The translations under genes and the position numbers were made by a program. DNA of 63,528 bases, counting the filler. It is 16 parts of 16 records of this genome, joined end to end, with 100 filler letters (N's around TTAATTAATTAA, not from the genome) between each part and the next. Parts side by side here need not be neighbours in the genome. Positions count along the whole stretch, not along the records: positions 12,878 to 16,074 come from SRR9670534_612; 15 more parts are not named here. One strand, given 5' to 3'. Shown piece after piece: positions 1-63,528 of the stretch. Under the pieces are notes generated by a model. The model was not told the origin of the DNA and searched no databases. It saw only the letters and a program-made list of their open reading frames with translations. Each line of letters starts with the position of its first letter. Within the stretch, counting starts at the first letter, position 1.

Positions 1-536
1 ATGGAGGGCTGTGTATGGCTAGTAATAATAGAATTTTGTTTTTCAGAATAATAAGATGTAGTAATATAACATAATCGATATGGTACACTATATTATATGA
101 CATAGTATTATAAAATAAAAATACAGTATTATTCATAACATATTTCCAATATACCATACATTAAATATCTATAATAATATTTAATTAATGAGATGAAAAA
201 CGAGATTGAAGTTGCCGATCAAAAACGAGACAGAAAGCAAGTAAGAGCAATTATTTCTGTGTTGTGTATCCCTTGATGACGTCATCGTTCTAGTGTTGTA
301 GAAAGAAATTAAAACCCGATTAGCTAGGCACAGCCATAACTAGCGTACTATAGTATAACAATAATAATAGGGATAAGTTCAATTGGTGCCAAGTACAGCA
401 ATTGCATTTGCTTTGGTAGTTTGCTTCATTGCTTGACAGACAGGCAGCCACCAAGTCAAAACTGGTAAGTTCTGACGACATCAAATACCAAACATCTGTG
501 CTCAAAGAAGTAACACTAATACTAACATAAACTCAC

Positions 537-2925
537 CCAAGTGTTGTCATGGTCACAATGGTGTACCAAAAAGCTGCTGGGATGCTGTAGAACTTGCTGT
601 TGGTGACATTCTTTTCAGCATAGAAGATGATGGTAGCAAATATTACAATTGCCATGCCCATGGAAAAGAGCAGAAATCCCAATTCAGAGGCGCAGCTTTT
701 GAGGGTGTATCCCAAAACCCTTAAGCCCTGACTATGTCGTGAAAACTTGAAGATACGAAAGACTCTGAAAACCCGAAGGGTTACAAAAGCACCACTAACA
801 TCGTCATTATTCTTAATGAAGAGACCAATGTAATACGGTAATATTGCCACTACGTCAATAATGCTCATCACTGATCTGGCAAATTTGCATCTAAAAAATG
901 GTTCATATACTACTATTATTAAATCATATAACATAAATGCATCCTATATAATTCTATTGTGGTGCAGGGCAAATCATTACTGCCAGCGTTCTTTGCATCT
1001 TTTTCAAAATGGAGACTACATAGGGCATATCATGATCACCAGCGTTCCTTGTGTAATTTGTAGGGAAAAAAGTGCTAGTAATTGGGCCGTGTACAATTAA
1101 AAGCATTTCGTCTGCTATTAAAAGAACAATCTCTTATTATAAGTACACATATGTAATTCTAAATTGAACAGTTTATGTTATACTTAATAATAGGGGTAAA
1201 CCGTCTGTGTTTACAATTCCAACAAATGAATGACATTTTTTACCGGCGGAAATGTTTTGGAAATTTTTCCATGGAAAAGTCATTAAATAGTTCCAAAACA
1301 TTTTCTCCGAAAAAATACTAACATTTACTGTTGTTATTTAAGCGACAGTTTGCGGGATATTTTTAATTTTTCTTAGATATTTACGAACTTGCATATGACA
1401 GCAATGTGCCCTGGGAGAAAAGTTTACGTATGATTATCAACAGTATCTTCCAATTATAATAATAAATCCCCGGTTTCCTTTCAATTATACGTGATAACGA
1501 GGAAAATCATCCTAATTAACCATATATAATTGCTATGTAGTAAGGTAAAAATAATGAAGACTTCTGGGCAAAACAGGATTTTACATTGAATTTAAACAAT
1601 CTTATAATTATGGTATAACATACGTAACTATACTTCCTTAATTTAATTTATAACAATATTATCAAAATTTTGCAAAATCTTTAGGCTACCTTTCAATAAT
1701 AACAAAACCAACACTTATGTTTCCTATAGTGAAAAAAGATTGCGGTGAATAAAGAAAGATTTCATGTAACTAATACCATTATTATTAATATCGATCTCTA
1801 CTACTAACATAGATCAATCAATATCATATTATGGCTTTCTTGCATAATCGCCATTTCTATAATAAATTTATATGCAAGTATGCACAACCAAAAGCGTCCA
1901 GTCTAAACGTACATGTACACGGTATAATATTACATAATACGTAAACGCGTAATATAGGTTACCTTTCAGGAGATGAGTACAGCCGTAAACAATATTCCAG
2001 TGTAAAGATTATAACGCAGCCTGTATCGGCACAGAAGAAAGCCGATCGAAATCGTTCTCCCATAGGCCATAAATTGCCATAATTATCATAGCCAACTGGA
2101 ATAGTCTCAACAACGTTAGCCAGGACAGAGATACCAATGAAAAACCCGGTTACATAGTAAAAAACTAAAGCACCTGTGGATGTTTGTGGATTTTCGAAAG
2201 CTCTCCACATTTTTTGCCGAAAGGTATAGGAAGAAATTTTCTCTTTGTCTTCCTCTTCTTCTGGTTTATCGTCCATAACACGTTCATTGTTTTCACGCTT
2301 TCGATCACGATAATCTTCATAACAGCAATCGCCGATGACTTCTGGAATTATACCATAAAAGGACAATTCTTCCTCAAATGCCATGATGCATTCATGTTTC
2401 GGATAGTGGAGTTTACCAGTTCTGAAAAAAGTTGTTCCGTAGGTATTTTCATCATACACACCAACAAAACCAAACTTACCTGTAATAATTGAGTATATGC
2501 CTGAACAAGTCTGGATCTCGATCAAAGAAATATTCTTTGGAACACTCCATGTAAAAGAAGTCCTTCTCTCGAGAGCCAAGTAAAGTTTCGGGATATTTAT
2601 CTAAGGTATTTCGCCAAGTTTCGAATTTTCTACCAGAAACGTTAATGATAACTCTTTCATCCTGGATTCTGTTTCTTGATACATGTGGAGGTGGAGGTGG
2701 TGGTGTCGTTGGTCCCAGTATAGCAGGAAAACTACTGGGAGGACTTCGTTGATAAAGATGATTTTCTTGAATAAGTTGGTTATCTGAAGTAAAGTCATTA
2801 TTATTAGTAGTAGTAGCGGAAGCAGGTTTTTCCACTGGTGATTTGGGTAACTTTCTATTTGACACTGGGATCCAACCAACAGCAGATGCACGTGCAAATG
2901 GTAACCATGCGGCAACACTAGCCAT
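537..2925 (-). CDS. Shal: Voltage-gated K+ channel Kv4/Shal, 3'-partial. Exons 2925-2480, 2421-1963, 890-537
   Basis: N-terminus [19 protein letters not shown]1 domain ([34 protein letters not shown]), S4 [20 protein letters not shown], pore [18 protein letters not shown] junctions keep the frame. The next exon (YGD) was not found in 1-536. Confidence 0.97.
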
Positions 2926-5488
2926 TTTATACTATTTTTCTTCTTTATGTTATTTCAACAAAATTTATGATCATGTTTAACTTTCCGAGAATTTTCCGAG
3001 ATTAAAGGTCATATCAAAAAGGCCTGTGACCATAAAGCATGAGAACAATTCATATCTATATGTTATAACATAGGCTTGCTGTAAAAGTTTCGTTTCATCA
3101 GTTTACAGTACAGCAAATATGACGTAGTACGTCGTACACTACGCTACGTAATCTACGCAGACGCTCTCAAATAATAATGTACGTAAATTACTAAAAATAA
3201 ACACAGTCAGCATAAAGCCTGTGACATTGACGTCAACTGTACTACAATCAGTGTAGGTACGTTTGCTCCAATAACGAAACAGCGACAGCATACACAATTA
3301 GTAAGTACAGTACAGTCCATAACATTACGAAAAGTTGCAATGAAATACGCATGAACAGTTGTAGCCTACAAGAATGACGCAAAAGTACCAGAACACGTAC
3401 TCAGCATTATTACCAATAATAATATAACAATACATACAACTCAACGATCTATTCGGATTATTCATTTCTACAAGCAATTAGTGAATATACAAAGAATGGT
3501 TGCATGTATTATTAGGTACCTATCAATTAACTTTCCCTACATACAATAGCGGATTCGTAGTAATTGTAATACATACTTATAATAATAATTCTCATTCAAT
3601 AGGGTAGTACGTAGCAGTAGTAGCCATGCCATGCCATGATTAGTACAAGTAGAGCCAATCAATTTTAAACTGCTATTATTATAGTATACATTACCATATG
3701 TATTATACTGTATAATTTATACACATAGATAGATATAGTATTATCATTGCCATTAATTAACATTATCTATTAAAACACATATTATTATTTGAAATCACAA
3801 CAGTTTCAAAGCAACCTAAAGTTTTACTACACTACTCATTGCTATCATTATTATTATTATTAAATAATAATATGATTATAGAAAATCTATAATAATAGAA
3901 AGTCATGAAGGGACAGAAAAAGAAAGATGATCAGCCATTATAAAATACATAATAAATTTTGTTTGTAATAAAATCAATAAATGACTACTAAGTACTTCAC
4001 TCCTCTCGTTCTCTCTCTCTCTTTCTCTGTCCCTTTTTCAATGTTTTCAATCTCTTCACACAAAGTAATGAATGGGTTACTTCAGACAGCCATAAGAGCA
4101 ATTCCTGGTTTTGGCAAGAGCAAAGCAAAAAGCATCATCATCAATAATGTTATAAGGGCAATGATCTGTCATAGTTTGAAGAAAACAAGTAAGTAGGCAC
4201 AAACGACAGACCAAACAGCTATCCATCTATGCATTCAGCCCATCATTATTATCATAGACCTACTAATGTAATTGAATAAGTAGCAAGCAAGCATCACTTC
4301 TGCCTAGCTTGTAACGTCCATACATGCAATGCCAAATCGATAGTCAGCTGAACATAACTAATATGCTGATTATGATGGTGTGGTGATGATGATGATCACA
4401 CTGATAATAATAATATTGTATATAGATGATGACGCTCAAAACAAAGTATGGACGTACATTGTTATTATTAATAATATCAATATGTTATGGTCACACAATC
4501 TACAGAAACGACATAACGCAAGTTGAGTGTACTGCAGTACTGTAGAATGGGATTCGCAATGCAAATTTCCCATCATACAATGATTGGAGTTGATGCATGT
4601 AGCTTATTATTGTTACACGATCTACATTATAACCTAAACTATGTAGGTAGGTACATATTATGTACGTAGGTACTACATAATATTACAATATACAAAAACG
4701 GTTCCTGCATCGACAGCGGTGAAGCCACCCCAACAAGAGCAGAACTACAATGCATTAAATATGTACAGTATCATACCGTCGGTATGTATATACATAATGT
4801 ACCTGTTTAGTACCTTTTATACTGTACGTACTGTACGGTAATGGAAATAATTCTGTTTATGTTGCATTGGCTTTACACTGCTTGATACAAGGTACCATTG
4901 GCTTTACATTGGCTTTACACTGCTTGATACAAGGACTGTACGTTTTGTACATGATATCATACACAGGTTCTGTACTTATTATTTACATTGTACACATATT
5001 GTGTACACAGCTAACGTCGTCTACAGTAGATCACGTAACAATAATACCTAATGTATGCAGTATCTACATAAGCAATAATCATTGAAAACTACAATAACAA
5101 TGCATAGTAATAATTATCATCATCATACAATAAAACTATAATACATACCTAGGTAATCACAGTTTTACAGTAAAACCTTTACTCTTTGATAATCAATGTT
5201 GGATAAAATGAAACCCATATTCTAATTTTTAATTTTTATGACTTATAAATATTAAAAAGTTATTTATATTATGTATATGTTACGCAGCATAACTTATGCC
5301 CCATTATGCCAATATGGGGTGTAACATATACATATGGTAACTTTAAAATATTTGTAAAATGTTAACATTATAATTATGTATAATAACTGCTAGTAAATAA
5401 TGTTACCTTAATATTTGGAATATACAATAACATGTAATTTTAAGTAAAATTTGAAGAAAATGTTGTAACACTAAGTTGCTAGGGGTGT

Positions 5489-5588
5489 NNNNNNNNNNNN
5501 NNNNNNNNNNNNNNNNNNNNNNNNNNNNNNNNTTAATTAATTAANNNNNNNNNNNNNNNNNNNNNNNNNNNNNNNNNNNNNNNNNNNN
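5489..5588. other. Artificial contig linker N44-TTAATTAATTAA-N44, first of 15. Others start at 9229, 12778, 16075, 21226, 24169, 27341, 31045, 34885, 42368, 45194, 48527, 51725, 58830, 61027
   Basis: Identical 100-nt blocks with stops in all six frames; genes are truncated at them. Confidence 0.99.
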
Positions 5589-5831
5589 ATTATATATATA
5601 TATATATATAATATATACCATAGTATACCATAGTATTTACTTATTATATATAGTATTTACTTATTATATATATTATATATATTATTCAAAATTGAAATAA
5701 ATATTGTTATATAATTAAAATAACAATAATATTTTATTAAATAATATAAAATACAAATCATTATAATGATTATTATTGATAATAGCAATTATACAATTAT
5801 TATTGACTTTAATTTGATATTCATATCTTAG

Positions 5832-6677
5832 GAAATAACGAATGTAATCAGTTGGGGCATTCCATGCCTATAAACAAAGATGAAATGGTTTGGACACCCA
5901 TGAAAATAGAAGGATATGACAGACATCATTTTGTTCAAGTTGCATTAGGGTCGGGTTTCAGTCTAGCCCTTTGTAGGGATGGGTTTGTTTGGTCATGGGG
6001 TTTAATAAATTCGGATGGGGAATTAGGTCGAACTGGAAGCACAGAAGTCCCAGTCAGAATTTTGGAATTTGATGATGAAGAAAAGGCAGTTTCCATTTCA
6101 CAAATCGCATGTGGGAATAATATGTGTTTAGCAGTGACAGAAGAAGGCAATGTGTTTTCCTGGTATTTAAATTTTGAAATTTTTTAAATTTGTTTCAATT
6201 CTTAAAAATTTTTCGATGTTAAAAAATGATTTTTTCTGTATCATCCTCCTCATTCATCAAGTTAGTATGTAATTTTTAGGGGCTCAAACCAGTATCTGCA
6301 ATTAGGTCATGGTAAAAAGGAAGATGTCGCTAAACCAAAGAAAGTTGTTGAACTTGCAGACAAATTTATATCCTCAGTATCGATTGGCGAAAATCATTGT
6401 ATTGCGTGTACTAATAAGGGCGAAGTTTATACATGGGGTGAGAACGATTATGGTCGTCTTGGTAATGGCACTGAAGATGAGCACTGCTCATTACCAACAA
6501 AAGTGCTAACAATGACAGGAGGTTATAAAGTCCTTGTGTAAATGAGTTAATTACTAATTTTCTTGATATTATTTAGAAAGCAACTATGAATTCCACGTAT
6601 CTGCTGGATTGTTTCATTCAATCGCTTGGGCTAAACCTAACACAGAAAAACAGTTTCTATCTGAACCATTGTTATAA
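5832..6677 (+). CDS. RCC1-repeat protein, C-terminal part. Exons 5832-6162, 6280-6521, 6577-6677
   Basis: Repeated blades VALGSGFSLALCRDGFVWSWG, IACGNNMCLAVTEEGNVFSWGSNQYLQLG, VSIGENHCIACTNKGEVYTWGENDYGRLG, VSAGLFHSIAW; canonical splice sites. Confidence 0.92.
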
Positions 6678-7458
6678 TATTATTATGATTGTATATGCTT
6701 AGATAAAGGCTTTAATTTAACACTAACTTTTATTATTGTTATCTTTATTAGATATCATTTGCAATTTAAGCTTATTAAGGTTTATAAACTTCCTGCAATT
6801 TATAGAGTTTTCAAAAAAATTAATTTTCAGCTTTTTTTGTTTTTTCGCTCTTAAGTTATTATTAATAATGACTGCAGTAAACAGGAACTTCCTGCACTAA
6901 ACAGGAAGTTGGAAACTATAGTTCGCGCCAAAACATCAAAAGTACATTAGCGACATCTTTTTTGCCTTTATACCAGGAAATATGCTGGTGCAGTAAATAA
7001 TATCTACTATATCTACTATCTAGATATAAAAATGGTACTTATCTGTGACTGATTATTAAAATTTTAATAAGGTCATCAATGATGACTCATCATTCAAAGA
7101 AAGACACACAAGTTTTAAACTTTGAAGACTTTGACCGAGTTGCATGTTATAGCAATAGCAGTATTTTTTCAAGCATAGGACAGAATGTTTGACTAAGACC
7201 TACTACCGTAGTAGTGCTACGTAATGACTTATTACGGCCGCCGTAATAAGTTGCGGCAACTCACAATGATTGAATGACTCAAGAACAGGCTAGAAAGTAG
7301 CAACAACAGTCTGCTGTCAACAGAAGCTATTTATTAATAATTTGTTTTTATTATTAATGATAATACTATAATAATAATTTGTTGTATCTAGTAGATACTA
7401 TCTACTAATCATACTTTTGTCATTGTACTACAATGATTGTAGTAACATTTTTACAAGT

Positions 7459-9228
7459 ATGTCTCTGAACAGTTATGAAGAACCTGGAGCTTCAAAAAGC
7501 TCCTTTGATAAATATCTGTCAGATCTAGAGTGTTTGAGGAACAATTTGGATTCAACTGAATCAATTGAAACTCTTTGTGATGAATGGAAATTCCGCAACA
7601 AGGAAGATGAGATGCACCATATAATGTGCGGTTTTTTCCAATGCAGAATAGATAAGAAGGATTCAAAGATGCTTCATGTTGATCTATCAAAGGAAGTGGT
7701 TTCAGGATATACATTCTATGATTTCTTTAGTGAATCTGTATATTTTAAAATTATATTACTGATATATTTGTAGTATATTCAAGTTAAGAAAAATATTTCA
7801 ATTAATAAATTATATATAATACACTATACACTATATATACTGTAATACAGTATAATATATTATACTATATTATAATACATTATATTATACTATATTATAA
7901 TACATTATACTATATTATACTATACTATACACAAAATTACATATAATATATAGTATACCATATAATATACTGTATTATACTATTTTAAAAATATATATAA
8001 TATATGATATCATACTATATATAGTATACTATAAATGATTTATAATAAATCATAATGTGATATAAAAGTGAGATGATATTAATAACATCTCAGTTTTAAA
8101 AAGAGTTATTAATAACAAAACTTTAAATATAATTCTGAATACAAATTTCTTTAGGTCCATGAAAGGCTACCCAGTTTTGCCATTCAAATTATCCTGTTTT
8201 TGAAGCCAAAATTTAAAAAGAATCATGGCATGACCTACAGGATATCAAATTTGAGTCATTGCTATGTTTTTGCCAAAGTAGGATTTCAAATTGTGACAAG
8301 TAAATCACAAGTTGTGACAAGTAAATCATTGCAAGAAAATTTGGAGGATACAGCGGCAGCAATTGAGTTTGATGCAAATTTTGCAAGATGTCTAGATGAA
8401 AGTAAGATATCCAAGCCTAAGTCAAATACTATTGAACTTCCATTTAATCTTGCTAATCCTCAAGATGTTCATTCAGTATCCTTGAAGATAAAAGAAGAAA
8501 ATGGGTGTGTTAGGATGAAGTTTTACCATAGACCTGCTAAGGAAATGTATACAAATACTGCAAGATTAGCCATGAAGAATGATGGTGCTGCTGATTATCC
8601 TTTGAAAAGAGACATTGGAATGAATCCTCTTGAAAAATTAAAATGTTCAAAGGTTTGCATTTAATAATAAGAAATCAAATCAGTAGCAAATTCTAAAATA
8701 AAATTAAAAAGTTAAACATTATTTGAAAATTTCAAATTGTAATTGTTGGAGAGTTTTATTTTAAAACAAATTTCAAATCTTAAAATTTTATAATAAATTT
8801 AAAACAGATTTAAAAATTTAAAACAATAGAGTTCAATTAAAAATGTCTTTATAATACTGGGTTTTAGAAAATTAAAGTTCATGTTTACTGTCATCTCTGT
8901 ACACCAATGATTGATGAGAAAATACTACAACACTTCTTAAATACTTTCATTGGCCTTCATCATGATGGTTCTGCAACCTTTGATCATGTTGAGCATTGGA
9001 AGTTGTTCATCAAATTAAAATGTGATACTTTTAGTATGATTAAATTTCTTTTTCATTGGTTCAACCAATGCTGCTCAAGATATGATATGTATTTGCACTC
9101 AGGAAATAGTGTGTTTTATACAAGTTCTTTTACTAACTTGGTTAATCCGTCCTCAAGACAAACCCTGCAAGAAGAACTAGAAGATCATCATGATGAAGAT
9201 GAGCCATTAGGGTGTCTCAAAAAAATTT
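7459..9228 (+). CDS. Uncharacterised spliced protein, 3'-partial. Exons about 7459-7696, 8155-8652, 8868-9228
   Basis: Three open, G+C-richer blocks joined in phase 0 by GT-AG introns; the first donor (GAA|gtggtt) is weak. No family recognised. Confidence 0.7.
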
Positions 9229-9466
9229 NNNNNNNNNNNNNNNNNNNNNNNNNNNNNNNNNNNNNNNNNNNNTTAATTAATTAANNNNNNNNNNNNNNNN
9301 NNNNNNNNNNNNNNNNNNNNNNNNNNNNTGTTATTATTATTATTATTAATTAATAATATTAATAATCTATAATATAGTAAGATCAATAGTAAAAAGCAAA
9401 AATAAAACACATACATATTAGCATTACAATCAAGCTTATTATTAATAATCATTCTTGAAAGGTTCT

Positions 9467-11334
9467 TCAGTACTTCTCATTTCGGTCAGTGCAACAAATA
9501 TATCCCGCCAAAATCATCACAAAGAGCTAAACAACAATTTGTTCCATTAAATGTTCTAATAACGTCCTAATAAAAATTCTAATAATGTGTAGTTACTAGC
9601 TACTAACATAAATGCAAATGCTAACGACGCTATTATTAATTGCGTCACGCTATTGGTTGGCTGCATATCAAAATTAATTATAATACTTGGCGACATCTAC
9701 TTATTAAACCAAGAAATAATGTCATGAACAAAAATCATGTTCCACTCACTGTACAAATATCCTAGAAGGATATGAATTCCACGAATGAGACGCACATTTG
9801 CATTCAATAGGTAGTACTGTATTATACATTGTAATAGAATACAAAGTAATAGCAAAGTTTATACTTCAAATACGACTACTCCTGCAGCAATTCCACCAAT
9901 TATGGGAGCGTTGTCTTCTACCATCTTTATAATTTTGTTAACACAACCCTAAAGGAATGGTGAATTATATATGAACCATGTAAATTTAAATGATTATAAT
10001 TATAATGCTATTACTAATTTATATATATATATACACCCCGAAAAATAATATATATACCCCGAAAAATAGAATAATTGTTCTATTTGCTTAATTAAGCAAT
10101 ACCGTTTTGAACCCTTCCTTTACGTCGGAGCATGCGTCATCTGTACCTTTTGCGATTTCTTTACCACAGCAAGAGTTAGGATATTTACTTGTCATTGTTC
10201 GGGCCCATTTACTAGCTCCCAAATAATCATCTGGACCTTTCACACCGCAGCATTTAGCTTGGATCTCGAGCGCACTCCAAGATTCATATAGAGCGCGCAT
10301 TTGTTTAAATTCTTCTTTTGTTTGACCTGCTCCTGGATTGTAATATGTGTCATTCATTGCCTTTCCAATGATACCACCCAATTCATCTTTAATTTTGTTC
10401 TTGTACACAAAGGCCAATACAACAATGGCTATTTGGATAATTAAGATTAATCCAACCATCGTTATGTACTGAAACATGGAGATTTAGTTATTATGCCAAA
10501 CTTTATTAATATTATTATAATAATAGCTATCATAACTAATATTATAAAATAACATGGTATATTAACAGATGTCCTACTAATAATAAGTCCAGAAGGCGTC
10601 ATATGTCAGTCAAATGACTTCAATGAGAAAATATTATCATTGCCAATCATTGGATGATTCATTGCATTGATGTGGTATGACATATGCATAAATTTGGACA
10701 TACAATGTAGGCATCCAATAGGCCAATCAACTTATTATCAAAATAAGTTACTTAGTAGTACACCCTAGTACAACTTACAATTAGTACAACTTAGTACAAT
10801 CAGTAGTGACTAAATTATACAATTATACTACAGTAAGTGATTTATAAGTACAGTGCATACACAAGAGTCTTGTGACAAGACAATTGACTTATACTTTGCT
10901 ATTACTTATTTTACTAGAATACATTCCAGGAATTCATAATTTACAATTAATATAAGTGTGACAAACCAAAGAAAGACAGCTTCTGCTCTCAGTAATAGCT
11001 CCACAACATCCAAACACTGCTGCAATAAAGATGAAAACGCCTACAGCTATGGCAGCATAACTGGCATATTCTAAGGTATTAGCAGGAATTTTTACCCTCA
11101 ATTTTGACAGTTCATCAAGGGCATCTTGAACAAATGACAACACATTACTGTCGGTTTTGTAGAAGACTAAGATGACTATACCACCAACTAATACGGCCAG
11201 TCCAGTCAACTATGTGAAACTCAGGGTAATTATGTGATCACTTGTAATAATTTTAATAATTTCAAAATACTTACAATAAAAATGGTATTAAGAACAATTA
11301 AAATGCATTTGGATAATCCTTCACAGCAACCCAT
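9467..11334 (-). CDS. Tetraspanin, complete. Exons 11334-11275, 11209-10967, 10468-10103, 9948-9865, 9526-9467
   Basis: MGCCEGLSKCILIVLNTIFI start, FGCCGAITESRSCL, large loop with CCG, PNSCC and GC, four hydrophobic helices, stop after ..RNEKY. Confidence 0.96.
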
Positions 11335-12392
11335 GTTTTTCGAAATATTCTTTGAATGTCGCAGATGTTATAATAATAGTAGCACTAAAAGGTAGTATGC
11401 GATATAAATCAGTTGACTCTAAAATCTGTCACCCTAACAACTATGAATTATTATTATTATTAATAATAAGACGTTACTTGAATAAAAAGAGGCTCAGGTA
11501 TGCTGATAGCAAATGGCATGTTAATTTATTATATACCAATTCAGACTTATCACATAAGTTGAGATATTACCATATCTGAAATGCATGTAAATGACTCACA
11601 TGACAACAAAGTAAATATCATACCTAATGCGAGGTGGACAGGTAAATGCAACATATTGCTGCTGTTCATTTAGATTGGGAGGTAACCTACAGAGTGGTAC
11701 CATATTAGAGGGAAACGCCTTATTACTGTGTTATCTCACATACATATATCATTCATTACTCATTATTATTGGATAAGTCATTGGATCTAAAGTCATAGAT
11801 AGGACCATTTACGTATTTTCTAATCATAGGTATGACGCCAACTGTATGATGAATTGACAGTAATTATAATTAATATATTAATTGAACAAAGAGAGCAACA
11901 AGGGTATGAATCAGCTTTGTTATATTATAGCTACAGTTTTATTATGGTGAAATTATAATTTATATAGCAATTAATAAGTAATTAATAATTAATAATAATG
12001 TTTCCGAAACATTAGCTCCATAATCAGTGTTAAGGCTTTAGCAAAATATGTCGTTATTCTAATGCAAAATGATTACAATTTAATTAATATCATTATTAAT
12101 AAATTGTAAAATTGAATTAATAAACTTCAGTTCCATATTTAATAATTCAATTGTCAATGTAACAGGTAGTTATTCTATTTAATAGTTTTAATTTATTTTT
12201 TATTTCCTTAATTATTAACTAGGTGCATCCACTGATTGAGATTGATTGTAATTAATAAGGCACTGCAGTGCCATTTGACTTGGTCATTTTAATTTTATCA
12301 TCATGTTACAATTCAATTAACTTCAATTTGATTATTATTCATAATGATTTTTTTAAAAACTAAAGCAACATTCTTATTAATAAATTGATCCG

Positions 12393-12430
12393 CATGCCCA
12401 CTGGGCATTGCCCACTGGGCATTGCCCAGT
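12393..12430. repeat. Short tandem and self-complementary repeat (TGCCCACTGGGCAT), about 2.5 copies
   Basis: catgcccactgggcattgcccactgggcattgcccagt read directly. Confidence 0.8.
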
Positions 12431-13208
12431 TGATCTCACAAACTATAAAATAGAACTTTATTGCACCTATTGTTCTATTTATTTTATTTCTAATGTTATT
12501 TATAGAAATTCTAACATTATTAACAGAAGATGTCGTCATTGTATATTATATGATTTGGCGGTAATTAGCATCACCCATCTTTGGAAGGTTATAACATAAG
12601 GACAAAAGAACCTGAGAAGCTGAAAATTGACAGAAAAATCCTTGAAGGGTGAGGGAAAAGTTTTACATACTTGGCTAGATGGCGCCGTTTTTGGTTATTT
12701 TCAACATGATAGATACCATTATTTACATTATTCTTCAATCGATTGTGATCACTAGGGCGGTTCAAAAAATCCAAAAANNNNNNNNNNNNNNNNNNNNNNN
12801 NNNNNNNNNNNNNNNNNNNNNTTAATTAATTAANNNNNNNNNNNNNNNNNNNNNNNNNNNNNNNNNNNNNNNNNNNNATGGTACTGTAAACATTGAAGTA
12901 AAAATTCGAATTTTTTCACAAAAAGTACATATGTGTTTCTGTATATAGCTTGGGAACTAAAAGGGCTACAGCAATGATTTGTAGCTCATTTTGATGATCA
13001 TTGAATTCTCTTTTTTAGAAGCCTAGCAATAGCATGTTATGCAAAACCGTTGTCGAAATATAGTACTGTAAAAATTAGTATAAATTTGGGTGACTCTATA
13101 ACAAATACTGCCATCTTTTTGAAAATAAATCCCTCCAAAATTGTGGACTGTGTTAAAATATAGACATAAGTGTTTACAGAATAATAAATATATATATTTT
13201 AGATTGAA

Positions 13209-16043
13209 ATGGCTAACAGAAATACAATTGTACTGGAGGACCTGTCTTTTTCCAAAGATGAATTGTCACAAATGGGGTTAAGTGAGAAAGAAATAACTTT
13301 TTTGAAGGAAATCAAGGCCAGAGTAAGAAATTATGAATTTCTTTAATAATTGATAAACTTTTGAAAAATGTATGTAAATAATTTTAGGCAAGCATGATAA
13401 AAGAAGAACCTATGGAACATGAAAGTGAAGATCAGGAGGTACAATAAATAAAGATGATAATAGTTTGTATTAAATCTATAATATCTGTAGGATAAAGTAA
13501 GGGAAACATTAAATGAGATGATGGAAGCAATGGAAGTACAGGGTATATTGAATGTAGACGTGTTGGAGGATGAGTGTGTGATGGAGGAGGTTTTTGAAAG
13601 AAAGTTTATTCTTTGTGAAAATTGTGATATTCAGAAGGTACATTTTAATAGATGTCACTATGTAGTACATATTAAAACTATTTTTTATAAAATGGATGTA
13701 TGCTTTTTTGAATATCTCAGGAATGGAAAATGCTATTTGAACAGTTTTAATCTCATTTGAAAGAGTATGAATTTGTCTTTTTAACAAAGAGAACGAAATT
13801 AAATTTGCTTAAGGCATGTCCAAGTTATAATGATGTAAATTTAGGCATAAAAATGTTAATTTTTTTAAAAAAGTACATATATGTTATTATGCATAATTTA
13901 GGAACACAAACCGCTATTTCCACAGATTTAATCTCGTTTAAAAGAGCGGAAAATTTTCTTTTAAATAGAGAAAACGTTGTTAAATTTGCTTAAGGCATTC
14001 CCGAGATATAATGATGTAAATTTAGGCATAAAAATTTTAATTTTTTTAAAAGAAGTAGATATATGTTATTATGCATAACATAGGAATGCGAAATGATATT
14101 TTAATGATTTTAATCCCGTTTAAAAGAGCAGAAATTTATCTCGTCAGCAAAGAAAACGGTATTATATTTGCTTAAGGCATTCCCGAGATATTGTTTTTTA
14201 AATATATGTATAAATATAACTTATATAGATGATTTTAATTAAAATTTGTACTGAATGTATAATTTTAAAAAATGTATATATAATGAATATGTATTTAGAT
14301 TGACAGTTCTTCAGCAAATGCTTTAGCAGTTACTAAGTTGATAATTCCATCAACTTCAAAACCTTTTGAAACACCTTGCAAGCAAAAATTGCCTTCCAGG
14401 GAGGAATCAAAATCTTCCCCTAGTGGTGTAATATTAAGTCCTAAAACACCTTGCAACAAAATATTGCCTTTATGGGAAGGACCCAAATCTTCCTCTTCTG
14501 GTGTTACCCCCTGTAAAAGGACTTTGACATTTGAGGTATGCTTTACATATGTTTTTATTAATAATAATACATATATGTATCAAAAATTTATTATTAGGGC
14601 CCCAGTGAAACCACCCTAGTGAAAACACCAAGAAAAGGTGGTGAATTTGATGAGAAAGCAAAGATGCCAAAAACTCCAAGGAAAGTAGATGGCTGGATGG
14701 GATCTGAGATTATGGAATTGGATAGGCCTGTAAAAATAACTTTAATACTTTACCTTGTTTATTAATAATAATAATTAATGTTTCAAATATAGGGTGACAT
14801 TGAGCTTTTATTTGAAGACTTGGACTTTGAAGATGACCTTCCAAATAAAAGCATTGGTGACATTGATTTCAGTTCAGAGGTAAAGTTATATATATTAAAT
14901 TAAATGAGTAAGAATTTAATTTAATAAATTTTTTAATTTAATAGGTACCACCCCCTGAACTTGGAATTGATGAGAATATCTGGGTATTTTATATTATTAA
15001 TAATAAAGACTATCATATTATAATATACTACACAATAATATAATTATTATATAGTATAGTACAATTATAGTACTATATACAATTATAATATTATTATATA
15101 TTATGGTAAATTATTGTATATTATTGTATATCATTATATATTGTATATTATTCTAATATATGGTGTATTATTATTGTATATTATTATATATCATTATAAA
15201 TTATTATTATATATTTCCTTATGGAGGTTTCTATGTATTTTTGACTTTGTTGTTTTCCATAGATTTTTTATATGGAAATTTCTATATATATTATTGTATA
15301 TTATTATTATATATTATGATATATTATTATTGTATACTATTGTACTTTATTATATATTATTATTGTATATTATTAAATATTATTATTATATAATATGATA
15401 TATTATTATTGTATATTATTGCATACTATCATTATATTTTTATTCAATATTATTATTATCTACATTTTAATTTAGAATGCATACTTAGACTTAGATACCT
15501 TAAGAACAAACCAAAAATGTTGCCTATTCAACAAGGAGCTGAGTAAATTTTTGGAATATTTCTGTAAGGGGCATAAAATCAATGAGGTATGTGCTATTCT
15601 ATTATTAATTGATAAATTTTATAAAGATTATATTAAATATATTATTAAAATGCACAAATATAATTACTATGAAATGTAATTTGAATAAAAATGTATTAAA
15701 ATTTTTATTGGTTATTAATTTTTATAAAATTACTTTTAATATATGCATATTAATTTTTAGGTCATGATTGAATATGCTTTGTTACCATCCACAGCTCATT
15801 TATTGGGCCCCAGAACAAAAGTGAAGGAACCAAATGGGCAAAAACACCCATTAAATATTTTCCTGCTTATTTGCCAAGAGTCCTCAACAGGCAAGAGTGA
15901 GGTTTTGAAGAGGGTGGTTGATGAAATCTTTGAGTTGGTAGGACTTTCAGAAACAGTGATAAGTAGTTTCACCACATCTGGCTTGCAAGATGCACTTTGC
16001 AGTACACCTCATCAGGTTCTGGCCAAAGCAGATGAGTTTGAAT
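13209..16043 (+). CDS. Spliced gene: acidic, S/T-P-rich N-terminus plus DUF3987/YfjI-like P-loop NTPase, 3'-partial. Exons 13209-13322, 13388-13438, 13491-13637, 14299-14535, 14598-14729, 14793-14879, 14945-14983, 15476-15586, 15761-16043
   Basis: Eight GT-AG introns give one open frame. The last exon has PLNIFLLICQESSTGKSEVLK (Walker A variant), SFTTSGLQDAL and VLAKADEF (Walker B), the motif order I recognise from DUF3987. Confidence 0.75.
13745..14190. repeat. Intronic tandem repeat, period about 181 bp, about 2.5 copies
   Basis: (a)atttgcttaaggcat recurs at about 13801, 13982 and 14164 with conserved flanks. Confidence 0.9.
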
Positions 16044-17855
16044 GTATAATTATTAAATTATATTGTTAATATAANNNNNNNNNNNNNNNNNNNNNNNNNN
16101 NNNNNNNNNNNNNNNNNNTTAATTAATTAANNNNNNNNNNNNNNNNNNNNNNNNNNNNNNNNNNNNNNNNNNNNAATTAAGCATGCTTATTAGCAATGGT
16201 ATTGTAATAATTCCTGGCTTATTAACTGCCATCTCATATTCGCAAAGATTAGTTTACATTAGCTATGTCAAATCTTCATTTTCATTTTAATTGCAATTTT
16301 CCGTTCAAATTATCATTATTGTTAATAATAATAAGATGATAAGATGAGGCATCAGAAACAAGCTAGCATAAATTACTTTATTAGTATAATGCATTAATCT
16401 TCATCAATAAGAGTAATACATTATATACAATTATGAATATTATTATCAACAATTATGAATATTATTATGAATTAATTATTAATAATAATACATAATAACT
16501 CTTACAAATGATATGTAACTTATTTTTCAAATTATTTCCATTATGTTGTAGAAATATTAGTAACTCTGGTTAGTTATCTCATTATAACATTTATTTCAGT
16601 TTTATTATTAATTAATAACTGTTATTAACTGTGACAGAGTTAGTTTAATTAAAAATTCGTTATTATAATAACAAGCCAAATTCTAGCAATCAACTGATCA
16701 TTTTCAAATTTCAAATTTAGTAAGTTATTCAAATTTAATAAGTTATTATTATAATAATAATAATGTATTGGTTTGCACCTTAAATTTATTAAAATATTTA
16801 CTTGCATAATAGGCATAATTATGCAATGCGAGCATGTGACAACACGGAGCAACAAGTTTAGTAGTGGAATCCTTATCTTGGGTATTATTATGAAAGAAGG
16901 GCTTAAGGGGTTGGATAGGGTAGTGAAGTAATTGGGCATGAAATTATTGGGTATGTACAACCCAGCCTCTCTAAGCTACAGGCTATGAAGATGTTATCAT
17001 TTTGAACTATATCATGAATTAATCTAGCGCTGGCCTGATGTTTCTTCTCTCATAATCCTTACAAATTGGCAGCTTCTTTTAGAGATTTTAGCACTAGTTA
17101 ACCCCCTTTTCACTTAATTTGGATAGGTAGAAAATTGTTATCATAGATTATCATCCATCGGATGATCCACATTGTACATGTGCTTATTATTAATGATATA
17201 ATTGTATAGTAGGAGCACACATGTTCACTTCAGCTTCAAATGGATCTGGTGCTGCACCATTTTACTAATAGGTATCTATATTTGCCCTGGCAATAAATAT
17301 ACACAAGGGCACGTGGCTACTTACTAATTTTTAATAAGTTTTGCCTTGATGATAATAATTATAATTCATTTAAATGAAATCGATAGGAATTATTGAACAG
17401 AAGGTGTTAGATTACCCATTATTGTTAGATGGGAACTGGGCGGATCTAACACATGTCCCACACTCACTCATTCTGCCATAATCTTTGCTTTGCCACTATA
17501 TAGTCAGTATATGGCACTTTTGCCTTTACTAGCACTTTGTTTTGCCATTTGAGCCGTGCTGCTGCAGCCTTCCATAATAAGATTCCACTACAACCAAGGT
17601 AGGTACGTTAGCTGGCTGAGCTCAGAAACCAAATCGTAGGTTGGTTTCTATTACTACCCAACCGTCTACTTTTTCCTCTGCTTGCGTTTACTAAGCCTGT
17701 CATTTTTCGTTAAATGATACTAGCCTAATATCATCTAGTTTCGTTTGCATTGATATATAAATCTCTTGTTCTCTGGTGCTGAATATCGCTTGCTCGCGTT
17801 TATTATATGTATTAGTATACTTTACAAAGATTTTGTATTGTATTTCTTGCTTGCC

Positions 17856-20800
17856 ATGGATTCAAATCATTTTACACCCTTTATTACCACAGCGGCTGCC
17901 ATTGAAATCAGGTAACGGAACTTTTTTTTATGACCAATAATGATTATTTAAATATCAGAAAAACGGGTGTCTTTTTATTGGTTGCATAAAAAATGTGCCC
18001 ATCTTCTATTATTATGTCAGGCATGTGGGGTGGGCCTTTGATTAATTGTGGGATAATAAACTTAGGACCTACATTATAGCATTATATAAGGTTCTTTGAG
18101 GTAAAAAAGATTTAAAGATTTGCAAATGATGTCTGCTGTCAAAATGGCACAAAGACATCCCTAAGGGTATTTTAGGAAATTTTTTCCCAATAATCCCTTT
18201 TTGTCACGACAACAGTTTTGATTCAGGCGTGCGTTTTTTACCTCTTTTTTGTTGTTTCGTCTGCGTGATCCCTTGATCATTAATAATAATTAATAATGAT
18301 GAAAAATTGAGCATTTTTTTGTTGCAAGGCTGAGCAGTAGTTAGCACCAGCCATGATTGGCCTATAATTAGCAGTGGCTTGCGGTTTGTATTTTAAATAT
18401 GGCCTGCCTTGCATGTGCTTATTATGAGCTTCGCTTTTCCTAACACATCCAATTCATTCATTCTCTTTTTGACATGGCGCTGGCCATGACTTGCTAAATT
18501 TTTAAATTCCAGCCCGAATAGTCACAAAAAGTTCATTCATTTATTCACATTATTATTATTATTAAATATTGTTAGCCTACGCTCATTTTCTTCATCCATT
18601 CATTCATGTATATTTGTTGTAACAATTTTTACGTAGTTACTGTACTTACGTAGTGTTCAGAAATATGTTATAACTATAGTTATATATGACTTTTTAACAA
18701 GTATGTCTCTTATCTACACCTACTTTACAATTATTAACGGCTGATACTTTCTTCCGAAAGCTTTTCAATTATTAAAATCACCATGGTATTTATTTAAAAC
18801 TTTGTTATTAATTTTCATAATTCATATTCATAAATTTATGTTATCATTATTACTAATTGTTGCTTATTATTAATTAATTAATAAGGAAAATAAAATCACT
18901 ATTATGTTTAGCCTGGTGGGCAAGAATCATTCCAGAAAGAAAGTGAATCGTTTTCTGACCCAGGTAACAATAATAGAAATTCACCTGAAGAGCCTGAATT
19001 GTAAGTTTCTCACGCATTTCAAATTAAGTGAATTGAGGCATTACTTAACGTTTTCTCTTATTAATAACATTATATTAGCATTACCATTATACGTATATGA
19101 AGAGAAAAGCCAACAATGTTACTTGTCACTTTGCATTAAGCTTGATCTACTCTATGATGGTTTTTAGATTGGAAATTCAACAAGGTATTCAAAATAGTCA
19201 TATTAGTGATAGTGATAATAACAATACTACTGCTACTGCTGCGACTATACCAGCCTTTGTTCCAACAAGTGAACCAGGTAACTTAATATAATAATAGGGT
19301 TATTTTCGTTGATCAAACAAAGTTGATCATTCATTGTTTGTTTATGCCTAATGCATTATAATGACAATTATTTGTTTATTATTATGAATAATATTTTTAG
19401 TACATACACTTTTAGCTCAATTTGTTATTACATCATTGTCAGCATCTACACCCCAGCATTCCATTCAGATTTATCCAAATTTGCCCGAGGAACACTCACC
19501 TTACTATCTCCCGCCAGACAAATTACTCATCGGTAACACTAGCGCCATCTGTTTAGTTGCCACTTTATTTATAAACATGCTTTCGTACATAATAGACGTA
19601 AAAAGTGAAGCTGATTTTTTGTCCGCATCGACGCCAATCACTAGCCATTCCGCTAACAGCTTGAGTACAAGTAGTCAAGGTATGTATGCATGTACCAAAT
19701 ATCCCTCTTTGTACGTATGATGAATTACCAAATTAACTACGGAGCTAATGTAAACATACTCACGTATGTCCCTGATGCTGTTTTCTCATGACATGAGTTG
19801 GCCAGCTAGTCAACCAGCAATTGTTGCTTGGCTGCTTGGCTGCTTCTTTTGTTGACTGACCTAACGGTACTTGCTTTACTTTGTCAACATCGAACATTGC
19901 AGATTTGCAAAAGGGAATGAACAGCAAACAGTAGCACAGTTGCTAGACAGAGCTCCACCTCGCTTTTTGACATATTATTATTTTATTAACCTTTTCGTCA
20001 ACATGGTGTTGTATATTTTTATTGTGTTCTTATTAATAATAATCTATCAGCATATATGACCAGCACGTATTTTGATTTCTTTTACCTTTTATTGTGGTAT
20101 TTTGACTCATCGGATAAGTTTGATACTAAATTTCATATTGTTTTTCAGTCAATAAAGATTGTTCATCGCCTGAATATCATCAACTCATCAAAGAAGAGTC
20201 TCCGTTGACAGCTTACGCGTAAGTTTTAATGACTAAAAGCGTGTTAACACGCCAAATACATCTCATTCATAATATCACACTATTTCAATGTCTGTCATGT
20301 TGACGCGACAACATAAATATGTATGTACTACTTTCATTTAAAAATGCTACTTTATAAGGTTTTTACTGTAACAGAGTCACGTATGGTATGTATAATAGGT
20401 ACCGTTACAGTAACTGTACTACAGTTCGTGCGTGTAGTCACACGGTGTTCCTATCATTAGTGGTCGTTTATACAATTATTCTTATCGTAATACGATAATC
20501 GTATTATTAATAATTATTGTAAATCGCCGTAGAACTTGAAATAATGCATACCTATGTAAATGTGTAACTTCTTGAAAGACTTTTATTAATACTAATTAGA
20601 ACTGCTTATTTTAAATTGATTGAAACTTGCATTCGAAAGATACTTTTAACTTCCAAAACTACTTTAGTACTAAGTGTTGTAAGGAGTTTATGTTTTTTAA
20701 AATTGGTCTATTTTGAAATCAATAATAAGACTATAAAAATTTGCAGAGATCCAAGATGATAAATTCAGTCATTTTTTCAAAATTGTTTATGAATAATAAT

Positions 20801-21083
20801 TATATGTATTAAAAAGTAATGACTACTTACTGTCTGTCGCCTCATCATTCCTTTTTTAGAAGTCATTGTCAATTATCCTGTGAAGTTGAAAATACAAATA
20901 CCTTTAGTAACTCAGACATGCAAGTGTATTTACCTAGTCCAGCACAAATGAACAGTTCCTATCCACATGAAAATACAGTCCGTGAGTTTTACTCATCGCA
21001 TGGATATAACCATAATTTACAACCTTCTCAATACCATCACCAAAATGTTCCAAGTGTTCCCTATCCTACACCATCCCTCGATT
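17856..21083 (+). CDS. Low-complexity S/T/P/H/Q-rich N-terminus of an unidentified protein (possibly a transcription factor), 3'-partial. Exons 17856-17911, 19168-19277, 19416-19532, 19596-19679, 20149-20218, 20860-21083
   Basis: Six exons join in frame with canonical sites (phases 2,1,1,1,2); GCCATGG start context; likely non-coding first exon ending near 17598 after a TATA-like element near 17496. No folded domain seen. Confidence 0.7.
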
Positions 21084-21803
21084 GTAAGTTGTTAGATATA
21101 ACGTCTTTATTCCATAAACATGACTTTTCAAAATTTCGATATGACTTTTAAATAGTTAAGGATTACGTATAAAATTTGACTGAAGTTGAAAAGGATACTG
21201 TATAAGTGGTATTTTTCGCGGTGATNNNNNNNNNNNNNNNNNNNNNNNNNNNNNNNNNNNNNNNNNNNNTTAATTAATTAANNNNNNNNNNNNNNNNNNN
21301 NNNNNNNNNNNNNNNNNNNNNNNNNATTATAATTATTATTATTAATATATTAATTAACCAGGGAATTAGCAAAACATATTCAATTTTTTGCAAATCATTT
21401 GCAAATATGAAATTTAATAAATATTTACACTAAGCATTTTAAAAATATTGAAATATTGAAATATTGTGATATGTCAATGCAATTCATAAATTTTTGTGTC
21501 AAATTCAATTTAATATATAGTATATTCTATATACTTAGTTTATAATTAAAGTATAATATTATATAATTAAGATCAATATAAAATAAATAAGATACATATA
21601 ACAACTTGTAAATTATTTAAAATTTAAAATTACTAGATAAAAATTAAATTTCAAATTTAAAATAATTAGTAATTTTTACTAATTAATAAGTACACTTTTA
21701 AACTAATAAATATTGTTAAATTATATTTTTAATTGAATTAAAATTCAGTTCGATTGAAGTTCAATTTTAATAATAACAGAGCAAAATTATTAAAAACTTG
21801 TAC

Positions 21804-22583
21804 CTTCGTAATCAACCGTGCCTGACTGATCTGCGTCAACTTCATTGATAATATCATCCAATTCCTGGTCAGTCATATTTTCGTCCACTTGGCTAAGAAT
21901 ATATCTCAAATCCTTGACATCAATAACACCCCTACCATCCTTGTCAAATATTCTGAAAGCTTCTCTGACTTCATGCTCATCCTCAGCTTCCTTCTGCTTC
22001 TTTGCCATCAATGCAAGAAACTCCTCAAAATCAACCGAACCAGAGCCTAATTAAAAACACGTTGAACTTTTCTTTCAGACGCCCACGAAATTATTAGCCA
22101 GGTCACGTGATACTCACCATCGGCATCAACGGCTTCAACACATTCCTGCAATTGATCTGGTTTTAAATTGTGCCCTAGAAGTCTCATAACAGTTCCCAAA
22201 TCAGAAGTTGGAACTTCACCCTTTTTCTCAGTATCGAACTTGTTGAAAGCCATTCTAAACTCTAAAAAACTTCCATTTGAAGACAAATACCAAATACCAA
22301 ATCAAAAAAACAGTTCCAGACCTGAAATTTGTTCCTCACTCAAGTGGAATTCTTCTTCGTTTGCAAAATCGTCACCCTAAATTGAGAAATCCTAATTTTG
22401 AAAAAAGTATTAAATTTACTTTTATACCATTTTAAGACAAATTTTTCGTTTCTGAAATAAGGCAAGAAAAGGGCAGTTGTACCAGGAGTAAAAACAGATA
22501 TATGTTCACTTTGCTTTGAGACGACACTCACACTCAGGCAGTACACAAAACAAATGTTCAAAATAGGCAATGAAAAGTACCAT
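21804..22583 (-). CDS. Troponin C-like EF-hand protein, last exon missing. Exons 22583-22581, 22376-22322, 22261-22118, 22046-21804
   Basis: ATG-only first exon typical of the CaM/TnC family. EF2 DADGSGSVDFEE and EF4 DADQSGTVDYE(E) are canonical; EF1 DTEKKGEVPTSD and EF3 DKDGRGVIDVKD are degenerate, the invertebrate TnC pattern. Confidence 0.8.
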
Positions 22584-23555
22584 TTTTGAGCATTCTCTTA
22601 CATATCCATTTATAGAAGGATATTTTTAAACACATTCAATGTTGTTCATCTCCATTCTATTTTTGGCATCAGCACCATTTGGTATGGAAAATGGTAGCGT
22701 CACCTTTTGTACATATGACTGACATCATTGTATCGCAATATTTATTGTTTATTTTTAAAACATTTATAAATAAAATTTGATTATTAACCTCATTTGATGT
22801 CAATATTTTGAAATTTTTATAAAAAATTAAACAATAATAAAATAAAATAGCATTATCATAGCATATTAAATATTGAAATATATTTAATAATATATATACA
22901 TAATACACAAAATATATGATTGACTGCGTATATTATAATAATAATTTATTTAATATTAATATTATAATTATAATATTATATTCTATTATAATATACTTAT
23001 TAAAGGGTAATAAAATATTTCAAATGGAAATTATTATTTTTATAAAAATTGCATTACATAATAACATTTTTAATAAATTTATATTAGTTAAGTGCCGATT
23101 TTCATATATTATTATATTATTAAATACATTATATTATTAATAATAAATTGATTGGAAGTAAGTTTTAATTAAGCAGGTTTATTACTAAAATAAAAGATGT
23201 CGCACATATTAACAGACGGAGAGGATAATAGTGACAACTTTTAACAAATCATATAAGTATTACAATATTTACAATATTTTGTCAAGAAATAGATACCATA
23301 ATAATGCCTGGTACAGATATTCCAGATATTGTGTTACATTACCACATGGACTAACCAAGGCATTTCATCTTACCTTTTTATATCTGCCAATCAAAGATGC
23401 ATATTTTGGCATGTCTTGCAGCTGAATTTGCTATAAATATTTTTTGACGATGATTTTAAAGCAGGCGACGTCGCAGTGCGACATAAGAAACACTGTTCAT
23501 GTAAAAATACAACTTATAGCTAGCCTAGGAAGTAGATACTGATTTTCCATACAAA

Positions 23556-23891
23556 ATGACATTTGAAGAACAAGCTGCGGGGCTCAATGATGAGCAAATT
23601 GCAGGTGAAGCTATTCTTCATGTAAAAATTCAAAGTCTATTTTCTTGAAAATCAATTTGTTTTAGAATTCAAAGAAGCATTTTCCTTATTTGATAAAGAT
23701 GGTAATGGCAGTATAACAACTAATGAATTGGGTATAGTAATGAGAAGTCTAGGGCAAAATCCCTCAGAAGCTGAACTTCAGGATATGATCAATGAAGTTG
23801 ATGCTGATGGGAATGGTACTATAGATTTTGAAGAATTTTTGATTATGATGGCACGAAAGTTAAAAGATACCGACAGTGAAGAAGAATTACG
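23556..23891 (+). CDS. Calmodulin-like paralogue, 3'-partial, absent from the ORF track. Exons 23556-23604, 23666-23891
   Basis: [92 protein letters not shown]. Confidence 0.95.
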
Positions 23892-24629
23892 GTTATTACC
23901 ATATTAATAATTGTTATTATTACGTAACAACAGCTTACGATTAATATTATTTTTAATTGTTATGTTTTAAAAATTCAGCTATTTTTAATTTTCATAAATT
24001 CAATTTTAATTATTAATAAATATTATAATTATTACAAATATTAATAATAATAAATATGATTTTCGTGTTACTATTAATATTATTGATATAATGTTATTGT
24101 TACTATTTACTATTATTAATAATAATAATTGTATATAATAATAAGCTATTTATAATAATAATTGTAATNNNNNNNNNNNNNNNNNNNNNNNNNNNNNNNN
24201 NNNNNNNNNNNNTTAATTAATTAANNNNNNNNNNNNNNNNNNNNNNNNNNNNNNNNNNNNNNNNNNNNTGTTTTAACTAAGTACTAGTAATATTTTCTAA
24301 TCAAGTATTACTAATATTGACAACTTGTAGAAATGCTGGAAAAAACTCAACAAATTGAGTACTTAAGTAACTTAATTTCTAAAGCAGCTCTTTTTCTTAA
24401 AATCTCAACAACAGCAGATATGCTAATGCTTTATATATAAAAAAGAATATCTATATCAAAAGAAAGAATGTTCTACTTAGATTACATTTCTGTAGCAATT
24501 ATCAATTTTGTAAATTGAATGTAGTGTTGATGCTCAGCTAAGTGATTTTTGCTTAATTATACAATATTTCCATTTTAGAATTAAGAGAATTAACATTAAT
24601 AATGGCCATTGAAGATAATTACTCTTAAT

Positions 24630-25330
24630 TTTATGATATCTTTGATTTAAAAGGTTATTTATAAAGAATTCTATAATTATAAGAGTTAATTAAAAGAGTC
24701 AACAAAAAATTATTATATAATATAGCAGTTTTTAAAAGCAAGTTAATTATTACTAAAGTAAGAATAAAAATAATAATTATCTTAACAAAACAAAAGAACA
24801 TAAAGATAATATTTTGTATTATATATAAAAACATTTTTATTTAAATATAAGTTAACTGTTTATAATTATAAAATATTTACTAATTACGAATATAAACAGT
24901 TATTTAAGATCTTTGTTTACAGAGAAACTTTAGAACAAATAATAAATTGTATATTTAGCAGTTAGCTGGTGGCAAACTAGGCAAGAGCAAAAGATAGGTA
25001 AGTATTTGCAGCTTACTAGCTAAATTATTATTAATATAACAACATTATTTACATAGTAATTTGCAAGAAAAAAGTTTCTTGGCCTAATCTTTTATAAATA
25101 ATGTTTCTTCTTTTTTTGCTCTTGCTAAGCTAGCTTAGTATCTTTTAGCAATCAATGCTTCTTTTTCTGTTCTATGATCTCTGCAAGTCTATATTTTAAA
25201 AGATCTATCTCCTTTTTGTTTGTGGAATATCTACTATATTCAATTGAATACACAGCCACTCTTTGCTCTTATAAAAAGAAATTTGCATCATCCTTTTAGT
25301 TAAATTACCATCTTAAGAAATTAATGTAAA
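24630..25330 (+). mobile_element. Highly degenerate non-LTR retrotransposon RT relic (CR1/L2-like group)
   Basis: One frame from 24870 reads KIFTNY..ETLEQIINCIFSS*LVAN (compare LFADD..TLE..VN..WL.ANKL). KFLGLIF follows at 25072 and YSIEYTATLCS near 25236, at plausible spacing. Confidence 0.55.
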
Positions 25331-26338
25331 CAATAGCTAAAAAGTTAAAACATTAGTATTTAAATCTTTATATAACAATAAGGTAAATAATTTCAAATTA
25401 TAGTCATTAATAAATTAAAATCATGAAAAAGTCTTAAATATTTAATCTCAATTAGTTAAACTAAAGTTTAGGTAGATAAAAGTTTGTTAACATTTTATTA
25501 ATTACTTTTATTCTTTTTGTTTTTATATACTTCAATAATTGTAGTCTAATTTAAGCAAAAATCTATACTATGTAAGTTTACACGAACCATATTCTATCTA
25601 GAATTATTAATAAGCTACTAAATTTTAAGCAGATAATATTTTGTAAATTATTTTCTGAATTTTATTTCATCAATCTTTCTTTTAATATTTTAAACTTTAG
25701 AATAGATCTAATTTACAAATAATTTTTGAAAATAATTTAAAAATAAGTTTTATACTAAAGTTTTAAACCTAGATACTTAAGTATTTATTCATTTTAATAA
25801 TTATTTAATTAATTTTATAATTTTTAAGTATTTCTTAACTATGTTTGAAAAATTAGCATTATAAATTCTTTTTATTACCAAAGAATCTTTAGTAGCTTAG
25901 TTAGGCTTTCTAATTTGGTTGTTAATTTTCTAAAAAGCTAACATTGACTTAAGCATGTTTTTAACTTTAAATAGTTTATAAAAAATTGTTTAGAATAATC
26001 ATATTATTTATAAAATAATAAAATATATAGCTATCTTATTAAAGTAATAATACTAATTGCAAATCATGTGTTTTTTATTTTAGTAAGTTTAGCTTACCAA
26101 ATTCTTTAAAAAATGATAAAAAATGTTCATATATTATAATAAACTTAATAACTTTTTTTCTTTCTTACTAATTTGTTTATATATTTTATTTCTTAAAAAT
26201 CTGAAAGTAACAAATCTATACAAATATAAATATACATAGTAAGCATACAATTAATAACTACTTTAGTAGATTACTACTTTACTAACATAATATTAATAAT
26301 ACTTACATATAATACTTTGCAAAAAAGAAGACTTTATA

Positions 26339-26845
26339 AATCTTAACTAATTATCTGCATTTTCAAGAAGTTGTTACTTCATAATTATAGCATAAAAGCT
26401 TTTGCTATAAACTATATATGAATAGTATATTTGCTTTCTTATGTGTAATTTGTAAGTTAACAAATTTAGTAACTATTATTTATTTATATTTCTTAGCAAA
26501 AATTTTTATCTATATTATTAAGTAAAATTATAATTATCTTCAACTAACTCAAGAACAATATATTAAGGGTTTTCAAAGGTCTTGCAATTTTATGGGTTTA
26601 AAAAACATTAAGTAAGATATTTTTACTGCATAAAAAAGTCTTTTTAAAAGTTATCTATAATTACTGTATTTAATAGCTTGTTATTTTACATATATGTATA
26701 TATGTATACTTATGTTATATATAGTTTGTAAAAAAGGATCTTTGATTTCTAAAAACTTACAAATTATAAAGCTAGCTTTCATTGTTAATAAGCAATGTTA
26801 CTTTAAAGTTAAAAAGTAAAATTATTTTCTTTTTCTATACTTTAA
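26339..26845 (+). mobile_element. Highly degenerate Ty3/Gypsy pol relic (RT to RNase H)
   Basis: NLN*LSAFSRS at 26339 (compare YLDDILVFSKS), LRVFKGLA at 26563 (compare LRSFLGLA), FDF*KLTNYKASFHC**AMLL* at 26741-26806 (compare FDPSKPT..TDAS..G.GAVLLQ). Spacings of about 77 and 65 codons fit Gypsy pol. Confidence 0.6.
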
Positions 26846-27440
26846 TATTTTTTACTTTGATATTTTTTGTTATAATATAGTTTTTTGAATTATTATTTGT
26901 CTTCTTATTAGATATAAATACTATTGGCAATAAAATTAACATAATCTAAATTTTTATTTACATACATTATATTATTTATATAATTAATAAGTATAGCAGT
27001 TAATATTTTTATATATGTATTTAGATTTTTATTTTTTAATATTTTATAGATATTTTACTTATACATACATGTATTTAATTTTTTATTTATTAGCTATTTG
27101 TGGTCTTTTTTATTTATACATACCATAATACTCCATAAAGAGGTCATCTTTGCTAAGTACCTTATTCACCTACAGAGAAGCTGAAGTCCAAATACTGGGT
27201 AAATCAAGACAAAAAGTTTTACTTCACACACGTATTCTTTTATTCTCATACTTACTGTTGTTATTAATAATTACTTTTTGTAGGTACCTAATTTGTACTA
27301 TGGTACTGTACTTTAAAGATAGGTAGATTTTATCTACTGTNNNNNNNNNNNNNNNNNNNNNNNNNNNNNNNNNNNNNNNNNNNNTTAATTAATTAANNNN
27401 NNNNNNNNNNNNNNNNNNNNNNNNNNNNNNNNNNNNNNNN

Positions 27441-28944
27441 CCATAACTATGCTTTCTACTCGAGCTTTTAGATCTTGATAACCTTGAATTGCTGTTCTCG
27501 AAGGTACGGCTACAACTACCAAGACAACCTCACTTGCCAACTTTTCGCATTTTAGCAGAAACCTTTTATAGGCTAGCAATCGCTCTGGCAATCCTTTCGT
27601 GTAGTCCAATCTGTCAACACTGAGAATCATTCGCCTAACACTTGTAATTTTCTTTACAAACTGTAATTCACTTTCGAATTCGGAATCAGAAATAATTTCG
27701 CAAATCTTTGTGACATCAATGCTAATTGGAAAAGCACCTATGGATACACCATGTGAAGGCATTTCAATCAGGTTAATCTCTGATTCAATGCCAAGCAAAT
27801 GAAGTAAACAACTTCTGAAATGTCGATTGTACGTATGCGTATGAAATCCAACCACATTAGCACCCAAAAGGCCTTCAAGCAACATTTCTCGATATGGTAG
27901 ACACCTGAACATTTCAGAAGATGGAAAAGGTGTGTGCAAAAAGAAACCAATTTCGGCATTTAAGCAGTTACTTCTGATCATTTTTGGAGTTAACATCAAC
28001 TGATAGTCGTGAATCCATATTAGGGGTTTCGTTCCATCATTGTTATCGTTTTCAAATTCTACAAGGTAAGTTACAATAGAATGACTGAATTACAACTTTC
28101 AATTATGTCACAGTAATTAGTAGTAGAATGTACAGTGTACAATGTACAGTATTTCATTACCATTTTGAATTACATCCTGAACGGCATCTGCAAAAATTTG
28201 ATTAACTTCCCAATACTTATGCCAATCTTTTTCAGAATATTCAATGTATGTTGGTAGATAATGAAAGGTAGGCCAAATAACTTTATTACTGAATCCAAAA
28301 TAATAGCCATTCAATTGTTCCTCTGATAAAAAAATTGGTACTGCATTATAAGCTTTGCGCAGTTCTAAAAAGACAACTACACACATGTATGTATGAAATT
28401 CATACTATGAATGGCAACTTGTCACTGGCTAGCTACTATGGCATACACTGTACTACAATATACACAGCATTACAATATACACAATATTATAATAATATTG
28501 TACTATATAATTGTTGACGGGATTGACTACATAATAATAATAATAATATTGTACCACATTGTAATATTGTACTATATTGTACTATACACAATATTATAAT
28601 GATATTGCATTACTAGTACAATTATTATAATATTGTGTATATACATAGGTAGTAAGTATTGAAAAAGCATAGTTACCCTTTGTGATATCTGAAGCAGAAA
28701 ATATTGACAAATCTACTTGACCAGGCCAACCAACAAACAAAAATTCATATTTGTCATCCAATGCACTTAAGGCAGTTGCCAAACCACCTGGTGAAGCATT
28801 AAACGAAAAGGTTTTATCTTCGACTCTAGTCACTATATTCAACGGAAGACGGTTCGCAACAACAATTATACGCTGTCTTTTTATCGGTTTGCTATCCGTT
28901 GTACTTTCCTCACTCTTTAATAATAAATCATCTGCTGGAAGCAT
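27441..28944 (-). CDS. TPS1: Trehalose-6-phosphate synthase (GT20), 3'-partial. Exons 28944-28677, 28364-28161, 28058-27441
   Basis: IIVVANRLP, SPGGLATAL, FVGWPG, YYFGFSNKVIWPTFHY, IWIHDYQLML, IGFFLHTPFPSSEMFRCLP, GFHT, SVDRLDYTKG, VAVPSR. Confidence 0.97.
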
Positions 28945-29221
28945 TTTCTAAATTATTTCAATAATGGCTATTATTAATAATAATAACAATGACGATGATC
29001 AGATTAAAAATTCAGAGATCAATACTAACTTTCTAAGTCTTGTACATTAGGCCTACTAGTAGTACTTCCACTTGAACGTTAGTTTTTATAGAGAGCCTTG
29101 CAACTCACAACTTATTAAATCTTAGCCCCTAATGTACTGTATTACAATATTAGAAATCGCAATATGTACATTGTACATATTAGACTAATATATCCAGCAA
29201 TGCATAGCTCCATATTTCACT

Positions 29222-29365
29222 AAGCCAATCGATAATCTGACGTAAGCGAAACAGGTACCATCACAATTACCATGGCAATTATGCATAGTTACCATCAAGT
29301 CGCTACCATGGTAGTTATCACAGTTACCATGGTAACTATGCATAGTTATTATCAAGTGGTCGCTG
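29222..29365. promoter_or_regulatory. Motif cluster upstream of TPS: CCAAT (about 29225), CRE-like TGACGTAA (about 29238), palindromic X-box GTTACCATGGTAAC (29323-29336) within a tandem duplication of about 57 bp
   Basis: Motifs read directly; function is inferred. Confidence 0.5.
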
Positions 29366-30008
29366 TTACTGTATACTCTTATTGATAATAAATTTAATAA
29401 TTTAATAATTATCTATATTTTTATATTTTATAATTTGATAATTTAATAATAATTTTAATAATAAGTTTTAATAATAATAAGTTTTAATAATATAATAATA
29501 ATCATAATAATAAATTTTAATAATAATGATTTTCTTCTACAAAATGGTATTGAGTATTTCAGAAATAATATTTTGTTTATTGAATTCAAAGTCTGAATTT
29601 CAAACTCAATTATACTAACAAATATTTAGGAATACCACTACCCTAAAAGTCGCTACAATCCAAGAAAAAATCTATCTACCATTATTGTTACTAGCCTATT
29701 ATTATTAATAATCACTGACAGTAAATCCAGGAGTTCCATCTATATTCTAATAATAAGTAAAACAAAACGTATGAACAAATGCTGCATTATGTTGTTATTC
29801 AGTAAATAATAATAAAGCAGTATTATTTTTATCATTAATAATAATAATAGCGCATTCAGTGTTAGCAAAGTGATTTAAATATAAAAAATTATATTAATAA
29901 ACCTACTAAATATTTAATATTACTATCATTAATATTCAATAATAATTATAGTTATTGCTAACACAACTAAGAAGTAATGGAAAGACACTGGTTCATGTTC
30001 ATGCGCGT

Positions 30009-30449
30009 TCAATCTTTGTCTGGTTTCAAAACTTCAGGAAGCGTCTTACCCTGTTCTTTTGCTGAAAATTTGAGGCAAACGAAGGCCAGCACAACTTTCA
30101 AAACCAGGCATATGAAGTAGCATAAAATGGAAACATATTGTCTTCCTGTGCCATTTCCCTTAAGGTGAACGCCCACTTCATCCAACCAGATGCAGAAATA
30201 GATGAAATCAATAAAAAGTGTAGCTGCACAAACACCAATATTTAACCAATAAACCATTGCCTTCTCTTCTGCTTCCTTGTTACCAATTGGTAGAATTGCA
30301 ATAATGACACAAGCTATGCAAAGGACATGGCTGATCACGTGCCAATAAATGCCAGTAAATTCTGCAGATAAAAATGATAGGCCATAAATAAGCAAATAAA
30401 CAATTAGTATGATTCTCAAAAAGTACTTTGGTTTAGTTATAAAAACCAT
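30009..30449 (-). CDS. Intronless small multi-pass membrane protein, AGTRAP-like
   Basis: First in-frame ATG at 30449; four hydrophobic stretches; ATLFIDFIYFCIW and GR...CLVLKVVLAFV resemble AGTRAP ATIFLDIVHISIF and GRF..LSLLLKPLSCCFV. Confidence 0.6.
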   Translation of the reverse strand: MVFITKPKYFLRIILIVYLLIYGLSFLSAEFTGIYWHVISHVLCIACVIIAILPIGNKEAEEKAMVYWLNIGVCAATLFIDFIYFCIWLDEVGVHLKGNGTGRQYVSILCYFICLVLKVVLAFVCLKFSAKEQGKTLPEVLKPDKD

Positions 30450-31144
30450 ATTCAAAAACTGCTTGGCAGGGTTGGAAGACAAGAAGCATTAGATATTTTG
30501 TTACTGACAGTGAATATTAATAATAATAATAATCATAACATTTGTGATATGTTTATCAAAGGTGTAATGTTTTTCAAAAGTGTAATGTTACCACATGAAT
30601 TCTGGCTATAGCCTTATAAGGATATGCTGTTAGGGTTGGGTTTCCTTATTATTATTATATAAATAGTAGAAAATACGAGTAAGTTTGGTGAGTGTTGCTG
30701 AGCTTCAAAAACCTAACTAAGGAATGTGGTTACAAGAGGCTCAAAAAGAACTAATTTGGAATACACAGGGTCAATTGGTTTGTAAATAATATTTACTATA
30801 AATATAAAACTACAGATTTTATTGTTTACTTTATTAGGCCTATACAATTAATGTCATGACACAATATATTTATTGATTGATTAATACTTTGGAATACAAA
30901 CGGTCTTCCGGTTTTTATAACACAACAATCTCGCTTTTATGGAAATGTTGTATGTAAATCTTACAAGTAAATAGTACCAAACCAGTGTTACTTACGTTAA
31001 TTTTGTAAGTATACATTAGTAGAGTGGTTCAAAATTCCAAAGTTNNNNNNNNNNNNNNNNNNNNNNNNNNNNNNNNNNNNNNNNNNNNTTAATTAATTAA
31101 NNNNNNNNNNNNNNNNNNNNNNNNNNNNNNNNNNNNNNNNNNNN

Positions 31145-31245
31145 ACTCATCGATGAGTCATCACTTTACCTCCCGCTTTAGCTGATGCGTACTCTAAACG
31201 ATAACTCGTCGATGAGTCATCACTTCACCTCGCCCTTTTGTCCGA
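31145..31245. repeat. Tandem repeat of about 59 bp (2 copies visible) with palindromic core ACTCATCGATGAGT, at a contig edge
   Basis: actcatcgatgagtcatcactttacctc at 31145 and actcgtcgatgagtcatcacttcacctc at 31204. Confidence 0.85.
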
Positions 31246-31317
31246 CCCCAAAATATAATAATTTTATACCTTTAATAATACAATAAAATTAAAATTCGAT
31301 GAATTTACAAGTCTTAC

Positions 31318-34300
31318 CGTGGGAAGCACTGAGGTGAATTGACAACATTAAACCAAACTAATTGACAGTAATAAATCAATGTATTTTGATGCTTTGTCAA
31401 GGTATTTTGTCCAGAAACTTTACTTGTGTCAACCTCACAGTCATCATTGGATTGACAAATCTTCGTGATACAATCCTTCAAAGTGGCTTGTAGATACTAT
31501 AATGTCAGAAAAAAATGATGTATATACACAGCATGAATTATTACATTTATGCAAAATAATCATTTTTCTCACGCACTTTTTCTCCGACTAATTTCATGTA
31601 AGCCTCCAAAGCTTTGGTTGTAATGCTGTTTCCTCGTAGCACCAAATTCTCATTATCTGAAAAAATATTAATTAAATTTTAAATTTTTTAAAACTTTTAA
31701 ATTTAAAATATAAATTTTTTAAAACTTTTAAAATTTTTTACAAATTTTTTAAAACTTTTCAATATAAACTTTTTCCTTTTATATTGTTTAAAACTTTTAA
31801 ATTTTAAATATAACTTTAAATTTTTAAAACTTTTTAATATAAATTTAAACTTTTTAAAACTTTTTAATATAAATTTTATTAGACTTCACAATTTTTTACT
31901 TTTAAATTTAATTTATTTGGAATTTTTTAATTTTAAATTTAATTTAACAATATCATTTCTTAAATTTCTTCCACTAATTTTAAAATATGTTAGACTTACC
32001 ACAATTGACATTTTCTATGTCATACATGACCATTTCACCCAGAAACTTTTTAGTTTCATTAACGCATGCCATAATATGAACCATAGAAGTGGCTAATTCT
32101 TCTTTGGCTTTGACTGTTAACAAGGGTTCCAGGGTTTGACATAATTTGACAGCATTTTTTGAAATAAACTATAATAAAGGAGCCCATTAGTTGCTAAGAG
32201 GAAGCAAATAATAAAAAAAATGCATAATACATCTGCTAGCTGTCGATAACACTGGATTGGTAATAATTGAATGGAGAGATATTTGGCCTTTACCCTAATA
32301 TGGGGTAATTCAGAACTTTTTGATGATAGCTTTGCACCCTGCTGAATATCCAACGAATACCACTTTTCCACGGGTTGACGATCCGTAACATTTCCTATTG
32401 GAATGTCAACAATACCGATCAAAGTATCCTTTTTCTTCTTCTTGTCGGATTCCTTGTAAATATTGACTGTGAGCACTTCCACTTGGCCCAAATCCCTGTT
32501 TAAAGAAATAAAACATCACAAACGAGACTAATTAAAGGGCAAAAGCCGCAATCAAAGTCTCACTCATTGCTACTTAATAAAAAGGCGTCAAAATTTTAAT
32601 AATACTTAAAAATTGTTAAATTTTTTAAAATTACTTGAAATTCTCTATTTTTTTTTAAAAAATGCAAGGTTAAAATTTCAAATTTCAAAGTTTCTAAACT
32701 TTTAAATTTTAAATTATAACATTTAGAAATCAAAGTTTTTAAATTTAAATTAAAAATTTTTGAAATTTAAAGACTTTAAATTAAAATTTTAAATTAAAAC
32801 TTTCAATTAAAACTTTAAATTAAAAATTAAAAATTTTTGAAATTTAAAAATTTAAAAAAGCAAAAGTTTCAAAATTGAAAATAATGTTCACAATTCATCT
32901 ATATTTTAAAAGTCACGTGACTTACGTAAAGTCAAAATATTCTCCCCAAAAGAGCATGTCATTCTTAACTTTTGAAGAAGTAACAGCAAAAAGGTTCTTG
33001 TCCAAGCAAATTTCACAATAGTACTTTCTTTTGCTGGGTAGTCCTTTAGCTTCCAAAATCCATATAGACAGTGAATTATCAATGTGACGTTGATTAGATT
33101 TATCCATTGGCACAGAAGCTCCATTGAGGCTAAAACAACCGTTAATGTACATACATATATTGATATATACAATAATTAAATTATTGTACCACGTACCAAT
33201 GAATCCAACGTTGCCTTTCAACGTCAGATCTGCATGAACAAAGACAGTACGAGTTCTTTCCATTGGGTATCTCAAATTCAAAAGTATGTTTTCTATGAAA
33301 AACCGAAGGATGTATGGGTTGAGCATGAGAAGACGAAGAATTTTGATCAATTTGCTCCGGGTTAATCAAATGAAGCTTAGAATTGTGTCGAGGATTAATT
33401 AATGACTCTTGCGATCTACATGCTCTGATCTTGCTTCTATAGGGACAAAAAATGAGTAGTAATGGATTATTTGCAAGCAAAAAAAAAAGATAACAATTCT
33501 TACTGATCAATAAGATTATTTTGACTTGATGAATTAATTCTGCGACTGCTGCTATCAAGTTTTGTCGTAGATTTGGTTCTTTTTAAGACGTTCCCAAGGA
33601 CATTATGTCGGGTTGAATGCCTTCGATTAAATATTCCAAAAGCAGAAAAACGGCTTCCTCCTCCTCCTCCTGCTCCACTGCTGTTACCACGTTTTTCAAG
33701 ATTATTGTCGTGTAGAAACATGGGTTCGCTTCCTCTTCGCGCATTTATTAGAGGTGACCGTTGTTGCTGAATAAAATTTGTATTGTCACCTTCTTCAAGA
33801 AAAGAGCTTAAATCAAAGGTATTGTAGGCAGCTTGATCATTCGAGGTTGGAAAATCTAAACACAATAGTAAAGTTTCTAAAGTATCGTTGAACATTTTTA
33901 AAATAATTTAAAATTTTTCAAAATCAGCAAAATATTTTAATAAAACTCATTTTCAAATTGTAAAGATTTTAAAAAAATTAAGCATAAAAAGCCTATATTT
34001 AAACATTTTCAAAAATTTTAGTAAGTTTAAATTTTTTTAGTTTTTTAAACACTTTTAATAAATTTAAAAATTTTAAACAAGCTAACTGGTAATAAATCAC
34101 AACATATGATTTACGTATTATTCACAATATAATGAAAATATTATTTAATAATATTATTCACGTACAAGTATAAATCATGTGATATCACTACACCTACAAA
34201 GGACAGGTAGTAAAATGAAGAGCAAATAGTAATACAGTAATATTTATGCAGTAAACAGGAGAAAGGTCTCTTTAATAATACATAACATTACAACAGACCA

Positions 34301-34416
34301 GGTTGTTCAATTTTGATCAAAGACACTTTCCTATCACTTGAGTTTGAGCTGGAGATGGAGGAACATTTCTTGACGACACCAGAGGAAGAGCCAAGGATCT
34401 TTAAGAAAGAGCACAT
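31318..34416 (-). CDS. Ras GTPase-activating protein of the DAB2IP/RASAL2/SynGAP type (PH-C2-GAP), 3'-partial, about 8 exons
   Basis: LKRTKSTTKLD, RSQESL, CRSDVERQRWI (PH), LSIWILEAKGLPSKRKYYCEICLD..LFWGEYFDF (C2), LEPLLTVKAKEELA, LVLRGNSITTKALEAYMKLVG (Arg finger). The first exon at 34416 is inferred from phase. Confidence 0.94.
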
Positions 34417-34984
34417 CAAGACAATTGTATTTACAGTAAAGAAGTTAGGCGTAGAGAACAGCTTCTGCTTTTAAATGCAAATGACCACAGATACTCTTAT
34501 GGTCCAGGGTTATTATAACTTGGAATTAGGCCTGATTACTTAGCCCTACAATCTAATTTTTATCGATCATACCCTAAATCAATTGCAAACCTGGCTGCCG
34601 CCGCCGCCGCCGCTTCAAATACACTTAAAATGCTCCATTATTATCAAAAGTTGACAATAATAAAAACATAGTTAGGAGCCTTTTGTATCTTGTCACTTCG
34701 TGAATTATAAACAAAAAAGTTTTTTCACCCAAATGTGAAGTTTCCTATTTATACTGGGATAGTTACTGGGAGGATAATATAATATGTAAATTTATGAGCA
34801 TGTTGCTATTTGGACAAAAAACATAAAATTGTAATAATATTCAATCTTCTTTTTATAATATCTAATATAATAAAGTTGTTTTTGNNNNNNNNNNNNNNNN
34901 NNNNNNNNNNNNNNNNNNNNNNNNNNNNTTAATTAATTAANNNNNNNNNNNNNNNNNNNNNNNNNNNNNNNNNNNNNNNNNNNN

Positions 34985-37900
34985 AGAAATCCATTGAGGT
35001 AGTCCCTTATCAAAAGAAGTTATTTTATTTTCAATCAAATATTTGATTAAAGCACATAGGTTTGGCATGCATTCATGTGAGTTCAGTTGGTCAAGTTCCA
35101 TTAAAATTCCACCTTCGTTAACATCAGAAAAAGACCCTATAGCATTGGTCGCAACACCTTCGCCTTTACTGCTTTTTGATGTTTCTTCTAGAAAATCCTC
35201 TTTGTCCGCAAAAGATTGCGAAACTACTTTCGACTGACTAAACAAAGTGCTGCTTTGAACAGTTTGTGATGCATACTGCCCAAACTGTCTCAACGGTTTA
35301 TAAATTCTAGAAAAATCTTGCTGCAAACCCGAAAATTTTGCTTGATAATATCCTCTAGGCAAATAATTTTCAAAATCAACTGCAAAAGAATATAATTTAT
35401 TGAAATCAATTAAATTTTTCCAAAATCCATCTTGGGATAAACCACCAGCATCGGAAAAAACAAAAGTATTGAAAAGTTTCTCTTGATTGCACACTTTCAT
35501 GAGAATACTGATCAAGCAATTGAATGCTGCACAATGGTAAAGTCTACCAGCATCGCCAGTCAACTTTCCATCATGAAAATTTGTTTCATGCCGTGATAAA
35601 CTTCAAAATGAGAAGGGTTACTTTGTTTAATGTTAATAACATTATGGAGTAGTTAGTTTTATTGTATACATTAATTCATAATAATGTACATATAGCAACT
35701 AACCTAAGAAGCTTTTTAGTCATATCCTTGCCATCCTTAGACTGAACATTACCATTAAAAGCTTGATTAATCAAGGAGTTAGTACTATGAACTTCATCAA
35801 TTGACAACTTATCATAAAGAAATTGAAGTAGCTTAAAACCAAGCGTTTTTGAAACTATCTGTTTGTCCAGTTCTGCCTGAACCTAACATTGTATATTCAT
35901 TAAATTAGCGTTTGACAGAAACAGAGCTCAAATCTTACCAAAGAAAATGAGGAGGCTTCAGGATCAACCAAGCTTACAAGGTTTCTGATATGTATTTTGA
36001 AGAAACTTATTAAAACAGAAGCCGAACATTTTGACAAACAAATTAAAAATATCTTAGTAAAAATATTTTCACGAAACACTTCTTGATGTTGGTTGCCAAA
36101 ACACATATCATACATATAATTTAATATGTCGAGTTGGTCTTCTAATCTTGTTCTAAAGAAATTAGTAGGATTAATTGCATATTTGTCATACAATTTTACC
36201 TTTTTGCAACCCTTGTGGCATATGTCTCAAAATGATCTTTTAACGAACTTTCATAAGCATGAACTTTTTCTCTGCAAACCACACCGATAACTATTTTCAG
36301 GATTTCCAAGTTTCCAGTATAACTAAGAGTGACCATCAACTAAAAGAGTAATCATTAACAGAGAAGATTTTTCGCATGTCATGCTATGGAATGACACCTT
36401 ATCTAACGCAGAACTGTATGCCATATATTCCGTCGAACCTTTTGACAATTCATCACTTCGCAAAGGAAAGTGTCTTTTTACAACAGCCTTGATTGCGTTA
36501 CTAAAATGAGAGAAATTCTCGTAAGCAATATCGACATCTTTTTGCAACATTTTGTGTTTATTAAAAAACTTACATTATGGTTATGTTATGGGACATCTTA
36601 GCTCCTGGTAATGGCATCAAGAAAAAGAAACATAGATCAAGAGCTGGAATCTAGATAAATAACAAACTTGGATTGACCAAACAAAAATGCAGCATGTCAA
36701 AATAAAATAAATTTAGCTTACAAACTAATATAATAAGCTCGCTCACCTTTTGCATGAGAGACAATTCAAGAGATTCCAAAACTGCACAATATTTTGACAC
36801 TATGAATGCTAGGATATCGGCACGCTTCTGTTCGGTAACAATCTAACAAGATTGAAAAAAAATTGAGGAGACTTCTACTTGCATATATACAAATATTTAT
36901 AATTTATTTTATGCATACATTATATTTCAAAAAGGATACCTTTGCATTTATTAACAACACCTTTGATAGCAATGAAATAAAATTTTGATCAGCCTGAGAA
37001 TCTTTTCCATAATAGTCATAATACACCTCAATAATGAACCTGTTCACTTTTTCTCCAAACTCCAACCTCATACTACGATCATGATATAAGCAGTCTAATA
37101 TTCCATTTTGAAGAATTTCTAGTAAGTTATGAATGGAACCACTGGAAAAATATTTCTCAAAAAGTAGAGATATGGCAATTTGAGAGTAGCGAGTAAAATA
37201 AGCTGAAACTTCTTTGCTGAATCCACTGTAAAAGTCTACATTCTCTGATATTGCTTGAACTAGTGTAGTCAACACATGGTAGTGTTGATGAGAGCAGTTG
37301 AAGCAAAATAACAAGCAACCAGCAGAAAGTTCTTTTAGTGTATGGTCAGAGTAATATTTTGTCTAAAAGTACACTAAATGACAACTACAATTATAATAAT
37401 TGTATACGCTAAACGCAACAAATAATGAACCTCTGATTTAAGCTGCTCAATTATAGACGAAATAATGTGCTTTTGCTCAGAATCATTTAGAAGATTGTCT
37501 ACCAGTGACTTGATGCTAAAAAACTGAGTCCATCCACTAAAAAACTGCATTATGCTTTTAGGGTCATCAGAAGTATCACTGTGAAGTGATAATTTTTCAA
37601 GTAAGATAAAATGAAGATTTTGTAGTTTAATCTTTCTAAAACAGTAAAGACAACATTAAATTCTTTCAGTTAAAATACTTAAATATTTACTACTAATATA
37701 TTAAAATAGCATACCTTTCACTAAAAAATTTCTGAAGGAATGTGAAAAAATCCTTGAACAGATTATCCTGCTTTACAATAGACTTTAGAAACACTTCAAT
37801 CTAAATTAATCGAACTAGGTATTATTCTAGGAATATGTGCTATAAAAAATATAGGTCATAAACATTATAAGCAAATATTTAACTTCAAACTTAGGTACGA

Positions 37901-40900
37901 TATGTACCAGTTTTGGTAGTGCTTCAGAAGTTTCTTTGTCATTAAGATTATAACCCACATGGCCTGCATTTATAACGGTCTCTATAATCAAAGTCCAAAG
38001 AGTCTCATTGAATATTTCAGAAACCTAAAATTTTCGTATAACATTATGCAATCTCTGCTAATGACATTTTTCTGAATTGATAAATCAGCATTACATGTCT
38101 AATAGCTTGACTTGAGGGGTTGTTCTGCAGTATTAAGGTAAGGAAATGAATAGTTCTTATATAAATGATGCATCTTTTCCTAAAACTCGAGTAATAATTA
38201 TTTCTATTTAAACGTATAATAAGACACATATTGCAACCATCATATGCATACTCTTGGAAAGCATTCTTTTCAAAATGATTCATTGGTTCTTCGTTAAAAA
38301 TAAAAGAATCAATAGATTTGTTTGCAAAAGTGTTTAAAAAGAAACTGATGCTAGAAAATATTTTAACTTCTTCACCTCCTTAAAATAAAAAATCTCGTTA
38401 TCACACTGTTTATAGTTAGTAATCACCATTGGTTTCACCAATTAATTACTAATTAATTTTAAAGTTAGTAATTACTAATTAATTAATAACTAAGTATCAA
38501 TTACGTACCCATCAACAGTTGAGAAAGAATTGCCGATGGAAAACATCTTTTTGATATGCAAACACAATAGCTATCCAGTGAAGCAATAAAGACATCAATC
38601 CAATGAAAAAGACTTTCAAGTGTCAAATTTGCCATTTTTGGAATGGGAACTTTTGCCAAGCATGCACTTTCTAAACTTTCACTTCCTTCAATTCTAACAT
38701 AGAACAAATTACTTTTATTATGTAAGATTTTGCGGCAAAATAGCTTGATAGTTATCACCTTTTAACAAGTGTAATGAAAACAGATTTACTAAAATGACTC
38801 TTCATAAAAGCATTTATTCCTTGGTTATCTAAAAATAGTCATGAGCTTTTTATGCACGTGCGGTGTATATTGGAGGAAACAGAAGTGACACAAACTTGAT
38901 TTTTTGCAAATGTCATCAAGTATTTCAATACACATTCGTCGAAATTCTGTCTCAGGTCGATTAAACTGATCAAGTAGAAATAACTGACAACCAGTGGTTG
39001 TGCTTTCCTTCCAGCCCCTACATTTTCATCTTTATTATTAAGTAACATAGTAACAAAATTGCATTTGCAAAACACATAAATTGTTTTTTGAAAAACACAA
39101 ACTTAGGTAATTTTCTGCTAGAACTGGGTAAAGCCAGTTCACTTGCTTTGTAAATGATAACTTTTTTGATGTGCTGTATGGCATCTTTGCATGCATCTAT
39201 GGTACCCAAAAAGTTACTGTCATGATGAGCAATTGCCAAGCTTTCCAGATAGAAATTCAAAATGTAAAAGGAATATGTATTGACCAAATGTGCATCTTCT
39301 CTGAAATGCTGGTAGTAAATGTTTTTGTTCAATATTTATAATATTACCGAAATAATGCATAAATTTGAGAAAATCCTTTAGCAGAACCCATTCTTTTAAA
39401 TGGGTTCGTGTGAAGAGCAAAGCTGTTTAGCTTTTTGATAATTGCTTTGGGCCCACCACTTCTAACCTAAATTAGTAAATGCAATTGCTATATTTAAATA
39501 TACTTTACTATTGGTTTAATGTTATTGTTAATTTTTTAATCCAACTTATCCTGCTAAATTAGTAGGCTACTAATCATAATTATGACACAAGTCATGATTA
39601 ATAAAAAAAGCAAACACCTTGTCTGAAACTTTTAGGACGTATTTGAAAAATTCTTTAAGACTTGTAGCTGAAATATCACGAACACCTGGATCTTCTTCGT
39701 TAACTAAGCCATCCTGAAAATTTAAACTTTTAAAATAGACAAATATACACTCAGTAAATATTATTATCATTTGACATGATTTTGATTTATCAATCTTATA
39801 CCATTATGGAGTTCAATAAAATAAGAAAAGGCTCAGAATTCGCCATTTTGCCACTAGCAAACCAGTGAATAGTCTGTTCAAGCAACGGGCGAAATATCTG
39901 TCTCACAAAGAGATCAAAATGGACAGAAAGTTTTAACAACACTGGAAAAAGTCGCTCAAATAGACATTCAAAATTCAACTAAATGATACGTTAATTAAGT
40001 TATTGACAATAGTGCAATATGTATTGATATAATCATTGCAGTGCACAACAGCTGTTTATTGCATGGTAGTGTATCTACTGTTTACAACATGTACTTACAC
40101 ATACTGCTATCTAATAGATAGTATCTATTTGTATTCTACCAGCAAGATCAGGCCTTGATGACCTATAGTACGGACTGTAAATCATGTAGCTATTTCGGAG
40201 GTACTATATATATACAATGAATACAATTGCACGTATATCTGGTGCAGAAGTTCAATGAACAATTATGTATTACATGTATTACAATTACTATGTAGAAATT
40301 TCCGTGCTACGTTACGTAGCCTACGTACCACATGCAGAACACGCTATACCCGATAGGATAAGGCACAATTGCAGGAAGATGCCGACTGATTACAATTATA
40401 AAAAGAGCGGTAAAACTTGTATATTTAACATAGGTAAGTGTAGAATACCAGTATACCAATAAACGTGCGTACTGTCAACATGTTTACTGCAGTATCATGG
40501 TATAGGCCTATGTGGAATAATTTACTCACTTGTTCAGCACGGCCACTATATTGTACACTTGCCCCAATAACGTACAAATATATCGAGTGAAGCAGCTCAC
40601 AAGCATTGGCTTGAGACTGCCTTTCACTGCTATATAAAGCCAAGTCAACGACTTCGGGCAAAAATTCGTCCAAATATATGTCACATTTCAAGTCTGGAAA
40701 CGGCAGAGGAAATTTTACAACATTACCTTTAGTCCAAGCCATTGCCTTCTTTGTTAATTCTTCATCAAAATTTGACAAAAGTGCCTTGTTTCTGGTACTA
40801 CCAATTTCACCCAAGAATTTCCAAACATTTATTTGAAATTCCTTCAACGTTATTTCTGATGAATGCAAATGACGAAATGCTCTGTCCATTTTCTAAAATG

Positions 40901-42139
40901 AACTAGATAAATAATATCGTAGTTAATAACTAGATAAGCAAGTACATGAAAAAGTACATGTAAATATAAAAGTCCCTCATACCGCATGTTTTTCGCTTAA
41001 ACGCCCTTTCTTCGTCTTTTTTGATTTTTCAAGAATCATTTTAGTATCTCCTGTGGTCCCTATATAAGTAGGTACACTATATGAGTTTAATGGATAAAGT
41101 AAAAATAATAATTATTAATTACTTAAATATTCAATTAATTACATATTCAATTAAATGTAAAATTTTGTTAGAAACCTTGATCGCTTCCACTGAGATACGG
41201 TTCTAGAAGAGGTAAGACTTTACACCAAATTTGCTCTCCTTCATCACAATTCTGTTCCAGCATCATCCAATCTGACTGTAAACCAGTCAACGCCAAATCA
41301 GCTATTGGTAAATACGACAGTCCAATTTTAAAGCAAACCTAAACAAAACACAGGTCATACATGATTGACTCTCATGATCATTTATATATGTAGTCTTTAG
41401 ATTTCACCTTAGTGGCATCTAAATATTCTTGCAGAAATTTCTTCAATACACATTTGGGTAATGACAAAATGAACAACAGATTAGACACCAGATGATCATC
41501 TTTGAATACCCTTATTCTGACAATAACTTCTTTCGCAAAGCATAGCAACAATGAAACACAGGATCTTGCTGTGGCTTCTAAATCCGTATCTTCAAAATAC
41601 TGTAAAATACACAAAAATCAGTGATCATTTAATTTTAATAGGCGCGCCTAATTCTATTGAACTTACACCAAGTTTGGCTGAAACCATTAAAACAATGGAT
41701 AAAAACTTGCATATTTGACTGGCATATGGATGCCTACAACACCATAGTGGCATTAATAATAACACAGTACCAAATTGGTATTACCAATACAATAATATTA
41801 GAATTATACATTTATAATATATAAAGAAAAACAACAACATCAATTTCACCATAAATACAAACAGTACTTTGATAAGCTGTCAATGAATGATGAAATTGCA
41901 GGATAAATCCACTTTTTAAACATAGAAATATTAACAACAACATTGCAGATATGGCTGAAAAAGTCAACCAAGTTATGCAACGCCATATAGTCGGCCTGAG
42001 ACTTGTAAGTTTCTTCTCCATCTTCAGATTCAGCCGTTGATAAGTTTAGCGAATCAATAATTTTAAATGAACATTCAAATAATTCATCTAATATATCTTG
42101 TTCAATCTGTTGCCGATTTTCCAAGGTAACAACTTCCTC
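34985..42139 (-). CDS. PRKDC: DNA-dependent protein kinase catalytic subunit, internal HEAT region, about 20 exons, partial at both ends
   Basis: FKIGLSYLPIA, PFPDLKCDIYLDEFLPEVVDLALYSSERQSQANACELLHS, LEQTIHWF, ALHTNPFKRMG, ESLAIAHHDSNFLGTIDAC, HFPLRSDEL, RLYHCAAFNCL, MELDQLNSHECM, in the order of vertebrate DNA-PKcs. Confidence 0.95.
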
Positions 42140-43084
42140 CTATAATATCGTAAAAGATAGCTTTTTATATAAATAGTATGTAATACTACATACTATGCAT
42201 TCCATTGTTTTTATCAATAATAATATTTACAATATACAATATCAATGCTAACAACGTTGGTTGTTTTACAAAAAAAGCATATAACTTGTCTTGTCACTAG
42301 GAGCATTTAGTGCTCGTCTTTCTTATTATTGGTGAAGCAATTTATATAGCTCCACCCACTTTACGTANNNNNNNNNNNNNNNNNNNNNNNNNNNNNNNNN
42401 NNNNNNNNNNNTTAATTAATTAANNNNNNNNNNNNNNNNNNNNNNNNNNNNNNNNNNNNNNNNNNNNTAGTTAATAAAAAATACAATATTGCAAATGTTT
42501 TTCATAAATAAAAAACATCAAAAAAATAGTGTTATCAGTACCTAAGTATCAATATCACCAAAAAATGAAAGAAATAATAAAAAGGAATATAACATTTGAA
42601 AGAAACAGATGAAATCAATGATTATTAATTAGCACTTCCCAAATATGGTATAGTGCATAAATGAAAAAGAGAAAGTAAAATACATGTAATTAGTAATCAG
42701 ATTAAGTTAGATCTACCAATCTAGGAAAAAGAAGAAAAATCATTCCATTGCCATATATTTTTTGCCATTAACCATTATTTTCTATGATATAACAATAACA
42801 TTGTTAAAAATAGTTATCTTTAAAATATCTTTAATTAATTAGATATAATAACTAGCTATAATTGTGTTAATGCTAATATTGTTATGATTTAATTAATTAG
42901 ATAAAGTTAAATATCTATTTATATAAATTAAATTGGAATGATTCAATTATAAGCCTTAATTTATTATTAAATTGCAGATTTATGATTTAGTGCCCCTAGT
43001 TGGAGTACTAGCAGTATAATGTTAAGTTATTAAGTATAATTTAAAGTTTTAATAACTCAAAAAAGATATTGTTTAGATTTTGGT

Positions 43085-43440
43085 TTACAGCTCTAGAAGA
43101 TATTTTTAGCTTCTTTTTTAAAAATGTATATTGATTTATTTTCAAAAGCTGTTTTAGATAGTTCATTTCAGATACTGTATATTGAATTTATGTAAAAACT
43201 TCTTGTTTTCATTTTCTAATGCACTTAATTCATAATCATGTTGTCTACCTGGGTTTGTCTTAAATGTAAATAGCTTATATAAATCAGGGTATAGTTTCTT
43301 TATTATGATTGAGAAGGTTAGTATTAGGCTTTGGTACAAAAATAGATTTTTGACAGATAGCATCTCAAAAAAGATTAATCTGTCATTATAATCCTCAATA
43401 TTATCTATTCAAAGACATCTTATAAAGTATTTTTGTTATT
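43085..43440 (-). mobile_element. Degenerate 3' end of a LINE ORF2 (CR1/L2-like group)
   Basis: KYFIRCL..LIFFEMLSVKNLFLYQSL..YPDLYKLF..RQHDYEL..KFNIQYLK*TI*NSF..KYLLEL* matches the typical C-terminal pattern IL.V..L..Y / FSI.Y.G..IWNSL..FKK.LK..LL. Confidence 0.6.
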
Positions 43441-43929
43441 TTGTATTTAAGTAATTATGTAATTAGAAAAATTATAAAGTAATTAAAAAAATTATAAAGT
43501 AATTAGAAAAACAGTAAAATAATTAATAACAATTTGCATATCTAACCAAAATAAAATAATTATTAAACGCGGAATTATTTAAAATTAAATTAATAAATAC
43601 TATTATAAAAATTAAAATAAATTAAATTAAAAAATATTAAACATTATTTAAAACTAAGTTAATAGTAAAAAATGATTATTAATTATTATTTAAAACTAAA
43701 TAGAAAGCTATTGAATAAAGTTTCCCATTAATAAATAATATTAGAATAATTAATCAATATATACAGAGCACATAATATAATATTTTAAAATTTTACTACA
43801 TAATTATAAGACAACAATTTATTGAGGGGTGTTGGCCTCCTGTAAAGGGGCTCCGGGCTTGCTAGTACCTATATATTATAATAAATTTTATATAGGTAAT
43901 ATGTAACTAGTACATATTAGGTGCTTATT

Positions 43930-44314
43930 ATGTATGAAGTTCACGAAATTAATGACACCAGTAAGTATGTTGTGGACCTAGCGGTACTTCGTTACTAGGT
44001 ACTGTTCTAGAGGAAAGCAATCTATACATTATCCTCAAGAACAATGCATGACAATTTAACATTTATAAAGTACGTAGGTATTATGTACCGCGGCAGACTT
44101 TGTTGTTTGGCAGTTATTATTGTTTGTTTTTATCATCGATTTTTTAGAACGTATTGGCAATACGGTATTGCTCATGGAGGATATTGGGGTAGATTTTGGA
44201 ATGGACGAAGATGAGGAACTTCAGGTTGTTATGGAGGATGCCATGCTTGAAGCACAGCGTTGGATTGAGGTTGTACGTAAACACAAACGTACCTTACCGT
44301 ACCGGTATTATTAA
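43930..44314 (+). CDS. Small spliced orphan ORF or terminal exons (43930-43960 plus 44148-44314), acidic, with a UIM-like helix
   Basis: Strong donor A|gtaagt and acceptor ttttag| join in phase 1; DEDEELQVVMEDAMLEAQR. Confidence 0.45.
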
Positions 44315-44558
44315 TAAACACAAGAGCTCATACTTCCCTAAATTACATATATATGGGTAGGTAATCATTGCACAACATACATAATTCCTATAGGTATGTA
44401 AAACACTAGTACATATTTATTGTAGCATCCATATAATTTACATAGTATGTATGTTATATGGATGTTACAATAAATATCATATTATGCACTAGTGTACTAA
44501 TAGTATGTACATACTGTGTATCGTATAAAGATATAGTAATAACTTTTTATTATTAATA

Positions 44559-44747
44559 TAGGTATGGTAAGAGTCCCTTCAAACTGGGGTAGTAACTTAG
44601 GTACTATGTACTTTACAAAGTTACGTAATAGTCATTCTTGTTATTGACAATAACTTATTGTATGTATTTACTTAGCTCACACCGGATGACTTATTAGGTA
44701 TCTTTGTCACTCCCCCCAAGTTGAAGGGGCCCCTTACATTATACCTA
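44559..44747. mobile_element. MITE-like element of about 190 bp with imperfect terminal inverted repeats of about 40 bp
   Basis: Left taggtatggtaagagtcccttcaaactggggtagtaac versus reverse complement of the right end taggtataatgtaaggggccccttcaacttggggggagtgac. No clear TSD. Confidence 0.6.
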
Positions 44748-44904
44748 GTACGAAGTATCGTATGTTATGCATAATAATAATATGTAATAATAATAAGTTA
44801 TTATTAATAACATACCTGTAGTACATACTACATGCAATAGGATACAAATAGGTACGTGCTACGTAATACATACGTAGATACGTACTATGTAGTACCGTAC
44901 AGTA

Positions 44905-44995
44905 CGCACTACTTACTACGTACTACGCACTACTTACTACGTTCTACGCACTATTTACTACGTACTACGTACTACTTACTACGTACTACGTACTA
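44905..44995. repeat. 21-bp minisatellite (ACTACTTACTACGTACTACGC), about 4 copies
   Basis: Read directly. Confidence 0.9.
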
Positions 44996-45647
44996 GGTAT
45001 GTACAGTATGTAGATAGGGGTACCCTACTAGCGTACGGTACGCTGCGTACCTATTCTACAACAATGTTGTAGCAGCATACATGTTTTTATGTATTTGCAT
45101 AACGAACAAAGTTTTACAGGTTTGATAATATGCATAATATGCATGTGCATGTAGTAGCCTATGAAATTCCTATGAAATGGTATGTAGTAGTATNNNNNNN
45201 NNNNNNNNNNNNNNNNNNNNNNNNNNNNNNNNNNNNNTTAATTAATTAANNNNNNNNNNNNNNNNNNNNNNNNNNNNNNNNNNNNNNNNNNNNAATAATG
45301 CCTGGTTCCTCCCTTAATGATTTCATGGATGGGTAATGCTACTGCTACCGTGGGGCATAGTTTCTAGTATTGCCCATTAATTATACACTTAAGAGGGGGG
45401 AGCTTGTTTGATCGGCTTTCAAAACAGGCTGAGGAAATGATTGTGTGAATTAAACATGTGTTTGATACACTTAGTAAAATATCATTCGATCAATCAACCA
45501 GAATTAATGAACAAACTATCATCATCTTAGCCCCGATTAGATGCCTAATGGGTAAAGTGCAACCCCAACCCAGTCCTTGCTCACTTAACTTATTACATAT
45601 GAATTATTTTGTATAATTTGGCTAAATAGTTAAATTAATCAACTTAC

Positions 45648-45963
45648 AATCCTTATTCATTTTCACTGCAAGACATTTTTGAAATCTGCAACTTTGACAC
45701 TGATTTCTTCTTGCCACATCGATGACACATCTGCCATTTTCTTTACAGACATAACCAATATTTCGTCTGATTGATCTCTTGAAGAATCCTCTACATCCAT
45801 CACAGCTTAAAACACCATAGTGTTTGCCAGAAGCTTTGTCACCACAGACTCTGCAAATCATCTTTGATTTTGGTATCTTTCCAGCAGCACTTTCCACAGA
45901 ACTTGGTGAAACTGATGATTGTGATGACTCGGTCGATTCTTGGTTTCCCATCAATTGGTACAT
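45648..45963 (-). CDS. NR2E6: Nuclear receptor NR2E group, best fit NR2E6 (PNR-like); first coding exon with the whole DNA-binding domain
   Basis: [63 protein letters not shown]-box CDGCRG; donor T|gtaagt at 45647; TATAAAA on the minus strand near 46167-46174. Confidence 0.8.
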
Positions 45964-48767
45964 TGTTTTGGAAGAAGCTGGATTATTGATAAACTCTGCA
46001 AGGCAAAAACGTGACTTTTTCGTTAAACACGCAAACAAGTAAATTTCAGGTGAGAAAGAGAAGGTGCTCTTTGATCTGCAGCTTTGGCTGCGACAGGATG
46101 GTATTTTGTTGTAAGTACTGTGAGAACTACAGAATAGAGTTTAGTGAATGGGGTTTTCATTGTTCATTTTTATACCTGAGTGTGTTATGATCACAAGGTG
46201 AAAACAATAAAGGACTGCGATTATCTTGGTGGGTAGTGGAAGGGGTTTCCTGCTGACAACCCTGAAGCTACTCCTACCCATTTGTATAGCTGGCTATACA
46301 AATTTAATCAAATTTCAGGCTTAATTTGGCCCAATATGCAGCGAAGCCAGTCAACACCCCTTCCCATTTTAGGTAGTGTCCAGGTATCCGTTGGCTAGTT
46401 CTACTGGTGTGATCTGGGTAATTTTGCTTAGTTCACACCCCACCACCGAGCTGATGAATGTTTATTAACAATACATTCTATCAATATATGCCAATGTGGT
46501 CAGGGCCAGATGATAAAACCAATGGGAGATCATGGAGTAATGTGTTATTATGTCTAACACCTTGTTGCATGATTACAATCAAATTTTGCACAATATGATG
46601 CGGATTTAACACCCCTTGGGGCTGGTTTTATTCTCTGCTCCTCTTAATTATATACAATCGCCCAGTTATTTGTAATAGCTCTACCAGATAAGGAAAGACT
46701 AGAAAATGATACTACATTATCATGCTATCGTTTATTATCGGCTAATAGATCTATCATCAGATTGATTCATGATCTTACCTTGAAGTTGTGATGGAAAGTT
46801 CCCATGCCCTAGCCCAGGGTTATTTAACAATACCCAATTAGTAATGCATAGCTTACCTTGATTAGCAATTTGACGAAAGTCTGAGGGTGTTGAAGAGGGT
46901 GCTGTATTGACTTGTGCTTCCATGGAAAAAGCTAAATGTGACGAACGATAAGGCGATGATAGAGATAATCACTAGAAAGTGAGCTAACAATATTTTGATA
47001 AAGTATTAACTCTTAGCTTAGCCACTTACTTAACATGTTTATATAGCCAGAATTCTCTTTATTATTCACAATGATTGGTAGCAGCCAATCAATTTATAGA
47101 ACAGAGGTGCAATTAAGGAGCCACGTAGGAGGAACTAAAGCAAACAAGCTTACTTACAAATGCATTTAATAAATAGTGTGAACAGGAAATAGTAGTAGTA
47201 CTATATTGTAGTAACAGTATCACAGTACTGTATCCACAAATTATGCAATTCATTTTGTATTTATTACTAAGAAATATAATGTCTATTAAATTTACAATTA
47301 TGTAATCTACTTATTATTATAATGATTATAATATAATCATAGTTATATAAAACTACATACTTCTTATTTATTAATTATTAATAATTATCTTTGTTATTTA
47401 TAAATTATTACAGATATGATTCATATTCATTTTCAATAATATATTTATGTATATTATTTACTATATTGTCATATGTCTATCAATAGTTCTAGTATTATAT
47501 ATTTAAATATAGTATAATAATAGGTACGCTATATAATGTTAAATATAGTATATATAATAAAATATTAATACAATTATATTTAGTATACATAATTATAGTA
47601 TTATATTTGATATATATATCAACATTATTAGAAATATTGCATAAAATTACATAAAAATATCACTTACTACAATATATTTTTTTCAACATAATAACTATTA
47701 ATTAACATTAATAATTTAATAAATTTACTTTAATTAATTTAATTATAGCTTATCTATAGACAATAACAATATTATTTAATTATAGTTTGTCTATAATTAA
47801 TAATATTCAGTATTATTATTATTAATACCCAATAAATGTTATTAATTTTATAGCAAGAGAAGTTATATTTTCAGTTAGCCTACTATGTTGTTCTACCCTA
47901 CATAATAACTTATTGTTATTAAAATTAAAGATACAGCATAGTCTACTATTATAGGAACAAATTTTTCAAGTATGAAACATTTGCTTCAAATTAAACGGTA
48001 AAACCAACCTGATATTATGATAAACCCTTAATAACAGCTGTTTTTATGAAAGATACCTGCTACCTGGCTCTTTATGATGAACAATAATGCAAGAAAGAAC
48101 TGCAACAATCGTTTTCTATAGGAGATTACTACATGCTGTACGCACCAGCGTCCATGTACATAGTACGTATACTATCATTACCGCCTTTGAGCGAGCATTG
48201 CATGTGAAATGCTCAGGTGTTGCACCACACGACTGCTTGTCATTATCATCAACTTAATCCACTCTTTGGACAAGCAGGTAACAATGCATTCATTATTTTG
48301 CTTGTTGAAATTTCATCCAGGCTACCTAGCCAGCTAACTTACTCTTTACAGATCAAACAATAATTGTGGACGTATCACTGAAAAGCGTCATCAGGTATGA
48401 AGTGTCAATTAATGTTGAACTAATGAATGCAATGTCATACTTTCATAATTGAGTTCAACATGCTACACTGTATTATAACTATTGCTCTTATGGCATCATG
48501 TTATTATTATTATTATTAATAATAATNNNNNNNNNNNNNNNNNNNNNNNNNNNNNNNNNNNNNNNNNNNNTTAATTAATTAANNNNNNNNNNNNNNNNNN
48601 NNNNNNNNNNNNNNNNNNNNNNNNNNCAATAATTGACGATACTGTCTCAGAAAAACATTTTTGTGACAGGTACATATACATAATAATATTGGTGTACATA
48701 TACATAATGCTATTTATGTACATATGCATAATACTATCTGTACAATACTAAAATTAACAGTAATTTA

Positions 48768-51070
48768 TTAGCCATAGTAAACTCCCCTACTTGTACTGGG
48801 GATTTCATAAAGCTGTATTGGTGGAGCTGTATACATTCTTTTACGACGGCGCACTGAGTCAGGCTTTATGATCTTCTTGTATCTAATCGCATTTATTATT
48901 ATTAAATTGTATGAAATAATATTTTCAAAATAACGCAAGTTACAATGTTTATTAATAGTACTATCAATTTAAAATTTAAATGAAATATGTCTATAGTCTT
49001 ACAGAATTACGTGACAGATAATCATAAGGACGAAGGCAACTGCTGACATGACAACCAAACCAACATATTTGCCACTAAAACCTAGGTCAAAGCCAAGACA
49101 AGGAGAATAACCTATAAATAAATAATAACAATAAGTAGGTATACAGTATTACAAGGTACTATATAATATCCAGTAATGCTATTACGTAATAACAGTGATT
49201 TAAATACAGCAGCTTCTAAGCAGAATACCATGACGATATTAGCGTCGTGATAAAAAATTTTCATAATTTTAACTCCGCCTACCTTCAGTACCATCAAATG
49301 GTACTTATTTCTCACCAGCTAATTATTAATAATCACTTTCATGATAATAAAGCTAACCACAGGAAATCCTACCATGCATTCCTAAGCCCGATTCCTATGG
49401 GATTTCTATGATAAACTTTGCAAGTGAAAGTGGGGCAAGGTCTATCAAAAATGTACCTAGTGTACATTATTATACATAATATGTATAATGCACATGTGGC
49501 ATTCCCTCCAACAAATTCTTGTAAATTACAATACTTACTGTCACAAGACTTGGTGACTCTTGGCATGTATTCAACGCCATCAATTTCAATTACTGTGGTC
49601 TCAACAATGGCTATAATTTCTTCATGGTCAGGATATGCAACAGCACCATCTTCATCTTTATATAATTCAATTTGATATTTAACAATTAGACTGCCACAAT
49701 AACTCCAAACAGTCAGCGTCTTTATATGCGTTGCATAGGCAGATCTAAGACTGTCTTCAACCTAGAGGAAATAAACATTTTATTAGTAAGCATTAAATTG
49801 GATGTGATAGTTTCGAGCCTTTACTGAGAACTCAGCTGCCGCACGATTACTATCTTCACATACAAGGGAATCTCCAGAACTACTTTCAAATACCAACTTT
49901 CCGGAAAAGGCTTCGTAATTTTCTGATTCCTCAACAACTACTAAATTTCAGTAAATACAGCCTATTACTAATAGGCTATTACATAATATTTCAATCATAT
50001 TGTTTTTACTTGAATATCATTAGTAATTAAACTACTAATCATTGTAAGTAACGATTCATAATTTACAATAATTAGTTTAATTATAATTTATGACTATTTA
50101 TATTTATAATTAGGTATTCATAATTCTTAATCATTTTGTAATTTCTTATTTAGCAGATTTTATAACTTATTACTTATTAAAGTTTAAGACTTAAACTTTA
50201 AGTCTTAAACTATTTTTTTATTACACTTAAATTAATTACTAGTTTAATAACTGCTAGTTGGAAATTTTGTATAATTATAACAAAATAATTACAGTTGGTA
50301 ATTATATTTAATATATGTAATAGATAGGCCTGATAGTGTTATTTAAATACATTATAATTACATTTAAACACATAATAATGTTGCTTATTATTCTAAGTTT
50401 GACTTGAGTCAACAATATTATAATAATTGATATACATATATATATATATATTGACTCTACTGATAGTTATCGTTTATCGTCGTTGTCGTACATGGAGTTG
50501 TAGTAGTAGTTGTCGTAGTTGTTGTAGGAGTTGTAGTAGTAGTTGTCGGAGGATCCGTGGTGGTCACAGTGCTTGTGGTGCTTGTCGTAGTTGTCAGTGT
50601 AGTAGAAGTTGTTGTTGTCGATGTTGTTGTGGTAGTTGAAATGGGCACAGTACAAGTTTCATCTGATCCATCAGGGGTGTCGTCATCTCCATCACAAAAT
50701 GCTGTTATTCTTACCAAATAAGTACCAGTAAACATTACTCCAAAGTCACCCATATCCTTTCCAATTTCTAAATACAACATACAATATTATAGCTATTACA
50801 AAGTGTTCTTATGTGCAGTGAAAAATTTCATACGTTCACAAACGTAGGAACTTTCATCTTCACCATTTGCACAATCAGGTGTTCCATCACATAGCTGAAG
50901 GTTATTGATGGTATCACCACTAATGGGACATGTAATTGAAGCTTCTAAAACATTATGATTGCTAATACGGAAACCTTGAAATATTTTGGAATACGTACGA
51001 TAATTTTGAAGAAAACTGCTTCCAACTGACAGTCTTACGCTTGCAGGAAATATTGCCGGGAAAGAACCAC
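48768..51070 (-). CDS. Type I membrane mucin-like protein: LDLa-like repeats, Thr-rich stalk, SEA-like domain, TM, short tail; 5'-partial, 3' exon choice tentative
   Basis: LCDGTPDCANGEDE, FCDGDDDTPDGSDE, poly-Thr near 50490-50640, YCGSLIVKYQI (SEA GS motif), VGLVVMSAVAFVLMISVT then YKKIIKPDSVRRRKRMYTAPPIQLYEIPSTSRGVYYG*. Confidence 0.72.
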
Positions 51071-53004
51071 CTAAAAATATTGATATTATTCAAATACTAC
51101 GAATAATAAGTTACTATGGAAACTATTCATAAGGATATGAAAAGTCTTTTGTTTAAGAAGGAAAAGGATGTCGTTACAACTTTTTTTGCAAACCATTATT
51201 TATTGACTATTTTTAATTACTCTTTAAATTAAACATTGCAGACATCCGGTCAGTTCATTTATTGTATCTGCAATTAATGTTTATTAATACATTTTAAAAT
51301 TGACTAAAGTAAACTATTGATAATATTTTATGAATCTTTCATCATAGTAAATTAATTTAATAAATTCTATTAATAAATATCACTTATAAATATATCAATT
51401 TGTGAATTATAAGATATATTATATATAAAATAAAAAATAAATTGCAAATAAATGATTACAAAATGAATGAAATTTTTAATAATACTTATAATTATTATAC
51501 AAATTCTGTTATGTTTATATCTCTACAAACATAACAAGCATAATTTTTATTTGTCAGTATAATTTTTACTTATTATTAATAAAAATAAGTTGTAATTCAT
51601 ATTTTATTAATAACAAGAACAATTCCCACTAACGCAATATTTATATGGAAGACAAATAATAACAATATTATCATGTAATAAAATGATATATTATTATTAT
51701 TATTATTGGGAGAGTGCATAATAANNNNNNNNNNNNNNNNNNNNNNNNNNNNNNNNNNNNNNNNNNNNTTAATTAATTAANNNNNNNNNNNNNNNNNNNN
51801 NNNNNNNNNNNNNNNNNNNNNNNNATCCAGCCTGGAGGCGCACACTAGGGAATACCTATGTATGTATGTACTGTCAGTACCTACCTATGTATGTACTATG
51901 TGTGGTACATACAGTGTGTATGTACATACCTTGACAGGTTCATTGTTACGGTAGTAACAATTTGTTACATAGGTACTAAATTACATACTACATACTATGT
52001 ACATAGTAATACGGTATTATGTACTAATACCTATAGCTATTGTAGTCTACAATTTGTAGAAGAGTTTTCAGCTGAAAATTACAGCCTATGTTGGTACATA
52101 CCACAAGATGTTGACGAAAATGTTATATGTACAGTAATACTGTACAATACATTGTATAATACTAGTATACAGTCTATTGAATGCTAGGTACCTAGCCTAC
52201 CTAGGGTATTTGAATTTCCACGACGTTTTAGATACACCTGCCAAAAAATACAAAAAATACCTAGTGATTCGATAATTTTTTTACCCCCCTCATCCCTTTA
52301 TAAAATGTGAACATACATAAATGCGGGAGCGTTTTTTGATACGTTTTAATGCCTGCCTTTATACGTTTTTTTATGTTTTATGCGCCGTACGTTTAATAAT
52401 ACGGTACCTACTAATAATACGTTTTACGTTTCTCCACCTTGCTACCTATGCACGGACCGTACAGTACGGTAATGCACTAGGCTGCATAGGTAGTACATTA
52501 TTAGGTACCTATTAGGTACCTATTACCGGTAGGTAGTTGTGATTCACAACTTGTGAAAGAAGACGTAAAGCTTACGCAGAGTCTGCGTCGCAGACTGCAT
52601 GACATTTTCTGTACTAGTGAAATTGTGTCAAAACCTGACAAAGTAAAGATTCCATGTGTTTTATTCATGAAACGCTGTGTTACCTTACATTTCTACTTTA
52701 TGCCATATAAAACAGGTGAGTCAGCTAAGTGCTTTCATTCAAGACGGGTTTTCTTTGTTTCGCATGAACAATTGAATATATGGGGTGTTGCCATAACAGA
52801 GTGCATACTAAATCTTGATTTACCTAGATGATTTATTATACTGCGTAGTACCTAACAGTATTATTATGCGAAATACATAGGTAATAAAATGCTGGTTTTT
52901 GAGGTTGTCGATAAGGAGGAAGTTTCGGTGATTAAGTTTTGCAGAACTGTTTTCGAATAAAGTTGTACGTTTGACATTGTGAAATGTTTTAAAATTCTAC
53001 AAAA

Positions 53005-56000
53005 ATGATGAGTGGTTAGATCCTTTGCTATTCACAGAAGACATTATTATAAAATTTAGTTGTATTTTGTTGGTTTAGATTACAGCATATATGGTGCCTT
53101 GGATGATTTTATGGATGACGATGAAGATAATGAATTTGGTGGATCTTCTGGAGTCGATGAAGATGATCCAAATGATGGGGAGATGGCTGTTGATGAACAC
53201 TTAGAAAAGCATGGGCTTTTATCATCGTTGGATAAGTTTGAAAAGTTATCCTTGAGTGACAATGTATTTAATCGGTAAGCACCTGTAACGTAAATGAGGA
53301 CTGTTAATTACAAATGTAGGTATGTAGTAAATGTAGTAGTACTACAGTAGTACAATGTATCGTTTTCGAGTTGTTTCTTCAAGATGGCGGGATTCATTTA
53401 CAATGATACAGACTCATTTCTGTTGCATTATATATATATGTAATATGTATGCCAAGATGGGGGCATTGAGCCACGACTTATTTTTTATTTTTTGTATTTA
53501 GCCAAATTGTTGCCAGAACATTAAGCGACACGATCAAAGTCCTCTTTGAAGAAGAAGGAAAAATTGAGAATAAACACAACGATTTCATTCGTCTTTTTAA
53601 TTCTGCAGTACATCTGTCAACTGATTCCGGTAGGTTTTCTTAATGAAGTACAGTATCAGTTGACGTATGCTTTATACATTATCATAAATTCATTATGATA
53701 GAACCCACTGTTCGCGGAGAATTAATGGAACAGATTCCGCAGTCAATTCTTATATGTGGACAACTGAAGAAGTATAGTCCCTTCAACACTGCTACAAAAA
53801 AGTATTTCCTACCAATTATTGTTCGGTATTTGACGGATACGAACAATCAAGTTCGGAAAACGAGCCAGTCAGGCTTGCTCCTTCTCATGGAACAATCATT
53901 GATTAATCTAGGTATGAATGAAATTTTAGTGCCGGGAGCGAAAAGGCAATTAACCTTCTTACATAGGGTGCTTGCGTCATACGCTCTTCATGTGACGTAC
54001 ACGTGATTTTATTAACTCGTTTTTACGAACGACTACTTGAAGGAAAGAGATGTCGCATACCATTTTAACCTGAAATTGAAACTTTAGATGATGTCGAAGA
54101 TCAAGTTGTTCCAGTCCTTCTAGATTTAACCAATTCGGATGCAATGGATGAATATCGTGTTGAATCGTTGCAATTATTATGTAAAATTGTGCCATATTTG
54201 TCTAGTAAAGCTGTGATAGATTCTTTTTTGGAAACTTTTCTCGAGGTTTGCGGTGATTCTGGCTTTCATATTCGAAAGGTTCGTTCTTTATTGAAAAATG
54301 TCTAAAACATTTAATTCAACAAATTTAAATATAGGTATGTGCAGCCAACATTGGAGAAGCAGCAGATTTAGTGGGTCCTGAAAATACCGACCTCAAATTA
54401 CTGGAAAAGTTCTTTTTGTTATGTCGGGACTCAGTTTGGGGTGTTCGAAAAGCCTGTGCTGAATCTTTTAATTCAATTGCGAAACACATTCACAATTTTC
54501 AGGCTAAAAGGGAACGAGTAACACCAACTTTTATTGGTTTATTATCCGATCAATCCAGATGGGTTCGAATGGCTGCTTATCAAACATTGGGACCTTTTAT
54601 AAGTACCTTTCATAACCCAGAATCCTTGCCCGTGTATGCCAACTCTAAGGATGGAAAACTTATATGCAAATATAAAAAGTAAGTCAAAAGAGATGTCGCC
54701 AATAAATGATGTTGTAAATTCTGTTCTTTTTTAGCAAAGAAAAAGCCATTAAAGCATTATTTAAATGCATCTATCAAAAAACGCTGGATTTCAATAGCAT
54801 CGTTGCCATGGAAACCGCTTCTCTTTTTGACGTAAACGCTGCCGGCAAGACAACTGCTCATATCATGGAATCTAATGATTTCCTGTCTTGGAAACCCCTA
54901 ATGCCAAAAGATGATGCTGTTCCAGCGGAGACATGCAGCGATACTTCTGCTGCTTTGTCAGAAAAACCCTCAGTTAGTCGTTCTATGGAGGAGGAAGAAG
55001 AAGAAGAAGAAGACAAGCAACCGCCAGACAACTTGACGACGGTTTCGGTGCTTATGGAGAACCATCAGGACGAACAACCTAATACATCCGGGGGAGCATC
55101 TAGGTAATTTTCACTTACTTGTTGTTCTAAGAACATTATTATGTATATTTAACTTATTTAGATCAATATCAGACATATGCCTAAACAGTGAATATGAAAG
55201 ATTATTAGGATATTATGAGGAATTAGAGGCTTGTGATGAATCATCCTTAATCCCCAATTTAAACTTAATTGATCAAGGGCATATGAAACGAAAAGGTGCT
55301 GAACGAGATGTTTCCTCAGGTGGATCACCTCTAAATATTCCTGATGAACTTCTGGACTACTACACAAGCATGACAACTCCAAAGGTGGCTCAAACCGTGG
55401 ACACTGAAGTTGCAAAACATTGTGCTTTTTCTTTTCCTGCAGTTGCTTTAACGTTGGGAAGAGATCATTGGGGAGAAATAAGAGAACTTTATTTGGCTCT
55501 TGTTGAAGATTTACAGGTATGACGTCACATTGCAAATTTTAACAAATTGATAAATTTTTAAAATTTAGTACAAAGTAAGAAGAACGCTGGCTTTTTCTTT
55601 GCATGAATTAGCAGTTATTCTTGGACCAAAAATAACTCATACAGACCTTGTGCCAGTTTTTAATATATTTTTGAAAGATTTAGATGAAGTGCGGATCGGT
55701 GTCTTGAAGCATCTTTACGATTTTTTGAGAGTAAGCCTTTAAAATTGAAATTTATTTTTGAATAGCTGTCAATTTTAGCTGCTGAAGCCAAAAATACGTT
55801 CTTGCTATTTATCCCAATTGAATCATTTTTTAAGCACTGAAAATGAAAGGTTTTGGAGATTCAGATTGGAACTTGCAAAGTAGGTTCTAATTAATATTTT
55901 ACAAAAATATAGAATATTTTAAATTTCTAATTGAAATTTTTGAAATTTTGAAAAATTTGAAGTAACTAAAATTTGAAATTGAAATTTGGAAATTTTAAAA

Positions 56001-56685
56001 TTAAGCAATGCATATACATGTTTATTTGAAATTTTTTAATTTAAAATTTTGAAAATGTGAAAATTTAAAGATTTTTAATTATTTAGACAAATGACGCAAC
56101 TAATTCCATTATTTTCTTGTGAAGAAATCAATGATTTTTTGGTAATCTTGGGGATGCAACTTGCTCAGGACAAAGTTGCCGTTATCAGACAAAAATCATT
56201 GACAATGCTTACTCTAGTGATCAAAAAATTTGCCAGCACCAAGAATTGTGAAGAAATCTTGCTCCAACTAATTACAGACCTTATCAATACCTTTGCAAAG
56301 AATTCTGTTTGGTTGCACAGACAAAGTTTTTGCACCCTTTGTTATAAGTTATTGGTCAAAAATGATGGTTTTCTTGGTAAATTGGGTGTTTTGGAACCCT
56401 TGTTAGCACTTGGAAAAGATCCTGTTCCAAATGTTAGAATTTTCCTTGCTAAGATGTTGGTGGAGAAGAAGGCCTGTTTTGATGGTAATGGTTTTTTTTA
56501 CATATTTAAAATTTATATTAAATTTTTGAATAATTTCAGAATCAAATATTGAAATGATCAATGAAACCCTAAAATCTTTACAAACTGATACAGATATGGA
56601 TGTGAAATATTTTGCTTTGCATGAGGTGAAGAAAGGTGATACCAAAGAAGTGATTGATGATGATGATGAAGAACTTAGTGATTAA
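53005..56685 (+). CDS. PPP4R1: Protein phosphatase 4 regulatory subunit 1 (HEAT repeats), apparently complete, about 12 exons
   Basis: SDNVFNRQIVAR, DSEPTVRGELMEQIP, LPIIVRYLTDTNNQVRKTSQ, FHIRKVCAAN, DSVWGVRKACAE, DQSRWVRMAAYQTLGPFISTF, VDTEVAKHCAFSFPAVALTLGR, DLDEVRIGVLKHLYDFL, DPVPNVR. Micro first exon ATGATGAGTG|gt. Confidence 0.96.
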
Positions 56686-57948
56686 TCTAATTAGCATGAC
56701 AGAATTATTTTCCATATTAATTTATGTATATATTTATTAATAAGCACATAGGATTGCATTTTATGAAGTTACAAGATATATTTAATGTTTTTATATTAAT
56801 TAGCAATTAAGATTCTGCTTAGAATAGATATGTATAACTGTTTGATGATATAATTATGGATATGAAAGTAATATTTTTATTATTTACACTATATAGTGTT
56901 ATAATGTTTAATAATCTTATGTTGTTCAGCACTTGTGTGCAAAGCCACAATTGTGCTGAGCATTATTAATAATATGAAATGTTAATATTCACATAGATAT
57001 GTATGAGATGCAGTTAACACCATGATAATATGATAATTTATGCATTTTAACTCATTATATATCTGCATTAACAAGTCATGGCCAAAATATTAATTAGGCT
57101 TTGATGTTAGCATGCATTCATTCCATAGAATTGCTTTATTGGCTATTTTGAATTAATGAATGATCATTAATTTGACCTGGCCACATTAATTTACCACCTT
57201 TGTTCTAGTAAAATTCATTTTACATTGAGATGTTAATTTGGCCAGAACTACCTACTTTAATATTAATATACTATAATAAACTATATTAAGTCTTTATATA
57301 TAGTATAATACTATTAATATACTATAAATACTATATATACTGTTAATATACTATATATAATAATTATAGTATTTATAATTGTATATCATAATATTAAATA
57401 TATATAATATTAATGTACTATATAAATAATTGTATATAATATACTATAAAAATAAGTATATATAATACTAATATACCATATATTGATTATATGCAGTTGT
57501 AATTGTGCATGTTATTAACAATGAAGTTGATATGGCCATGTCTTTTGTCATTGACATGAATATCTCTTTGCATGATCATTATTATTAATATAATATAGAA
57601 ATAACTATTGACTTTGTGATTAAGACTGCTTGCTAGTCTGGACATTATTATTATCATTTCATCATAACAAAATATTGTACCATAGTTTTTCTTTGCAATA
57701 TTTGTCAAATTAGATGAAATAATGTGATGATATATTATAATAATAACACCATGTACCATACCATATCATTAGTAATTGTTCCATTTTATCTTTCCATGTT
57801 TGGTACAATATATGCAACAATATTCAACTCCTTTTTTCTGAATAGTAAACTCATATTATAAACCTTAGATTTTATTAAGATTTGAATTGTGTTTCATTAT
57901 GTGATTTGTTATAAGTAGCAGTTTCTTTATTCCTATATTTTTTCAGAC

Positions 57949-58750
57949 ATGGGAAATCTTTGTGCAAAAGGTATTGAAAGAGAGGAAAATGCAAAAGAAG
58001 ATGGAGAAGATAATTCAAAAAGACCCAAAACAGAAGCTGGAGAAACACCAACAGCTGGTACCAAACATTTAAGACCAGAAGATGATAATTCAAAATTGTC
58101 TCCAGTTTCAAATGAACCATCAGTTTCAACTTCTCAAATAAAAGTTATTGAAGGTGATGGTGCTTCAATCACTAAACCAATCTTTCAGCTTTCAAAATTA
58201 CCCAAAAGTTTAGCAGATGTTGTTTTGGGGCATTTACCCTCTAATGCACCACCAAAACTATCAGATGGAATGTCAAATGTAATTAACATTTTACTAATTG
58301 GTAGTAATGCTAATGATCTCAATGTCTTCCATGTTGATGAAGCTACCCAAGAAATTTGTCATAATAAGGGTTTTATATTAAACACCATTAAAATACCCTT
58401 TGATAGACTTTTATCTGATACTGTTCAATTAGAAGTCTGGGTAAGGGATCATGTTGAATCTTCTGCTCACACTATTGGTATCATTTGCTTTTGTGCTAAT
58501 GCAGATGATTCCATTGGATCATTAATACCAAGGGGCATAATTAATAAAGAGATTTATGAAGCAGCTTGTCTGGGAGAAGATGAAGATCTGAAGAATCAAT
58601 GGGTAGAAAATGAGTCAGATGGAAAATTTATGTACCAACTTCATGGGGATGCCTTTGAGCAGTGTAAGGAGAATAAGGACAAATATGTTAAACATGTTTT
58701 GGAGAAGTTCCCTGAAGAAGCAGAATTGCTTGGAAAGCTTGTTGCTCCAG
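57949..58750 (+). CDS. First coding exon of a probably N-acylated protein with a divergent NWD1/NWD2-like N-terminal domain; 3'-partial
   Basis: Open frame of about 800 nt ending G|gttatt; starts MGNLCAK; VVLGHLP..VINILL..EICHNKG..LIPRGII..EIYE..LKNQW..YQL loosely follows the NWD N-terminal pattern. Coding status is solid, the family call is tentative. Confidence 0.5.
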
Positions 58751-59010
58751 GTTATTAATGACTTAAATTTAATTTTATTTTATTTTAAACTTGACTTATT
58801 TTATTTTAAACTTAAATTAATTTATTTTANNNNNNNNNNNNNNNNNNNNNNNNNNNNNNNNNNNNNNNNNNNNTTAATTAATTAANNNNNNNNNNNNNNN
58901 NNNNNNNNNNNNNNNNNNNNNNNNNNNNNCATACCTGTTTTTGGCGTGCATGTATATAATAATATTACTCTATATACATAATATAATATTTAATGATGAA
59001 AAATGCTTAC

Positions 59011-59336
59011 GATGTTATCGTTTTGGAAGAACTATCAAAACTAACTCGTTTATCTCCTCTCTTGCTGAATCTGTTCCTTTCTGGAAAGTGTTCTACTTTT
59101 TCATCATCATCTTCATCCTCATCCTCTCGAATAGGATCTATTCTTCTTGGATATTCTCTATTTCTGGGGCTGACTGGTGGTAATTCCTTAGGTTTCGGTT
59201 TCTCTTCCTCATCTTCCTCTTGTGGAGTAGTTTCAAATCTATGTCTTCTATTTTTACCCCGTTGTCGTCTTCGTCTCTGCTGTTGTTCTTCTTCTTCATC
59301 GTCACTGTAATCTGGCGCATCAACTTCCATTTGCAT
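59011..59336 (-). CDS. First exon of a highly charged, disordered protein with KRVSF (PP1-docking RVxF-like)
   Basis: ORF ends at donor TC|gtaagc; acceptor-like aaacag near 58935; family not recognised. Confidence 0.7.
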
Positions 59337-59381
59337 TGTAGTGTGTGTAGAATAAGGTAGTCGCCATGATAGTTTATTATG

Positions 59382-59395
59382 ATCTCCATGGCGAC
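59382..59395. promoter_or_regulatory. RFX X-box ATCTCCATGGCGAC about 46 bp upstream of the ATG at 59336
   Basis: Full match to consensus RTHNYYWTRRNRAC; extra GTCGCCAT half-sites at 59360 and 59453. Confidence 0.6.
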
Positions 59396-59917
59396 AGCAG
59401 ATATATCGTCGCTATTATGTGCAACATAACAAAATTAAAAGACCACAGTTATGTCGCCATTTTATTAACTTTTGCAAGGTACGTACAAAACCATAAAGCT
59501 ATAGCTATACTTAAAGCTATACTACTACACAGAACAAGATAGATAAGTATTTGGTTCACTATGTAGATTTACTTATATGATATAAGTTATATCATAGTAA
59601 GGTTATTTTTAGTCCAAACTGGTCATTTTAATACCTATGTAATCAAAGTTCCATACTTTAATGACTTGCTTACGGTAAACAGCTTACCTTACGCTTTATG
59701 TCATTCATTAATAATAATACATATTCTAATAAGAGTGAAAAATGGTATATAATACGCACTCTCTTTTTATTATAAAAATACAACAATATGCTGTTAGGTT
59801 CAACCTAAGTTAGCACTAAGTTAGCAGGCCTATTATTCAAAAAGTTTTATAGGAATATTAAACAAAAAGTTTTATAGTTGTGTTAATTAAACCATAACCT
59901 ATCGTTTTCATTACTCA

Positions 59918-60802
59918 CTAATCAGTTTTAATTTTAGTAATCTTAGTTAAAATCTTGTCCCTGTTATTGCGATTCTCTTCAAGACCATCAATACCACCGA
60001 GATCGTTGGCTATTTCTGATATAAAAGGTTCTTTATATTTCTCTGGGAGATCAAAATCCTTACTCACAGACAAAATAGCATCACTGTATCTTTGACAATA
60101 ATCCACAAATCCATTTGGTGCATTCAAACGAGCCGTCTCAAAGGGACCATAAATTGCCCAGCGCATTCCCAACCCCTCAGTGAAACATAAGTCTACTTCT
60201 TTTGCAGATAAAACACCATTCTATCAAAGTACCTTATATTGTATTATAGGTACAAAGTATTTAATCTGTACAGTTCGTCCATATGTATACTGTTTAATTA
60301 ATGAAAATATATTCACGTAATATTATGATATCTCTTACTTTAATTAAGTTGTACCCTTCATTTAAAACTGCGTATTGCAATCGATTTACAGCAAATCCAG
60401 GAACCTCTTTCCTTAGAAGGATTGGCTTTTGACCCACAAGTTCTTGTATGCGCTTTGTTTCATTTATCACCTTCTGAGATGTAAACTGAGATGGAACAAC
60501 TTCCACAACTCTGCACAGATATGGAGGGTTTACCTAATGCAGCAAAATGATACTTGACACAGAAGCCATGATAACAAGAATACGAATGTAATAGCAAGCA
60601 AATTAGGCCTATAACAACTGAATTTCAGAAATAATCTTACCGGATGTGCTATAATAATTTGATCTTTATGCTTCAAGCCATTCGAAAAGCTTGATGCTGT
60701 AATAGTACTCGCAGAACTGGCCAAGACAGCATCTTCTGCAGCGTATAAATCTAACGATTTAAATACTTCACGTTTTGCTTCAAGTGACTCAAATACACAC
60801 TC
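59918..60802 (-). CDS. CRYL1: Lambda-crystallin / L-gulonate 3-dehydrogenase, 5'-partial, last three exons
   Basis: ECVFESLEAKREVF, VLASSAST, IIAHP|VNPPY..VEVVP, KEVPGFAVNRLQYAVLNE, EGLGMRWAIYGPFETARLNA. Confidence 0.93.
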
Positions 60803-61224
60803 CTACAAATTGAATGCCAATACGTTATAACACAATTTGTGAGTATACACTGTATACTATACAGGCTGTGTAATAATATTACACTGTAATATAGCCTATA
60901 GTAAATAAAAATTATTGTTTAGAATAATATTACGTATTATTCATACAATTGTATTTATTAAATACTGCTACAACTTGTAACTTACATGTACAGTGCTAAA
61001 CTATTTGCTAAAATATCCTATTCTTCNNNNNNNNNNNNNNNNNNNNNNNNNNNNNNNNNNNNNNNNNNNNTTAATTAATTAANNNNNNNNNNNNNNNNNN
61101 NNNNNNNNNNNNNNNNNNNNNNNNNNAGTATGCATATATCAAGGTTCAACTGTAATCACCTGTACATGTTTTGTGTAATAAGTTTAATTACATAATATGT
61201 GGACAATCTTCATGTTATATCTAC

Positions 61225-61545
61225 GCGACACATGCGTATTACGCGCGATGTACGGTCGTTTTTGTTACTACAATTGCAATAATACGTAGTACATGAGTAA
61301 ATTACGTAATGCGTAACACCAGCAATATAGATATTGCGTAATAGCTACAGCTGCATATTACGTAATAGATGCTACGTCTTGTAATAAGTAGTACATGCGT
61401 AAAAAACTGCGTAATGCGTAATTCCTACCACGCCGTTTCTGCGTAATGCGTAATACCTTCGTACGAGTGTATTACATAATCCTCTTGCCGTACTTTCTGC
61501 GTAACACAGTTACATAATTAAACTTATTACGCAAAACGCATAACT
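61225..61545. repeat. CpG-rich degenerate repeat built from GCGTAAT/ATTACGC words in both orientations
   Basis: ctgcgtaatgcgtaat near 61407 and 61439, attacgtaat, ttattacgcaaaacgc. Confidence 0.7.
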
Positions 61546-61594
61546 ATAAACCTAGTATGCACGACAAATGTATGTATTTGTATGTATTTTTTAG

Positions 61595-62956
61595 ACAGGA
61601 TTGCTTTCACCAACTACGCCATCCTTGGCGGCACAAGCTGCACTGGTAAATAATCCTTACCATCCACATCTCGCTGCATCTGCTTCTAGCGGCCTTGTCG
61701 CTGCAGCTGCACCAAGTTCAACCAACACCAACACTACCGCTTCATCATCAAGTACACTTTGTGTTGCTCATTTGGGAAATTTTATTTCTGAGGATGAGCT
61801 TAAGGAACTGTTCCAAGCGTAATAAATCATATAAACATATCATATTAATATTTTCCTTTTCTTTGTTGATCACATATTATACTATTCTATTGTATTCGTT
61901 TGTGCGGCTTATTTTTGAAACACTTGTTATTGAAGCTTTTCACTTTTGTTAGAAATTTCGTAAAAACTTGTTAAGTGGCACAATGTTCTTCAACTAATCA
62001 TGTTTGCAATAGAAGAGTATAGTATGCATGAACGTTATTTTCTATAATATTATTATATGTCGATAGTATGTATATGTTTATAATAGAGACTGTATGAGGA
62101 TTATTTATAGATTTCCTGGCTTTAGCAAATTAAAGTTAACAAGACAACCAGGTTCCAATCCAGTGGCATTTGTAGAGTTTGAGGTATTTAAATAATTTAA
62201 AATTTTAAAATTTAAATTTTGAAAATTAAAAATTTAAATTTTGAAAATTAAAAATTTTTAACTTTAAAATTTTGAATTTAAATCTTAACAATTTTTTAAT
62301 CTTGAAATTATATTTATACTTTTAAAATTTCAAATTAATAAAATCAAATTCTAATTCTGATTATTAAAATTTGAATTTCAGAAAGTTTTTAAATTTGAAA
62401 AATTAAACTTTTAAATTTTGAATTCGTATCATAACAATTTTTTTTTAATTTTGAAGTTATATTTATACTTATAAAATTTCAACTTAATAAAATTAATTTG
62501 TATGTTAAAAGCTTTTTAAATTTTGAATTCTTATTAAAGTTTTATATTTTAACTTCATATGTTAAGAATTTGTTTAATTTTGAAGTTATTTTTATACCTT
62601 TAAAATTTCACCTCAATAAAATCAAATTCTAATTATTAAAATTTCAATTTCAAAAACTTTTTAAATTTTTAAAATTTGAATTTTGAAAAATTAAACTTTA
62701 TAAATTTTAATTTTGAATTTAAATTGTAACAATTTTTGTTAATTTTGAAGTTATATTTATACTTTTAAAATTTGAAGTTAATAAAATGAAATTCTAATTA
62801 TTAAAATTTGAATTTTGAAATTTTTTTAAAGTTTTTAAATTTTAGAATAGCCAATATGCTATTCAGGCGAAGAATGCCATGCAGCATTATGGTATGAGAA
62901 TTGAATTCGCTATCAATAATAAACCATCCAATTCCATAACTGGCAGCAGTCAATAG
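61595..62956 (+). CDS. cpo: couch potato/MEC-8/RBPMS-family RNA-binding protein, C-terminal RRM, 5'-partial. Exons 61595-61818, 62111-62183, 62846-62956
   Basis: STLCVAHLGNFISEDELKELFQAFPGFSKLKLTRQPGSNPVAFVEFENSQYAIQAKNAMQHYGMRIEFA matches the second RRM of MEC-8/Cpo; Ala/Pro-rich linker before it. Confidence 0.85.
62280..62830. repeat. Intronic A/T-tract minisatellite, 4 copies spaced about 130-165 bp
   Basis: Core taacaattttt..aattttgaagttatatttatacttttaaaatttca..taataaaatcaaattctaatt near 62286, 62432, 62563 and 62727. Confidence 0.85.
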
Positions 62957-63528
62957 AATCAAGTAGAATCTGACATACCTATTTAAAGATAAGCATTATT
63001 ATCAAACTTTATGGACTATATAATATTCCATCTCTACTAATAATCTCTTTCTTCTCTTTTTGGGCGCCTTTTATATTTTTTCTATATGTTTCTATATACA
63101 TTCAGAATTTCTGTGTGTCTTACACATTCAATATGATCTGACAAAAAGTTATATAATATTTCTATATTCAGAAGTTGCCAATGCAGCAGTATTATTAATA
63201 TATTATTAATATTCCTAAATATATGAAAATTATCAAAAAAATGTGACAATCACACATTTTTCAACAGCACTTTGCTGTTTATGATAAACTATTTATTAAT
63301 CAACCCAATTTTTGCCTTTTTTTGCTATTTTTTATAAGTGATATCATTTTTAATAATATAATATTCATAATTTCATATTATTATTAATTGTTATATTCAT
63401 ATTTTAGTAGCTATTATTGTTGCAAAATTTGCACAAAATTTTACCTTTTCAACTTTTGCACCTTGTTACATTTACCTGCACAAAAACCTAGGTGTAGCTT
63501 TTTTTTTCAAAAAGTGAGCACACAAACA

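Follow-up and report, generated by a model that had tools for sequence, protein, structure and literature searches.

Results

An intron-rich gene cut by the end of its contig

The window, by which we mean the whole stretch of DNA that we analysed (63,528 nucleotides, filler included), consists of 16 contigs joined by linkers of the form N44-TTAATTAATTAA-N44, and it holds about 63 kb of genome in all. The source genome is AT-rich. It comes from an animal: another contig of the window encodes a zf-C4 nuclear-receptor domain (E = 2.5e-29), and the tetraspanin, the glycosyltransferase of family 20, and the DNA-PKcs CC3 that are also encoded on other contigs point the same way. A scan of the whole window against Rfam gave 0 matches. 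The gene that we describe lies on a contig of 3,197 bp (12878-16074) and is truncated at the contig's end at 16074, which is just 31 bases past exon 9; no more than about a quarter of its putative ATPase domain is therefore in view. The features are as follows, with positions in the window.

13209-13322, + strand: exon 1, 38 codons; donor GTAAGA
13388-13438, + strand: exon 2, 17 codons, acidic
13491-13637, + strand: exon 3, 49 codons, acidic; the sole exonic CpG is at 13559
13719-14191, no strand: tandem repeat of 181 bp in intron 3; 2.6 copies, 80% matches
14299-14535, + strand: exon 4, 79 codons, rich in S, T, P, and K; internal duplication
14371-14382 and 14506-14517, + strand: TPCK sites in exon 4
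14598-14729, + strand: exon 5, 44 codons
14625-14636 and 14673-14684, + strand: the two TPRK sites of exon 5
14793-14879, + strand: exon 6, 29 codons, acidic
14945-14983, + strand: exon 7, 13 codons
15476-15586, + strand: exon 8, 37 codons
15761-16043, + strand: exon 9, 94 codons plus 1 base; donor T/GTATAA, phase 1; candidate start of a DUF3987/YfjI-like P-loop ATPase
15875-15898, + strand: Walker A, QESSTGKS (exon-9 residues 39-46), which aligns without gaps with the SGERKS block of YfjI relatives
16016-16036, + strand: candidate Walker B, VLAKADE (exon-9 residues 86-92), with D91 and E92 at 16031-16036

The first-pass annotation of this DNA had proposed that nine exons splice into one frame. 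In our sequence-level gene model they do: all of the borders are GT-AG, and the exons join into a single frame of 400 full codons. The first ATG, at 13209, is preceded by an in-frame TAG at 13200-13202. The peptides that the annotation had quoted (TPCKQK, SPKTPCNK, TPCKR, TPRK twice, NIFLLICQESSTGKS, TTSGLQDAL, and LAKADEF) are all encoded.

Exon 9 resembles the start of a DUF3987 ATPase

The best match for exon 9 in Pfam is DUF3987 (PF13148), at 19 bits and E = 8.7e-4, with residues 10-52 on positions 14-56 of the profile's 364. The gathering cut-off for this family is 27 bits, and only the first quarter or so of the domain is on the contig; the remaining ATPase core and the C-terminal winged-helix domain of the family would lie beyond its end. 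Because the contig ends, the match is confined to a region that starts with the helix ahead of the first strand and stops shortly after Walker A. The runner-up, which covers the same Walker A region, is MCM (PF00493), at 13 bits (E = 0.055) against a cut-off of 23.3 bits. Exon 9 had been annotated as DUF3987/YfjI-like, and the ranking of the profiles, with DUF3987 ahead of MCM, agrees, with the DUF3987 score below its cut-off; no ordinary eukaryotic family matched. Among the PHROGs, exon 9 matched “DNA helicase” (2.3e-4) and “DNA primase” (7.6e-3). Feature matches in the Protein Atlas were led by phage clusters that bear DUF3987 (0.95, with 194 of 256 shared), which made up 13 of the 30 matches. 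If PF13148 was left out, then the best match was at 0.85 (137 shared), still to P-loop families of plasmids and phages. NCBIfam and PADLOC gave 0 families each.

A search with the YfjI protein returned only close enterobacterial relatives, and our custom HMM was built from a more diverse set, 21 YfjI relatives from viral contigs. This model scores 15.3 bits on exon 9, without gaps, over residues 2-58, and none of 1,000 shuffled sequences reached that score (the maximum was 4.4 bits). Exon 9 is also the only one of the window's 1,288 ORFs with E < 1 (E = 4.8e-4), and the model found no other part of a YfjI-like domain on the window's other 15 contigs. When exon 9 was compared to the alignment of the 21 relatives with hhalign, the probability was 84.5% (E = 6.9e-6, 54 columns); it was only 21% when a narrower alignment, of 11 YfjI sequences, was used. 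The N-terminal helix, the first strand, and the Walker A block are all in register with members of DUF3987. As the gapless alignment already begins some 30 residues ahead of the P-loop strand, it is more than a match to a bare Walker A motif. We considered whether exon 8 continues the N-terminal helix of YfjI and rejected this, as the score was 15.5 bits with exon 8 and 15.3 bits without it. A single-sequence AlphaFold2 model of exon 9 had a mean pLDDT of 44.6 and was not usable. No primase domain was found in the seven exons that were scanned (1, 3, 4, 5, 6, 8, and 9; exons 2 and 7 have under 20 residues each).

Searches for homologues of exon 9 extended to very large collections. A word-index search of 5.8 billion proteins gave no homologue in the “longer” or “near” length class. 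Searching 1.84 billion representatives with phmmer gave just one match, a protein with three HMG boxes that was matched via the word PNAPKKP..LLFCQ, and we judged it to be spurious. Nothing among the PDB sequences was below E = 0.8. Comparing exon 9 to 50,697 phage records with tblastn gave four records, none of them below E = 3, and in scans of viral and metagenome contigs, 0 of 65 and 0 of 571 pattern matches were confirmed.

Could exon 9 instead represent a diverged P-loop NTPase from a different family, perhaps a eukaryotic one that has not been modelled, whose likeness to DUF3987 is generic to the surroundings of Walker A? All of the significant alignment does lie within about 55 residues around Walker A, the DUF3987 score is sub-threshold, and pairwise searches detect no bacterial or phage protein. 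The spacing of the motifs is also unusual: the Walker A lysine is 46 residues from the DE here, versus 83-108 residues in 21 of 21 YfjI relatives. And the match to the profile's Walker B block (D-x-T...L...S/A-D/S-E), at -0.7 bits, is not significant (25 of 1,000 shuffles reach it). Nevertheless, the gapless alignment extends upstream of the P-loop strand, and when residues 59-94 are placed locally, the best position is on the correct Walker B block of the profile (151-175). Besides, no other Pfam family does better than 0.055, and the Atlas neighbours are DUF3987 proteins or, if these are excluded, only the P-loops of other mobile-element helicases at much lower scores. We think that membership in another family is unlikely, without being far-fetched.

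CpG depletion and the question of a mobile element

The exons contain just 1 CpG where 44.0 would be expected, as the first-pass annotation had noticed when it called them almost free of CpG, while the introns contain 11 and 11.3 would be expected. Given the gene-body methylation of invertebrates, CpG-stripped exons with undepleted introns would point to a host gene that is methylated in the germline and not to an element. Some other ORFs in the window are similarly poor in CpG, notably 57919-58758 (0 versus 25 expected) and 8155-8664 (1 versus 14.4), as well as two more (2 versus 11.8 and 2 versus 12.2); the remaining ORFs are not depleted. CpG-free exons are thus shared with some of the ordinary genes in the window, and this speaks for a host gene of long residence rather than for an active element.

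The alternative is that the gene is the replication helicase of an intron-containing mobile element, or of an endogenous viral element, of the animal. The earlier annotation had suggested an element context from the scarcity of CpG, the 181-bp repeat in intron 3, and a repeat-like start of the contig. The intron repeat is present. At the start of the contig, we found one 70-bp copy of part of that repeat (12899-12968, 74% identical) upstream of the gene. The element context itself was not supported in the 3.2 kb of this locus and the 63 kb of the window, as the loss of CpG is common to other ORFs of the window and no second copy, terminal inverted repeats, or element genes were seen. Specifically, there is no second copy of the gene, and no further part of a YfjI-like domain, in the window's other 15 contigs; there are no terminal inverted repeats on the 3.2-kb contig beyond AT-rich low-complexity pairs, in flanks whose shortness keeps this from being decisive; and no recombinase, primase, or polymerase is visible on that contig. 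In favour of an element, there is the 181-bp repeat with its partial copy upstream of the gene, no orthologue was found in very large protein collections, and the accessible parts of two papers assign DUF3987 helicases to phages and mobile elements (PMC4889955, PMC11724360). On the other hand, eight introns and CpG-stripped exons like those of a subset of the window's ordinary genes argue for long residence and for transcription in the germline as a host gene. An element of this kind strikes us as improbable.

How good is the gene model?

All nine donors read GTA and all eight acceptors read TAG. The phase is 0 at eight junctions and 1 at the last donor, that of exon 9. Eight introns fall within 1.2 kb of coding sequence, and five of the eight are 62-65 bp long, with one more of 52 bp. 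The GC content is 0.32-0.46 in the exons and 0.09-0.24 in the introns, so the lowest exon is above the highest intron, and GC and CpG both shift sharply at exactly the proposed borders. We also scored codon usage, with training on 9,144 bases of other ORFs from the window. The proposed frame is positive in nine of nine exons, while the other two sense frames are negative, and it is the best of six frames in eight of the nine, by a score that is a poor discriminator on this contig. Of the contig's 10 top ORFs by codon usage, only 6 contain proposed exons, and the highest score of all belongs to an antisense ORF over exon 4, above the sense frame.

We regard the nine-exon structure as confirmed at the level of the sequence, and we read the locus as the 5' half of a genuine nuclear gene that is rich in introns. 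It is very improbable that the model is partly wrong, with exon 9 belonging to a gene of its own or being a decayed remnant and the upstream exons as another transcript or non-coding DNA: GTA and TAG are frequent in AT-rich DNA, and codon usage does not tell the proposed exons apart from AT-rich repeat ORFs and, over exon 4, prefers the antisense frame, but nine open segments all connect in frame via canonical sites, five of the eight introns are 62-65 bp and one is 52 bp, the composition changes exactly at the borders, and in every exon the proposed frame outscores both of the other sense frames.

The N-terminal tail

Exons 1-8 encode 306 residues. Pfam gave nothing at E < 0.08 for exons 1, 3, 4, 5, 6, and 8, or for three antisense ORFs and one ORF from the intron repeat. 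The tail had been described as about 300 acidic residues. The length is right, and the acidity applies to the two ends (net charge -16 and -12), while the middle is basic (net +6) and rich in S, T, and P. It is in this basic middle that the S/T-P sites sit. The tail has four S/T-P-x-K/R sites within residues 129-212, versus a mean of 0.35 in shuffled sequences, and at least four sites arose in 2 of 20,000 shuffles (P = 1e-4). Minimal S/T-P sites number 7, versus 2.8 expected (P = 0.012). So the cluster of such sites that was reported at first pass does exceed what composition predicts, though it lies in duplicated segments. Exon 4 has an internal duplication (14369-14429 versus 14444-14504, 79%), and because the TPCK sites lie within it, they are not independent. 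CDKs or other proline-directed kinases could regulate the tail, which is a guess from its motifs.

Discussion

Our preferred reading, to which we would give a probability of roughly one half, is that the locus is the 5' half of a long-resident animal host gene that encodes a tail followed by the start of a P-loop ATPase of the DUF3987/YfjI kind, with descent from a mobile element or a phage. On this reading, the gene, which is cut by the end of the contig, encodes a tail of about 306 residues without recognizable domains and then the first part of the ATPase. The complete protein might be an ATP-driven ring helicase or a translocase that acts on DNA. We infer that this would be a host gene of long standing with a germline-methylated body and not an active element. 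The history would presumably involve the ancient acquisition of a helicase from a mobile element or a phage, followed by the gain of introns and of a eukaryotic regulatory tail. Descent from a mobile element is plausible as deep history, given the known range of the family.

A more specific version is a possibility that we hold only tentatively: that this is a replicative helicase of the DUF3987 family (superfamily 6, MCM-like) that was domesticated from the prokaryotic mobilome in an animal lineage, and that it is today a host DNA helicase under the control of cell-cycle kinases, with introns, a gene body methylated in the germline, and a disordered tail that bears clustered CDK-consensus and RxL-like motifs. 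If this were true, then it would clearly show a replication protein from a prokaryotic mobile element that was absorbed into a metazoan gene set. It would also offer a tractable way to study how introns and a regulatory tail of the eukaryotic kind come to be added to such a protein, and it would be a further helicase of the MCM-related superfamily that stands outside the canonical MCM2-9 set. As the basis is a 94-residue fragment with similarity at the profile level only, the immediate value of the finding is as a lead.

Comparison with known systems

In the portions of the literature that we drew on, DUF3987 corresponds to helicase superfamily 6 (SF6), which is related to MCM and associated with primases (PMC4889955), and its members are treated as proteins of bacterial phages, satellites, and integrative elements (PMC4889955, PMC11724360). 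A fused or neighbouring primase, of the AEP or DnaG type, is frequent in the family without being universal. The 2016 survey, in its available part, has helicases of this type in phages and archaeal viruses and not in eukaryotic viruses (PMC4889955). We found no paper on a eukaryotic member of DUF3987 or YfjI, judging by titles and the openings of abstracts.

The first point of comparison is YfjI itself, from the CP4-57 prophage of E. coli K-12. Residues 2-58 of exon 9 align without gaps to residues 28-89 or so of YfjI, and both P-loops have the form E-S...K-S. The T-x-x-x-L...L-C...D-E block of exon 9 also falls without gaps on residues 162-183 of YfjI, which is not significant. Unlike YfjI, however, which has no detectable pairwise similarity to exon 9 (BLASTP E = 4.6), the gene described here retains a glycine before the lysine (STGKS versus SGERKS), is split by introns, carries a 306-residue tail of eukaryotic style, and resides in an animal genome. 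Compared with the relatives of YfjI, its stretch between Walker A and Walker B is shorter by about 60 residues.

Second, AgaPH, from a bacterial element that carries a pAgo, belongs to the Pfam family that is the best match here (PMC11724360). It is a PriCT-DUF3987 protein and the sole biochemical model: according to the accessible part of the report, it is an oligomeric 5'-3' DNA helicase that requires ATP or dATP and depends on both Walker A and Walker B (PMC11724360). AgaPH carries PriCT at its N-terminus and is neighboured by a primase-polymerase partner (PMC11724360). The N-terminus of the protein described here matches no family, and no neighbouring genes can be seen on its contig.

Third, the MCM P-loop (PF00493), of helicase superfamily 6, ranks second among the Pfam matches and covers the same region around Walker A, and DUF3987 is reportedly a distant relative of MCM (PMC4889955). 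The protein described here differs from MCM in that no N-terminal OB or zinc domain of the MCM kind precedes its P-loop. MCM2 and MCM4 also have N-terminal tails, which are phosphorylated by CDK and DDK.

Gene model

The window's 16 contigs are short (2.1-7.4 kb, 20-33% GC) and are joined by N44-TTAATTAATTAA-N44 linkers (for example, at 12778-12877 and 16075-16174). As these are separate contigs, sequences that are neighbours across a linker have no meaningful genomic proximity. Pieces of ordinary animal genes are present on other contigs:

45622-46140, minus strand: nuclear-receptor DNA-binding domain (zf-C4, E = 2.5e-29)
34985-35602, minus strand: DNA-PKcs CC3 region
27397-28947, minus strand: family-20 glycosyltransferase, trehalose-phosphate synthase type
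10088-10483, minus strand: tetraspanin

Because these are encoded there, we conclude that the assembly is an animal's. There were no Rfam matches in the whole window. The most extreme composition belongs to contig 24269-27340, where the GC content is only 20% and the observed/expected ratio for CpG is 0.1.

The gene under study lies on a contig of 3,197 bp (12878-16074, GC 26%). The first-pass annotation had proposed that nine exons splice into one frame, and at the level of the sequence these exons are real. The borders are canonical throughout (GTA at all nine donors and TAG at all eight acceptors), all eight internal junctions are in phase 0, and joining the exons gives 400 codons without a stop. 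An in-frame stop precedes the first ATG (13209). The introns are, in order, 65, 52, 661, 62, 63, 65, 492, and 174 bp long. Every exon has a higher GC content (0.32-0.46) than any intron (0.09-0.24), and CpG is nearly absent from the exons (1 vs. 44 expected) while the introns contain it at the expected rate (11 vs. 11.3). We consider these composition steps at the exon borders to be stronger evidence than a codon-usage score that we trained on 9.1 kb of other open reading frames (ORFs) from the window. Of the six frames, the score ranks the proposed one highest in eight of the nine exons, but only six of the contig's ten top-scoring ORFs contain proposed exons, so it discriminates poorly in DNA this rich in AT. 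The contig's top score (29.8 vs. 22.5 for the sense ORF) goes to an internally repeated antisense ORF of 94 codons over exon 4 (14298-14579, minus strand), which has no match in Pfam. Exon 9, the ATPase exon, terminates at a phase-1 donor (16043), only 31 bases short of the contig's end, so the gene is truncated and the ATPase part can be read for its first 94 residues only.

Two introns are repetitive. The 181-bp repeat that had been noticed in intron 3 is there, in tandem (13719-14191), with a partial copy of 70 bp near the contig start. Intron 7 is nearly all an imperfect (TATATTATTA)n-type microsatellite (15066-15457), whose I, Y, and L codons form long open frames that resemble coding potential.

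Family of the ATPase exon

The first-pass annotation assigned exon 9 to DUF3987/YfjI and suggested weighing PF13148 against MCM/AAA+ profiles. DUF3987 is indeed the top match in Pfam (E = 8.7e-4), ahead of MCM (0.055), but at 19 bits it falls below the cut-off of 27 bits, and the alignment pairs residues 10-52 with positions 14-56 of a 364-position profile. Two PHROGs families match exon 9: a phage "DNA helicase" one at 2.3e-4, and at 7.6e-3 one labelled "DNA primase", whose alignment covers residues 24-86 and has no large gap. A feature search of the Protein Atlas ranks phage clusters with DUF3987 highest (0.95, 194 of 256 features); without DUF3987, the best score falls to 0.85 (137 features), for helicase-type P-loops from plasmids and phages (MTBMA_p00010, VapE-like). 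No eukaryotic family is among the matches from these three resources.

We also built a hidden Markov model (HMM). With E. coli YfjI as the query, we found relatives at 33 loci on viral contigs, and the HMM was built from 21 of these (24-100% identity), leaving out two with internal stops, near-duplicates, and short matches. Exon 9 scores 15.3 bits without gaps over residues 2-58, a stretch that opens with the helix ahead of the first strand, takes in ES..GKS, and closes with the following helix; the maximum for 1,000 shuffles was 4.4 bits. Among the 1,288 ORFs of at least 25 codons on both strands of the window, exon 9 alone has E < 1. Aligning exon 9 to the 21 relatives with hhalign gave a probability of 84.5% (E = 6.9e-6), as compared to just 21% against a profile of narrower scope, made from 11 YfjI proteins of enterobacteria.

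The significant match is confined to the neighbourhood of Walker A, where a plausible motif (QESSTGKS) is kept; ADE is a candidate Walker B. The segment TTSGLQDALCSTPHQVLAKADE aligns gaplessly to YfjI 162-183, and the same block is its best local placement on the HMM, but it scores -0.7 bits there, which 25 of 1,000 shuffles reached. Pairwise searches with exon 9 found no homologue in protein sets, PDB sequences, viral or metagenome contigs, or phage records, and a single-sequence AlphaFold2 model was unusable. We put the probability that the domain, as read from its first 94 residues, is DUF3987-like at roughly three in four.

Kinase motifs in the tail

The 306-residue tail (exons 1-8) matches no Pfam family. 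Its ends are acidic (net charges of -16 and -12), while its middle (residues 105-227) has a net charge of +6. The S/T-P-x-K/R sites that had been reported are borne out: the CDK consensus is matched in full four times in the middle, by two TPCK and two TPRK sites, although the TPCK sites sit inside an internal duplication of exon 4, so this count overstates their independence. Shuffled tails (n = 20,000) contain 0.35 such sites on average, and just 1 in 10,000 reaches four. Two RxL-like motifs, KILPL and RTLTF, adjoin the sites. At sequence level there is support for clustered motifs of proline-directed kinases, and this evidence stops short of cell-cycle control.

Host gene or mobile element

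The near absence of CpG from the exons had been taken as a sign of a mobile element. This is not supported, as some other coding ORFs of the window are equally depleted. CpG content is bimodal among these ORFs, with one group depleted like the gene under study and another, which includes the potassium-channel, trehalose-synthase, and tetraspanin ORFs, near expectation:

57919-58758, plus strand: depleted, 0 CpG vs. 25 expected
8155-8664, plus strand: depleted, 1 vs. 14.4 expected
36904-37362, minus strand: depleted, 2 vs. about 12 expected
56079-56552, plus strand: depleted, 2 vs. about 12 expected
1959-2600, minus strand: comparison ORF, near expectation
27397-28089, minus strand: comparison ORF, near expectation
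53647-54006, plus strand: comparison ORF, near expectation

The first of these is an open frame of 279 codons without a Pfam match; it begins with MGNLCAKG, which we take to resemble an N-myristoylation start.

In many invertebrates, the bodies of broadly expressed genes are methylated in the germline, and bimodal CpG content with loss from exons only is the known mark of this; the bimodality in the window fits such methylation in some of the genes. Taken with the eight introns that interrupt 1.2 kb of coding sequence, the loss of CpG speaks for a host gene of long residence that is transcribed in the germline. That the gene instead belongs to a mobile element has become less likely: besides the CpG-poor, intron-rich structure, we found neither a second copy of the gene in the window nor terminal inverted repeats, and nothing more of the domain turned up on the other contigs. 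We have lowered this explanation rather than dismissed it because 63,528 bases is a tiny sample.

Proposed function and comparison with known systems

We view the gene as a good lead, limited by its truncation and by the lack of a homologue from our searches. Among the DUF3987, YfjI, and PF13148 papers listed, no title or opening of an abstract deals with a eukaryotic member. DUF3987 is described as a superfamily 6 helicase and a distant relative of MCM that carries a winged helix at its C-terminus and is often found fused or adjacent to primases (PMC4889955). One PriCT-DUF3987 protein is reported to be an oligomeric 5'-3' DNA helicase that requires ATP or dATP as well as Walker A and B, and that binds its own primase-polymerase (PMC11724360). 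With a plausible Walker A still in place and a candidate Walker B, the animal protein would most likely act as a ring oligomer that uses ATP to unwind DNA or to move along it. Its disordered tail may be a regulatory or targeting region and a potential substrate of proline-directed kinases.

In six of the 21 viral-contig relatives (L021, L022, L026, L029, L032, and L035), the open frame extends 1,059-1,449 bases (353-483 residues) upstream of the match; these extensions are candidate fusions to primase-type domains, which fits the published descriptions. The animal exon differs from all 21 relatives in the spacing from the Walker A lysine to the DE, which is 46 residues in exon 9 and 83-108 residues in the relatives. 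If this is a DUF3987 domain, then it would be a form without an insert of about 60 residues.
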